From Macrostomum lignano (lineage: Eukaryota), in the NCBI GenBank assembly GCA_002269645.1, contig NIVC01000859.1, forward strand, positions 248,001-312,000: 64,000 nucleotides of DNA. Direction: 5' to 3'. A program made the translations under genes and the position numbers. Shown piece after piece: positions 1 through 64,000 of the stretch. Position 1 is the stretch's first letter. Every line of letters starts with the position of its first letter. Under the pieces are notes generated by a model. It was not told the origin of the DNA and did no database searches. It worked only from the letters and a program-made list of their open reading frames with translations.

Positions 1-540
1 TAAACGGGCAGACAGACAGGTGATAAATGTGAAGGAAAATCAACGAGAGAAGAATCCGAGGGACGTGAGAGAGGCAGAGGCCAGAGTTTGCCAATACATG
101 TTCTTGAGTCAGACAGACATTTCCTGACATTCTGCGCAGCACCCCAGCCATTTTAACTATTGACAAGTTTTTGTTGGGATATGACTTCAGATTTTGGAAA
201 ACATGCAAAAGTAGTTTCGGGGATTGGAATTCCACGGTTTCAATATACGCGGTTTTCAGTAGCTTGTGCTAAGCGGGTCTATGAACTTTGCTAGCAGGAA
301 TTTTGCTGGCCGAAAGTTGCTAGCAGGAATTTTGCTAGCGAGGATTTAGCTAGCCGAAATCTGCTAGCGAGAATCCAAACAAAACCGGCAAGCAGCAATT
401 TGGCTAGCCGAACTCAGGAAGTTGTAATTCGGTAGAGACAATTTGCTTAGTCAAGTTTCGCAAGAATTTCACTAAATCCTCTATAGCGTCGCTCCACTTT
501 TACCAATCCTCTTCAAATTGGACACAATCCAATTTTCAAC

Positions 541-2970
541 TATTTTGACACAATCGTATAGTTTCGTATCTCGAAGTTAATTCTGAACGGCACTGTGTAC
601 TTTTAAAGTTAGTCTGCTTTTCGTCAGCAAGACAGCCACCCCAACCTCCGTCTCTCTCCTTCCTGGCCACTAGACAGATGTGTGAAAGGGGTTTAAAATT
701 GACTAACTTTCAGCTGACACAAGTATGCTCCACGTATATTTCAGATTCCAGATCCCAGATCTGATTCCAGTTTTCAGGTTTCAGATCCCAGATCTCAGAT
801 TCCAGATTTCAGGTTCCAGATCTCAGATTCCAGATCTCGGATCTTAAATCTCAGATTCCAGATCCCAGATCTCAGATCTTAAATCTCAGATTCTAGATCC
901 CAGATTTCAGATCTTAAATCTCAGATTTTAGATCCCAGATCTCAGATCTTAAATCTCAGATTTTAGATCTCAGATTCCAGATCTCAGATTCCAGATTCCA
1001 GATCTCAGATCTCAGATTCCAGATCTCAGATTCCAGATTCCAGATCCCAGATCTTAAATCTCAGATTAGATCTCAGATTCCGGATTTCAGGTTCCAGATC
1101 TCAAATTCCAGTTCCCAGATCTCAGATCTTAAATCTCAGATTCCAGATCCCAGATCTCAGATTCCAGATCCCAGATCTCAGATCCTTAATTTCAGATTCC
1201 AGTTCCCAGATCTCAGATTCCAGATCCCAGATCTCAGATCTTAAATCTCAGATTCAAGATCCCAGATCTCAGATCTTAAATCTCAGATTCTAGATCCCAG
1301 ATTTCAGATCTTAAATCTCAGATTTTAGATCCCAGATCTCAGATCTTAAATCTCAGATTTTAGATATCAGATCCCATATTCCAGATCTCAGATTGCAGAT
1401 TCCAGATCCCAGATCTCAGATCTTAAATCTCAGATCTTAGATCACAGATTCCAGTTTTCAGGTTCCAGATCTCAGATTCCAGATTTCAGGTTCCAGATCT
1501 CAGATTCCAGATCCCAGATCTCAGATCTTAAATCTCAGATTCCAGATCCCTGATCTCAGATTCTAGATCCCAGATCTCAGATCGTAAATCTCAGATTCTA
1601 GATCCCAGATCTCAGGTCTTAAATCTCAGATCCCAGATTTCAGATCTCAAATTCCAGATCCAGATTCCAGATTCCAGATCACAGATTCCAGTTTTCAGGT
1701 TCCAGATCCAGATCTCAGATTCCAGATTTCAGGTTCCAGATCTCAAATTCCAGTTCCCAGATCTCAGATCTTAAATCTCAGATTCCAGATTCCAGATCTC
1801 AGATTCCAGATTCCAGATCCCAGATCGCAGATCTTAAATCTCAGATCTTAGATATCAGATTTCAGATCTCAGATTCCAGATTTCAGGTTCCAGATCTCAA
1901 ATTCCAGTTCCCAGATCTCAGATCTTAAATCTCAGATTCCAGATTCCAGATCTCAGATTCCAGATTCCAGATCCCAGATCGCAGATCTTAAATCTCAGAT
2001 CTTAGATATCAGATTTCAGATCTCAGATTCCAGATTTCAGGTTCCAGATCTCAAATTCCAGTTCCCAGATCTCAGATCTTAAATCTCAGATTCCAGATCC
2101 CAGATCTCAGATTCCAGATCCCAGATCTCAGATTCCAGTTCACAGATCTCAGATCTTAAATCTCAGATTCCAGATCCCAGATCTCAGATTCCAGATCCCA
2201 GATCTCAGATCTTAAATCTCAGATTCCAGATCCCAGATTTGATTCCAGATTCCAGATCTCAGATCTCAGATCTTAGATCTCAGATTCCAGATCACAGATT
2301 CCAGTTTTCAGGTTCCAGATCCAGATCTCAGATTCCAGATTTCAAGTTCAAGATCTCAAATTCCAGATCCCAGATCTTAAATCTCAGATTCCAGATCCCA
2401 GATCTCAGATTCCAGATCCCAGATCTTAGATCTTAAATCTCAGATTTCAGATCCCTGATCTCAGATTCTAGATCCCAGATCTCAGATCTTAAATCTCAGA
2501 TTTTAGATCTCAGATCCCAGATTCCAGATCACAGATTCCAGATCTCAGATTCCAGATTTAATTCAATTCAATTCAAGTTTGCTCCACGTATACAGCCATT
2601 GACTACAAACTTTATACCATTCTTCAATGACTCATTATTTGTCTAAATATAAAGTCTAAACTTTGTACTTTTTGACACAACTATTTGAACAACTATTTTG
2701 ACACAATCGTATAAAGTTTCGAGACTCAAAGTTAATTCTGAACGGCACTGTGTACTTTTAAAGTTAGTCTGCTTTTCGTCAGCGAGACAGCCACCTCAAC
2801 CTCCGTCTCTCTCCTTCCTGGCCACTAGACAGATGTGTGAAAGGGGTTTAAAATTGACTAACTTTCAGCTGACACAAGTTTGCTCCACGTATACAGCGAT
2901 TGACTTCAAACTTTATACAATTCTTTATTGACTCATTCTCTGTCTAAATATAAAGTCTCAACTTTGTACT
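541..2970 (+). repeat. Two copies of a ~280-bp unit: 541-738 plus 2593-2670 (interrupted by the satellite) and 2693-2970 (intact)
   Basis: Shared ttttgacacaatcgtat...gttaattctgaacggcactgtgtac...gctccacgtatacagc...aactttgtactt in both copies. Confidence 0.85.
739..2574 (+). repeat. 1.8-kb satellite of AGATCTC/AGATTCC/AGATCCC/AGATCTTAAATCTC subunits ending in an (ATTCA)n tail, flanked by an 18-bp direct repeat
   Basis: Continuous 6-7-nt subunit array with a 154-bp higher-order repeat (starts at 1724, 1878, 2032). Flanks are aagtatgctccacgtata (721-738) and aagtttgctccacgtata (2575-2592). Confidence 0.9.
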
Positions 2971-4890
2971 TCAGTTAGAACAGTAACTGTAGGCATGTGA
3001 AGTTTGTCTGCTTTTTGTTGTTTGTGCTACTGCACTCACTCATTCCACCAGACAAGGATCAGGTGATAGGGATAACTGTGAGGGAAAGTTGAAATAACTT
3101 TTTATAGCCTTCTCTGGTAACGTTAAGCCATGACAGTACAGTAAGGAATTCAACTACTGTCCTACTACGAGCTATCTGATTGCGACTTGAGAGTATTCTG
3201 TCCCCACAATGACAAACTGACTTTCCAAGCACTTGAACTGATGAGCCAGCAGATTTGTCTGTCTTGTGTGTCTGACCATACGCTCGTATATATTCTATAT
3301 GTACTAATATACATTATAAATTCTAATTCTAAATTCTAGTATATTATATATAGTCGAATAGTTTTCCCATAAAAGTTTGAACGCTGACTTGCAAGCAGCC
3401 TACTAGGAGTTATCGTACATTGAGAGAGGGCCACCGTTCTACACCCACCCCTAAACTGAGCACGCGGGCCAATGAGAATTCTCCCACGGTGAGTTAGGCA
3501 AGCCAACCCCTCCCTTTGATTAATGAGCCTCTCGCTTTTTGATTCAACGACGGCCACCACCCACGGTGTAAGTTAATTTGTGGCTTTATTCACCAGTATC
3601 AAGGAGCTTATATAAAGAGCTGGAAAGAAAATTCTATCCTTGTCTCATTTTAAGCATAGGCCTGCATAGAGTATAAATATTTGAGCGCAAGCCTAACGGC
3701 TTTACTTGGTTATTTTTAATTTGTCTTTAAATACAGGTAAGTTCAAGGAATCGAATAATTTTAAAGCGAAAACGCCACTGTTTGAATAATTCTTAGTAAA
3801 ATTCAGTTTTGCTGCAAGCGCACGATATCAAGTTTTTTCAATGGAATATATTAGATTATTCTTTCAACGAGCGTCATAAGACTTGGCGCCAAGTTTTTTG
3901 ATTGTGATTTTCGCTTGCAAAAATTGTGGATGGCATTTTGAACTATAAAATTGTTCGACTTCCTAGAGTCTTACTCTGATAATACGCTTTATAATAACCA
4001 ATATTTGCTTAGTTTTAAGCATATATAGTGAGTTTTAAGCTATGCGCATTTAGTTATAACAGACTTAGACATTTATTATAGGTAAATATTTACAGTTCAT
4101 AATAAGCTATATATATATATTTAGTAATAAGCTATATATAGTTATTTCTGTCATATCTGTTATCTATCCTAGTGTCTATCTTAGTGTCTGTCCCAATGTC
4201 TTTCTTAGTGTCTGTCTTACTCCACTTCTCTCCCGTTGTCTCTCCTCTGCTCTCTCTCCCGTCTTCTTTCCTCTGCTCTCTCTCCCGTCTTCTTTCCTCT
4301 CTTAGTACTCTCATGGCTGTTCTCATGCTTTGATCACGTCTTCTTTCTTGCCAATTTGCAGTCCTGAAAGGAATTTGTGTATTTTAATCTCCACTGCAGT
4401 CTGCAGCAGTTTAACAACAAAGGAAATACGCATTTCTTAGGAGGAAATTTAAAATTCAAAGTACTTTTAAGAGAAACCTAAAATTTCCATGGTGTGACTA
4501 ATTTAGTAGGGTTGTATTGCATTGCATCGCCTTTTCATAAATCTTTCGCTTTTACAAACCATGCTGGATTCCCTCGATTTGCAATCCACTGTTAAACTGC
4601 TGCAGAGTTTGCCAATACAGAGGACAGTGGTTAGAATCTCACTAAACTGTCATGGCTAAACGTAGCCTTTCCACGCGCGGGGGTACACAGAAGGCTATTA
4701 AAAAGTTATTCTAAAACACTGTACATTTGCTATGTACATTCAGCCCTATCGCCTGACCCTTCATCTGGGCTGGGGGAATGAGCGAGTGAGTGGCAAAAAC
4801 AACAGAAAAAGCAGACAAACTTCACATGCTTACAGTTTCTTTTTCGGTTGAGTTACAGAGTTGAAACTTCCTATTTCAACTTTAAATTAA
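2940..4890. repeat. Diverged inverted copies of a ~230-bp dispersed repeat (2940-3172 and 4620-4890)
   Basis: aactgtaggcatgtgaagtttgtctgc near 2985 matches the reverse complement of gcagacaaacttcacatgcttacagtt near 4811. aataactttttatagccttc and gccatgacagt also match. Confidence 0.75.
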
Positions 4891-5080
4891 AACTTAAATA
4901 TTGAAACTAATCAATCAGCAGCCCTAAGAGGAATTTGTGTATCTCCAGCTCCATCACAGTCTGCGGCAGTGTAACAACCAAGGAAATATGCATTTTTAGG
5001 AGGCCAATTAGATTTAAAAAATTACCTTATGCGAATCTTAATGTTAAAATCTTCATGGCGTAACTAATTTAGTAGGATTA
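4360..5080 (+). repeat. Diverged direct repeat of ~150 bp (4360-4505 and 4915-5080)
   Basis: ggaatttgtgtat...cagtctgc.gcagt.taacaac.aaggaaata.gcattt...actaatttagtagg occurs twice. Confidence 0.7.
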
Positions 5081-5235
5081 CATAGCCATCCACTTTTCTC
5101 TTTCCCACCGTTTCTAGTGCTCCCAAAGCACACAAATTTTTCCTGTACACAAGCAATATACTGAACACAGACCTTTAAATCCAGGAGGTTTACCCTGAGT
5201 ATCTGAGTGACCTGCGAGACAACTAGGAAGAGTAG

Positions 5236-6330
5236 GCTACTAAAAGTAGTATGAGGAGGACATGTGCACTATGGTTTCTAGACATACACTAGCATCATGT
5301 TTTAAGTGACGCAATTCATCATTATGGTTTCAAGATGGTGCGAAAAATGTTTTTTTCACTAAACTCTGGTTTTTTTTCCAGATGGATCAAGCGCCCCCGC
5401 CACCGCCGCCGCCGCCACCACCGCCGCCGCCACCACCACCACCGCCGCCGCCGCCACAACCAACGCCGCCGCCACCACCAGCGCCGCCGCTGCCTCGGCG
5501 CCGCATTCGGCGCCTCCGCAGCAGCGGCCTGCGGCTGTAAAAACTGTCAAAAAGTGTCATATTGCGCATTGCGCTGGGTGGGCTGGGCTATCTGATTGTG
5601 GGGAAAGTTTTCGGAATTTTTTAACATTTTTAAACAGATGTCCCTAAGGTAAGAATAATACCAATTCACAAAAAATCACTATTTCACTATTTCAGACAGA
5701 CAGGCTAGCAGGCAGACGGATGGACAGACAGACAGACAGGCCGAGAGACAGGCAGACATACAGAAGGACAGACAGACGTACAGAAGGAAGGACAGGCAGA
5801 CAGACCGATACAGACAGACATACAGAAGGACAGACAGACTGACAGGCAGGCGAACCGATACAGACACATACAGACACACAGAAGGACAGACAGACAGACA
5901 ATTCCGAGAACTTTCCCTACAATCAGATATGAACCCTCGGGGCGAAATGGTTTGCTGTGAATATGTATTGTAGTATTTAAATAAAAATGGTTCGCCCCGA
6001 GGGTTCTTACCCAGCCCCCTTTTTGGATTAAAAATCTTTGCCTTCAATTTCTTCCTTATTTATTGATCATACCATAGTATAAGCTTGGCAAGTTGTAATC
6101 AGTAAAAAAGCATTGCACACTGTTACGATTTACATTAAAAAAATATTACTTAGGACTGCTGTTCAATGCAACCAATTAAGTTCAATTCCAGCACCCCAGC
6201 AGCCTTGGTTTGGCCACTCGGCTACATTCTGATACTTGGCGGCACTGCATCCTACCATCCTACGAGTTATTGCATCCTACTACAACAGATAAGTACATTC
6301 CATCCACAATTGACTCGTTCGTCTTAAGCA
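5236..6330 (+). mobile_element. Modular non-autonomous repeat, copy 1 (conserved head, CCG tract, IR-flanked GACA microsatellite, second IR, conserved tail)
   Basis: Head tactaaaagtagtatgag...catgtgcactat...gacatacactagcat is shared with 11125 and 30335. IR arms 5590-5618/5900-5928 match 27/29 and arms 5931-5946/5991-6006 match 16/16. Tail tttggattaaaaatct...gttcaatgcaaccaatt is shared with ~12010, ~28005 and ~26030-26270 (minus). Confidence 0.7.
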
Positions 6331-6769
6331 AATACCCTCCAGAATCCACCCTGGGTCTTTACCCTCCAGAATCTTCAGCAATATGTAACGAAGACAAAAC
6401 TAACCAGTTAAAAACATTTTGCACTCTCATTCAGATTCTGCCCGATCGCTACGAGGGCTTCGAGCGCGCTCTGCCGTTGCCGGAGCTCTGGGCTGCCGGC
6501 TTTTAATCTAGCCGGACCTGGGGCCCAGGATATTCAACGCTATGGCCTGGCCGCTGCGATGCCATAGGGGCACCACAAATCTGCACCTGGATACCTGGAT
6601 ACTTTTGTCACCATAGCAAAACGAGTTGAAAGTGAGAAGCATATGAATGCTTATTTAAAACCAGTTTAATTATTGGTTTAGTAACTTTAGTTCAGTGAAA
6701 ACAGAATTAACTGACTAACATTGACAATTTTAATATCTTCGCTATAGCTACCATAAAGCTCTCTAAAGC

Positions 6770-6860
6770 TAAAAGGAGTGCCTGCGGTGCTAAAATGAGT
6801 GCCTGCGGCGCTAAAATGAGTGCCTGTGGTGCTAAAATGAGTGCCTGCGGCGCTAAAACT
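6770..6860 (-). repeat. 21-bp minisatellite (AGGCACTCATTTTAGCGCCGC family), about 4 units
   Basis: gcctgcggcgctaaaatgagt repeats; the same family recurs at ~22035, 29935, 48815, 55985 and 61340. Confidence 0.85.
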
Positions 6861-9124
6861 GATTTTGTTGCATTCGGGAATACAACAAATGGCATACTGA
6901 AAACATTAAAAAACCTTGCTGCAGTCACTTACATGTACTTACCTAACGATTGCTGTAGTAACTGTATACCACCTGACTGGGACAGAACTTCAGAACATAC
7001 CGGATTGGGGAATTAGAGATATGCGCAGTCTAGATGTATCTACAATTTGTAAAACCTTGCTACGTACTTGTACTTCAGGAATACTAACGTACTCATTCCT
7101 TGCCGCCGTTATTTAGACTAGCATGCCTTTGCAATAAACAACACAGTCTAGACGGACTGCAGAAAGTGCATAAATACTTAAATTGGTTTTCCGTTAAACT
7201 TGCTTTCGAGTTTATCGAGTTTATTCGAGTTCAAAATGGTTTTCGAGGTTGTGAAATTTCGAGTTTATGAAAATAACTGGTTTCGATGTGAAATTTCGAG
7301 CTTGTGAAAGCAACCCACGATACATTGATCTGTGAATACAATCAATACATTAAATAAAAGCAGTCAGAATCAGAGATCCTGTAATTGTTTTAGAGGCTGA
7401 TTTCCGTGAAAATACACTGGAGAATATATCATTAACAAAATATATTACCCAAAGCATTTCATTCTGAAGGATGAAGACTACCATTATTTTAATATAGCGT
7501 GCACAACATGTTACGCTACTTTATTTTATATGCTAATAGTTGCGCGTTAATAAGTTTCATCATCCTAGTCTTCATTTTTAATACACTTATGAATTTTTTT
7601 ACTGTTGTGTCCCTTCTTCACACTTTATATGCTACATTATATATATACTTGTTTCAAGACAAAGCAAAACAAAATATTTCGGCTACTGATACTAATATCA
7701 CTAGTGAGTATTTATAACCTTTGGCTTGTAAAAATCTAAAAAAGAATTATATCTAAATTAAATTCAGATTAAATCTAAATATAATCTATATTAGGCAAAA
7801 ACTTTTTAAACCCAACAGGCAACATACATGTATATAATACAACAGACTGACATGCTTTGCATCCTAAATTAAAAGAATGGTAGTATTCATTAACCGAGAT
7901 CAAATGCTATCGCTTGATTTTGTGATGCAAAAATGACGCTTTTCCTGTCTCCGCATCCGCACTGTTATTTTTGATGGATATTAGCCTCCAAAAATTATAA
8001 AATTGCACGGCGAATGCCGCGAATGTACTGCCTGAGGTCTTGAGAAAGTGTCTGAATAATTTTACTTTACTCTAGAACTGTATTAAATGCATGACAATTC
8101 ATAATAACAATTAGACTTCATTCTCATATGAACTTTAAAAATCATAAATTTACGATACATTAAATAAAAAGTAACTGAGTTCTTGTTGTCAACAGCTACG
8201 GAAAACATTAACAAAACTGAACTTACCTTTCGATTTTTTACTCTTCCATGATAAAAGCAGGGGAGTTTTTAAGTTTTATTGCAATACATAAAACATTTAA
8301 GACTTTTTTACCAGAAAAAATGTATCTAAGGTGGCACAACAGTTGAACTTTCAAATATAGATTCTTTTTTTAATAATTACGATACGTCGAAACGGTACCG
8401 GTATAATTGATCTTCAACTTCAATGACAATAAATATGACAGGAACTAAATGTGCTTCACCCGAAGTGTTACAAAAGATTACTAAGTGTTCAATATTAGCA
8501 CTGCTAGACTCAAACCGTGCCAAAACAAAAACAAACCAAAAAAACACAGACCATGAGTGATGAGTGCATGACTTCATGAGAGTTACTTAACTTTAGGCCT
8601 GCAACTGCCACATTAATGGACTGCCACATCGCTAACTTGCAGGCGGTTGAGCTTGCTGCTGATATTGGCAGCAGTGTGAGCTGTGAGCGCGTGCATGCAA
8701 GGAGCCTACCTGTGCTGTGCATCTTAGTATTAAGGCTATTGGCTAACCCGATAATATATCAATTTGGCTTATGAGTGGCTCTCCAATGCATTATCACCAG
8801 CTTAATCACTTAAATTCTACAAACCCAAAATGAGCTACTGATTTAAAGTACTATGATTACAGACGAAGTATGAATGCTAATACTAAATTTTAAAAAATCA
8901 TTTCCACCGTTTTTATTTATGTTCGAATAAATAATACTTTTTACTCTTTCAATACTACTTTTCTAATCCGCGTATTTTTATCGCTTAAACTTAATAATCC
9001 TCTAATTTTAATAGTAATAATCCTTACCATAATTTAATGTTGTTCACTTAAATTCTAATTTTTGGTCTTCTGCCTGTTCTGATTTTTTTACACCCACAAT
9101 ACTTACATCAAGAAAATATTTTGT

Positions 9125-9190
9125 CTAGCAAGATTCGAACCTCAAACCTTCCAATTTCAAGTCAGGCGCACTGGCCACTCGACCAATTTT
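9125..9190 (-). pseudogene. tRNA-like relic or SINE head
   Basis: Minus strand reads tggtcgagtgg (A-box-like)...ggttcgaatc (B-box-like), with no complete cloverleaf. Confidence 0.45.
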
Positions 9191-9535
9191 TAGCGGTGTC
9201 TATTTTTAGCACTCAGAATTCCCAGACTTCTCATTCCCGTCCGCGGCTGCACTCGACCCCAGCCTACACGGACCAATAGCAGCGTTCCTTGGCATATCTA
9301 GCGTACTATCACTGTGCGCACTGTGTGGACTCTCTAGGCTAGCCTGTGTGGGTCCACACGTGGACTCACTGGCTAGCCAGGTATTTTTTTGTGTAGTGGA
9401 TTGTCTGGCTAGCCCACGGCCGTTAGGTGGGCATAAATAGGCAGGCAGCCTCCCCCCTCACAGTTTAAACCCCATTACCCCGCACCACGTACATTGGCAA
9501 GGCCACTGAATGCGGCAGAGTAATGGAAACAACAA

Positions 9536-11085
9536 ATATTTTCGATTTCCAAGTAATTGTCAATTAGCGCTCTTTACTAAATAAAATAAAATTCCACTTT
9601 CCTCGGAATCACGATGCCATCTCCCTTGGTTCCCGTGCTATGACATTCTAAATTTATGAACATTAGAACATTATGAACATATGAACTAAATTCATATTTT
9701 TTAGCTCAAGCACTGTTACACACTGCCGCCGCGACCGCCGGCGCCGGAGCAGCAGCAGCAACAGCAGCGACACCAGCCGCAGCACCAGCCGCAGCAGCAG
9801 CAGCAGCACCAGCCGCAGCACCAGCCGGAATATGGCGCCGGTCGCAGCGCGCCAGAAGGTCGTCCAGAAAAGTTATTTGCACTTTTTGCTGTTGCAAAAT
9901 CAAAACTCCAGTATTGGATTTTCTACTGTAAAGACTCCAGTATTGGATCGGTCGTCCAATTGTTTTCTCGGCAGTCCAATATATGTTTTCGTGAACCATT
10001 CATCGAAAAATAAAAAAATCAGCACCCAGAAATTGTCAAGAATAATAAATAATCAGTTTCGCTCCAAGTGCGATGTTGAATTTTACTTTATTTTGACTCT
10101 GGCTGCCAAAATGTGTGTCTGTATCTGTGTTATACAATTACTAGTACAATATACAATACAATTACTTCTCTAGTTTAAAAAATAGAGGCGTAAAATGGAG
10201 GCTGAAAAATGTTTTCGCAAGTAAAAGCACGTCGATTGTGAGTTGAATTAAGTCAATGAGGCGTTGTCTCCTTTTGCGGCCTTTCTCTTTTGGCGCTGCG
10301 TCTCTGTTATACTCTGTTTAAAAAACAAAAAAGTGTACTCGTTTTTGTAAACGTTTATTTTGTGTGTAGTTTGTGTTTTGTGAGTACTAGTAGGTTTCGT
10401 TATTGCTACTTGTAGTAGCCGAAGCTGCTTATTAAACCAATGAATATCTTATCACAAAGGCTAAGTGGCAAATCATCTATGGCATTTCAGCTTTTCAAGC
10501 CTTTCAATTTCAAGCTTTTCAATGAAGGTGGAAGAATATATGCAGGCAGGCTCAGAAGGCATGGGTGCTGACACAATCGAGCCCGCACCTGTCGGTGCTC
10601 AGTTTGTTTGCCCAGTTGGCAAATTTGCCATCTGGGTAAACATGCAGGGCCGACCCGCACAGGTGCGGGATCGGTTGTGCCCATGTCTTCTGGGCGTCGG
10701 AGGTGCTGCAGGCGGCCGTCGGCACGCCGCGCAGACCTACCAATACTCTGGAGGGAACTCCGTAAGTACTCATCCTATGTTATTACTTCCCTTTCCTTGC
10801 CACTTGCTCTCGCTCTCTCGCTCTTGCTCTCACTCTCGCTCTCGCTCTCATGCTCTCGCTCTCTCGCTATCACTCTCGCTTTCGCTCTCACGCTCTCTCT
10901 CTCTTGCTCTCACTCTCGCTTTCGCTCTCACGCTCTCGCTCTCTTGCTCTCACTCTCGCTTTCGCTCTCAAGCTCTCGCTCTCATGCTCTCGCTCTCATG
11001 CTCTCGCTCTCTAGCTATCACTCTCGCTTTCGCTCACACTCTCTCTCATGCTCTCACGCTCTCGCTCTTACTCTCGCTTTAGATA
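9536..11085 (+). pseudogene. Permuted fragment of the 38-42 kb orphan gene: intron 2 end and exon 3 start (9705-9827) fused to the upstream region, exon 1 (10522-10761) and an expanded (TCTCGC)n intron 1
   Basis: Near identity to 39455-39700 and 37760-38880. Exon 1 reads MKVEEYMQAG...YSGGNS followed by gtaagt. Confidence 0.8.
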
Positions 11086-11119
11086 GTAGATAGATAGATA
11101 GTAGATAGTAGGATCTCTA

Positions 11120-12968
11120 GTAGGATACTAAAAGTAGTATGAGGGGAACATGTGCACTATAGTTTAGGGACATACACTAGCATAATGTTGTAAGGTCGCA
11201 ATTTATCATTATTTTTCAAAGATGGCCCGAAGAAATGGTCCTTTTCCACTTACACGTCTGATTTCTTTTCCAGATGGACATTGCTTTCCATCAAGGAGGG
11301 GGGCCGCATCCGCCCCCGCCGCCGCCGCCGCCGCCACCGCCGCCGCCACCGCCACCGCCTCGCCGGCTGAGGCGGCTGCGTAGCGGCCGGCTGCGGCTAC
11401 TTTGAGCAGAGCTGTGTACTGTACTGTTTGGGTTGGGCTACTAATCTGATTGTAGGGAAAGTTTGTATATATAGATAGATATAGATGAATAAAAATTTTA
11501 CTGTTTAAGACATTTGAAATTAATTATTTAGACAGGCAGACAGACAGACAGACAGACAAACTTTCCCTACAATCAGATATGAACCCTCGGGTCGGAATTA
11601 ATAATAAATATTTTAAATAATAAATTAAATAATAAAAAATAAAAAATGATTAATAATTAATAATTAAATAATAAATAATTTAATAATTTAAATAATTTAA
11701 ATAATTTAATACTTTGAGTAATTTAAAAATTAAATTAATAATAAATTTATAAATTAGTAATAATTTAATAATTCAATGTAATACTGTATTCATGTAATAC
11801 TGTATGTTTTAAAATGTATTTAATAATGTTTGTATGTATTTAACATTGTTTAATGTTAAATAAATGTAATTGTAAATGTAAATGTAATTATTAAATGTTT
11901 AAATGTTAAATGTTAATTGTTAATGTTAATGTTTATTAAATGTTAAATATTTAATAATAATTTAATAATGTAATAAATTAATTGGCTTGAGGGTTCTGCC
12001 CAGCCCAATTTTTGGATTAAAAATCTTGCGCTTCAATTTCTTCCTTATTTAATGATCATAACATAGAGTTTAAAACAGTAGAGCTCAGGGGTAGATGTTT
12101 CAGAAAAGTGTCATTATCAGCCAGTAGGCTTGGCAGGATAGTACTTAGGAATGCTGTTCAATGCAACCAATTGAGTTCAATTTCAGCACCCCAGCAGCCT
12201 GGCTGGCTAGCCGTGTTTTCGCCACTCGACGTTCTGATACTTGGCGGAGGTGCTTAGCGAGTTATTGCATCTTGCGACAACAGATAAGCACATTCCATCC
12301 ATAATTGACCCGTTCTGAATTGTACATAAAGTTATCCTGCTGCAACGCCGAGTGGGCCGCCGCCAGCCAAAGCGTCGCCTCAGCATCCTGGGCTACGCCG
12401 ATGATCTCGCCCTGCTGTCCTCAACCGTCGAGGGCGCCCAACGTCAGCTGGTACGTCTGGTTGGCGTTGCTGCGAGCGTCGGCCTGGTGATCAACACGCA
12501 AAAGACCGTCGTGCTCACCATGCCCACCAACATCCAAGCCGACATCTACTGCCGAGGCGCTGATGGGCAGGCAACGCTGTTACCGCGCGTTCAGCAGTTC
12601 GTGTACCTCGGCGGCCTGGTACCCGACGCCTTTGACGACCTGAGGCGTTGCCGTGGACTCGCTTGGGCGGCCTTTAACTCCATGAGAACCGTCCTGCACT
12701 CTGCGGTTCTGCCAGACCGCCAGCGCTCAGCGTTGTTCCAGGCGTTGATCGAGACCGTCCTGCTTTACAACGCTGAAACATGGACGCTGACGGAAACGCT
12801 CGAGCGACAGGTCGACGCGGCGCACGCCGGCCTGCTGCGCGCTGCCTTCAAGATCGGCGGCGGCGAGCATGTCACTAGCGCGGCGCTGTACGCCCGAGCT
12901 CGCCTGGCCCGCCCCAGCGATCTGCTTCGCCGCCGGCGGCTCCATTGCTGCTGGCCATGCAGCAGACA
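11120..12968 (+). mobile_element. Modular repeat, copy 2, with an AT-rich array and a captured RT fragment
   Basis: Same head as 5236; CCG tract 11310-11360; perfect IR 11444-11464/11558-11578; AT-rich array 11600-11980; shared tail; then GC-rich RT sequence. Confidence 0.75.
12340..12940 (+). pseudogene. RTE-like non-LTR retrotransposon RT fragment (YADD to thumb region)
   Basis: LSILGYADDLALLS...GLVINTQKT...FVYLGG...LLYNAETWTLT motifs in ORF 12352-13143; both ends are truncated. Confidence 0.9.
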
Positions 12969-13131
12969 AGATTTCGCGCGGAGCTGCGCGTCCAATGAGA
13001 ACGTAGCTACTCGAAAAAGTATAGGGCAAATGGCAGCTTCCCTTTCCTCTCCTCTCCAAGTTTTGGGGATATATATGGCACATGTTGGCACCTTTTGCGT
13101 TCCCAATTGGTCACATTTCTATTTTTCATTA

Positions 13132-13345
13132 AGTCCCTACTAAAAGTAAAAATTGGTACTGAATGAGCAAAAGTGCTCAACAATTTGGATTCTCAAAAGT
13201 AGTTTATAATTAAACATGTCTATTAGGCATATTTTTATGTAGTGTCCTATTCCCTAAAAAATGTCCCATTCCCTATAAAATTTGGCAACTTTATAATTAA
13301 GGCAAAAAATAATTTAATCGTTGCTTGACTTGTCCGCCATATTGT
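13132..13345 (+). repeat. 214-bp segment copied to 14819-15032
   Basis: agtccctactaaaagtaaaaattgg...ccgccatattgt occurs in both places; I count 3 mismatches. Confidence 0.9.
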
Positions 13346-13480
13346 TTTTTATCAGATTAACAAATTAATGTTTTTTATTCACTACGTATTTTGCTTTTTA
13401 CTAAATACTACCCTTAGGGTATCTATTCAATTTTGATCAATAATTTTTTAGGACAAGTACAGTTTTACATATTGGAAGTA

Positions 13481-13518
13481 TAAAGTTACTTTTTAGTTAC
13501 CACTAAAAAGTAACTTTA
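13481..13518. other. Perfect 17-bp hairpin with a 4-nt loop
   Basis: taaagttactttttagt-tacc-actaaaaagtaacttta. Confidence 0.9.
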
Positions 13519-16282
13519 GTTACACGTTTTTTTAATAAGCTACATGTATCCTTGAAATTTTAAAAAAATCTCCTGTCAAACCTTGTAAGCCTTGACATGT
13601 CAGTAATTCCCCCCCACAAGCTTTAACTTATCAACTTCCCCCCTTGACATCACAGCAATGCCCCCAATAAGCCTTGGAAATCTAAAAACTGTCAACCTTC
13701 TAACCCTAACCCTAGCCCTAACCCTAACCTAACATTGAAATTTCAGTAATTCTCTCTAAGAGTCATTATAGCACTACTACAGCATTATAGCGATTCCCTG
13801 CAAGCCTCGACATCGTAGGGATTCCCAAATGAATCTCTTAACTTCGACATGAAGCTTCTTTTATTTTTTACATTACGCTTTTTTTATCAGCGATCCCTCC
13901 CCTGAGGCATCAAATAATGTAAAAAAAAGTTTTCAATAAACTACATGTAGCTTCTGACTTTAGCTTTGAAATCTCATTTATACCCCCGTCCCCCGTGAGC
14001 CTTGACATCTAAGCTATTCCCCGTAAGCCTTAACATGTCAGCGATGGCCCCCATAAACCTTGAAATCTAAAAAATCCTCTGTTATTCTGTTAACCTTAAA
14101 ACCCGCTAAAATCTAACCCTCAACCCACACCTGACCTAAACCTAGCTTTAACCCAACCTAAAGCCTTGAAATCTCAGCAATTCTTCTCACTAAGCCTTGA
14201 CATTTTAGTGATTCCTTCTTTAAGAATCACAGCACTATAACGATTTCCACCTAGCTTTGACATCGTAGCCATTCCCAAATGAATCTTTTAACTTCGACAT
14301 GACTTTTCTTTTATGTATACGTAGTGCTACTTTTATTTTTTACATGACTCTTCTTCTATCAGCGCCCCCCCCAGTGGCGAGCCAACAAAGAATACAATAA
14401 AAAAATTAAGTAAAGTACATGAACTTTGAAGTAGCTTCTGACTTTTGCTTTGACATCTCAGAACCCCCCCGTAATCTCAGTTATTCTCTGAGAGCTTTTA
14501 CGTCTCAGTTTTTCTCTCCAGCACAGCATTATAGCTGCATTTAATTTTTACATTAAACCCTTCATGTCTGACATGACGCTTCTTTTATTCTACCATGATG
14601 CTTCTTAAGTTTTTAAATGACACTTTCATTAGTTTTTAAATGAGGCTTCTATGATTTTTTCTTGACGCTTCTATGATTGTTTACATCACGCTTCTATGAT
14701 TTTTTAAATGACGCTTCTATGATTTTTTACATGACGCTTCTATGATTGTTTACATGACGCTTTTATGATTTTTACATGACGCTTCTATGATTGTTTACAT
14801 GACGCTTCTATGATTTTTAGTCCCTACTAAAAGTAAAAATTGGTACTGATTGAGCAAAAGTGCTTAACAATTTGGATTCTCAAAAGTAGTTTATAATTAA
14901 ACATGTCTATTAGGCATATTTTTATGTAGTGTCCTATTCCCTAAAAAATGTCCCATTCCCTATAAAATTTGGCAACTTTATAATTAAGGCAAAAAATAAT
15001 TTAATCGGTGCTTGACTTGTCCGCCATATTGTGATCATTTTTTACATGACGCTTCTCTGATTTTTACATGACGTTTTTATGATTGTTTACATGACGCTTC
15101 TATGATTTTTTACATGACGCTTCTATGATTTTTTGCATGACGCTTCTACGATTTTTACTCGACGCTTTTATGATTTTTATATGACGCTTTCCGTCGCTTT
15201 AATGATTTTTTACATGACGCTTCTATGATTTTTACATGACGCTTCTATGATTGTTGAAATGACGCATCTATGATTTTTATATGACGCTTCTATGATTTTT
15301 CAAATGACGCTTCTATGATTGTTTACATGATGCTTCTATGATTTTTTAAATGACGCATCTATGATTTTTATATGACGCTTTTATGATTTTTTAAATGACG
15401 CTTGTATGATTTTTTACATGATGCTTCTATGATTTTTTAAATGACGCATCTATGATTTTTACATGACGCTTCTATGATTGTTGAAATGACGCATCTATGA
15501 TTTTTATATGACGCTTCTTTGATTTTTCAAATGACGCTTCTATGATTTTTTTAAATGACGCATCTATGATTTTATATGACGCTTCCATGATTTTTTATAT
15601 GACGCTTCTACGATTTTTTACATGACGCTTCTATGATTTTTACATGACGCTTCTTTTTAAAAAGTCTTTTAGTTTTCCTGACGTTGAAAAGCTTTAATTA
15701 AAAAAATTATACTCTATGAAAATTTGAACCATCGTCGCTGCATTTAGCAGTTCAGTCTGTTCACCTCTAGGCTAGTTCTTATCGTTTTGATAACATCAAA
15801 TTTCGCACTTATATATATAATTCAACAGTTTAAAATCCAAGCATAGAGTAAATCACACGAAGCAGTTATGACAATCAGTTTCTCAGTCAGTCAGTATCAG
15901 TTAACAATATGGTTACGCAATCTAAATCAAGTCTGGTGCTACGCTTCCACACTGCATTATTAATTTAAGTCGGAGTTACAATTCAGTTATGATGCAATCT
16001 ATTTCAGAATCAGAATTCAACCAGTCAGTTTTTTCTCTAGCATTCTTACAATGCATTTCAAGTCGAAAAGTTTGCTTGACCTTTGCAAAAAAGCATGTTT
16101 TTTGAATATTTAATGCCTTTAGCATCGAGCAATTTCTTAGCCACGATGCATGTACAGTCACGGGAAAATTTCAGATCGAACAGTGCAAGCTCGAACAAAA
16201 TCGGTCCAGCCATTTTTTCTCTAATCGATCACATAGATAGATAGATAGATAGACACAGACAGACCATTTTTAGTATATAGGA
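13519..16282 (-). mobile_element. Non-autonomous Helitron-like element, copy A (3-prime end missing)
   Basis: Minus-strand 5-prime end reads TCCTATATACTAAAAATGG followed by a GTCT/CTAT microsatellite. It is collinear with 16283-19457, and homology stops at ~13520. Confidence 0.7.
14570..15655 (+). repeat. ~21-22-bp minisatellite CATGACGCTTCTATGATTTTTTA inside Helitron-like copy A, interrupted at 14819-15032
   Basis: Direct tandem array. Confidence 0.95.
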
Positions 16283-16502
16283 CTAGCAATCTACGCCCCC
16301 CGTTGGGGAGCCAAAGAAATGCAATACACGTTTTTTTAATAAGCTACATGTATCCTTGAAATCTTAAAAAATCTCCTGTCAAACCTTGTAAGCCTTGACA
16401 TGTCAGTAATTCCCCCCCCCCCACAAGCTTTAACATATCAACTTCCCCCCTTGAGCAATGCCCCCAATAAACCTTGGAAATCTAAAAATATCTGTCAACC
16501 TT

Positions 16503-16558
16503 CTAACCCTAACCCTAGCCTAACCCTAACCCTAACCCTAACCCTAACCTAACCCTAA
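16503..16558 (+). repeat. Interstitial telomere-like (CCCTAA)n; shorter copy at 13700-13733
   Basis: ctaaccctaaccctagcctaaccctaaccctaaccctaaccctaacc. Confidence 0.8.
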
Positions 16559-17394
16559 AGCATTGAAATTTCATTAATTCTCTCTAAGAGTCATTATAGC
16601 ACTTCTACAGCATTATAGCGATTCCCTGCAAGCCACGACATCGTAGGGATTCCCAAATGAATCTCTTAACTTCGACATGAAGCTTCTTTTATTTTTTACA
16701 TTACGCTTTTTTATCAGCGATCCCTCCCCTGAGGAGGCATCAAATAATGTAATAAAAAGTTTTCAATAAACTACATGTAGCTTCTGACTTTAGCCTTGAA
16801 ATCTCATTTATACCCCCGTGAGCCTTGACATCTCAGCTATTCCCCCCCCCGTAAGCCTTAACATGTCAGCGAAGGCGCCCATAAACCTTGAAATCTGAAA
16901 AATCCCCTGCTAACCTTGAAACCCGATAAAATATAACCCTCAACCCACACCTGACCTAAACCTAACTTTAACCCAACCTAAAGCCTTGAAATCTCAGCAA
17001 TTCTTCTCCCCTAAGCCTTGACATTTTAGTGATTCCTTCTTTAAGAATAACAGCGCTATAACGATTTCCACCAAGCTTTGACATCGTAGCAATTCCCAAA
17101 TGAATCTTTTAACTTCGACATGACTTTTCTTTTATGTATACATAGTGCTACTTTTATTTTTTACATAACTCTTTTTCTATCAGCGCCTCCCCGTGGCGAG
17201 CCAACAAAGAATGCAATAAAAAAATTGAGTAAAGTACATGAACTTTGAATTAGCTTCTGACTTTTGCTTTGACATCTCAGAAACCCCCCCCCCGTAATCT
17301 CAGTTATTCTCTGAGAGCCTTTACGTCTCAGTTTTTCTCCCCAGCACAGCATTATAGCTGCATTTAATTTTTCCATGACACCCTTCATGTCTGA

Positions 17395-18890
17395 CATGAC
17401 GCTTCTTTTATTCTACCATGATGCTTCTTAATTTTTTAAATGACACTTTCATTAGTTTTAAATGAGGCTTCTATGATTTTTTCATGACGCTTCTATGATT
17501 TTTACATGACGCTTCTATGATTCTTTACATGACGCTTCTATGATTGTTTACATGACGCTTCTATGATTTTTTAAATGACGTTTTTTTGATTTTTATATGA
17601 CGCTTCTATGATTTTTTACATGACGCTTCTATGATTTTTTAAATGACGTTTTTTTGATTTTTATATGACGCTTCTACGATTTTTACATGACGCTTCTATG
17701 ATTTTTTAAATGACGCTTTTATGATTTTTACATGACGCTTCTATGACTTTTTACATGACGCTTCTACGATTTTTATATGACGCTTCTACGATTTTTTACA
17801 TGACGCTTCTATAATTGTTTACATGACGCTTCTATGATTGTTTACATGACGCTTCTATGATTCATTACATGACGCTTCTATGATTTTTTACATGACGCTT
17901 CTATGATTGTTTAAATGACGCTTCCATGATTGTTTACATGACGCTTCTATGATTGTTTAAATGACGCTTTTATGATTTTTTAAATGACGCTTCCATGATT
18001 GTATACATGACGCTTCTATGATTGTTTACATGACGCTTCTATGATTTTTTACATGACGCTTCTTTGATTGTATACATGACGCTTCTATGATTGTTTACAT
18101 GACGCTTCTATGATTTTTTTACATGACGCTTCTATGATTGTTTACATGACGCTTCTATGATTGTTTACATGACGCTTCTATGATTTTTTACATGACGCTT
18201 CTATGATTCATTACATGACGCTTCTATGATTGTTTACATGACGCTTCTATGATTCATTACATGACGCTTCTATGATTTTTTAAATAACGCTTCTATGATT
18301 TTTATATGACGCTTCTATGATTGTTTACATGACGCTTCTATGATTGTTTACATGACGCTTCTATGATTTTTACATGACGCTTCTATGATTGTTTACATGA
18401 CGCTTCTATGATTTTAATATGACGCTTCTATGATTGTTTACATGACGCTTCTATGATTCATTACATGACGCTTCTATGATTTTTTACATGACGCTTCTAT
18501 GATTGCTTAAATGACGCTTCCATGATTGTTTACATGACGCTTCTATGATTGTTTAAATGACGCTTTTATGATTTTTTAAATGACGCTTCTATGATTGTTT
18601 ACATGACGCTTCTATGATTTTTTACATGACGCTTCTATGATTGTTTACATGACGCTTCTATGATTGTTTACATGACGCTTCTATGATTTTTGACATGACG
18701 CTTCTATGATTGTGTACATGACGCTTCTATGATTGTTTACATGACGCTTCTATGATTTTTTACATGACGCTTCTATGATTTTTTACATGACGCTTCTATG
18801 ATTTTTTAAATTACGCTTCTATGATTGTTTACAAGACGCTTCTATGATTGTTTACATGACGCTTCTATGATTCATTACATGACGCTTCTT
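17395..18890 (+). repeat. Same minisatellite, expanded to ~1.5 kb in copy B
   Basis: Direct tandem array with variable spacers (gttta, tttta, tcatta). Confidence 0.95.
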
Positions 18891-19405
18891 TTTAAAATGT
18901 CTTTTAGTTTTCCTGACGTTGAAAAGCTTTAATTAAAAAAATTATACTCTATGAAAATTCGAACCATCGTCGCTGCATTTAGCAGTTCAGTTTCAACACT
19001 TTAAAATCCAAGCATAGAGTAAATTACACGAAGCAGTTATGACATAATCAGTTTCTCAGTCAGTCAGTATCAGTTAACAATATGGTTACGCAATCTAAAT
19101 CAAGTCTGGTGCTACGCTTCCACACTGCATTATTAATTTAAGTCGGAGTTACAATTCAGTTATGATGCAATCTATTTCAGAATCAGAATTCAACCAGTCA
19201 GTTTTTTCTCTAGCATTCTTACAATGCATTTCAAGTCGAAAAGTTTGCTTGACCTTTGCAAAAAAGCATGTTTTTCGAATATTTAATGCCTTTAGCATCG
19301 AGCAATTTCTTAGCCACGATGCATGTACAGTCACGGGAAAATTTCTGATCGAACAGTGCAAGTTCGAACAAAATCGGTCCAGCCATTTTTTCTCTAATCG
19401 ATCAC

Positions 19406-19438
<33 letters not shown>

Positions 19439-19499
19439 CCATTTTTAGTATATTGGATATTAACGTTACATTGAAAACTTATATTTAACAAGAATCTAA

Positions 19500-19998
19500 T
19501 GTTAGTTATGTTAGCAAGGACTAGGGCAGTACTGGCTGTTGCAATCTGTACACTTCTACACTTTTGGCTGTACAGCTTGAAGTGAATGTAGCCCTCGTTT
19601 TTGGCGTTGTCTTTGTATACCCAGAAGACCACTTGGCCGCCTATGCTAGTCCATGCTTTCTGGCATTTCTGCAAGTGAACAAATTTTTAAATTTACTGTT
19701 GGTAGGCATAATAGCATATCTGGCATAGCATAGCAAATGGAATTTTTTTATTTCTTAAAAAATAATTTTGTTTCATTTAGCAATGTATTCCTAATCAATT
19801 GTAAGAAAAATGAAAGCCTTAACACTTACCTAGCGGGTAAAGCAGACTTCGGCTTGATCCTTGAAGTAGCACCACTGATTTTTAGGGATACCGGTGTCAT
19901 GCACATCCAGCAGGTTGAACTCTAGGTATAGGTGCCAGCTGCCGAACAAAAATTGGCTGAAAAAATCCACGAAACGTTTGTGCCAGACAATTTCCATT
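19500..19998 (-). pseudogene. Disabled RTP-like (zf-3CxxC) gene; exons 19998-19830 and 19668 to ~19500
   Basis: Acceptor ttttcag|aATG, donor TAG|gtaagt, acceptor cacttgcag|, phase 0. Spliced peptide MEIVWHKRF...WHLYLEFNL...WCYFKDQAEVCFTR*KCQKAWTSIGGQVVFW...EGYIHFKLYSQKC matches the RTP spacing W..F..W.L..NL..W..Y..A..FxCxxC..W.S..F..G..QxC. Confidence 0.65.
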
Positions 19999-20373
19999 CT
20001 GAAAAGAAAATAAAAAATTGACATGATATTTCGTCAGAACGCTATTAATTTGGATGTCAGGATTTCAGATAGTTTACAGAGTAACGGTAATTTGACTATA
20101 AATTTTTAAATACAAGCCATGCTCATTGAACAAAAAAGCCTTACAAAGACAACAATATATTCATGCCAATATTTTTGCAGCAAGCAAATTATATATACTG
20201 CCAAGAAAAAAGACAGATTAACAGCAGTAGCAGGAAAAATTGTTTGTAATACGGAAATTATAAACAGTGGATATTTTTCGAAGAGTAAACTCTGAGCACA
20301 ATAATAAATCGTTGAAGAAGTATTGCACAATGGTGGAGAGGGATGAGGGAGTAGGGTGGAGTTATAGACAAAG

Positions 20374-20658
20374 TTATAGACAAACAAGTTGACTTTGTTT
20401 TATATTATTATTAGTGCGAACCGCTGCTGCGAAGTATCGGGCACTAATTGCAAACCAGGCTGCCCGCTGTTCCGCTGGCAAGGTGCCGAGCCTTGCCACG
20501 CTGGCCAGTCTGGCAACACGCAGCAGCGTTTGTGGTTTGGGAAAGGTCTTGGTCACTGAACTGTAAAAACGTGATCCCTTCTGAACGTTAAAACGTCCCT
20601 TTTCTGGGCCACCAAATTTGTGATTCTTGCGTTTAGTCAACTCTTTTAACTCCGCCAT
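20374..20658 (-). CDS. Possible small ORF or exon, 94 aa, basic, function unknown
   Basis: ATG in gcaATGG context, richer in GC than its flanks, non-repetitive peptide; no recognisable motif. Confidence 0.2.
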   Translation of the reverse strand: MAELKELTKRKNHKFGGPEKGRFNVQKGSRFYSSVTKTFPKPQTLLRVARLASVARLGTLPAEQRAAWFAISARYFAAAVRTNNNIKQSQLVCL

Positions 20659-21419
20659 TGCCGGTCCCTAGCCCGGATGAAAAAGGAGGGAAAGAAAATA
20701 TGCATATGCTCACGTTCGTGTCACTGTTTTTCTGTTTTCATTTTTGATAAAACTGTCTTGCCATTTTCCACTTGAAATGTTTTTTATGCTTTTTGTCTTT
20801 CTTATTTTCCGCAAATTGGTATTTTGACATGGTGGACATTGTGTGTAGTATTTACAACGTAAATTACGTTGTAAACTAACGAACGTAGTCAACTAAAAAG
20901 TCAACGTAAAAAGTCAAAGGCTTTAACTAAAATGCCGCCGGGAAGCCTGGCTCTGGGCCGTGACCCGGCCGGAGCTGGGCATGCTTTAAGCTGTCGGCTG
21001 ACGCTGCCGCGCCAGCACCTGGGAAGCCAAGGAAGGCAACAATCGTGCAAAGGCCTCCAAAGCACGCTTACAAACACCCTATGGAGCAGTGTCAGACACG
21101 CTGGCAAACACCCTGCAGTTTCTGCAAGTAAAGCCAGTTGCTCTCGCAACTTACAACTAATCAAAACGACTAAAGTGAATTTAGTGAATTTAGTAGGCCA
21201 AAAAAGTGAATTTACTACCTAAAAATTTGGTACACTGTGGGTATCTATTCTAGATACGTAGTCAAAACATTTCACTACCCATAGACTTCCGTATCAGCCT
21301 CGCACAGTGCCTGTGCTGGGTTGTACTATCAGTGTGAGCGGAGTATCATCGTCTCTCATCACGGTCAGGAGCCTCGGTGAGTCTGGTCATGCGACCTTTT
21401 CCTTTTTAGAGCGCAAATA

Positions 21420-21620
21420 AAGACCAGAGAGAAGAGAGGTGAAGGAAAAGACGAGAGAAGAGTGGGAGGAGAGGAAAGAGAAAAGAGAAAAGAAATGAGA
21501 TAAGAGAGATGAAAAAGAAGAGAAATGAGAGAAGATACGAGAGAAGAGGGGAGAGAGGAGAGAGTAAAGAGAAGAGAGGAGAGAGAGCAGAGAGGAGACG
21601 AGGGACGAGACAGAAGAGAG
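21420..21620 (+). repeat. AG-rich low-complexity tract
   Basis: gagagaagag-type purine run. Confidence 0.85.
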
Positions 21621-22034
21621 GAAACCTCTCTCCTAATAGCTGTGGGAATAATTTTATTTTTACTATTTCCTGTTATTTACTTTCTACTATTTACTGTTAT
21701 TTTTACATTGGCGGCCCTGTCGGTGGCAATGGTGGCGGCCATGACGACGGTGGCCCTGGCGGCGGTGGCCCTGGCGGCGGTGGCCAGTTTTGATATTAGA
21801 ATACACATACAGGAGCAGTAAAACGGTTTTTGCCAAATTATTAAGACAAGTTTGTGGACAAGTCATTCACGATGTTACATATTTGAGAGTTTGACTTACG
21901 TTTATGGTTTGAGTTTTTTACCTTGTACCGAATAACGATTTTAAAGGCGTTTAACCCTTAAAAAGATGCCATATAATGTTTGCGGACACTACATGTATAG
22001 TTTAGCAGGGGCGCGACTAGAGGTTTCAGGGGGG

Positions 22035-22250
22035 GCGCTAAAATGAGTGCCTGCAGCGCTAAAATGAGTGCCTGTGGCGCAAAAATGAGTGCCTGTGGCG
22101 CTAAAATGAGTACCTGCGGTGCTAAAATGAGTGCCTGCGCCGCTAAAATGAGTGCTGACAACACTGATTCTGATAATGTACGTGTAGAAATTTCGTCGTG
22201 TACATGTAGAATTCTTGGCTTTGTCCCCCACCATAAAATCCATGGCGACG
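22035..22250 (-). mobile_element. Minisatellite-bearing MITE-like element (GCGTCGCCATGGATTTTATGGTGG head plus 21-bp array)
   Basis: Reverse complement of 29820-30085; the same head occurs at 48705, 55885 and, diverged, at 61245. Confidence 0.65.
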
Positions 22251-23868
22251 CTTAAGTAAGAAAAATCAAAATTAGCTATACAGCTTCCTTCTGTTATATG
22301 ATTGACATGTAGCTGCAGTATATAATATAGGCTTTCTAACAAAACATTAGCAACAGCTAGGGTACTTGCACAGTTCCACTTTCATGCCTTATAAATTGAT
22401 AGCTGACCAGACCATTCAGTCTATATTGCATCTCGAAAAAGGTGCTATGTGCCATATATAATCCCTAAAACTTACACCATAACTCTCTGATCTCTTGATC
22501 TTTCTACTCACCTAACGGCTTCCCGCTAGCGGGACCCATCCCACGCAAAAAATAGCCCGCTAACGGTACCCAGCCCACGGTGGGATGGGCTCCCTTAGCG
22601 GAAGCCAGCCCACAAGCGGAGAGGGGTGGGTGTGGGGTGAGTGTGGACGGTAGTGCGCACTAGCGTACTAGCACTGTACTAGCAATGAAGCTAGCTGAAA
22701 ACGCTGCACATCCGTGACTCATTTCTCGTATATTAATGTATGCTGGATGAAGACGGCTCTTTGTCTTTCCCAACTCTTCCAAATTTAAAAAACTCCCAGA
22801 ACGCGTTTCGTTTTAGCTGCAAGGAATTGCAATCTTTCAATACTTAACGCGTTTCATTCAACTAATAGTATCCGACTTTTCAATACCTATCATTTATTAA
22901 ACTATAATTGAATCAGTTTAACCTTAAGGTTCAGAGATTTTTAATCCTAAGCTTTTTATCTTTATTTTATCCCAAAGGTAAGCAAACGTGGCCGGTTGGT
23001 CCTAAATTGCATTGTACTCATTATATTTTCTTTTATTATGTCTAGCTTAGCTTAGAATTGCATTATGCTACGAATCTATAGTCTTTTATGCTCCTAAATT
23101 TAGTGGAAATTTGGTCAAAGAAGAATAATACAGGCACAAGAAGCGAGGCACATTTTCGTTCTGAACGTTTTTATAGCAAAAAAAGGTATACCAAACGAGT
23201 TATTGATAAGTGATAGACAGACCAATTTCCAATTTCCAATTTCCTAATTCACAAAGTGCTGTTTTTCTAATTTGTGGATGTCTGATAAAGGCATAAAATC
23301 AATCGCCTCTGTACTTGTATTTGTCATTTATTATATACTGCATCCGTTTGTAAATATTATGCGAAAAAGACAGAGAAAATAAGTTTTGAATTTCCACACG
23401 AAGTTAAAACAAACTAAAAATTTAAACAAAATTTAAATTGACGCGAAAATTAAAAATCTCACATTCGTTGAATTCAAAATTAAAAAATTAATTTACTCGT
23501 AGGATCAAAGGACACTGGACACTAGGTTGCTATCTACATGCGATAGCAATTCCACTTTAACTTATGGGCTTTGCCCTTATTTTAATCACTGCATAGATTT
23601 TTGTGTAGATCTAGTCTTATCTCTCTTAAGAGTCATGTCTATGAGAGTTATATTTTAACGTTGTACTAGTAGTTAGTTTATGGTACTCGCGCATTAATTT
23701 TGTATAGTAGTTTTATGCGATAGAAAATATTTATTGTCTGTGTCTTTGTGGTGTTACCGTTTTTATTAACCTAAATATTGGGCTATCTGACTAGAAATTT
23801 GTTTTTCTTTTTAATTCATACACGCGATAATTTTTCAGAAGTTTTTAACTTCAGAAATTGACGAGCAG

Positions 23869-23897
23869 GCGTGCATGCACGGGATTATTTTGACTAG
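23869..23897 (+). mobile_element. Helitron-type 3-prime terminus
   Basis: gcgtgcatgcacggg hairpin, then attattttga, then CTAG followed by T. The 5-prime end was not located. Confidence 0.5.
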
Positions 23898-23936
23898 TAA
23901 ATAAACGAAATAAATACACATATTTATTTGGCGCTT

Positions 23937-24498
23937 GACCTAGATGGCCACATACCAAGATGGCCGCAGCCCTAAATGTATAAATAGATAATCATTTTTT
24001 GTTGGTATTAATCTGTATTAGATATACATCATATAGATAGATCTTTCAGTCTTGAGAAATAGATGCTATAATAGAACTATTTTGAATTAAGAACATTCCT
24101 TTTGCTTTAGCTTTTATTATAGCCTGACCTATATATATTTATCTACTAAGTAAAGCATGCAACCTAGCACAAAATACATACCTTGTTGCATTTATATCCT
24201 TTTTTGAATAGCATTACTAGTAGCAATGGTTTCTAAATAAACTAATACTAATGGTGATAGATAGATTTGATCAATGCGATGATAGGGAATAAATTGGCAT
24301 AAACACAGAAAAAGATTTTATTTTTTTATTATAGGTAATTAGTTTCAAGTTGATTTTTGGAGTCTACCTGAGCCTACCATTAGTATTAAACATATTAGTT
24401 AATATTACAATAGCTATTGAGTTGCTAATTGATGGTACAGAGGAAAAGAATAGAGAGATTCAATGCTGTGGCTATCTTGGTGTGTGACCATCTTGGTC
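23937..24498. mobile_element. MITE-like element with 34-bp imperfect terminal inverted repeats
   Basis: gacctagatggccacataccaagatggccgcagc (23937-23970) versus gctgtggctatcttggtgtgtgaccatcttggtc (24465-24498), about 5 mismatches, AT-rich interior. Confidence 0.55.
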
Positions 24499-25731
24499 TT
24501 ACAACATTTATTTTTGTGGTTCTTGGTGCCTATTACTTTTAGTTGAAACGTCAGCTTTAGTATTAGGAGGTGGTTTCAAAGACTCATTACTTTAGCAGTA
24601 GTTTATAGCAATGGATAAGACCAAGCTAGCGACACACTAAGACAGCCACTGGCTCACAGATAAGATTTTCTAAAATATTCAATGGATAATCAACAATAAA
24701 GTGCTTTTTCAGTTATTATTACAGATATTAGTACTACGAGTATATGTTTCATTGCTTTTCTTATGCAGGCCAATTTGACAGTTGACTACTTCAGCTTTAA
24801 AATAATAATTAGAAGTAATTGATTTATAAAGGTGTAGTTTATTATGCCAGTATGCCAGGTGAAAGTTAAATGTACAAATTACAATATTATATTTATAATT
24901 AAAACTAAAGCAAATAAAAAATTTGCCTTCTTCAAACCAACATACCTGTCATGAGTTAAAAAAAAATGAGACTAGCTTGTTTTAAATAAAATTTAAAACT
25001 TAAGTTGAAGTTGCAGCTGTCCTGGTATGTAACTGTCTTAGTCATGTACCCTACGGAACTGTCTAAATAAATTTCAAGATTTTTATATGGTCCTACACCT
25101 CTGAATAGAAAATCAAACCCATGGCAATGCCACGATACCATACTAGAAGTAAAAAATCAGCTAAGATTTTATGCCAAGCAACACATCAATCTGTAAACTG
25201 TATCCTTTAGAGGCACCAACAGGCTCAATCAAGAGGCTTCAATAGAACATAATAGAACATTTTGTATAAAGCTGAGCTAGGCATAGGCCAGGCAATCAAA
25301 CTATCTAAGATTGAAAAAAGACAATAATCATATAATTAAACTATGTCAGCAAAATTGCCTTTCGATGGCAATTTTTCAAACTACAGATTGTCATTGCAAA
25401 TGTCATTAATTTTTTAAACTTCTTAAGTACCTATGGTAGGTGTGGATTTAGGTATCTGCCCCCACTGCTATAGTTTGTCAAACTTAATCTACTCGTACTT
25501 GTCACACAAATGGTACTTTTTTATTTTTATAGCAAAATGGCAGCTTTCTGGCGCTATGTGGCACTTTTGGTTTTGGTACCAGTTTAGACCCTGCTGCTGC
25601 CCCCCCCCCCCAAGCGGAAATCCTTGATCTGCAACTGACATATGCATTCAAAATAGTAGAAAGATTCCAATCAATTTCTAAGTTTAAAAAAGGATTACAT
25701 TATATTGGCGCTTCAACAATAATTTTTTTAG

Positions 25732-27712
25732 ATGGTTGGAAATCCTTCGCATCAGTTTCTTCGTGAAGAACATGCTGGCAGTAAGTATTTTATACATGTG
25801 ATTTGATTAAGCTTTTAAGTGCTCATCCCAATGGGAACAAATCCTCATAAGAGACAAAAGATTTTTTTGTCACAAACCTGATTGCACAGAGGCCATCTTA
25901 ACAGTAGAACTACTAAGTACCAAAGGGATATTTTCCTCAACAACAAAAATTTTCCTGCATTGCTCCATTTTGGCACAGCAAAAGAAATTGTCTGGGTAGG
26001 GGAAATCCCCCTGAACCTATAGCTCCTTTTTGGCTGCTGGTGTGCTGAAATTGAACTCAATTGGTTGCATTGAACAGCATTCCTAAGTACTATCTTTTAA
26101 TATTAATTGAACCAGTGTGCAATGCTGTTTTTTAACTTATTACGGCCTGCCAAGCCTACTGGCTGATAATGACACTTTTCTGAAACCTCTACAACTGAGC
26201 TCTACTGTTTTAAACTCTATGTTATGATCATTAAATAAGGAAGAAATTGAAGCGCAAGATTTTTAATCCAGACACAAGTGTAACCTCGATTCGTCATTTT
26301 CAGGTTTTATTAAATATTTATTTCCAAGCAGTAATATGATCTGCTTAGATAAAACGACAGATGCTACTTAAATCAGCGTTAGTAGTATTTAAGCAGTACT
26401 AGAATAGCTTATTTAAAAACTGTCTATCTAGTGTCTGTCTCAGTCTCCGGTAGAGGTTTCAGAAAACTGTCATAATCAGTCAGTAGGCTTGGCAGGTTGT
26501 AATCAGTCTGCCTCAGCCTCTCTTAGTGTCTCAGTGTCTGTCTCACAGTCTCAGCGGTTGTCTCAGTGTCTGTCCGTCATACTTACCATATGCATTCTTA
26601 ACTATGTAGTCTTACCTTCTATTTCAGAATGGACGCGACAACTTCAGGAGAAATACAGAAAAATAAAATCTAATTCCGCACAATACAAAAGGTTGCAAAT
26701 GCAGGCTAAAAGTGCTCCTAGGCCCTTTTCTCGTGTGCTTAAAGATTTAGATACAAGAAAGGAAACTTATGTGCTGATTCGAGTTTTCCAGGACAAACCT
26801 GCTCAGTACAGTTTGTCGCAAGATATTCCTGCTCGTATTGAAATGGATCTCAAAGAGCATTGCGATAATATTGTTAAAGTTTTTAGACGAGATGCTGATG
26901 AACAAGAAAAGCTCCGCAGGCAGCAAGCTGAAGCAGCTGCTCAAAGTCAAGCTCAAGGTGAGGCTGCTCAAAGTCAAACTGTAGGTGCGGCACAAAGCTC
27001 TGAGCATGGCTTTGAAGAAATAATAAAGAAAGGTGTGCGATCCATGCGGTCAGCGCTTAGTCAACTTACTAAGAAAGCTTACCAAGACAAAACTGGTGAC
27101 TCAGGTAGCATTCCTTGGGGCCAAATTATTTTTGACAGCGAGAATGCTTCAGCAGAAAAGAAAGGCCCTGGATTCTTTGAACCCCACATGCTTCCGCCAC
27201 ACAAGCTAAACCGGAACCAATGTGTTAAGATGTTCGAATCCATTATCCAGAATGAAGGTAAGCTTGTTTTCCGTACTCATGCTGAATCTGATCATGCCAC
27301 TAATCAGTCTTTGGGTGCATCTTCAAATGGCATGGAAACAGCTGAAGTACACGCTGATGAAGATGAGCTTCTAGATGAGTTTCTAGAAGATGAGCTTCTA
27401 GAAGAAAACAGTTTTGCGGCAGACCTAGACGAAGTAAGTGAGGAAAGTGAGCAGAATCAACAAGGACAGAATAATGAAATTGTTGGTCCTCAAGTTTCTG
27501 AAAGCTCATCTGAAGCTTCAACAATTCCCAAGAATTCCATTCAAGGCCAGCATGCTGCAGATGTAAGTGCCAATCCCAGCGTTCCAGTTTCAGGAAATTC
27601 AAATTTCGGCGTTGCAAGTGGTTCAATGTTGACACTTCTCAAAAAAGTTCCTGCCCCCAGCCTTGGAGATCCTGCTTCAAGCCAAGCATGTCAGCAAGAT
27701 TTGATACTTTGA
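25732..27712 (+). CDS. Two-exon orphan gene (25732-25780, 26628-27712), 377 aa, with a helical N-half and an acidic low-complexity C-half
   Basis: ttttttag|ATG...GGC A|gtaagt and ttctatttcag|AA TGG join in phase 1 to give MVGNPSHQFLREEHAGKWTRQLQEKY.... The second exon is 1,085 nt, open and non-repetitive. Confidence 0.7.
26030..26270 (-). mobile_element. Inverted fragment of the modular repeat tail inside the gene intron (another short plus-strand piece at ~26450-26500)
   Basis: Reverse complement of ttttggattaaaaatcttgcgcttc...gcaccccagcagcc. Confidence 0.85.
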
Positions 27713-28968
27713 GTAAATTTAATTTAATAATTTGAGTAATTTAAATAATAAATTAATAATAAATTAATAAATTAGTAGTAATGTTTATTGTTTATTGTTT
27801 GTTAATGTTACTGTTATTGTTATTGTTATTGTGTTGTTATTGTAATGTTGTTGTAATGTTGTAATGTAATGTAATGTTGTAATGTTGTAATGTAATTGTA
27901 ATGTTATTGTTAATGTTTATTTATGTTTATTAAATGGTAAATATTTAATAATAATTTAATAATGTATTAAATTAATCGGCCCGAGGGTTCTGCCCAGCCC
28001 AATTTTTGGATTAAAAATCTTGCGCTTCAATTTTTTCCTTATTTAATGATCATAACATAGAGTTTAAAACAGTAGAGCTCAGGGGTAGATGTTTCAGAAA
28101 AGTGTCATTATCAGCCAGTAGGCTTGGCAGGATAGTACTTAGGAATGCTGTTCAATGCAACCAATTGAGTTCAATTTCAGCACCCCAGCAGCCTGGCTGG
28201 CTAGCCGTGTTTTCGCCACTCGACGTTCTGATACTTGGCGGAGGTGCTTAGCGAGTTATTGCATCTTGCGACAACAGATAAGCACATTCCATCCATAATT
28301 GACCCGTTCTGAATTGTACATAAAGTTATCCTGCTGCAACGCCGAGTGGGCCGCCGCCAGCCAAAGCGTCGCCTCAGCATCCTGGGCTACGCCGATGATC
28401 TCGCCCTGCTGTCCTCAACCGTCGAGGGCGCCCAACGTCAGCTGGTACGTCTGGTTGGCGTTGCTGCGAGCGTCGGCCTGGTGATCAACACGCAAAAGAC
28501 CGTCGTGCTCACCATGCCCACCAACATCCAAGCCGACATCTACTGCCGAGGCGCTAATGGGCAGGCAACGCTGTTACCGCGCGTTCAGCAGTTCGTGTAC
28601 CTCGGCGGCCTGGTACCCGACGCCTTTGACGACCTGAGGTGTTGCCGTGGACTCGCTTGGGCGGCCTTTAACTCCATGAGAACCGTCCTGCACTCTGCGG
28701 TTCTGCCAGACCGCCAGCGCTCAGCGTTGTTCCAGGCGTTGATCGAGACCGTCCTGCTTTACAACGCTGAAACATGGACGCTGACGGAAACGCTCGAGCG
28801 ACAGGTCGACGCGGCGCACGCCGGCCTGCTGCGCGCTGCCTTCAAGATCGGCGGCGGCGAGCATGTCACTAGCGCGGCGCTGTACGCCCGAGCTCGCCTG
28901 GCCCGCCCCAGCGATCTGCTTCGCCGCCGGCGGCTCCAGTGCTGCTGGCCATGCAGCAGACAAGATCT
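27706..28968 (+). mobile_element. Modular repeat, copy 3 (AT array, tail and the same RT fragment as copy 2)
   Basis: 27960-28968 is nearly identical to 11970-12968. Confidence 0.85.
28335..28935 (+). pseudogene. RTE-like RT fragment, duplicate of 12340-12940
   Basis: GYADDLALLS and NAETWTLT motifs in ORF 28346-29089. Confidence 0.9.
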
Positions 28969-29685
28969 CATCTTTCAATATGTACTTGATGTATCTGATA
29001 TGTTATATGTATTCTTTTCTATCCCCTCGCCTGCACTCTGCATGATCTCATATTTACCCCAACGTGAGGAATCAGGAATAAGAATTTGAGCTTGAGATTA
29101 AGAAATTGGCAAAACATTAGCAAAAGCTGGGTATACCTGCACATCAGTTCCACTCTCATGCCTTATAAATTGATAGCTGACCGCAGACCATGCAGTCTAT
29201 CTTGCATCTCGAAAAAGGTGCCATGTGCCATATATCTCCAAAACTTACCCCATAACTCAAAGATCTCTTGATCTTTCTAGTTCTCTGCTCTCAATTCTCA
29301 TTTCTCCTTTACTATATAGCACGCACTCTTCTCTCGTGTCATCTTCTCTCGATCTCTCTCTCATCTTCTAATATGTATTTGATGTATCTGATATGTTATA
29401 TGTATTCTTTTCTATCCCCTCGCCTGCACTCTGCATGATCTCATATTTACCCCAACGTGAGGAATCAGGAATAAGAATTTGAGATTGAGATTAAGAAATT
29501 GGCAAAACATTAGCAAAAGCTGGGTATACCTGCACATCAGTTCCACTCTCATGCCTTATAAATTGATAGCTGACCAGACCATGCAGTCTATCTTGCATCT
29601 CGAAAAAGGTGCCATGTGCCATATATCTCCAAAACTTACCCCATAACTCAAAGATCTCTTGATCTTTCTACTTCTCTGCTCTCTG
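28965..29685 (+). repeat. Tandem duplication of a ~320-bp unit (28965-29290, 29360-29685); diverged copy at 22340-22505
   Basis: aatatgta.ttgatgtatctgat...gatctcttgatctttcta occurs twice. Confidence 0.9.
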
Positions 29686-29819
29686 CTTTTACAACAATTA
29701 AGAAAAGAAACTCGATTTTTACTGAGCCCCATGCAACATCCTGTAGCCTCTGGATGCGCCCCTGCTGGCACATGATAGCCGCGTAAATGCATATTTAAAG
29801 CAATTCGGTGTTGTAGTTA

Positions 29820-30085
29820 TGCACTCAGGCTCGTCGCCATGGATTTTATGGTGGGTGACAAAGCCAAGATTTCTACTACATGTAAATGTACACGACGAAA
29901 TTCCTACACGTACATTACTATCAGAATCCGTGTTGTCAGCACTCATTTCAGCGCCGCAGGTACTCATTTTAGCGCCGCAGGTACTCATTTTAGCGCCGCA
30001 GGCACTCATTTTAGCGCCACAGGTACTCATTTTTAGCTCCGCAGCTACTCATTTTTAGCTCCGCAGCCACTCATTTTTGCGCCAC
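29820..30085 (+). mobile_element. Minisatellite-bearing MITE-like element
   Basis: cgtcgccatggattttatggtgg head followed by actcattttagcgccgcagg units. Confidence 0.65.
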
Positions 30086-30329
30086 AGGCCTCATTGTATA
30101 TAGACAAATTTCCACTTACAAGCTTTAATTTAAACTGAAGAAAATGGTAACAAAACTGGTATAAAATAGTCTATTTTTATAAATGACTGAATGGCCCTTA
30201 GCAGCTAATAACAATTTGCTTTTAGAGCGTAGTATATCTTTATTAATTCATCATTTTTTGTACAACTCGTATATCCGGAAAGTAGTTAGTAGTTAGTAGT
30301 AGTTAGATAGTAGATAGTAGGATCTCTAG

Positions 30330-30525
30330 TAGGATACTAAAAGTAGTATGAGCGAAACATGTGCACTATAGTTTAGGGACATACACTAGCATAATGTTGT
30401 AAGGTCGCAATTAATCATTATATTTTAAAGATGGCCCGAAGAAATGGTCCTTTTCCACTCACACGTCTGATTTCTTTTCCAAATGGAAATTGCTTTCCTG
30501 CAAGGAGGGGGCGGCATCCGCCCCA
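30330..30525 (+). mobile_element. Modular repeat, copy 4 (head only)
   Basis: Near-identical to 11120-11315, including the preceding tagatagtaggatctctagtagga. Confidence 0.85.
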
Positions 30526-30765
30526 AAAATAGAAAATAGAATGTCTTAGAATAGAATAGAATGAGAAAAAGAAAATTTCCAGATACAAAATATTGGAAGA
30601 CGTTTAAGAACCGATTTTACAGATACTAAAAATCAGTGTTGCGTTGAATGCAAAACGGTTTATCAGGGATCAAGTATGCTACAGCTTACATATCGACATT
30701 GTCATATTGGCATTGTTAAACACTAAATGTCAAGATGGCGCGATATCTTGGCGACTAATGACTGA

Positions 30766-31054
30766 CAACAACAACAAGTTACGCCCCAGGGTCGAGGTTG
30801 GGCGTCACAGGTCGCGCCCCAGAGCACGGGAGCGGAGAAAGGCCGGTCCACCGGCCTGGTCGGGGGCGCCAGCATCGGCCAGCAGGCAGTCCGGATACCG
30901 CCGAGTGCGCGCCTGCTCGATGACTCACCGAAGGGCCAGGATCTGCGTAACAGTGCCGCGTCTTGGCCGGAACCCGTTCTGCTCGGTCCGCAGGTAGGGA
31001 TCCAGCACGGGCTGCAACGGGGTAAGCAGGAGCCGGTTGAACAGCTTCGCGGCG
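30766..31054 (-). pseudogene. Internally deleted RTE-like LINE fragment with a (TTG)n tail
   Basis: AAKLFNRLLL.PLQPVLDPYLRTEQNGFRPRRGTVTQILALR (RT domains 1-2) is fused to a GC-rich 3-prime end and a ttgttgttg tail. Confidence 0.8.
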
Positions 31055-32559
31055 ATGGACATTACTAATGATTGAGTCATACAACAAAGAAGAGTAGATA
31101 GGACATAAAATAGAGATACACAGTGAAAGTAGCATGACTGAATGACCTGGAGGAGGGTGTGATAAAAAGGGTGATTCTGGATGGGCAATTGTAAAAGAGC
31201 AAATCTAGACGGGCGAATCTAAGTAAAATCATAAGTCATTGTCAAATGTTAACATTGCAATAAGTGTGTAAAAGAAGAAAACAAATGCAATACACAATGA
31301 AGTCGTTAAAGTAAACTATAACTTAATTATAACAACGTGTATTTAGTAGAAAATGGAACGATAAACTGTCAACAAACAGTGATCTAAATGGAAGTACACC
31401 TTATTGAAAAATAACAATAACAAAAGTATAAAAGGTAACGAAATAAGTGCTCTTTGGCTCCGTTAATCAAAACAGTTTAGCGCCAGTTTATAAACTGAGT
31501 GACAGTTCATCACTGCATTAAACTGAATTAATTAACGTTAACAGGTCCGCTACGTGTAAGCAGAGCACATGGACCCAGGAATGATACAGCTGAGCAGCGA
31601 ATTCACAGCACACTTGAGCTATTGTGTGCAAGTGAGGTTAAAAATGACATCTATTGGCACAGCAATTTTTAATTACCACTTTATACGATAATTTTAATGA
31701 TTGCAAGTGCTTGAGAATAAACTGTTAAATTAATTTTGTATTTCTGCTCGCTCAGAGATTGCCATTACAGTGAGTAGGAGAAGGGGTCGGGGTTCAAGGA
31801 CTATTAAAAGGTCTAATCAGCAAATCGATTGCTTTTTGGGGAAGAGGACACCAGGTTTGGATCAAATTTAGTTACTTTAACTTTATGTGACGATTTCCGT
31901 CTGCGAATAACGGGTTGTGGAACTATTGTGAGAGGAACAATTGCTTTAGGCTTGAGAGGAATAGGAACTGGGCCGATTGCAGCGGGGAATTTTTTTTCTG
32001 GAGATTTTTTTAAATTTCCTAGTGAGCATCTAGGAATACAATTGGCAATTTCTTTTGTTGATGTAGCACAAGGCAGTCTTGGTGCACCACAGTTGCACCC
32101 AGAAAATGTGCAATGCTTTGGCCATCAGACAATCAGACATCAGACAATCATGCAATGCTTTGTGTATGATTTGGCCATACTGAGACCGCTGCCACCAGTG
32201 TAAGACCGTGGGTTGAATTGCAGTGACGCACACAACACGTGAGGAGACCTCACTGGCTCACGCCAATATATTTAATATACCAAAGTTGGGGTGGGTGTAA
32301 CCACCCCAAGCACGCACACGCTGCAGCTCTAAACGCCATCCCCCAAACAGCCAGACGTGCACATCTAAGTGCACGCGCACCAACAAGCCAGACTACATTA
32401 CTTTACGTAGGTCTAGCATTTTGAGTTTTTTGCATTTTTCTCAAGGATATTGCTTCTTATCAAGTTAAAGAGACCAATATGTCAGCTAATATGTTTAGCT
32501 AACAATACCTTTGTACTTAGCTAATAACAAGACGGTGCAAGACAATAACATTTTTAGAT

Positions 32560-32660
32560 GCCATCCCCAAGAAGAGCAACTCTAACGGCCTTGACAACTT
32601 GCGCGGCATTGCCCTTAGAGAGCACTTTGGCCAAAGTCCTTAACACCATCTTTCGAAACC
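32560..32660 (+). pseudogene. Degraded RT relic
   Basis: AIPKKSNSNGLDNLRGIAL, a frameshift, then ESTLAKVLNTIFRN; this resembles the LINE IPKK..NYRGI.L..K motif. Confidence 0.55.
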
Positions 32661-32694
32661 ATAAATCTATGCTCTTAAATCTATGCTCTTAATT

Positions 32695-33032
32695 GAGGGG
32701 GGCTGTAGCCCAGCGGTAGCGCAGCTGCTCTGGTGTGCCAGCGACCCAGGCTCGATTCCAAGTGCAGTCACATTAATTTGGGGCTGGATTGGAATCTTGG
32801 CTTGGCTCTGCTCATGCAATTAACGGCCTTGAGAGCCAACCCCCCAAGGCGCAGTGAAGTGTACATGCCTAACGATAATATAAAGTTAGGGCCGCTGTAC
32901 ACTCCTGTGTAAGTGTGTGCCTGCGTACGTATCTGTGCGCTTGTGTGCCTGCTCAGGGGAGTCGGCGGAATGGGCAGCAATGCCTCTCGCCGGTTGTGTG
33001 CCCATGTCACTTAAAGTGCGCCAGGGTGCAGG
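32695..33032 (+). mobile_element. tRNA-derived SINE with a 12-bp TSD
   Basis: Head ggggctgtagcccagcggtag (A box)...ggctcgattcc (B box). atgctcttaatt occurs at 32683-32694 and 33033-33044. Confidence 0.7.
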
Positions 33033-33044
33033 ATGCTCTTAATT

Positions 33045-33240
33045 ATCAAGTGCAATAATCCTTGGCTTACCATAATACTGAGTGCAGTAATCCTTGGTTT
33101 ATCAAGTGCAGTAATCCTTGGTTTATTAAGAGCAATATTCCTTGGTTTATCAAGTGCAGTAATCCTTGGTTTATTAAGAGCAATATTCCTTGGTTTATCA
33201 AGTGCAGTAATCCTTGGCTTATTGAGTGCAGTAATCCAGT
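33045..33240 (+). repeat. ~24-bp minisatellite (aagtgcagtaatccttggtttatc), with an alternating variant
   Basis: Direct tandem array of about 8 units. Confidence 0.85.
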
Positions 33241-34199
33241 GCAGAGCTGTCTTTTACCAACGGGTGCTTCGCTGACCCTGGGCCAGCGTCTGTTTAATAA
33301 TAATAATAATAATAATATTTCTAATCATATTGACATATTACCATATATAAATTTAGAATTTTTAGTTACAAAAAGACTAAAATAATATATTGTTTGCTAT
33401 CCATCTTTTCAGCCAACACGCTCATGGCCATCCAAGTGATTTACAATTTGTTACTGGAAGGAATAAAACAATTATCCTAATTGTTTTTCTGTTATTGCAT
33501 TTTTAATTATTGTGTATTGCTATTTTTGTTTTACTTCAATGAAAACTGTTATCTTAATTTATTTTAATGTATTTTTTTATTTTAGTGATTTTATTGCTGT
33601 CTTTTAATTTAATAAAAACTGTTGTATTATCTTAATATATGGTTTTTCTTCTGAATGCTGCATTTTTAGTTATTGTGTAATGTGTATTGTCTGCTGGCTG
33701 ACGCCGGCGCCTCGGACTCTGCCGGCGGTGCGGCTTTTGTTCTTGCCCAAGCTTTGAAGCGCGCCATCTGACGCTGCTTTTGTGAACTGGCAGCGTACTC
33801 TGTTGTTGTTGTTGATGTTGTTGTATTGTAATTTTCATTTAAATTCAACGAAAACTTAATTTTAATGTATTGTCTGTCTTCTGAATGCTGAATTTTAGTT
33901 CTTGTGTATTACTATTGCCATGAATAAAAAATTGCCATGAATCAAAACTTTCACCAGCCTAAAATGTTTCCTTTATCAGCCTAAAACCCTTTTTTAATCA
34001 GCAAATAGTGCTTATCCTTTTAAGCACAAACTCTTAGTGCATATCTTCATTGGCTTGGGTATATTCTGGTCCGCAGCAGGAGCTCTTATTTTTGTGTACT
34101 ATTCCATTATCAAATTAAATGATCTACTTGAGCCGTACTAGCTCGTACTTGACGATCTGACAATCGCTCAACAATCTAACTTCCTCCCCCAAAAATTCA

Positions 34200-34560
34200 G
34201 CCACCCCCAATGAGCCTTGATATCTCAACAATTCAGCCATCCCCCACGAGCCTTGACATCTGAGAAATTCCCTCAGTAAGCATCGACATTATCAATTAAA
34301 CTCGAGCCTTGACATCTACGCAATTCTCCCAGGCCAGTAAGCCTTGACATCTCGGAAATTCCTCCAGTAAGCCTTGAAATCTCAGTAATTCCCCCAGTAA
34401 GCCATGACATCTGAGTAATTCCCGTGAGCCTTGAAATCTCAGAAATTACGCCAAAAAGCCATCAAATCTCAGAAATTCTCCCAATAAGCCTTGACATTCA
34501 GAAATTCCCCCAATAAGCCTTGACATCTCAGTAATTCTCTCAATAAGCCTTGACATCTTA
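34200..34560 (+). repeat. Degenerate ~30-bp repeat (agccttgacatctcag.aattcccc)
   Basis: The same motif is dispersed within the Helitron-like elements at 13580-14260 and 16385-17060. Confidence 0.75.
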
Positions 34561-34565
34561 ACATC

Positions 34566-36165
34566 TCCAGCACAGGCTGTAACCGCGATAGCAGCATGCG
34601 GTTGAACAGCTTCGCGGCGCAGGACTGTAGGCAGATGCCTTCTTCTTCTTCTTCTTCGGGCGTGCTCGGGCCAGGGCCCATGGCACCGGGCGTCAGATGG
34701 CGCCCGCCTTCCCGAGGAAGTTCAACACCGCGACGCAGTTCTCGAAAACTGCCGCGGGCTCCGGGCTTGGCCCCCAGAGGCGGCAGCGGTGAGATGTCAG
34801 GGCGGGGCAGGAGATCAGCAGATGGGCCGCCGTCTCCTCTCCATCACCACAGAAGCGGCAGGTGGGGGCCACGTCATCGCCGATGGCGGCCTGGAAGCCC
34901 CGCAGGGCCGGGCAGCGGTCGGCGCGCAGCTGGCAGATCAGCCGCTCCTGCCGCCGCGTGAGGTCGCTTGTCGGCTGAGGCGGCAGGCGGCCCGCCGTGC
35001 AGGCAAGGTGCCAGGCAAGCGAGCTCGTGCTCGCCGCCTCGGTGGCCGCCGCGTTGTAGATCTGGTGCCAGCGGGCGAGGCAGTGGCGGCGGACGGCAGC
35101 CTGCGCGGCAGCTAGCGGGACGGGCGCGGTGCCTTGCGCCAGCGTGGTGCCTTGCTTGGCGATCTCGTCCACGGCCTCGTTGCCTGGGATTCCCGCGTGG
35201 CCAGGCACCCACTGCAGGTGGACCGAGGTTCCCCGGGCCGCGAGGTCGGCGAGGGTAGGCAGATGCCTCGATGCTCCTCGAGCTTGGTGGTGCCCGGCTT
35301 CTTTGGAATGGCGACGATGTGCGCCGTGGTCCATTCGTTTGGCGCCACTTCACCGGAAAGCACGCGGTTTATCACTCTGGCAACCTCAGTGGCCACGCAG
35401 TGGATTTGCAGCGCCTCGGTGGGCACCTCGTCCGGACCAAGCGCTTTGCCGCCCGGCGACTGCCGAGCGAACTTCACAACGTCGGCTGTGCTGACTGGGG
35501 CAACGTTGAAGCTCTCCTCCGCCGGCTCAGATTTTCTGGAAGCGGAGGGGGCGGCGCGTTGACAATGGCGGCGAAGAACTCGCGCAGCTTGTTCCTGCGC
35601 TCATCCGGAGTGTCGCCTGCCAGGTTGAGCGCGATGCGCCGCTTTCGCCCCGTTAGAGTGTTGATGACGGACCAGGCCACGCGCCCTCTGGCATCGGGCC
35701 CTGCGGCAGAGACGGCTTAGATGGCGTCATCGACAGCGGACTGCTGCCGCTGCAGGTAGACAGCCGCCAGAGCCTCCTCCGCCTCGCGAGTTTGCCGCCC
35801 ACTCAGACGGAGCCTCTCCAGATCTTCCCTCGCTTCGTCGATCGCGGGGTCGTCCTGCCAGACCGGCTGCCCGCGCTGGGCCGGTCGCATCAGCGGGACT
35901 GCTTGCTCCGCAGCGGCTCGAACTGCAGCGCTCACCTCCGCGTACTCGGCTCCTCCACGCTTGTCGCCCAGCGCAGTGACAAAGGCACCGGCAAAGCGAC
36001 GTCGCGTCTCGGCGTCCCTGAGCGCGCGGTAGTAGCGCCGCGGTGGCCGCTTTGGCGGACGGTAGAGCGGGTCCCGAAGCCGAAGGTCGCAGATGAGCAG
36101 CCGATGGTCGGACCGCAGAGCCAGCGGCGTAATGGTGCGGCAGTTGATGACGCGGCGGCGCCACT
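34566..36165 (-). mobile_element. RTE-like LINE ORF2 fragment (endonuclease C-end to RT domain 1), frameshifted and interrupted by a nested LINE
   Basis: RSDHRLL (APE end), GKALGPDEVP, EWTTAHIVAIPKKPG..EHRGICL, then after the insert QSCAAKLFNRMLLSRLQPVL. Confidence 0.85.
34641..35254 (-). mobile_element. 5-prime-truncated RNase H-bearing LINE (I/Ingi-like) with a (GAA)n tail and 14-bp TSD
   Basis: LQWVPGHAGIPGNEAVDEIAK (RNase H), CRFC-x8-H-x4-C knuckle, stop codon, gaagaagaa tail. gtaggcagatgcct occurs at 34627-34640 and 35255-35268. Confidence 0.9.
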
Positions 36166-36494
36166 ATCCTCAGCAGCCTAGAACTTAATTAAGTCTGAAA
36201 GAACTACCTAAGCAGTTTTCAGTTTGTCCCTTTGCAGTCCGCATGAATGATCCTTTCGCCAATCTGCAGTTCCCCTCAGCAGTCTGCAGTTCTCCTCTCG
36301 GCGGGCTCCTCAGTATATTTAACAAACTGAAATAAAGGATTCTTTCAAGAATCTTTTTTTTCTCAGCATTTATTACAGTTCACTAATCAATTTTTGATAC
36401 ATATCGGCAGTTTTATCCCAATTCAGTCTTGTTAAATTTAGCAGCTTAGCAACTTCATACTTTCATAGAGCTAGTAGGCAATACCTAAGGCATA

Positions 36495-36640
36495 CACTAA
36501 TCTGGGCTGAGTGCTAATCTGGGGAGAGTGGGGCTAATCTGGGGGTGTGCGGCTAACATGGGGGGAGTAGTGCTAATCTGGAGGAAGTGGGGCTAATTTG
36601 GTGGTGTAGGGCTAATGTGGGAGAATAGTGCTAATCTGGT
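36495..36640 (+). repeat. Degenerate ~19-bp repeat (gggctaatctgggg...)
   Basis: About 7 units with a gctaatctg core. Confidence 0.7.
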
Positions 36641-38014
36641 GACGATTTGAAAATAACTAATAATCATAAAAGAACTATAAATGAATTGACATTTCAAAGT
36701 TTCAAATATTAAGAAATGTAACTTTTTAGTACTTTTTAGCTCTCAGTAAAATTGGTGTACAACTGCTTAGAGATTTGCTACTGCAGAACTTCTCGAATAT
36801 TAGTGAGATTTGCTCAGCGACTGTGCAAAACTGCTTATAGACAAGCGCTAAACTGCTAAGAAGCCACCCGGAGGGGGCTAAATGGCTAGTTTGAGCTATA
36901 GTTCTTTGAGTTATTTCTTTAAAACTCAAATGTGCCTTAACGAGTAGTATATACAGCCAGAATTAACAATCATACATGTCCATGTATGGAAATTAATACA
37001 TCGATGATCATGTATGGCTATTCTGCCATCCATGGAATGAGCATGAAATCATCTACATGTATGAACATGGATCGGTCCATACATGATCAGGGATGATGCA
37101 TGGATGGGTGCAATGCATGGATCATCCATGATCTGGCCATGATTCCGGCCCTGGTGATCTACATTAATCTACTTCTACATGCAACAGTGTCCTTCCCAGC
37201 CGGCCCGCACGCGTACCAAGATTACATGTACAACTCGAAACAATACTTACATGTACTGTTGTACGCAGGGGCGAGAATTAGTGTACTACAATCTCATCTA
37301 CTACCAAATGAGTCATCTAATTATGTATAGCTCACATCGTATATGTACATTAATCCCATGTACAATAACTCATGTACTCGTATATGTACATTAATCCCAA
37401 ATTGTAGCTGTACATGTCTATCCCAAATTGTATATGTACGCAGTACATACTTCTACATTAATCTCCAATACGACTCCAGTATTGGAGTTTCTACTGTAAG
37501 GACTCCAGTATTAGATCGGTAGTCCAGTTTAGCTCTCAGTGCAATGCTAAACTGCTCAGCGGCTCGGGTAGTTTTGATTAGTTGTAAGTTGCGGGAGCAC
37601 CTGACTACTTGCAGAATCTTTACCATGAGCAGCTTGGTCTGGCGTGAATTTGAGAAGTGGACCTGGATTACAATTTGCAGTCGGCAATTTGGCATTTTGC
37701 AGAGTGGTTTTCACGCTATGCGAACAACATGTTCTTATAGATTTCGGCAACCCGAGTCGAATATGGCGCCGGTCCCAGCGCGCCAGAAGGTCGTCCAGAA
37801 AAGTTATTTGCACTTTTTGCTGTTGCAAAATCGAAACTCCAGTATTGGAGTTTCTACTGTAAAGACTCCAGTATTGGATCGGTAGTCCAATTGTTTTCTC
37901 GGCAGTCCAATATGTTTTCGTGAACCATTTATTGAAAAATAAAAAAATCAGCACCCAGAAATTGTCAATAATAATAAAAAATAAGTTTTGCTCCAAGTGC
38001 GACGTTGAATTTTA

Positions 38015-39893
38015 CTTTATTTTGACTCTGGCTGCCGAAATGTGTGTCTATCTGTGTTATACAATTACTTTCTAGTTTAGTTTAAAAAATAGAGGCGTAA
38101 AATGGAGGCTGAAAAATGTTTTCGCAAGTAAAAGCACGTCGATTGTGAGTTGAATTAAGTCAATGAGGCGTTGTCTCCTTTTGCGGCCTTTCTCTTTTGG
38201 CGCTGCGTCTCTGTTATACTCTGTTTAAAAAACAAAAAAGTATACTCGTTTTTGTAAACGTTTATTTTGTGTGTAGTTTGTGTTTTGGGAGTACTAGTAG
38301 GTTTCTTTATTGCTACTTGTAGTAGTAGCCAAAGCTGCTTATTAAACCAATGAATATCGTATCACGAAGGCTAAGATATGGATTATCCTTTGTGATTAGC
38401 CTGCGAGCTTCGAACTTCTGTGTGAATTCGGTTAGCCAAATTCAAATCCAAATCTAAACTTTGCAGCAGCAGCAACAGGACCAACATGAAGGTCGAGGAA
38501 TACGTGCAGGCAGGCCCAGAAGGCATGGGTGCTGACACAATCGAGCCCGCACCTGTCGGTGCTCAGTTTGTTTGCCCAGTTGGCAAATTTGCCATCTGGG
38601 TAAACATGCAGGGCCGACCCGCACAGGTGCGGGATCGGTTGTACCCATGTCTTCTGGGCGTCGGAGGTGCTGCAGGCGGCCGTCGGCACGCCGCGCAGAC
38701 CTACCAGTATTCTGGAGGGAACTCCGTAAGTACTCATCCTATGTTATTATTTCCCTTTCCTTGCCACTTGCTCTCGCTCTCTCGCTCTTGCTCTCACTCT
38801 CGCTCTCGCTCTCACGCTCTCGCTCTCATGCTCTCACGCTCTCGCTCTCTTGCTCTCACTCTCTCTTTCGCTCACACTCTCGCTCTCTTGCTGACCTGAG
38901 AGCTGTATCCCACCCATCCCATTTCATTTTACTCCAGAGAATGTACTGGCGCGCGGGTGCCGACTGGGTCTTTTGGACCCACGGGGTGCAGCTGCGGGGG
39001 GGCGACCTGCGTAACCTGCCGGCCATCGTGCAGGGGTCGCTCGCCCCGCAGCCGCAGCAGCCGCAACAGCCGCAGCAGCCGCAGCAGCCGCAACAGCCGC
39101 AGCAGCCGCAGCAGCCGCAGCAGCAGCAACAGCATCAGGCGGCAGCAGCGGTCATCGACCGCCTTGATGCTGCGCAGCTGCGCCAAGTGCTGGAGCTGCC
39201 TCCGGTTGGTAGGTGATGAGTATTTACTCGGTGAACACTGTGTGAGAGCTTAAATGCTGAGAGCTTAAATGCTGAGAGCTTAAATGCTGAGAGTTTTTGC
39301 TGAAAGCTAATTTTTCTTTGTTTGGCAATTTTTTTTTGCCATTGCCTGGCAATGTGCATTAGAACAGATTGAAGGATTTTAACTGTTCTTACTTAGAAGT
39401 AGGATGTATCAGACGCAACTGTGACTAAAGTGATATAAGAAACTAAAATTTGTACAAATATTTTCGATTTCCAAGTAATTGTCAATTAGCGCTCTTTACT
39501 AAATAAAATAAAATTCCACTTTCTTCGGAATCACGATGCCATCTCCCTTGGTTCCCATGCTATGACATTCTAAATTTATGAACATTAGAACATTATGAAC
39601 ATATGAACTAAATTCATATTTTTTAGCTCAAGCACTAATGCAGACTGCCGCCGCGACCGCCGGCGCCGGAGCAGCAGCAGCACCAGCCGCAGCAGCACCA
39701 GCCGCAGCAGCACCAGCCGCAGCAGCACCAGCCGCAGCAGCAGCAGCCGCAGCAGCAGCAGCCGCAGCAGCAGCAGCAACAGCAGCAGCAGTAGCAGCAC
39801 CAGCCGCAGCAGCACCAGCCGCAGCAGCAGCAGCAACAGCAGCACCAGCCGCAGCAGCACCAGCCGCAGCAGCAGCAGCAACAGCAGCACCAG

Positions 39894-39928
<35 letters not shown>

Positions 39929-41814
39929 CCTTTATTTTGACTCTGGCTGCCGAAATGTGTGTCTATCTGTGTTATACAATTACTTTCTAGTTTAGTTTAA
40001 AAAATAGAGGCGTAAAATGGAGGCTGAAAAATGTTTTCGCAAGTAAAAGCACGTCGATTGTGAGTTGAATTAAGTCAATGAGGCGTTGTCTCCTTTTGCG
40101 GCCTTTCTCTTTTGGCGTTGCGTCTCTGTTATACTCTGTTTAAAAAACAAAAAAGTATACTCGTTTTTGTAAACGTTTATTTTGTGTGTAGTTTGTGTTT
40201 TGGGAGTACTAGTAGGTTTCTTTATTGCTACTTGTAGTAGTAGCCAAAGCTGCTTATTAAACCAATGAATATCGTATCACGAAGGCTAAGATATGGATTA
40301 TCCTTCGTGATTAGCCTGCGAGCTTCGAACTTCTGTGTGAATTCGGTTAGCCAAATTCAAATCCAAATCTAAACTTTGCAGCAGCAGCAACAGGACCAAC
40401 ATGAAGGTCGAGGAATACGTGCAGGCAGGCCCAGAAGGCATGGGTGCTGACACAATCGAGCCCGCACCTGTCGGTGCTCAGTTTGTTTGCCCAGTTGGCA
40501 AATTTGCCATCTGGGTAAACATGCAGGGCCGACCCGCACAGGTGCGGGATCGGTTGTGCCCATGTCTTCTGGGCGTCGGAGGTGCTGCAGGCGGCCGTCG
40601 GCACGCCGCGCAGACCTACCAGTATTCTGGAGGGAACTCCGTAAGTACTCATCCTATGTTATTATTTCCCTTTCCTTGCCACTTGCTCTCGCTCTCTCGC
40701 TCTTGCTCTCACTCTCGCTCTCGCTCTCACGCTCTCGCTCTCATGCTCTCACGCTCTCGCTCTCTTGCTCTCACTCTCTCTTTCGCTCACACTCTCGCTC
40801 TCTTGCTGACCTGAGAGCTGTATCCCACCCATCCCATTTCATTTTACTCCAGAGAATGTACTGGCGCGCGGGTGCCGACTGGGTCTTTTGGACCCACGGG
40901 GTGCAGCTGCGGGGGGGCGACCTGCGTAACCTGCCGGCCATCGTGCAGGGGTCGCTCGCCCCGCAGCCGCAGCAGCCGCAACAGCCGCAGCAGCCGCAGC
41001 AGCCGCAACAGCCGCAGCAGCCGCAGCAGCCGCAGCAGCAGCAACAGCATCAGGCGGCAGCAGCGGTCATCGACCGCCTTGATGCTGCGCAGCTGCGCCA
41101 AGTGCTGGAGCTGCCTCCGGTTGGTAGGTGATGAGTATTTACTCGGTGAACACTGTGTGAGAGCTTAAATGCTGAGAGCTTAAATGCTGAGAGCTTAAAT
41201 GCTGAGAGTTTTTGCTGAAAGCTAATTTTTCTTTGTTTGGCTTTTTTTTTTTGCCATTGCCTGGCAATGTGCATTAGAACAGATTGAAGGATTTTAACTG
41301 TTCTTACTTAGAAGTAGGATGTATCAGACGCAACTGTGACTAAAGTGATATAAGAAACTAAAATTTGTACAAATATTTTCGATTTCCAAGTAATTGTCAA
41401 TTAGCGCTCTTTACTAAATAAAATAAAATTCCACTTTCTTCGGAATCACGATGCCATCTCCCTTGGTTCCCATGCTATGACATTCTAAATTTATGAACAT
41501 TAGAACATTATGAACATATGAACTAAATTCATATTTTTTAGCTCAAGCACTAATGCAGACTGCCGCCGCGACCGCCGGCGCCGGAGCAGCAGCAGCACCA
41601 GCCGCAGCAGCACCAGCCGCAGCAGCACCAGCCGCAGCAGCACCAGCCGCAGCAGCACCAGCCGCAGCAGCAGCAGCCGCAGCAGCAGCAGCCGCAGCAG
41701 CAGCAGCAACAGCAGCAGCAGTAGCAGCACCAGCCGCAGCAGCACCAGCCGCAGCAGCAGCAGCAACAGCAGCACCAGCCGCAGCAGCACCAGCCGCAGC
41801 AGCAGCAGCACCAG

Positions 41815-41849
<35 letters not shown>

Positions 41850-41850
41850 C
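38015..41850 (+). repeat. Near-perfect tandem duplication, period 1,915 bp, junction at ~39930
   Basis: Paired ORFs 38486/40401 and 38572/40487 are offset by 1915. The junction gcagcaCTTtattttg has CTT microhomology. Confidence 0.95.
38486..39940 (+). pseudogene. Truncated copy of the 3-exon orphan gene (exons 38486-38725, 38938-39208, 39627-39940)
   Basis: Same splice sites as the downstream copy; exon 3 is cut in the Ala tract by the duplication junction and ends APLF*. Confidence 0.7.
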
Positions 41851-42200
41851 CTTCGCTGCCGCCGCCGACACCCCCGCCGCCGCCGCCGGCAACTCTGCCA
41901 CCGCCGCCGGCAACTCCGCCACCGCCGCCGACACCCCCGCCGCCGCCACCGGCAACTCCGCCACCGCCGCCGACACCCCCGCCGCCGCCGCCGCCGCCGC
42001 TGACGCAGAGGGAGAGGCGGCGGCTGCAAACGCAGCCGGCGAGAGAGGCCCGGGCTGCCAAGCGGCGCAAGGTAAACCCGCAACTTAAATACGCGCTGTG
42101 CAACTACGAGTTGTTTTCTGGCATTCTCGCAGGTCTCTGGAAGGGGGGCAACGCGTGCCTTGCGGAAAGTCCATACTTGTCAGTTTCTTTTGTATACTAA
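40401..42200 (+). CDS. Three-exon orphan gene (40401-40640, 40853-41123, 41542-42200), about 389 aa: Trp/Cys-containing N-domain, PQQ tract, poly-Ala/Pro tract, basic NLS-like end
   Basis: TCC|gtaagt...ttactccag|AGA is phase 0 and G|gtaggt...ttttttag|CT is phase 1; both join open frames. Exon 1 differences versus the 10522 copy are mostly synonymous. Confidence 0.7.
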
Positions 42201-44404
42201 CAGTTTAGCCTAAAAGTAGACAAGATTGACCAACTTGACCTTTTGACTAATAGGTTTCCTTAGCTGATAAAACAGCCCTTAAAAGGGCAGTTTCAACAAA
42301 ATTCTATCTTTGCTTCAGGCTTAGAAACTTGCTAAAGTCATAAATAGCCTAGGCCTATAGAGCAGAGATCTAAGGAATAAAGATAAATATATTTCAGTTT
42401 TAGTTAATTCTGTACATTTGTAGTATAACAGCACAACTGATTCAGTGAATCAGTGATTCTTATATTATGCTGTATTATATATAGGCCTATATATACACCA
42501 CATTAATACAGGATATGGATATCAACGCCTATGTATCTACTGTAAAAAAATGAAATGCCTTCGCGAAAAAAGCTTTCATATAGAAATGGCAGACAGTCGT
42601 CAGTCAGAAATCAAACTTACCGTCCAAGTCCAATGCTTAGACTCCTAAGACGCGTTACGTCATTAAGTCTTAAGTCCACATTAACTTACCCAGATAAATT
42701 TATGACTTATCTGGCCTATAGAGTCTATTCTACTTCTACAGGCTGGGTTCCCACTCAAGGGTGGATGCATATCTTATGGCCCCGTTTTAAATTAATTTAA
42801 ATCGGGTTGAATTTACCAAGTAGAAAAACTCACTAATCGATCATTTTAAAAACGAGTGCGGACAATTTTTATTGGACGCGGCAAAAATTCCTCCTATTGC
42901 CAAGTGCCATACCATGCCATTTACGTTACTTGCTACTCATAGTAAAAATGCAACAAAACATTGAGATAATTTTCGCTTAAACTAATCATTTTTATTGAGC
43001 TAAGAGCTTACTTCTCCTTGTTTAAAAGCTAACAGCTAACAAAGCTAACAAAAGCTAACAAAATGAATAATCAATAATTAGACAATTCTTACAAGTTAAC
43101 AAGTTCATACCATTAGTAAGGTGCTAAAAATTAGCAATTCGATTTAAGTATTTTCCAAAATGATCAAACAGTTTTAAAGAGTTATACAACAACAGTCTAA
43201 AAATGTTGGTTGCGCAACTTGGTGCTAGTGCTAGCGCTCCTGTTTGTGGCTGGCGCTCTTTGATACGCTGAGTATGCTCTAATCTTATCCTAAGTAAGTT
43301 ATTAACTAAACAATTTAATTTGGCAGAAAATTCTAAACAGGCTCTAAGAAGCAGTAGACTCCAGTTAGCAGTCCATAAAAACTTAACGTTTTAAAAAGTT
43401 TTTGAACGCGTTTGATGAGAAATAAATTACAAAGAATTCCCCGGGTCGTCAAGCAGAAAGTTTCTTGCTTGTCCTGAAAAGGGCCGTTTTTAAACATTTA
43501 CTAGTTACTACTGCTTTTGCTCGGTCAGAACAGGGTCCTGCAGGCACATTAAAATTAAGAATTCATGTTAAGAGTTTTGAAGCATTCGAATAAAAGTTCA
43601 ATAAAATCAATTCCCTTGGTTATAGTTATAGTTTGTGTGTTGGTCCTGAGCTGAAAGAACGGTTTTGAAGAATTACTATTTACGTTGATCTGCCGGTTCA
43701 GAGCAATGCAGTTACATGAAATTCAATAGTTCATGCTAAGAGTTTTGCTGTGCTCTTTAAATACCTGTCCCCAAGTGAGAGTTTGAGTGGTTGCCCTGAA
43801 AAGGGCCGTTTTATCGATTACTATTTACTTCACTGTTTACCCATAGCGGGCTTTTGCCATTTTGCTATTTATAGCTTACTTAAGCCATTATCCTAACTGG
43901 CTTAGTAGGTAATATATAAATAATTACCTATTATTTCACTAAGATTAATAATTTAAATCTTCCATTTATATATATAGTCTTCCTAAAAGCTTTAAACAGC
44001 AGAATCAGTCACAAATGGAGTTTTACATACCCACTGCCACTACCCAGTCATCATGTGACAGCTGATAGGTCCATTTATAGTTATATTACCTTAATTAACT
44101 TATCTGGGCATGGCATCGTCAAATCAAATCCCCTTCTTGAGGGGAACCCCTTCTCCCCCCAGACCCCTTACCCTTATGCATGTAATATTCCAGCAACATT
44201 GGAAAGTCGGTTCGGCATGCACCGGCAGAGGTCGGCACTCTATATATGCAGTAATGTCTATTGGACTATTCTGAAATCAAAATCAAATTTGCGAGAAAAA
44301 GCTCTGCGGCTGCGGGCTGCGGGCAAATCTGGGCGGAAAAGCTCTCTGTGCCGTCGGCGGGCAATTCGACTGCAGGTGCTACTCGTGCTCGCGCTGCCGC
44401 CTTC

Positions 44405-45285
44405 CCTCTTCTCCCTTCACTCTAACCCCATCTCCCTTCACTCTAACCCCATCTCCCTTCACTCTAACCCCATCTCCCTTCACTCTAACCCCATCTCCCT
44501 TCACTCTAACCCCATCTCCCTTCACTCTAACCCCATCTCCCTTCACTCTAACCCCATCTCCCTTCACTCTAACCCCATCTCCTTTCACTCTAACCCCATC
44601 TCCCTTCACTCTAACCCCATCTCCTTTCACTCTAACCCCGTCTCCCTTCACTCTAACCCCATCTCCCTTCACTCTAACCCCATCTCCTTTCACTCTAACC
44701 CCATCTCCCTTCACTCTAACCCCATCTCCCTTCACTCTAACCCCATCTCCCTTCACTCTAACCCCATCTCCCTTCACTCTAACTCCATCTCCCTTCACTC
44801 TAACCCCATCTCCTTTCACTCTAACCCCATCTCCCTTCACTCTAACCCCATCTCCCTTCACTCTAACCCCATCTCCCTTCACTCTAACCCCATCTCCTTC
44901 ACTCTAACCCCATCTCCCTTCACTCTAACCCCATCTCCCTTCACTCTAACCCCATCTCCCTTCACTCTAACCCCATCTCCCTTCACTCTAACCCCATCTC
45001 CTTTCACTCTAACCCCATCTCCTTTCACTCTAACCCCATCTCCTTTCACTCTAACCCCATCTCCCTTCACTCTACCCCATCTCCCTTCACTCTAACCCCA
45101 TCTCCCTTCACTCTAACCCCATCTCCCTTCACTCTAACCCCATCTCCCCTCACTCTAACCCCCTCTCCCTTCAATCTACCCCATCTCCCTTCACTCTAAC
45201 CCCATCTCCCTTCACTCTAACCCCCTCTCCCTTCACTCTAACCCCTCTCCCTTCACTCTACCCCCTCTCCCTTCACCCTACCTTT
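44405..45285 (+). repeat. Minisatellite M1, 21-bp CTCTAACCCCATCTCCCTTCA
   Basis: Direct tandem array; it explains ORFs 44055-45095 and 44379-44882. Confidence 0.97.
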
Positions 45286-47976
45286 ATATTTCACTATACA
45301 CGCACCCTCTGTGCACGCTCTGTGCACCCTCTGAAGTAGTGCACGCAGTCTGCCTAAACCACTTAAATGCTGCCATGCAAATATTACTTCTCCACTATGA
45401 CCTCTCTTTTCATCAGTAATTTCCCATAGTATTCCCATGGTAACAGCTCTATCTCACCCAGTCTAGCGCGTATCTCAACCAGTTGAGCACATATATCTCA
45501 TCTCAACCAGCCTACTAGTAGCACATATTTCAACCAGTCTAGCACATATCTCACCCAGTCTGCACATCTCATAGTCTTGATGGGTTTCGACCTTTCAGGC
45601 CCCTTGCGAGGAAGCCGTCGGGCCTCAGGTCTCAGAAATAAATCAAATAGAGTCCTGGCCCCCCACTCCTGTCAGATGGTCAGCCCCATGGTAGCTTGAT
45701 CGTGTGGCGAGCAGTCTAGGTCCTATAGCTAAGAGAGTGACAGCGAGAGACGAGCAGGGAGAATTTTGAAAGTAGAAATTAGCTAATCCGCAGATCAACT
45801 AACTCGCTACCACCAGCCCGTACGTCCTGGCTCACCACACCGGGACTCTCGAAATCGGGCTTCCGACTAGAAGGGGCTTTGCACTTACCTGCCAACTAGT
45901 GTATTTTTGCTGTCTATCTCGAAGTCATAGCCGATGATAAGGGACACTGCTGGGACTAGATCGCATTGGCCATGCAGGTACAGAGGGGACTTGTGCAGGG
46001 GATTCTTGCAGTGGCGAGTCTATGGGGTAGCTAAATGTACTATTACATTGCTAAATACGAAGATATGTACTTTTGGCCTTCAACGCGCCAACTAGCCTCT
46101 CATAGCGCTGATGATAGACTAACTCGAACTTCAGAGACCGCATGATTCATCACCCGAGCCGCTTGGCTACCCTAGAGTGCACAAAGTACATCTCTGGCGC
46201 CGATTCTGCACTTCTGGCAGTTTTGCTCACTGATTTGATTGATTGATCGACTGAAAACCGCCTTGCCATTGGTCCACTGTGACCGGCGCCTACTAGCTTA
46301 GCTACTCATCTGAGCCATCGGCGAACAAAGAAATAAAACCGATAAAAATAACTGTTAGATTTAACCTTCTCCTTAGATCACTTCACACTTCAGATTGAAT
46401 TGGAGTTTAGACTACTAGCAGTATTATTAAGTGATTTCTGCCTCAGCAACAGCACTACTGAACAAAATGAGCAAAAGTGTGCGCCTAATCCAGCTACTGA
46501 AACAGGGGACAGATAGGGAATCACCCAATCAAGCAAGTCTAGGTAGCTTCTCACCCAACCAATCAGAAACTCAACAGCCGGAGACCAGGTAATCCACAGT
46601 GACCGAATCGGCTTGATGCTCTGTAGCTGTAGACTCGGGATGATGCTGTCACAGTCTTCGCAGATAGCTAGCAGGTGATGATCTTAACTTTGATGTTCGC
46701 TGCTGATGACCGGGGGATTCGTCCTTGATGATGATGGGGGGGGGGGAAGTCGCAATCCGGGGATCAAGAAACGACGGTCGCGCTCCTGGATGTCTCAAGC
46801 TAGGCTAAGGTCCCCGGAGGTTGAGGTCCGAGCGGGGTCGTAAAAAGATGACAGGTGCGGCCATAAATCACTCAAAATCGCAACAAAATGATTTATGACT
46901 TTTCGCGTAGGATTGACAGAAATTAATGAAAAAATATACATTAGAAAGCTCTTATTAAATAGAAAGTGAAGATAATGAAGAGAAATCGCTAATCGCTAAT
47001 CCCAAAGTACCTTTAGGGGTAAAACGCATAGCTGTCAAAGCTGTCACACGCTTGAGTGAACCCGAACAATAGGCTCTGACCTCATAAATCTTGATGGCCT
47101 GTCAAAATGATGAGAAAAAAGCTACCGCCCGCATCCTCTCAGACCATCTGGCGCCAGTCTCAACACTGAGTGAGGCGCAGGTGGCTGTCAGACCAACTTC
47201 GGAAGCGATGATTTATGACCCAAAAAGCTATGCCCATGTTATTATGACTACTAGTATGACCAGACATTATATCTAGTATAGATTTTATGACTATTCGCAG
47301 AAAAAGGATAAAAATGCCCAGTGCCCACCTGTTAGTAGGCCGGTAAGTTTAGAGCCCATGTGCTAGCGCGGGGTTTGGAAAAAAGTGCGTCCTCATCAGT
47401 CTGAAAAACACTGAGACTTATGCTGGGTGGCCAATAGTTACGAGCTACTTTAATTTAAATATGTATCAAACTGCATTTATATTGGAGGCTTTATATTGCT
47501 ATTTTTTCACAGAGTTTACACGATTCTAGCTAGGATTTTATCCCTAATTCTTAAATTATGAGAAATGTCCTTTATGACTCAATCCTATTATGCAGATCAG
47601 GGGTCAGACAGTCTTTTTTACTTCAAGAGCCTCGTTTTGATGATGATGAGTTCAGCTTATGACTGCGGCACGGATAAGAGTGGAAAGGCGAGAGATAGGA
47701 TGAGACTGGTCAGAGAATAGACAAAACAGCAGATAAGAGAAGATAAAAGAGGAGAGGAGAAGTGGGCGAGAGGAGAAAGAAGAGAGAAGAGGAGAAAGGG
47801 GTGAGAGGAGAGGAAAGGGAGGAGAGGAAAGAGGGTGAGAGGAGAAGGAAGAGAGAAGAGGATAGATAGGTGAGAAGAAAGGGGAACTGGAGAGATCCGA
47901 AGGGTAGAGAGTGTATACTCGTAGAGAAGAGTGGAGAGGAAGGAGAGGGGAGAGAAGAGAAGAGAGCAGAGAAGAG

Positions 47977-48472
47977 TAGGGATTGCAATCCCGGGATCCC
48001 GGTATCCCCAAATCCCGGGACTAATTTTTGTTAATAATTTTTACAAAAAGTGCTGTAATCTAAACATAATTAGGCCCACAAGTAGTTTATTATACTGCAC
48101 TAATTTCCGTTAATTGCCTCACGTCGTGTGGCACCTTTTTAAACCCCGCATCACAGATTTAAATGTGAAATTAATTCCAGTTTAAATTTTGATATGATTT
48201 GCTTCTTTACTACTAATTAGTACATTTATACTACTCACTTCAATAGGTCACAAGATAATGCTGTTTATCATCTACAAATACATCATTATCTCTATAACAA
48301 TAAAAAATTAAGCAAAAAAGCGTTTAGCGCATATTTCGCCTTAAAATTTCAACCTATAAGCATAAAAATCTGTATTATTCTGATCCCGGGATTCAATCTC
48401 GGGATTGGCCAAATTCCGGGATTAAATCCCGGGATGCCGGGATCACAAAAATCCGGGATTTTGCAATCCCTA
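47977..48472. mobile_element. hAT-type MITE, 496 bp
   Basis: 12-bp TIR TAGGGATTGCAA/TTGCAATCCCTA, 8-bp TSD gagaagag (47969-47976, 48473-48480), and subterminal CCCGGGAT repeats. Confidence 0.9.
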
Positions 48473-48814
48473 GAGAAGAGACAAAACCCTGAGCACGAAC
48501 GATCTGCGCATTATAAATGCGATTTATAATTAGATTCGTGGTGGAGAGAATATCAGTGCGAGAAAGAGACCAATGGACGACAGATAATGCCTTTTACAAT
48601 AAATATATATATATATGTGCATGTGCTTTTCGATGCCTGTGCTTTTCACAGCACCCCCCTCGGTCACCACCCCCCAGGTAAGTCTGTGGGAGCTTTCCAA
48701 TTTCAGGGGGCGTCGCCATGGATTTTATGGTGGTGGGGGGACAAAGCCAAGATTAAGAATTCAATTAAAGTTCCCATATTGTTTAGGGAATCAGTGTGTT
48801 TTTAGCATTCATTT

Positions 48815-49470
48815 TGGCGCCGCAGGCACTCATTTATTGGCATTGACACCATAGGCAGGCACTCATTTAGACTCCACAGGCACTCATTTTGGCGCCGAAG
48901 GCAGGCACTCATTTTGGCGCCAAAGGCAGGCACTCATTTTGGCGCCGAAGGCACTTATTTTGGCGCCACAGGCACTCATTTTGGCGCCGAAGGCAGGCAC
49001 TCATTTTGGCGCCGAAGGCAGGCACTCATTTTGGCGCCGAAGGCAGGCACTTATTTTGGCGCCGCAGGCAGGCACTCATTTTGGCGCCGAAGACAGGCAC
49101 TCATTTTGGCGCCGCAGGCAGGCACTCATTCTGGCGCCGCAGACAGGCACTCATTTTGGCGCCGAAGACAGGCACTCATTTTGGCGCCGAAGGCAGGCAC
49201 TCATTTTGGCGCCGCAGACAGGCACTCATTTTGGCGCCGAGGGCAGGCACTCATTTTGGCGCCGAAGGCAGGCACTCATTCTGGCGCCGCAGACAGGCAC
49301 TCATTTTGGCGCCACAGACAGGCACTCATTCTGGCGCCGCAGACAGGCACTCATTTTGGCGCCGAAGACAGGCACTCATTTTGGCGCCGAAGGCAGGCAC
49401 TCATTTTGGCGCCGCAGACAGGCACTCATTTTGGCGCCGAGGGCAGGCACTCATTTTGGCGCCGAAGGCA
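48815..49470 (+). repeat. 21/25-bp minisatellite (AGGC[AGGC]ACTCATTTTGGCGCCG(C/A)); partner array at 55985-56525
   Basis: Tandem array downstream of the ggggcgtcgccatggattttatgg head; it explains the three overlapping repetitive ORFs. Confidence 0.95.
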
Positions 49471-50904
49471 GGCAGGCAAGGTGAATTGAAAATACATGTA
49501 ACCTTAACACAGCCAGTTAAAAACTTTGCCTTAACACTCTGCAGTGACAAAGGTGACACAGTCTATAAATAATTAAAGACACTGGCTTTATTTAACTCAG
49601 GATCAAGCTTCATATATATACAGTTTTTCTTACAAATCAATCAATATTTCGGCTTTCAATTTTTGATCAATTTTTGAAACTTTAGGAGAGCTGGCGGCCC
49701 CGCCCCCAGCCTTACGCCCACGCTAAGCTAACAAAAATCAGGTGCACTCAAAGAAGGTTGAATTTTAAGAAAAAATTGTTGCTCTTATGCTGCTACTCGC
49801 TATGGTGTTACTAAAAATCATCAATTCGATTTACAATTCTTTTCCAAAATAATCGAACAGCTTAAAAAGAAAGATTTAAAGAAATGAACTTTTGTGACCC
49901 TGAAAAGGGCCGTTTGAAAGATAAATTTTTTAATTTGCTGCCGTAACAGGAGCAACAAAGGCACATAAAACGCAGGTACAACTTAGTGCTAGCGCCCCCT
50001 GCGACGGCGTCCTCAGTGATGGCGCCCGTTTGTGGCTGGCGCCCTTTGGTGCGCGCATTTTGAAAAATTTAATTTGGCAACGAATTCTAAATAAAAAGGT
50101 TTTAAACAGCAGTAGTAGTGAATGCAAAATTAAATAAAGAGTTTCGGTGTGTTCAAATAAATGGTTGAATGAATTAAAACTAACTTCCAAGGTCCCCAAA
50201 AAATGTGCGGTAGCCCTGAAAAGGGCCGTTTTATACATATACAATTTTCTCTGCTCTGTCAGAACGGAACAAGGCAGGCACAAAGAACACACGCTAAAAT
50301 AATGTTTGCTGCGCACATTAGTGCTAGCGCCCCTAGCGATGGCGCTCGATTGTTGGTGGCTGGCGCCCTTTAGTGCGCGCGTTAATTTTAGCAAATAGTT
50401 TATTTAGTAGCAAATCCTAAACAGCAGGGTTCTAACTAAACATTAGTAGTAGAGCAAATGCAAAATTTAAAGTTTAAAAATAATTCAACGCGTTGGTTGA
50501 AAAATAAATTAAAAAGAATTCCCCTGGTCGCCAAGCAAGTAGTGTGCTGGACCTGAAAAGGGCCATTTTAAATATTTACTCTACTTTGTTTGGCCAGAAC
50601 AGGGTAATGCAGGCACATTAAAAAAAATACACACGAAAAGAGTTTTCAAGTGTTCGAATTAAATGACATAAAATTAATTCTCCAAAGTCCCCCCTAAAGT
50701 AAGCTTTGTGCTGGCCCTGAAATGCCGTTTTGAAGATTTACTATTTAGATTGCTTTGCCAAAACATAGCAATGGCAAATTAAATTTAAGTATACATGCTA
50801 AGAGTTTTTTCCGTTTTCTAATTTTCTAATTCTCTAATTAAATAAACAATTATGAACTCCCAGGTCCTCAAGTGAGAGCTTGAGTGTACTTGCCCCTGAA
50901 AAGG

Positions 50905-52450
50905 GCTACTCCCTCCACCTATCCACCCTCTCTCCATTCATTCTACCCCTTTCCCTTCACTCTACCCCTTTCCCTTCACTCTACCCCTTTCCCTTCACTC
51001 TACCCCTCTCCCTTCACTCTACCCCTTTCCCTTCACTCTACCCCTTTCCCTTCACTCTACCCCTTTCCCTTCACTCTACCCCTCTCCCTTCACTCTACCC
51101 CTCTCCCTTCACTCTACCCCTCTCCCTTCACTCTACCCCTCTCCCTTCACTCTACCCCTCTCCCTTCACTCTACCCCTCTCCCTTCACTCTACCCCTCTC
51201 CCTTCACTCTACCCCTCTCCCTTCACTCTACCCCTCTCCCTTCACTCTACCCCTCTCCCTTCACTCTACCCCTCTCCCTTCACTCTACCCCTCTCCCTTC
51301 ACTCTACCCCTCTCCCTTCACTCTACCCCTTTCCCTTCACTCTACCCCTCTCCCTTCACTCTACCCCTCTCCCTTCACTCTACCCCTCTCCCTTCACTCT
51401 ACCCCTCTCCCTTCACTCTACCCCTCTCCCTTCACTCTACCCCTCTCCCTTCACTCTACCCCTCTCCCTTCACTCTACCCCTCTCCCTTCACTCTACCCC
51501 TCTCCCTTCACTCTACCCCTCTCCCTTCACTCTACCCCTCTCCCTTCACTCTACCCCTCTCCCTTCACTCTACCCCTCTCCCTTCACTCTACCCCTCTCC
51601 CTTCACTCTACCCCTCTCCCTTCACTCTACCCCTCTCCCTTCACTCTACCCCTCTCCCTTCACTCTACCCCTCTCCCTTCACTCTACCCCTCTCCCTTCA
51701 CTCTACCCCTCTCCCTTCACTCTACCCCTCTCCCTTCACTCTACCCCTCTCCCTTCACTCTACCCCTCTCCCTTCACTCTACCCCTTTCCCTTCACTCTA
51801 CCCCTCTCCCTTCACTCTACCCCTCTCCCTTCACTCTACCCCTCTCCCTTCACTCTACCCCTCTCCCTTCACTCTACCCCTCTCCCTTCACTCTACCCCT
51901 CTCCCTTCACTCTACCCCTCTCCCTTCACTCTACCCTTCTCCCTTCACTCTACCCCTCTCCCTTCACTCTACCCCTCTCCCTTCACTCTACCCATCTCCC
52001 TTCACTCTAACCCCATCTCCCTTCACTCTAACCCCATCTCCCTTCACTCTAACCCCATCTCCTTCACTCTAACCCCATCTCCCTTCACTCTAACCCCATC
52101 TCCCTTCACTCTAACCCCATCTCCCTTCACTCTAACCCCATCTCCCTTCACTCTAACCCCATCTCCTTTCACTCTAACCCCATCTCCTTTCACTCTAACC
52201 CCATCTCCTTTCACTCTAACCCCATCTCCCTTCACTCTACCCCATCTCCCTTCACTCTAACCCCATCTCCCTTCACTCTAACCCCATCTCCCTTCACTCT
52301 AACCCCATCTCCCCTCACTCTAACCCCCTCTCCCTTCAATCTACCCCATCTCCCTTCACTCTAACCCCATCTCCCTTCACTCTAACCCCCTCTCCCTTCA
52401 CTCTAACCCCTCTCCCTTCACTCTACCCCCTCTCCCTTCACCCTACCTTT
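50905..52450 (+). repeat. Minisatellite M2: 19-bp block (CTCTACCCCTCTCCCTTCA, ~50950-51985) followed by a 21-bp block
   Basis: The period changes from 19 to 21 near 51990. Confidence 0.97.
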
Positions 52451-55144
52451 ATATTTCACTATACCACGCACCCTCTGTGCACGCTCTGTGCACCCTCTGA
52501 AGTAGTGCACGCAGTCTGCCTAAACCACTTAAATGCTGCCATGCAAATATTACTTCTCCACTATGACCTCTCTTTTCATCAGTAATTTCCCATAGTATTC
52601 CCATGGTAACAGCTCTATCTCACCCAGTCTAGCGCGTATCTCAACCAGTTGAGCACATATATCTCATCTCAACCAGCCTACTAGTAGCACATATTTCAAC
52701 CAGTCTAGCACATATCTCACCCAGTCTGCACATCTCATAGTCTTGATGGGTTTCGACCTTTCAGGCCCCTTGCGAGGAAGCCGTCGGGCCTCAGGTCTCA
52801 GAAATAAATCAAATAGAGTCCTGGCCCCCCACTCCTGTCAGATGGTCAGCCCCATGGTAGCTTGATCGTGTGGCGAGCAGTCTAGGTCCTATAGCTAAGA
52901 GAGTGACAGCGAGAGACGAGCAGGGAGAATTTTGAAAGTAGAAATTAGCTAATCCGCAGATCAACTAACTCGCTACCACCAGCCCGTACGTCCTGGCTCA
53001 CCACACCGGGACTCTCGAAATCGGGCTTCCGACTAGAAGGGGCTTTGCACTTACCTGCCAACTAGTGTATTTTTGCTGTCTATCTCGAAGTCATAGCCGA
53101 TGATAAGGGACACTGCTGGGACTAGATCGCATTGGCCATGCAGGTACAGAGGGGACTTGTGCAGGGGATTCTTGCAGTGGCGAGTCTATGGGGTAGCTAA
53201 ATGTACTATTACATTGCTAAATACGAAGATATGTACTTTTGGCCTTCAACGCGCCAACTAGCCTCTCATAGCGCTGATGATAGACTAACTCGAACTTCAG
53301 AGACCGCATGATTCATCACCCGAGCCGCTTGGCTACCCTAGAGTGCACAAAGTACATCTCTGGCGCCGATTCTGCACTTCTGGCAGTTTTGCTCACTGAT
53401 TTGATTGATTGATCGACTGAAAACCGCCTTGCCATTGGTCCACTGTGACCGGCGCCTACTAGCTTAGCTACTCATCTGAGCCATCGGCGAACAAAGAAAT
53501 AAAACCGATAAAAATAACTGTTAGATTTAACCTTCTCCTTAGATCACTTCACACTTCAGATTGAATTGGAGTTTAGACTACTAGCAGTATTATTAAGTGA
53601 TTTCTGCCTCAGCAACAGCACTACTGAACAAAATGAGCAAAAGTGTGCGCCTAATCCAGCTACTGAAACAGGGGACAGATAGGGAATCACCCAATCAAGC
53701 AAGTCTAGGTAGCTTCTCACCCAACCAATCAGAAACTCAACAGCCGGAGACCAGGTAATCCACAGTGACCGAATCGGCTTGATGCTCTGTAGCTGTAGAC
53801 TCGGGATGATGCTGTCACAGTCTTCGCAGATAGCTAGCAGGTGATGATCTTAACTTTGATGTTCGCTGCTGATGACCGGGGGATTCGTCCTTGATGATGA
53901 TGGGGGGGGGGGGAAGTCGCAATCCGGGGATCAAGAAACGACGGTCGCGCTCCTGGATGTCTCAAGCTAGGCTAAGGTCCCCGGAGGTTGAGGTCCGAGC
54001 GGGGTCGTAAAAAGATGACAGGTGCGGCCATAAATCACTCAAAATCGCAACAAAATGATTTATGACTTTTCGCGTAGGATTGACAGAAATTAATGAAAAA
54101 ATATACATTAGAAAGCTCTTATTAAATAGAAAGTGAAGATAATGAAGAGAAATCGCTAATCGCTAATCCCAAAGTACCTTTAGGGGTAAAACGCATAGCT
54201 GTCAAAGCTGTCACACGCTTGAGTGAACCCGAACAATAGGCTCTGACCTCATAAATCTTGATGGCCTGTCAAAATGATGAGAAAAAAGCTACCGCCCGCA
54301 TCCTCTCAGACCATCTGGCGCCAGTCTCAACACTGAGTGAGGCGCAGGTGGCTGTCAGACCAACTTCGGAAGCGATGATTTATGACCCAAAAAGCTATGC
54401 CCATGTTATTATGACTACTAGTATGACCAGACATTATATCTAGTATAGATTTTATGACTATTCGCAGAAAAAGGATAAAAATGCCCAGTGCCCACCTGTT
54501 AGTAGGCCGGTAAGTTTAGAGCCCATGTGCTAGCGCGGGGTTTGGAAAAAAGTGCGTCCTCATCAGTCTGAAAAACACTGAGACTTATGCTGGGTGGCCA
54601 ATAGTTACGAGCTACTTTAATTTAAATATGTATCAAACTGCATTTATATTGGAGGCTTTATATTGCTATTTTTTTCACAGAGTTTACACGATTCTAGCTA
54701 GGATTTTATCCCTAATTCTTAAATTATGAGAAATGTCCTTTATGACTCAATCCTATTATGCAGATCAGGGGTCAGACAGTCTTTTTTACTTCAAGAGCCT
54801 CGTTTTGATGATGATGAGTTCAGCTTATGACTGCGGCACGGATAAGAGTGGAAAGGCGAGAGATAGGATGAGACTGGTCAGAGAATAGACAAAACAGCAG
54901 ATAAGAGAAGATAAAAGAGGAGAGGAGAAGTGGGCGAGAGGAGAAAGAAGAGAGAAGAGGAGAAAGGGGTGAGAGGAGAGGAAAGGGAGGAGAGGAAAGA
55001 GGGTGAGAGGAGAAGGAAGAGAGAAGAGGATAGATAGGTGAGAAGAAAGGGGAACTGGAGAGATCCGAAGGGTAGAGAGTGTATACTCGTAGAGAAGAGT
55101 GGAGAGGAAGGAGAGGGGAGAGAAGAGAAGAGAGCAGAGAAGAG

Positions 55145-55640
55145 TAGGGATTGCAATCCCGGGATCCCGGTATCCCCAAATCCCGGGACTAATTTTTGTT
55201 AATAATTTTTACAAAAAGTGCTGTAATCTAAACATAATTAGGCCCACAAGTAGTTTATTATACTGCACTAATTTCCGTTAATTGCCTCACGTCGTGTGGC
55301 ACCTTTTTAAACCCCGCATCACAGATTTAAATGTGAAATTAATTCCAGTTTAAATTTTGATATGATTTGCTTCTTTACTACTAATTAGTACATTTATACT
55401 ACTCACTTCAATAGGTCACAAGATAATGCTGTTTATCATCTACAAATACATCATTATCTCTATAACAATAAAAAATTAAGCAAAAAAGCGTTTAGCGCAT
55501 ATTTCGCCTTAAAATTTCAACCTATAAGCATAAAAATCTGTATTATTCTGATCCCGGGATTCAATCTCGGGATTGGCCAAATTCCGGGATTAAATCCCGG
55601 GATGCCGGGATCACAAAAATCCGGGATTTTGCAATCCCTA
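55145..55640. mobile_element. hAT-type MITE, duplicate copy
   Basis: Same TIR and 8-bp TSD (55137-55144, 55641-55648). Confidence 0.9.
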
Positions 55641-57879
55641 GAGAAGAGACAAAACCCTGAGCACGAACGATCTGCGCATTATAAATGCGATTTATAATTA
55701 GATTCGTGGTGGAGAGAATATCAGTGCGAGAAAGAGACCAATGGACGACAGATAATGCCCTTTACAATAAATATATATATATATATATATATGTGCATGT
55801 GCTTTTCGATGCCTGTGCTTTTCACAGCACCCCCTTCGGTCACCACCCCCCAGGTAAGTCTGTGGGAGCTTTCCAATTTCAGGGGGCGTCGCCATGGATT
55901 TATGGTGGTGGGGGGACAAAGCCAAGATTAAGAATTCAATTAAAGTTCCCATATTGTTTAGGGAATCAGTGTGTTTTTAGCATTCATTTTGGCGCCGCAG
56001 GCACTCATTTATTGGCATTGACACCATAGGCAGGCACTCATTTAGACTCCACAGGCACTCATTTTGGCGCCGCAGGCACTCATTTTGATGCTGCAGGCAC
56101 TCATTTTAGCGCCGAAGGCAGGCACTCATTTTGGCGCCGCAGGCACTTATTTTGGCGCCGAAGGCAGGCACTCATTTTGGCGCCGCAGGCACTTATTTTG
56201 GCGCCGAAGGCAGGCACTCATTTTGGCGCCGCAGGCACTCATTTTGATGCCGCAGGCACTCATTTTAGCGCAGAAGGCAGGCACTCATTTTGGCGCCGCA
56301 GGTACTTATTTTGGCGCCGAAGGCAGGCACTTATTTTGGCGCCGAAGGCAGGCACTTATTTTGGCGCCGCAGGTACTTATTTTGGCGCCGAAGGCAGGCA
56401 CTCATTTTGGCGCCGAAGACAGGCACTCATTTTGGCGCCGCAGACAGGCACTCATTTTGGCGCCGCAGACAGGCACTCATTTTGGCGCCGCAGACAGGCA
56501 CTCATTTTGGCGCCGAAGGCAGGCAGGCAAGGTGAATTGAAAATACATGTAACCTTAACATAGCCAGTTAACAACTTTGCCTTAACACTCTGCAGTGACA
56601 AAGGTGACACAGTCTATAAATAATTAAAGACACTGGCTTTATTTAACTCAGGATCAAGCTTCATATATATACAGTTTTTCTTACAAATCAATCAATATTT
56701 CGGCTTTCAATTTTTGATCAATTTTTGAAACTTTAGGAGAGCTGGCGGCCCCGCCCCCAAGCCTTACGCCCACGCTAAGCTAACAAAAATCAGGTGCACT
56801 CAAAGAAGGTTGAATTTTAAGAAAAAATTGTTGCTCTCATGCTGCTACTCGCTATGGTGTTACTAAAAATCATCAATTCGATTTACAATTCTTTTCCAAA
56901 ATAATCGAACAGCTTAAAAAAAAGATTTAAAGAAAATGAACTTTTGTGACCCTGAAAAGGGCCGTTTCAAAGATAAATTTTTAATTTGCTGCTGGAACAG
57001 GAGCAACAAAGGCACATAAAACGCAGGCACAACTTAGTGCTAGCGCCCCCTGCGACGGAGTCCTCAGTGATGGCGCCCGTTTGTGGCTGGCGCCTTTTGG
57101 TGCGCGAATTTTGAAAAATTTAATTTGGCAACGAATTCTAAATAAAAAGGTTTTAAACAGCAGTAGTAGTGAATGCAAAATTAAATAAAGAGTTTCGGTG
57201 TGTTCAAATAAATGGTTGAATGAATTAAAATTAACTTCCAAGGTCCCCAAAAAATGTGCGGTAGCCCTGAAAAGGACCGTTTTATACATATACTATTTTC
57301 TTTGCTCTGTCAGAACGGAACAAGGCAGGCACAAAGAACACACGCTAAAATAATGTTTGCTGCGCACATTAGTGCTAGCGCCCCTAGCGATGGCGCTCGA
57401 TTGTTGGTGGCTGGCGCCCTTTAGTGCGCGCGTTAATTTTAGCAAATAGTTTATTTAGTAGCAAATCCTAAACAGCAAGGTTCTAACTAAACATTAGTAG
57501 TAGAGCAAATGCAAAATTTAAAGTTTAAAAATAGTTCAACGCGTTGGTTGAAGAATAAATTAAAAAGAATTCCCCTGGTCGCCATGCAAGTAGTGTGCTG
57601 GACCTGAAAAGGGCCGTTTTAAGTATTTACTTCTTACTTTGCTTGGCCAGAACAGGGTAATGCAGGCACATTAAAAAAATACACACGAAAAGAGTTTTGA
57701 AGTGCTCGAATTAAATGACGTAAAATTAATTCTCAAAGTCCCCCCTAAAGTAAGCTTTGTGCTGGCCCTGAAAAATGCCGTTTTGAAGATTTACTATTTG
57801 AAGATTCAGATCGAAATCATTAACGATAGACCATAGACAGAATAGACACTATTCTCCTTTTCCTCGACCCCCTTACCCA

Positions 57880-58490
57880 TCAGTTTACCCTCTCCACCCT
57901 TCAGTCTACCCCCTCTCCCTTCACTTTACCCCCTCCTCCCTCCACTCTATCCACCCTCTCTCCATTCACTCTACCCCTTTCCCTTCACTCTACCCCTCTC
58001 CCTTCACTCTACCCCTTCTCCCTTCACTCTACCCCTCTCCCTTCACTCTACCCCTTCTCCCTTCACTCTACCCCTTCTCCCTTCACTCTACCCCTCTCCC
58101 TTCACTCTACCCCTCTCCCTTCACTCTACCCCTCTCGCTTCACTCTACCCCTCTATCTTCAATCTACCCGCTTCTCCCTTCTCACATAACCCCCTTCTCC
58201 CTTCACTTTACCCCCTTCTCCCTTCACTTTACCCCCTTCTCCCTTCACTCTACCCCTCTCCCTTCACTCTACCCCTTCTCCCTTCACTCTACCCCTTCTC
58301 CCTTCACTCTACCCCTCTCCCTTCACTCTACCCCTCTCCCTTCACTCTACCCCTCTCCCTTCACTCTACCCCTCTATCTTCAATCTACCCGCTTCTCCCT
58401 TCTCACATAACCCCCTTCTCCCTTCACTTTACCCCCTTCTCCCTTCACTTTACCCCCTTCTCCCTTCACTCTACCCCTCTCCCTTCACTC
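57880..58490 (+). repeat. Minisatellite M3, 19/20-bp variants
   Basis: It opens with the same ctatccaccctctctccattca lead-in as M2. Confidence 0.92.
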
Positions 58491-59621
58491 TACTGGAGTG
58501 GCGGATCTACATGTAGAATTTCATTTTGGGGCGGGGGGCGGTCCAAGTGAGTATGAGGTGCTCAATTTTTAAGCTAGGGGCGCAAATAGGCGTGCAGCTA
58601 GGCGGGGGGGGGGTGGCGAAAAATCAAGATTAGGGGCGCAAGCTTAGGTTTTTGGGAGCTCAATATGTTCTATCAAAGTATTTCCATGGGCGAAGAGAAT
58701 GTTAGAGGGGGGATGGGAGAGGCACTGCAAGCAGCTGCACTCATTTTGGCGCCCTGAAGCAACATTGCTGATTTCCGTAACGGGTTACTACAAGTTGTGG
58801 TGGGGATCGAAGGATAACGCATTGGCTTGTCCACCCTTAGCTTTTACTGGGAGGCCGGGCATTGCCCCCGTCTCTTTCTAAGTTCGATACTACGACAAAA
58901 AAAGTTAATTAATTGTAAATAATATAATTAAGGTGCAGCAGCTAATGTAATAGATGGCGGTAAACTATTAATACCAAAATCTTTTTAAAATATTTTATCA
59001 GAACTTTTTGAACAGAAAATATGGGGGTGCCAACTTATGATCAGCAGCTCAATGGAGCCTTACTACAAGTAAGCTTTACTTGAGTTCAGCTCTTGGACCA
59101 AACCGGCTGGCATCCAGGAGATAAAGGAGACGACGAAGATGGAGCGCAGATTCTGAAGATCTTGTCGATCTGCAAAGCCAACCAGAGCTTTTGTGAACGC
59201 CGTCTCGGAGGACCGACATGACGCAGTGTCGATCGAGTCTCTCTAGTGGGTCGCCACTAACTGGAGGATTTGGTGGCGGGCGTTGGCGCTCTCGGAAGTC
59301 TCCACACGGAGCCGGAGGTGCATGTAGATGAAGATCGGGCGTCAGCGAGGCGTACCTTGAAGCATTTTTATTGCTGGTATTTTATAGATTGGACTAGCAA
59401 TCTAGTGCCCCCTCCTTTGGAGGCGCCCAATGAGGAAGGACCAAATTTAAAAAAATCCAATTAAAAATCACATTTTCTTCAGAACCTTATTCGAGTAATT
59501 TTGTCACGGACAAAGATGTTCTCTATGAATCTCTTTTTTTCTAAAATTAACAAAAGTACACAACAAAATAAAGACTTCGCAAAGATAACAGGCATTCCCA
59601 CTGAATAAAAAGTATCCCCAA

Positions 59622-59733
59622 AACAGCAAGCATCCCCCAGAAAGCAGGCATCCCCCAGAAAGTAAGCATCCCCCAGAAAGCAAGCATCCCCCAGAAAGCA
59701 AGCATCCCGCAGATAGCAAGCATCCTCCAGATA
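59622..59733 (+). repeat. 18-bp repeat (agcaagcatcccccagaa), about 6 units
   Basis: Direct tandem array just before the 12-bp satellite. Confidence 0.85.
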
Positions 59734-59734
59734 G

Positions 59735-60537
59735 AGGCCAAGGCTAAGGCCAAGGCTAAGGCCAAGGCTAAGGCCAAGGCTAAGGCCAAGGCTAAGGCCA
59801 AGGCTAAGGCCAAGGCTAAGGCCAAGGCTAAGGCCAAGGCTAAGGCCAAGGCTAAGGCCAAGGCTAAGGCCAAGGCTAAGGCCAAGGCTAAGGCCAAGGC
59901 TAAGGCCAAGGCTAAGGCCAAGGCTAAGGCCAAGGCTAAGGCCAAGGCTAAGGCCAAGGCTAAGGCCAAGGCTAAGGCCAAGGCTAAGGCCAAGGCTAAG
60001 GCCAAGGCTAAGGCCAAGGCTAAGGCCAAGGCTAAGGCCAAGGCTAAGGCCAAGGCTAAGGCCAAGGCTAAGGCCAAGGCTAAGGCCAAGGCTAAGGCCA
60101 AGGCTAAGGCCAAGGCTAAGGCCAAGGCTAAGGCCAAGGCTAAGGCCAAGGCTAAGGCCAAGGCTAAGGCCAAGGCTAAGGCCAAGGCTAAGGCCAAGGC
60201 TAAGGCCAAGGCTAAGGCCAAGGCTAAGGCCAAGGCTAAGGCCAAGGCTAAGGCCAAGGCTAAGGCCAAGGCTAAGGCCAAGGCTAAGGCCAAGGCTAAG
60301 GCCAAGGCTAAGGCCAAGGCTAAGGCCAAGGCTAAGGCCAAGGCTAAGGCCAAGGCTAAGGCCAAGGCTAAGGCCAAGGCTAAGGCCAAGGCTAAGGCCA
60401 AGGCTAAGGCCAAGGCTAAGGCCAAGGCTAAGGCCAAGGCTAAGGCCAAGGCTAAGGCCAAGGCTAAGGCCAAGGCTAAGGCCAAGGCTAAGGCTAAGGC
60501 TAAGGCCAAGGCTAAGGCCAAGGCTAAGGCCAAGGCT
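59735..60537 (+). repeat. Almost perfect 12-bp satellite (AGGCCAAGGCTA)n, ~800 bp
   Basis: Strict alternation of GCCAAG and GCTAAG with one irregularity near 60490; it explains the LA and LSLG ORFs. Confidence 0.98.
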
Positions 60538-61241
60538 GAGAACGCTTAATTCACTGTAAGTCAAGCGCTACTTTAACAAATAGACTTACCAAGAAACTGT
60601 AATTAAAACTTTAAGTGTCCTACTAAGGTGTCTAAACCGAGCCATTGGTGTCATATTTGATCCTCAGCCATCGAATACCGAATGTACCCGAGCATGTGGC
60701 CGTCGCAAACAGTGGTGCAACGATAAGAAAGGCAAAGCTTCTGATGGCAGCAAACAGACAGCAGTTAACTATGAAAGCCACCAAGCTGATCCAGAGGCAA
60801 AGGTGAAAAATCAAATATAATCTCTTGTCTCGGAGCGACATTGTCTCCACAATGCTTGATTTAATACATGGGTTTGCTGTGGAAAATGACAGTAGGTGAA
60901 CCATTCTAACAGACAGTTTTAATGTCTTCTTCTCTGGTTTTTTTTAGTTTCTTTGACAGCTTGGCCTTTTAGCTAGAGAAGAAATTCATATTTGTTTCTG
61001 TGAGTACTTGTATTGCACGTTTTCTTTCAAACAGTGAATGCATACTGCGTTTTTGTACAGTCTAGAGATGCATCTATTGTTTGTTTAAGAAAACCTCAGT
61101 ACGTACGTACTACGTGCATGTAATTAAAAAAACTGCAGAGTGCATGCATGTAGTTAATTTTTTTGATAAATCGCAATTGCGCGCTTCAAACACAGCTCGA
61201 AAAAAGCATTTGTCGATCGAGACCTACATGTACGAATTCAT

Positions 61242-61720
61242 GCAGTGGCGTCGCCATATGGGTTTGACGGGGGTGACAACGCCAAGAATTCTATATGTTA
61301 CCTACAACTAAATTCCCAATACGTACATTATTTTAAGAAACTGCTCATTTTAGCGCCGCAGGCACTCATTTTAGCGCCGCAGGCACTCATTTTAGCGCCG
61401 CAGGCACTCATTTTAGCGCCGCAGGCACTCATTTTAGCGCCGCAGGCACTCATTTTGGCACCGCAGGCACTTATTTTAGCGCCGCAGGCACTCATTTTAG
61501 CGCCGCAGGCACTTATTTTAGCGCCGCAGGCACTCATTTTAGCGCCGCAGGCACTTATTTTAGCGCCTCGCAGGCACTCATTTTAGCGCCGCGCAGGCAC
61601 TCATTTTAGCGCCGCAGGCCCTCATTTTGGCACCGCAGGCACTCATTTATTAGCGCCGCAGGCCCTCATTTTGGCACCGCAGGCACTCATATTTTAGCGC
61701 CGCAGGCACTCATTTTGGTG
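61242..61720 (+). mobile_element. Minisatellite-bearing MITE-like element (CAGTGGCGTCGCC head plus 21-bp array 61340-61720)
   Basis: Head resembles those at 29820 and 48705; aggcactcattttagcgccgc repeats follow. Confidence 0.65.
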
Positions 61721-64000
61721 CCACAAGCGTTATATTTTGTCGCCCTGAAGCAAAATTGTTGATTTTCATAACGGGTCGCAAGCTATAAGGTGCAGGGGTG
61801 GGGGGGAAAAGCATTGGCATATGTCTCCCCCATAGCTTGTTACAGGGCGGACATGTCCCCTGTCCTCGGCCCGCTGTGATCATACGCTATATAGCAACTC
61901 AGATTGAGCTTTATTAATGAAACCAATTTAATTAAGCCTCACCTCATCTGAAAACAGGCAGTGAGGTTCATTATTGGTCGCGACTAATGGACAATAAAGT
62001 AAGTCAGTTTGAGCTTATATAGGAAGAGCAGTTGACCTTGCGATCCTTGCGATCGTCTTAATTGGGCCGTTTCATAACTCCAGTCGTTATCAATTCATTT
62101 TCCTAGCTCATATTATTGCTGATTTGTAGGTTGACAGAGCGATTGTAAGCCTAATTTTAGCAGAAATGAACAGACTAAGTTATGAGAGGAAGATGCCGTT
62201 ATGAATAAAGAGAGCGTAGCCCTCTCTGACTTACAAAATCTCAACTCTGATGAATAAATGGAGCGGTGACTTCTAAGCAACAACCCTCTGGAGAATTGGA
62301 TGAATGAACTAATGGCCATATACATGTAGATCAAAGCTTCTGAGCCGCAACTCTGAAAATAGTTAAGGCAATTCCATCTTAATTCATGTGTGTTCTTCAG
62401 GCTGCAGTCTTTGTCTTCAGTTGTATAGGACTGATCGCTAATTCTGAGTCTCTGTGCATGTACATTAAAACCTGGTTTTGAGTTCTATAAGGCTAATTTT
62501 ATTTATACGTACTGACCTTGAGCTGCTGTTCCCAAATTCAGAGAAAATTTAATTCTCAGACTTGAGCAACTTCAACTTGCGCCAGCACTATCTCAGAGTT
62601 TGATGCGGAATTGCATGTACTCGCCATCCCTCACTAATGACTGTGTAGGTCGCGCGTTAAAGTCCGCCATGGCGCGGGCTGCGCGCGACAGCTTTTGCAT
62701 GGCACGTGTGATCGAACCGCGCCCCTGCCACCCCTGCAGCCCATGGCATGAGGACAGTAAAATGATGGAGGAGATAGCTAAAAACTTTCTCTCCCCGTAA
62801 TTAGCTAAATAAACTTGCACATCGGCCGGAGAGACTCCACCGATTTTTACGCTACGGGCCTAAGCTCGACCGTAGGCTCGTGCATGGCTACGGAAAAATG
62901 TAGCCCGCGAGCATTGAAATTGTTCCATTGATATCGTAGAGTCGTATGTTCCATTTCAGTGTTCCATTGCTGTCGTAGAGAGAAGGTAGTGGATAGCCAA
63001 CAACAAAAATATTCGCTACACTTTTCCACACGGTCTATTAACGCCCCAAAGGTTTACGTTTAAGGACCACTGTATAGAGCAGTAGTCAGTAGAGCATAGC
63101 TGCTGCTATATATAGCATAGGCCCCTAGCATACATACAGATTGGTCAATAGTTTAACTTAGATGCCTGCAAAAAGCTATATAAAACGTTTCTGGATATCC
63201 CCGTGTAATTTTATTTTGTGATTTTTCTTTTTAGTTGCTAAAACTTTTTAGTTGTTGCTTTCAGTTGTTAAAACTAAAAGTAATAAGACAGAAAAGTAAC
63301 AGAAAAAATTATCGCACATAAAGAAGTCAGAAAGAAGCTGAGAAGCTAAAAGGAACATGTGATTTAGGTTACTTGACGACGAGGCCTCAGTCCACATAAA
63401 CACGAACATTTATTTCTCAAAGTTAAGGACCCTGACCAGTCATAGCTTATATAGTTAAAAAAGACTTTGTTTTAAATGAAAAAATGCAGGCGCAAATCCA
63501 AAAATCACGAAGTGCCGAGTTATTTTCTTTTTAAAGCAAATTTCAAGAGCTTAACTAATTATTTTAGATAAATTCAAAAAGCGGCAGATAAAATGACAAC
63601 TTAGAAAATATAAAAAATATAATCATTTTAGTTGCATAACTTTTAATCGTTTCGTCACTTACAAGTTACAAGCTATAATAGGTTTATAATTAATAATAAT
63701 TAATTACCAAATTAGGCCTCTTTTTATTTGGCTTGCAATCATAATGAGGCTTTCACCTTTGCAATGAGCAGCGTTGTTGCTGTAAATCCTAACGAGGATG
63801 TACCAGATGGCCAAAGTAAGCTTTTTTTATTTTTAATTCATGCCTAGGCATACTTACCATGTTTAACTGTTTTTTATTTAATAATTGACTCTGAAGAGTG
63901 AAGGAAGTTCCAAACTTGTCTTAGTTTAGAAGTCTCTGGGTTAAAACAGGACAATCATACTAATGGAAAAAGAAACAGAGATAATGCCACTTGAAGTTTT

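What the first reader, a model, noticed from the sequence alone, without database searches (positions are those of the whole stretch)
38015..42200. Unrecognised 3-exon gene family: compact Trp/Cys domain plus poly-Q, poly-A and poly-P tracts and an NLS, amplified in tandem
The ORF track splits this into nonsense frames, but splicing gives one ~389-aa product. It has a ~115-aa N-domain (FVCPVGKFAIWVN...CPCLLG...YQYSGGNSRMYWRAGADWVFWTHG), then (PQQ)n, (AAAAP)n and (TPPPPPPA)n, then QRERRRLQ...AAKRRK. I do not recognise the domain. A folded head, a long disordered linker and a basic tail suggest a nuclear regulator or scaffold (inference). The upstream copy encodes a version lacking the Pro tract and basic tail, which could act as a truncated paralogue. 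This is the best candidate for a novel system in the window.
Basis: partly seen in the sequence, partly recalled or inferred. Interest (0 to 1): 0.72.

Follow-up and report, generated by a model that had tools for sequence, protein, structure and literature searches.

The report
Macrostomum orphan gene with exonic hairpin
This is a real gene of unknown function, found so far only in the flatworm Macrostomum lignano and recently part-duplicated in a repeat-rich region; it is ordinary except that its first coding exon folds into an unusually stable RNA hairpin and its exons differ from a sister copy far more than its introns do.

Summary
Window 38015-42200 is a 1,915-bp tandem duplication (about 99.8% identical outside repeat tracts) of a spliced gene with canonical GT-AG introns. 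Copy 1 is cut off inside the poly-Ala tract (274 aa). A third fragment lies at 9.5-11.1 kb.

The window is Macrostomum lignano. The only relative among billions of proteins is the M. lignano hypothetical protein Mlig020696g1, an RNA-seq-based model that reads straight across the predicted exon 2/3 junction. Its locus also carries exon 1.

Exon 1 is under strong, frame-specific purifying selection (dN/dS 0.11). The exon-2 half of the supposed "domain" evolves almost neutrally (0.92). AlphaFold finds no fold (pLDDT 31.6). The bipartite basic tail is conserved, and a fourth exon after a 61-nt intron is likely.

So this is a lineage-restricted, mostly disordered, probably nuclear protein, not a novel system.

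Two features were unexpected. First, exon 1 holds a ~150-nt sense-strand hairpin (-106 kcal/mol) that is built by synonymous codon choice. Second, between paralogues the exons are 16% diverged while the introns are only 5% diverged. That may reflect exon-limited exchange, or an RNA-seq polishing artefact in the public assembly.

The parts
39930..40400 (+). Copy 2: 5' flank and leader. It includes a possible (trans-)splice acceptor, tttgcag|CAGCAG, at 40381/40382, 19 nt before the ATG.
   Evidence: Homologous to 38015-38485, to copy 3, and in part to L001 7134-7420 (p = 0.086). The acceptor is read from the sequence; its use is inferred.
40401..40640 (+). Copy 2 exon 1: 80 codons, MKVEEY...YSGGNS. 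This is the strongly constrained part of the protein.
   Evidence: First start codon of its ORF. Against L001, dN/dS is 0.11 and 28 of 42 differences fall at third positions (p = 1e-5). The other two frames give 1.6 and 2.4.
40426..40577 (+). Sense-strand RNA hairpin inside exon 1. The stem is about 63 bp. The apex, 40482-40525, encodes FVCPVGKFAIWVN.
   Evidence: Stability: -105.9 kcal/mol, z = -10.1 on the + strand, against -86.1 on the - strand. Against synonymous-codon permutations of exon 1, z = -8.2. Stem appositions: 61 Watson-Crick, 5 G.U, 0 A.C. The apex has 0 of 44 nt changed against L001. It is the only structural outlier in the unit.
40641..40852 (+). Copy 2 intron 1 (212 nt), containing a CTCTCG-type microsatellite.
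   Evidence: GT-AG boundaries. TRF array at 40685-40807. Its unique ends are 98-100% identical to L001.
40853..41123 (+). Copy 2 exon 2: RMYWRAGADWVFWTHG..., then (PQQ)n, then AAAAVIDRLDAAQLRQVLELPPV.
   Evidence: Aligned to P0001. The first 38 codons give dN/dS 0.92. In the AVIDRLDAAQLR block, 2 of the 3 changes are synonymous. The 9-nt GCAGCCGCA array is at 40963-41048.
41124..41541 (+). Copy 2 intron 2 (418 nt), containing a 15-nt minisatellite (3.4 copies here, about 21 in L001).
   Evidence: GT-AG boundaries. The junction is confirmed by P0001. It is 94-98% identical to L001. TRF array at 41158-41208.
41542..42071 (+). Copy 2 exon 3: AQALMQT, then (AAAAP)n, then the Pro tract, then the basic tail LTQRERRRLQTQPAREARAAKRRK.
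   Evidence: In frame with exon 2, phase 1. 15-nt array at 41585-41851 and Pro-tract arrays at 41854-41993. The tail is conserved in this frame in both L001 tail copies, with a 3-nt in-frame indel.
42072..42132 (+). Probable 61-nt intron 3 (gtaaac...ctcgcag). If it is retained, the ORF runs on to the stop at 42198-42200.
   Evidence: The GT-AG boundaries are conserved in all three tail copies. The only indel inside it is 4 nt, whereas the flanking indels are 3 and 6 nt.
42133..42213 (+). Probable exon 4 (VSGRGATRALRKVHTCQFLLYTNSLA*). Homology to the L001 copies ends near 42188.
   Evidence: The four-exon CDS is 1,122 nt and encodes 373 aa. Three-way tail alignment.
38015..39929 (+). Copy 1: truncated tandem duplicate. 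Exons are 38486-38725, 38938-39208 and 39627-39929, with the stop at 39938-39940. It lacks the Pro tract and basic tail and carries C53Y.
   Evidence: Offset of 1,915 bp, 98.5% identity by BLAST, with few substitutions outside repeats. Product is 274 aa. The junction ...gcagcacc|tttattttgac shows microhomology of about 3 nt.
37760..38014 (+). Upstream flank of copy 1. Copy 3 shares it, but it lies outside the 1,915-bp duplication.
   Evidence: Matches 9829-10090, read directly. L001 homology starts near 37967.
9532..11078 (+). Copy 3: an older fragment. It runs from the intron-2 tail through the start of exon 3 (9705-9828, short poly-Ala), fused at about 9828/9829 to the 5' flank, then exon 1 (10522-10761), then an expanded intron-1 microsatellite. 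It is cut off at about 11078.
   Evidence: BLAST identity 90-93%, and sequence reading. Exon 1 is 97.5% identical at protein level, with 5 synonymous and 2 nonsynonymous differences.

Best explanation
What it is: a genuine protein-coding gene restricted, as far as public data show, to Macrostomum lignano. It lies in a repeat-rich region.

How the copies arose: a very recent 1,915-bp tandem duplication, with one breakpoint in the recombination-prone GCN (poly-Ala) repeat of exon 3, produced a truncated upstream copy and left the downstream copy complete. An older duplication, also broken in the poly-Ala tract, left the fragment at 9.5-11 kb.

The protein (function inferred): it is mostly intrinsically disordered (Gln, Ala-Pro and Pro tracts). 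Only two parts are clearly constrained. One is the 80-residue exon-1 peptide, with conserved C30, C53, C55 and H68. The other is a C-terminal bipartite basic motif (RR-x12-KRRK). The most likely working model is a nuclear protein. The exon-1 peptide would be the specific binding module, the low-complexity tracts a flexible spacer, and the basic tail the import signal.

The mRNA (function inferred): exon 1 also carries a ~150-nt sense-strand hairpin that starts 26 nt after the AUG and is built by synonymous codon choice. It most likely limits expression in cis, either by impeding translation or by acting as an RNase III substrate.

Shown here: the gene structure, the coding constraint, the paralogue, the duplication history, and the existence and non-accidental nature of the hairpin. 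Inferred: nuclear localisation, the binding role, and what the hairpin does.
For: Gene structure and paralogue:
- Canonical splice sites and an in-frame 389-aa product.
- P0001, from an RNA-seq-guided annotation (PMC5730564), spans the exon 2/3 junction.
- Locus L001 has the same exon-intron layout, including exon 1.

Coding constraint:
- Exon 1: dN/dS 0.11, frame-specific, third-position excess p = 1e-5.
- Copy 3 against copy 2: 5 synonymous and 2 nonsynonymous changes.
- The basic tail is conserved in the window's frame in three copies. In its 14-codon core all changes are synonymous. Indels are 3 and 6 nt in coding parts and 4 nt in the mini-intron.

No known family or TE domain.

Hairpin:
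- z = -10 against shuffles, and stronger on the sense strand.
- z = -8.2 against synonymous permutations.
- 5 G.U and 0 A.C appositions. The apex is invariant at synonymous sites, P about 0.0015.
- It is the only structural outlier in the unit.

Machinery: M. lignano has Drosha, Pasha and Dicers (PMC5594548).

Duplication junctions with microhomology in repeat tracts.
Against: - There is no direct expression evidence for the window copies; P0001 concerns the paralogue.
- The paralogue L001 has an in-frame TAG in exon 1. Its Pro/basic tail is out of frame with the start of exon 3, so at least that copy may be decaying.
- AlphaFold2 finds no fold in residues 1-185.
- The exon-2 segment evolves nearly neutrally.
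- In L001, 9 of the 63 stem pairs are broken and only 1 change is compensatory, so only the apical stem is clearly conserved.
- The 3' end of copy 2 departs from both L001 tails after about 42188, so its true terminus is uncertain.
- The setting among satellites and retrotransposon fragments is typical of poorly expressed DNA.
Confidence: 0.6

Rival explanations
1. The window copies are non-functional, decaying duplicates (unprocessed pseudogenes) of a functional family member elsewhere in the genome. On this reading the intact ORF of copy 2 reflects youth, not selection.
For: - Copy 1 is truncated and carries C53Y. Copy 3 is a fragment cut by other repeats.
- Copy 2 loses homology to both L001 tails after about 42188.
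- The surroundings are satellites, non-LTR fragments and dispersed repeats.
- The L001 paralogue itself carries a stop and a frame change.
Against: - Copy 2 keeps an open frame through 347 or more codons, including about 700 nt of slippage-prone repeats.
- The differences between copies 2 and 3 are 5 synonymous to 2 nonsynonymous.
- The constraint measured against L001 shows the family as a whole is coding.
Confidence: 0.17
2. The unit is part of, or was captured by, a transposable element, and its 'gene' is a TE-borne or TE-shuffled ORF.
For: - Partial copies with different junctions occur in a TE-rich region.
- The Pro-tract and basic-tail module also occurs in L001 behind a different intron, as an inverted duplicate.
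- Homology between loci stops at the unit's edges, about 37967 and 42188.
- Similar Pro-rich plus basic mini-ORFs sit in another repeat at 5383-5540 and 11284-11405.
Against: - No transposase, RT, integrase or other TE domain.
- No terminal inverted or direct repeats bound the unit.
- No further copies in about 180 kb of other M. lignano loci.
- The paralogue survived the annotators' filter against transcripts that overlap repeats (PMC5730564).
- The duplication junctions look like microhomology-mediated segmental events, not insertions.
Confidence: 0.1
3. The locus is primarily a hairpin-RNA gene (a small-RNA precursor), and the ORF is incidental.
For: - An exceptional hairpin favoured on the sense strand.
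- Tandem duplication of hairpin units is known for hpRNA loci (established knowledge).
- The annotated paralogue's ORF skips exon 1, which there contains a stop.
Against: - Exon 1 has strong frame-specific purifying selection, also outside the hairpin.
- The exon ends in phase at a canonical donor.
- There is no Rfam match.
- The stem of about 63 bp is short for an hpRNA and long for a pre-miRNA.
- Most of the stem is not maintained in L001.
Confidence: 0.07

Closest known systems
Macrostomum lignano hypothetical protein BOX15_Mlig020696g1 (PAA48475.1, UniProt A0A267DGY6), contig NIVC01004137.1
   Same: - A true paralogue: 60% identity over exon 2 and the start of exon 3.
- Identical intron positions.
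- Nearly identical intron sequences, including the same micro- and minisatellites.
- The same basic tail and mini-intron in the DNA, and an exon-1 homologue upstream.
   Different: - The annotated ORF starts at the Met equivalent to M82.
- Its exon 1 has an in-frame TAG.
- It has no poly-Ala tract.
- The annotated frame misses the Pro tract and basic tail.
- Its unique exon sequence is about 16% diverged against about 5% for the introns.
- Its hairpin is weakened to the apical stem.
Hairpins in the 5' part of DGCR8 mRNA that are cleaved by the Microprocessor (established knowledge, not tested here)
   Same: A stable stem-loop embedded at the start of an mRNA's coding region, which could let an RNase III enzyme or the ribosome set the transcript's output.
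   Different: - No cleavage or small-RNA evidence here.
- The stem of about 63 bp is twice the pri-miRNA size.
- The host gene is an orphan, not a miRNA-pathway gene.
- No Rfam match.
Drosophila hairpin-RNA (hpRNA) endo-siRNA loci (established knowledge)
   Same: A young, lineage-specific, sometimes tandemly duplicated inverted repeat that is transcribed from one strand.
   Different: hpRNAs are non-coding, usually have stems of hundreds of bp, and derive from a separate target gene. Here the palindrome sits inside a constrained ORF.
Snake-venom phospholipase A2 and cone-snail conopeptide genes, where introns are more conserved than coding exons (established knowledge)
   Same: Paralogues whose introns are far more alike than their exons.
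   Different: In those families the protein is under diversifying selection (dN/dS of 1 or more). Here the excess lies at synonymous sites of exon 1 (dS 0.75, dN/dS 0.11), and nonsynonymous divergence does not differ significantly from intron divergence.

Membership tests
Mlig020696-like family (Macrostomum-restricted, unnamed) | Sequence homology outside the low-complexity tracts | tested here: met
   BLASTP E 7e-24, 60% identity over 115 aa, including MYWR..WTHGV.LRG.DL.NLPAIVQGS and AAAVIDRLDAAQLR. Exon-1 peptide is 85% identical by tblastn.
Mlig020696-like family (Macrostomum-restricted, unnamed) | Same intron positions and phases | tested here: met
   All splice junctions align between the window and L001. 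P0001 reads PPV|AQAL across the exon 2/3 junction.
Any curated protein domain family or solved structure | Significant profile or sequence match | tested here: not met
   Pfam: nothing below E = 0.4. PDB sequences: best hit E = 0.05, spurious. The 1.8-billion-protein HMMER scan found only P0001 plus one spurious repeat protein. A fold search was not run because the model has pLDDT 31.6.
Transposable-element gene | TE catalytic or structural domain in the product | tested here: not met
   No Pfam hit. The RT and RNase H fragments in the window lie elsewhere: 12352-13143, 28346-29089 and 34693-35334.
Transposable-element gene | Defined termini (TIR or LTR) and target-site duplications around the unit | tested here: not met
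   No inverted repeats bound 37760-42213. The copy junctions lie inside the gene's own repeat tracts.
Transposable-element gene | Many dispersed copies | tested here: inconclusive
   Three partial or whole copies in the window, one locus plus one extra tail in L001, and none in L002-L010. A whole-genome census is not possible with these tools.
hpRNA / endo-siRNA locus | Long, transcribed, strand-specific inverted repeat | tested here: met
   About 63-bp stem, -105.9 kcal/mol, stronger on the sense strand. Transcription itself was not shown.
hpRNA / endo-siRNA locus | Non-coding precursor | tested here: not met
   dN/dS 0.11 in the exon-1 frame, against 1.6 and 2.4 in the other frames.
hpRNA / endo-siRNA locus | 21-23-nt small RNAs produced from the stem | not testable with these tools
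   No small-RNA read data are available here.
Canonical animal miRNA precursor | 60-100-nt hairpin matching a known family, or with pre-miRNA geometry | tested here: not met
   No Rfam match at gathering or at E <= 1 in the hairpin. The stem is about twice the pre-miRNA length.
Classical bipartite nuclear localisation signal | Two basic residues, a 10-12-residue spacer, then at least 3 basic residues in 5 | tested here: met
   RR-LQTQPAREARAA-KRRK in copy 2. L001 tail La (plus strand) reads KQRRALQTQPAREARAAKRKRK and tail Lb (inverted) reads KEKRRLQTQPAREARAAKRKRK.
Classical bipartite nuclear localisation signal | Confers nuclear import | not testable with these tools
   This needs a reporter fusion in vivo.

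The most novel reading that the evidence does not exclude
The sharp switch in divergence at every splice site may be real. Between paralogues, exons are about 16% diverged and exon-1 synonymous sites 48%, while introns are about 5% diverged and still carry the same micro- and minisatellites. If so, it would record exon-limited sequence replacement, meaning gene conversion templated by spliced RNA or cDNA, or by an intronless diverged copy, that overwrote the exons and left the introns in place. If that happens repeatedly, it would be a mode of gene-family evolution that respects splicing and has rarely, if ever, been documented in animals.
Probability: 0.15. Interest if true: 0.8.

Novelty: new member of a known kind. 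Interest (0 to 1): 0.38.

Why it matters
As a gene it matters modestly. It adds an unannotated, taxonomically restricted, low-complexity and probably nuclear protein to the M. lignano catalogue, and it corrects the only annotated paralogue, which has a missed exon 1 and a wrong C-terminal frame. M. lignano has RNAi, in situ hybridisation and transgenesis, so the function can be tested directly.

The two side observations are of wider interest if they hold. The first is a coding exon whose synonymous sites are spent on a 63-bp sense-strand hairpin, which would be a clean case of overlapping protein and RNA-structure codes. The second is a divergence pattern between paralogues that follows splice sites. 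That pattern either exposes RNA-mediated exon exchange or warns that RNA-seq polishing of the Mlig_3_7 assembly created chimeric exon/intron sequence. Such an artefact would affect evolutionary analyses of this widely used genome.

Tried and rejected
- Known domain or fold. Pfam, PDB sequences, a word-indexed search of 5.8 billion proteins, an exhaustive HMMER search of 1.84 billion representatives and metagenome contigs found nothing except P0001. AlphaFold2 with the only available 4-row alignment gave pLDDT 31.6, so I did not run a fold search.\n- Known RNA family. Rfam at gathering score and at E <= 1 gave only sub-threshold hits on CAG/CTG repeats. No tRNAs.\n- Structured RNA in the conserved introns as the reason for their conservation. 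A sliding fold scan found no outlier apart from the exon-1 hairpin and repeat-driven stems.\n- Hairpin as a by-product of the peptide. Rejected by synonymous-codon permutation.\n- Directional GC3 shift as the cause of the synonymous excess. GC3 is 0.60 against 0.525, and Ts:Tv is 14:28, so no strong directionality.\n- Mosaic recombination between copy 3 and L001. The shared states polarise simply as ancestral, so recombination is not needed.\n- More family copies through the neighbouring gene. Eight further M. lignano loci contained none. They showed instead that the neighbour is itself a dispersed 5.2-kb repeat.\n- Literature. No paper mentions Mlig020696, and I found no direct precedent for either odd feature.\n- My first guess that the window was from an insect was wrong. 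The organism was settled.


Full report
**1. What is in the sequence**

Reading 37500-42800 and listing ORFs shows GC-rich ORF pieces separated by AT-rich or microsatellite stretches. Joining 40401-40640, 40853-41123 and 41542-42200 gives an in-frame 1,170-nt CDS of 389 aa. The donors are TCC|gtaagt and TTG|gtaggt, and the acceptors follow pyrimidine-rich tracts.

The stretch 38015-39929 repeats at 39930-41844, a period of 1,915 bp at 98.5% BLAST identity. Almost all the differences are indels in the 15-nt GCN array. The duplication junction (...gcagcacc|tttattttgac) lies in the poly-Ala repeat of exon 3. Copy 1 therefore ends ...AAAAAPLF* at 274 aa, without the Pro tract or basic tail, and it also carries C53Y.

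A third, older copy (90-93% identical) lies at 9532-11078. It consists of the tail of intron 2 and the start of exon 3, fused at about 9828/9829 to the 255 bp that precede copy 1 (37760-38014). The 5' flank, exon 1 and an expanded intron-1 microsatellite follow, and the copy is cut off by another repeat. So there were two independent partial duplications, both broken in the poly-Ala tract.

**2. Organism and relatives**

Pfam finds nothing. A word-indexed search of 5.8 billion proteins with the head found nothing. An exhaustive HMMER scan of 1.84 billion representatives found one true hit, P0001. P0001 is hypothetical protein BOX15_Mlig020696g1 of the flatworm Macrostomum lignano. A profile of the conserved exon 2-3 part again found only P0001. 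PDB sequences and metagenome contigs gave nothing.

A neighbouring ORF (26489-27712) is 99% identical to M. lignano Mlig014902g1, so the window is M. lignano.

P0001 aligns at 60% identity over 115 residues (E 7e-24) and reads ...EVPPV|AQALV... across my exon 2/3 junction. GenBank models for this genome derive from RNA-seq-guided StringTie/TACO transcripts (PMC5730564). This is therefore independent support, based on expression data, for that splice in a paralogue.

**3. The paralogous locus**

L001 (contig NIVC01004137.1) has the whole unit:
- 5' flank at 7134-7420;
- an exon-1 homologue at 7901-8140;
- a long intron 1 with the same microsatellite;
- exon 2 at 9998-10314;
- intron 2 with the same 15-nt minisatellite (about 21 copies);
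- exon 3 and the tail.

P0001 was annotated from the Met in exon 2 because L001's exon 1 has an in-frame TAG (codon 52).

P0001's C-terminus is read in a frame that misses the Pro tract and basic tail. In the window's frame the L001 tail reads LTLKQRRALQTQPAREARAAKRKRK, clearly homologous to LTQRERRRLQTQPAREARAAKRRK. P0001's stop codon is created by a change that is synonymous in the window's frame. L001 therefore carries a real or sequencing-derived frameshift, and the window's frame is the conserved one.

**4. Is it coding?**

| Comparison | Result |
|---|---|
| Exon 1, copy 2 vs L001 | 42 differences, split 8/6/28 by codon position (p = 1e-5); dS 0.755, dN 0.082, dN/dS 0.11 |
| Exon 1, other two frames | dN/dS 1.6 and 2.4 |
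| Exon 1, copy 2 vs copy 3 | 5 synonymous, 2 nonsynonymous |
| Exon 2, first 38 codons | dN/dS 0.92 |
| AVIDRLDAAQLR block | 3 changes, all at third positions (2 synonymous) |
| Core of the basic tail | only synonymous changes |

Among the three tail copies, indels are +3 nt in the coding tail, +4 nt inside gtaaac...ctcgcag (42072-42132) and +6 nt after it. This fits a 61-nt intron followed by a short fourth exon. The product would then be 373 aa, ending ...AAKRRKVSGRGATRALRKVHTCQFLLYTNSLA*. Homology to both L001 tails ends near 42188, so the true 3' end of copy 2 is uncertain.

AlphaFold2 on residues 1-185 with the four available sequences gave mean pLDDT 31.6 and nothing above 50. A compact folded head is therefore not supported, although such a shallow alignment leaves this inconclusive.

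The constrained parts are the 80-aa exon-1 peptide and the bipartite basic motif RR-x12-KRRK. In the exon-1 peptide, C30, C53, C55 and H68 are conserved in L001.

**5. The hairpin**

BLAST of the unit against itself showed an inverted self-match inside exon 1, and the repeat finder showed nested palindromes. Folding 40425-40585 gives one hairpin of 63 pairs.

- Stability is -105.9 kcal/mol with z = -10.1 on the sense strand, against -86.1 on the antisense strand.
- Permuting synonymous codons, which keeps the peptide and codon usage, gives -99.4 +/- 5.2 for exon 1 against the native -142.3 (z = -8.2). The structure is therefore made by codon choice, not by the peptide.
- The stem has 61 Watson-Crick pairs, 5 G.U and no A.C appositions, which favours an RNA on the sense strand.
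- Against L001 the apical 44 nt are unchanged, while the rest of the exon differs at 14-25% (P about 0.0015 at synonymous sites).
- Lower in the stem, L001 has 9 broken pairs, 6 wobble-preserving changes and 1 compensatory change. Its optimal fold keeps only the apical stem.
- Nothing else in the unit is a structural outlier, and Rfam has no match.

M. lignano has Drosha, Pasha and Dicers (PMC5594548). Processing is therefore possible but untested. I regard a cis-regulatory role as the most likely function and mark that as inference.

**6. An unexplained pattern**

Between copy 2 and L001 the introns are much more alike than the exons.

| Segment | Identity |
|---|---|
| Intron-1 ends | 98-100% |
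| Intron 2 | 94-98% |
| Exon 1 | 82.5% |
| Exon 2 | 82.7% |
| Start of exon 3 | barely alignable (41% mismatches over the first 40 nt) |

The switch is sharp at the splice sites. The last 80 nt of exon 1 have 18 mismatches against 2 in the first 80 nt of intron 1. The last 60 nt of intron 1 have 1 mismatch against 14 in the first 80 nt of exon 2.

Unique exon sequence differs at 16.1% and introns at 4.8% (p = 8e-8). Exon-1 synonymous sites against introns give p = 5e-17, while nonsynonymous sites do not differ from introns (p = 0.18). Exon-1 changes have Ts:Tv of 14:28 and no strong GC direction, as expected for old, near-saturated divergence. The introns, in contrast, still share the same micro- and minisatellite units, which points to recent common ancestry. 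For scale, M. lignano subgenome copies differ by about 2.2% overall and 1.1% in coding sequence (PMC10733133).

The pattern is not purely exon against intron. The hairpin apex, the AVIDRLDAAQLR block and the basic tail are also conserved.

Candidate explanations:
- exon-limited conversion from a diverged intronless copy or a spliced-RNA template;
- an artefact, because Mlig_3_7 was polished with Pilon using RNA-seq reads as well as genomic reads (PMC5730564). Against this, the 33-nt and 12-nt insertions and the unalignable start of exon 3 are hard to produce by polishing;
- strong constraint on the introns, which I consider unlikely given the shared satellites.

I cannot decide between these with two loci.

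**7. Context and rivals**

The window is full of satellites and retroelement fragments. The Pro-tract and basic-tail module also occurs in L001 as an inverted duplicate behind a different intron.

A TE origin is nevertheless poorly supported. There is no TE domain and no bounding repeats. There are no copies in about 180 kb of other M. lignano loci. The paralogue also passed the annotators' repeat filter.

A pseudogene reading for the window copies cannot be excluded. A purely non-coding hairpin gene is contradicted by the coding constraint.

**8. Verdict**

This is a real, lineage-restricted gene, recently part-duplicated, that encodes a mostly disordered and probably nuclear protein. It is a new member of a known kind (orphan genes), not a novel system. 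The exonic hairpin and the splice-site-bound divergence pattern are the parts worth following up.

Noticed in passing
window 40401-41541 against L001 7901-10992: Between paralogues, introns are 94-100% identical while exons are about 83% identical. The switch in divergence falls at each splice site, and the excess lies at synonymous sites of exon 1 (dS 0.75 against about 0.05 in introns). This is either exon-limited sequence exchange or an RNA-seq polishing artefact in Mlig_3_7.
   Followed up: partly
window 22509-27707: A ~5.2-kb dispersed repeat is present at about 99% identity on at least 9 contigs of the M. lignano assembly. The copies have different neighbouring genes and often sit at contig ends. 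It carries the 475-aa 'hypothetical protein' Mlig014902/Mlig028042, so it is probably an unclassified mobile element rather than a host gene.
   Followed up: partly
L001 11034-11450 (+) and 19400-18914 (-): An inverted duplication of the Pro-tract, basic-tail, mini-intron and exon-4 module together with its downstream flank. The second copy is preceded by a different intron and acceptor, which suggests exon shuffling or a second gene architecture sharing this tail.
   Followed up: partly
window 5383-5540 and 11284-11405: Two copies of a short ORF follow an acceptor-like site. It has a Met, a long poly-Pro run and a basic end (...RRLRRLRSGRLRLL*). The ORF lies inside another repeat family that is also present in L002 and L003. 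It resembles the target gene's Pro/basic tail only loosely, at 73% within low-complexity sequence.
   Followed up: no
window 12352-13143, 28346-29089, 34693-35334 (-): Non-LTR retrotransposon remnants. Two RT C-terminal fragments lie within a repeat present twice in the window (11894-12940 and 27867-28934), whose copies each match the same L002/L003 element at about 97%. There is also an RNase H plus zf-RVT ORF in a 61% GC block. Window 35416-36518 matches L001 14540-15663 at 97%.
   Followed up: partly
window 45299-50223 against 52465-57274: A ~7.1-kb direct duplication at 96-100% identity that itself contains satellite arrays.
   Followed up: no
window 636-2000, 14567-18800, 44302-45200, 48782-49520, 50775-52260, 56254-56575, 59579-60564: Many satellite arrays with periods of 7/14/21, 23, 21, 25, 19, 25 and 12 nt. 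Several have strong GC skew. This gives the window a heterochromatin-like character.
   Followed up: no
window about 9125-9200 (-): By eye this is a tRNA-like fragment, containing gattcgaacc and other matches to a T-arm. ARAGORN does not call it, so it may be a tRNA-derived SINE remnant just upstream of copy 3.
   Followed up: no
window 40381/40382 (also 38466/38467): A strong acceptor-like site, tttgcag|CAGCAGCAAC, lies 19 nt upstream of the start codon and has a counterpart in L001. It is a candidate spliced-leader trans-splice site, given that about 39% of M. lignano genes are trans-spliced.
   Followed up: no
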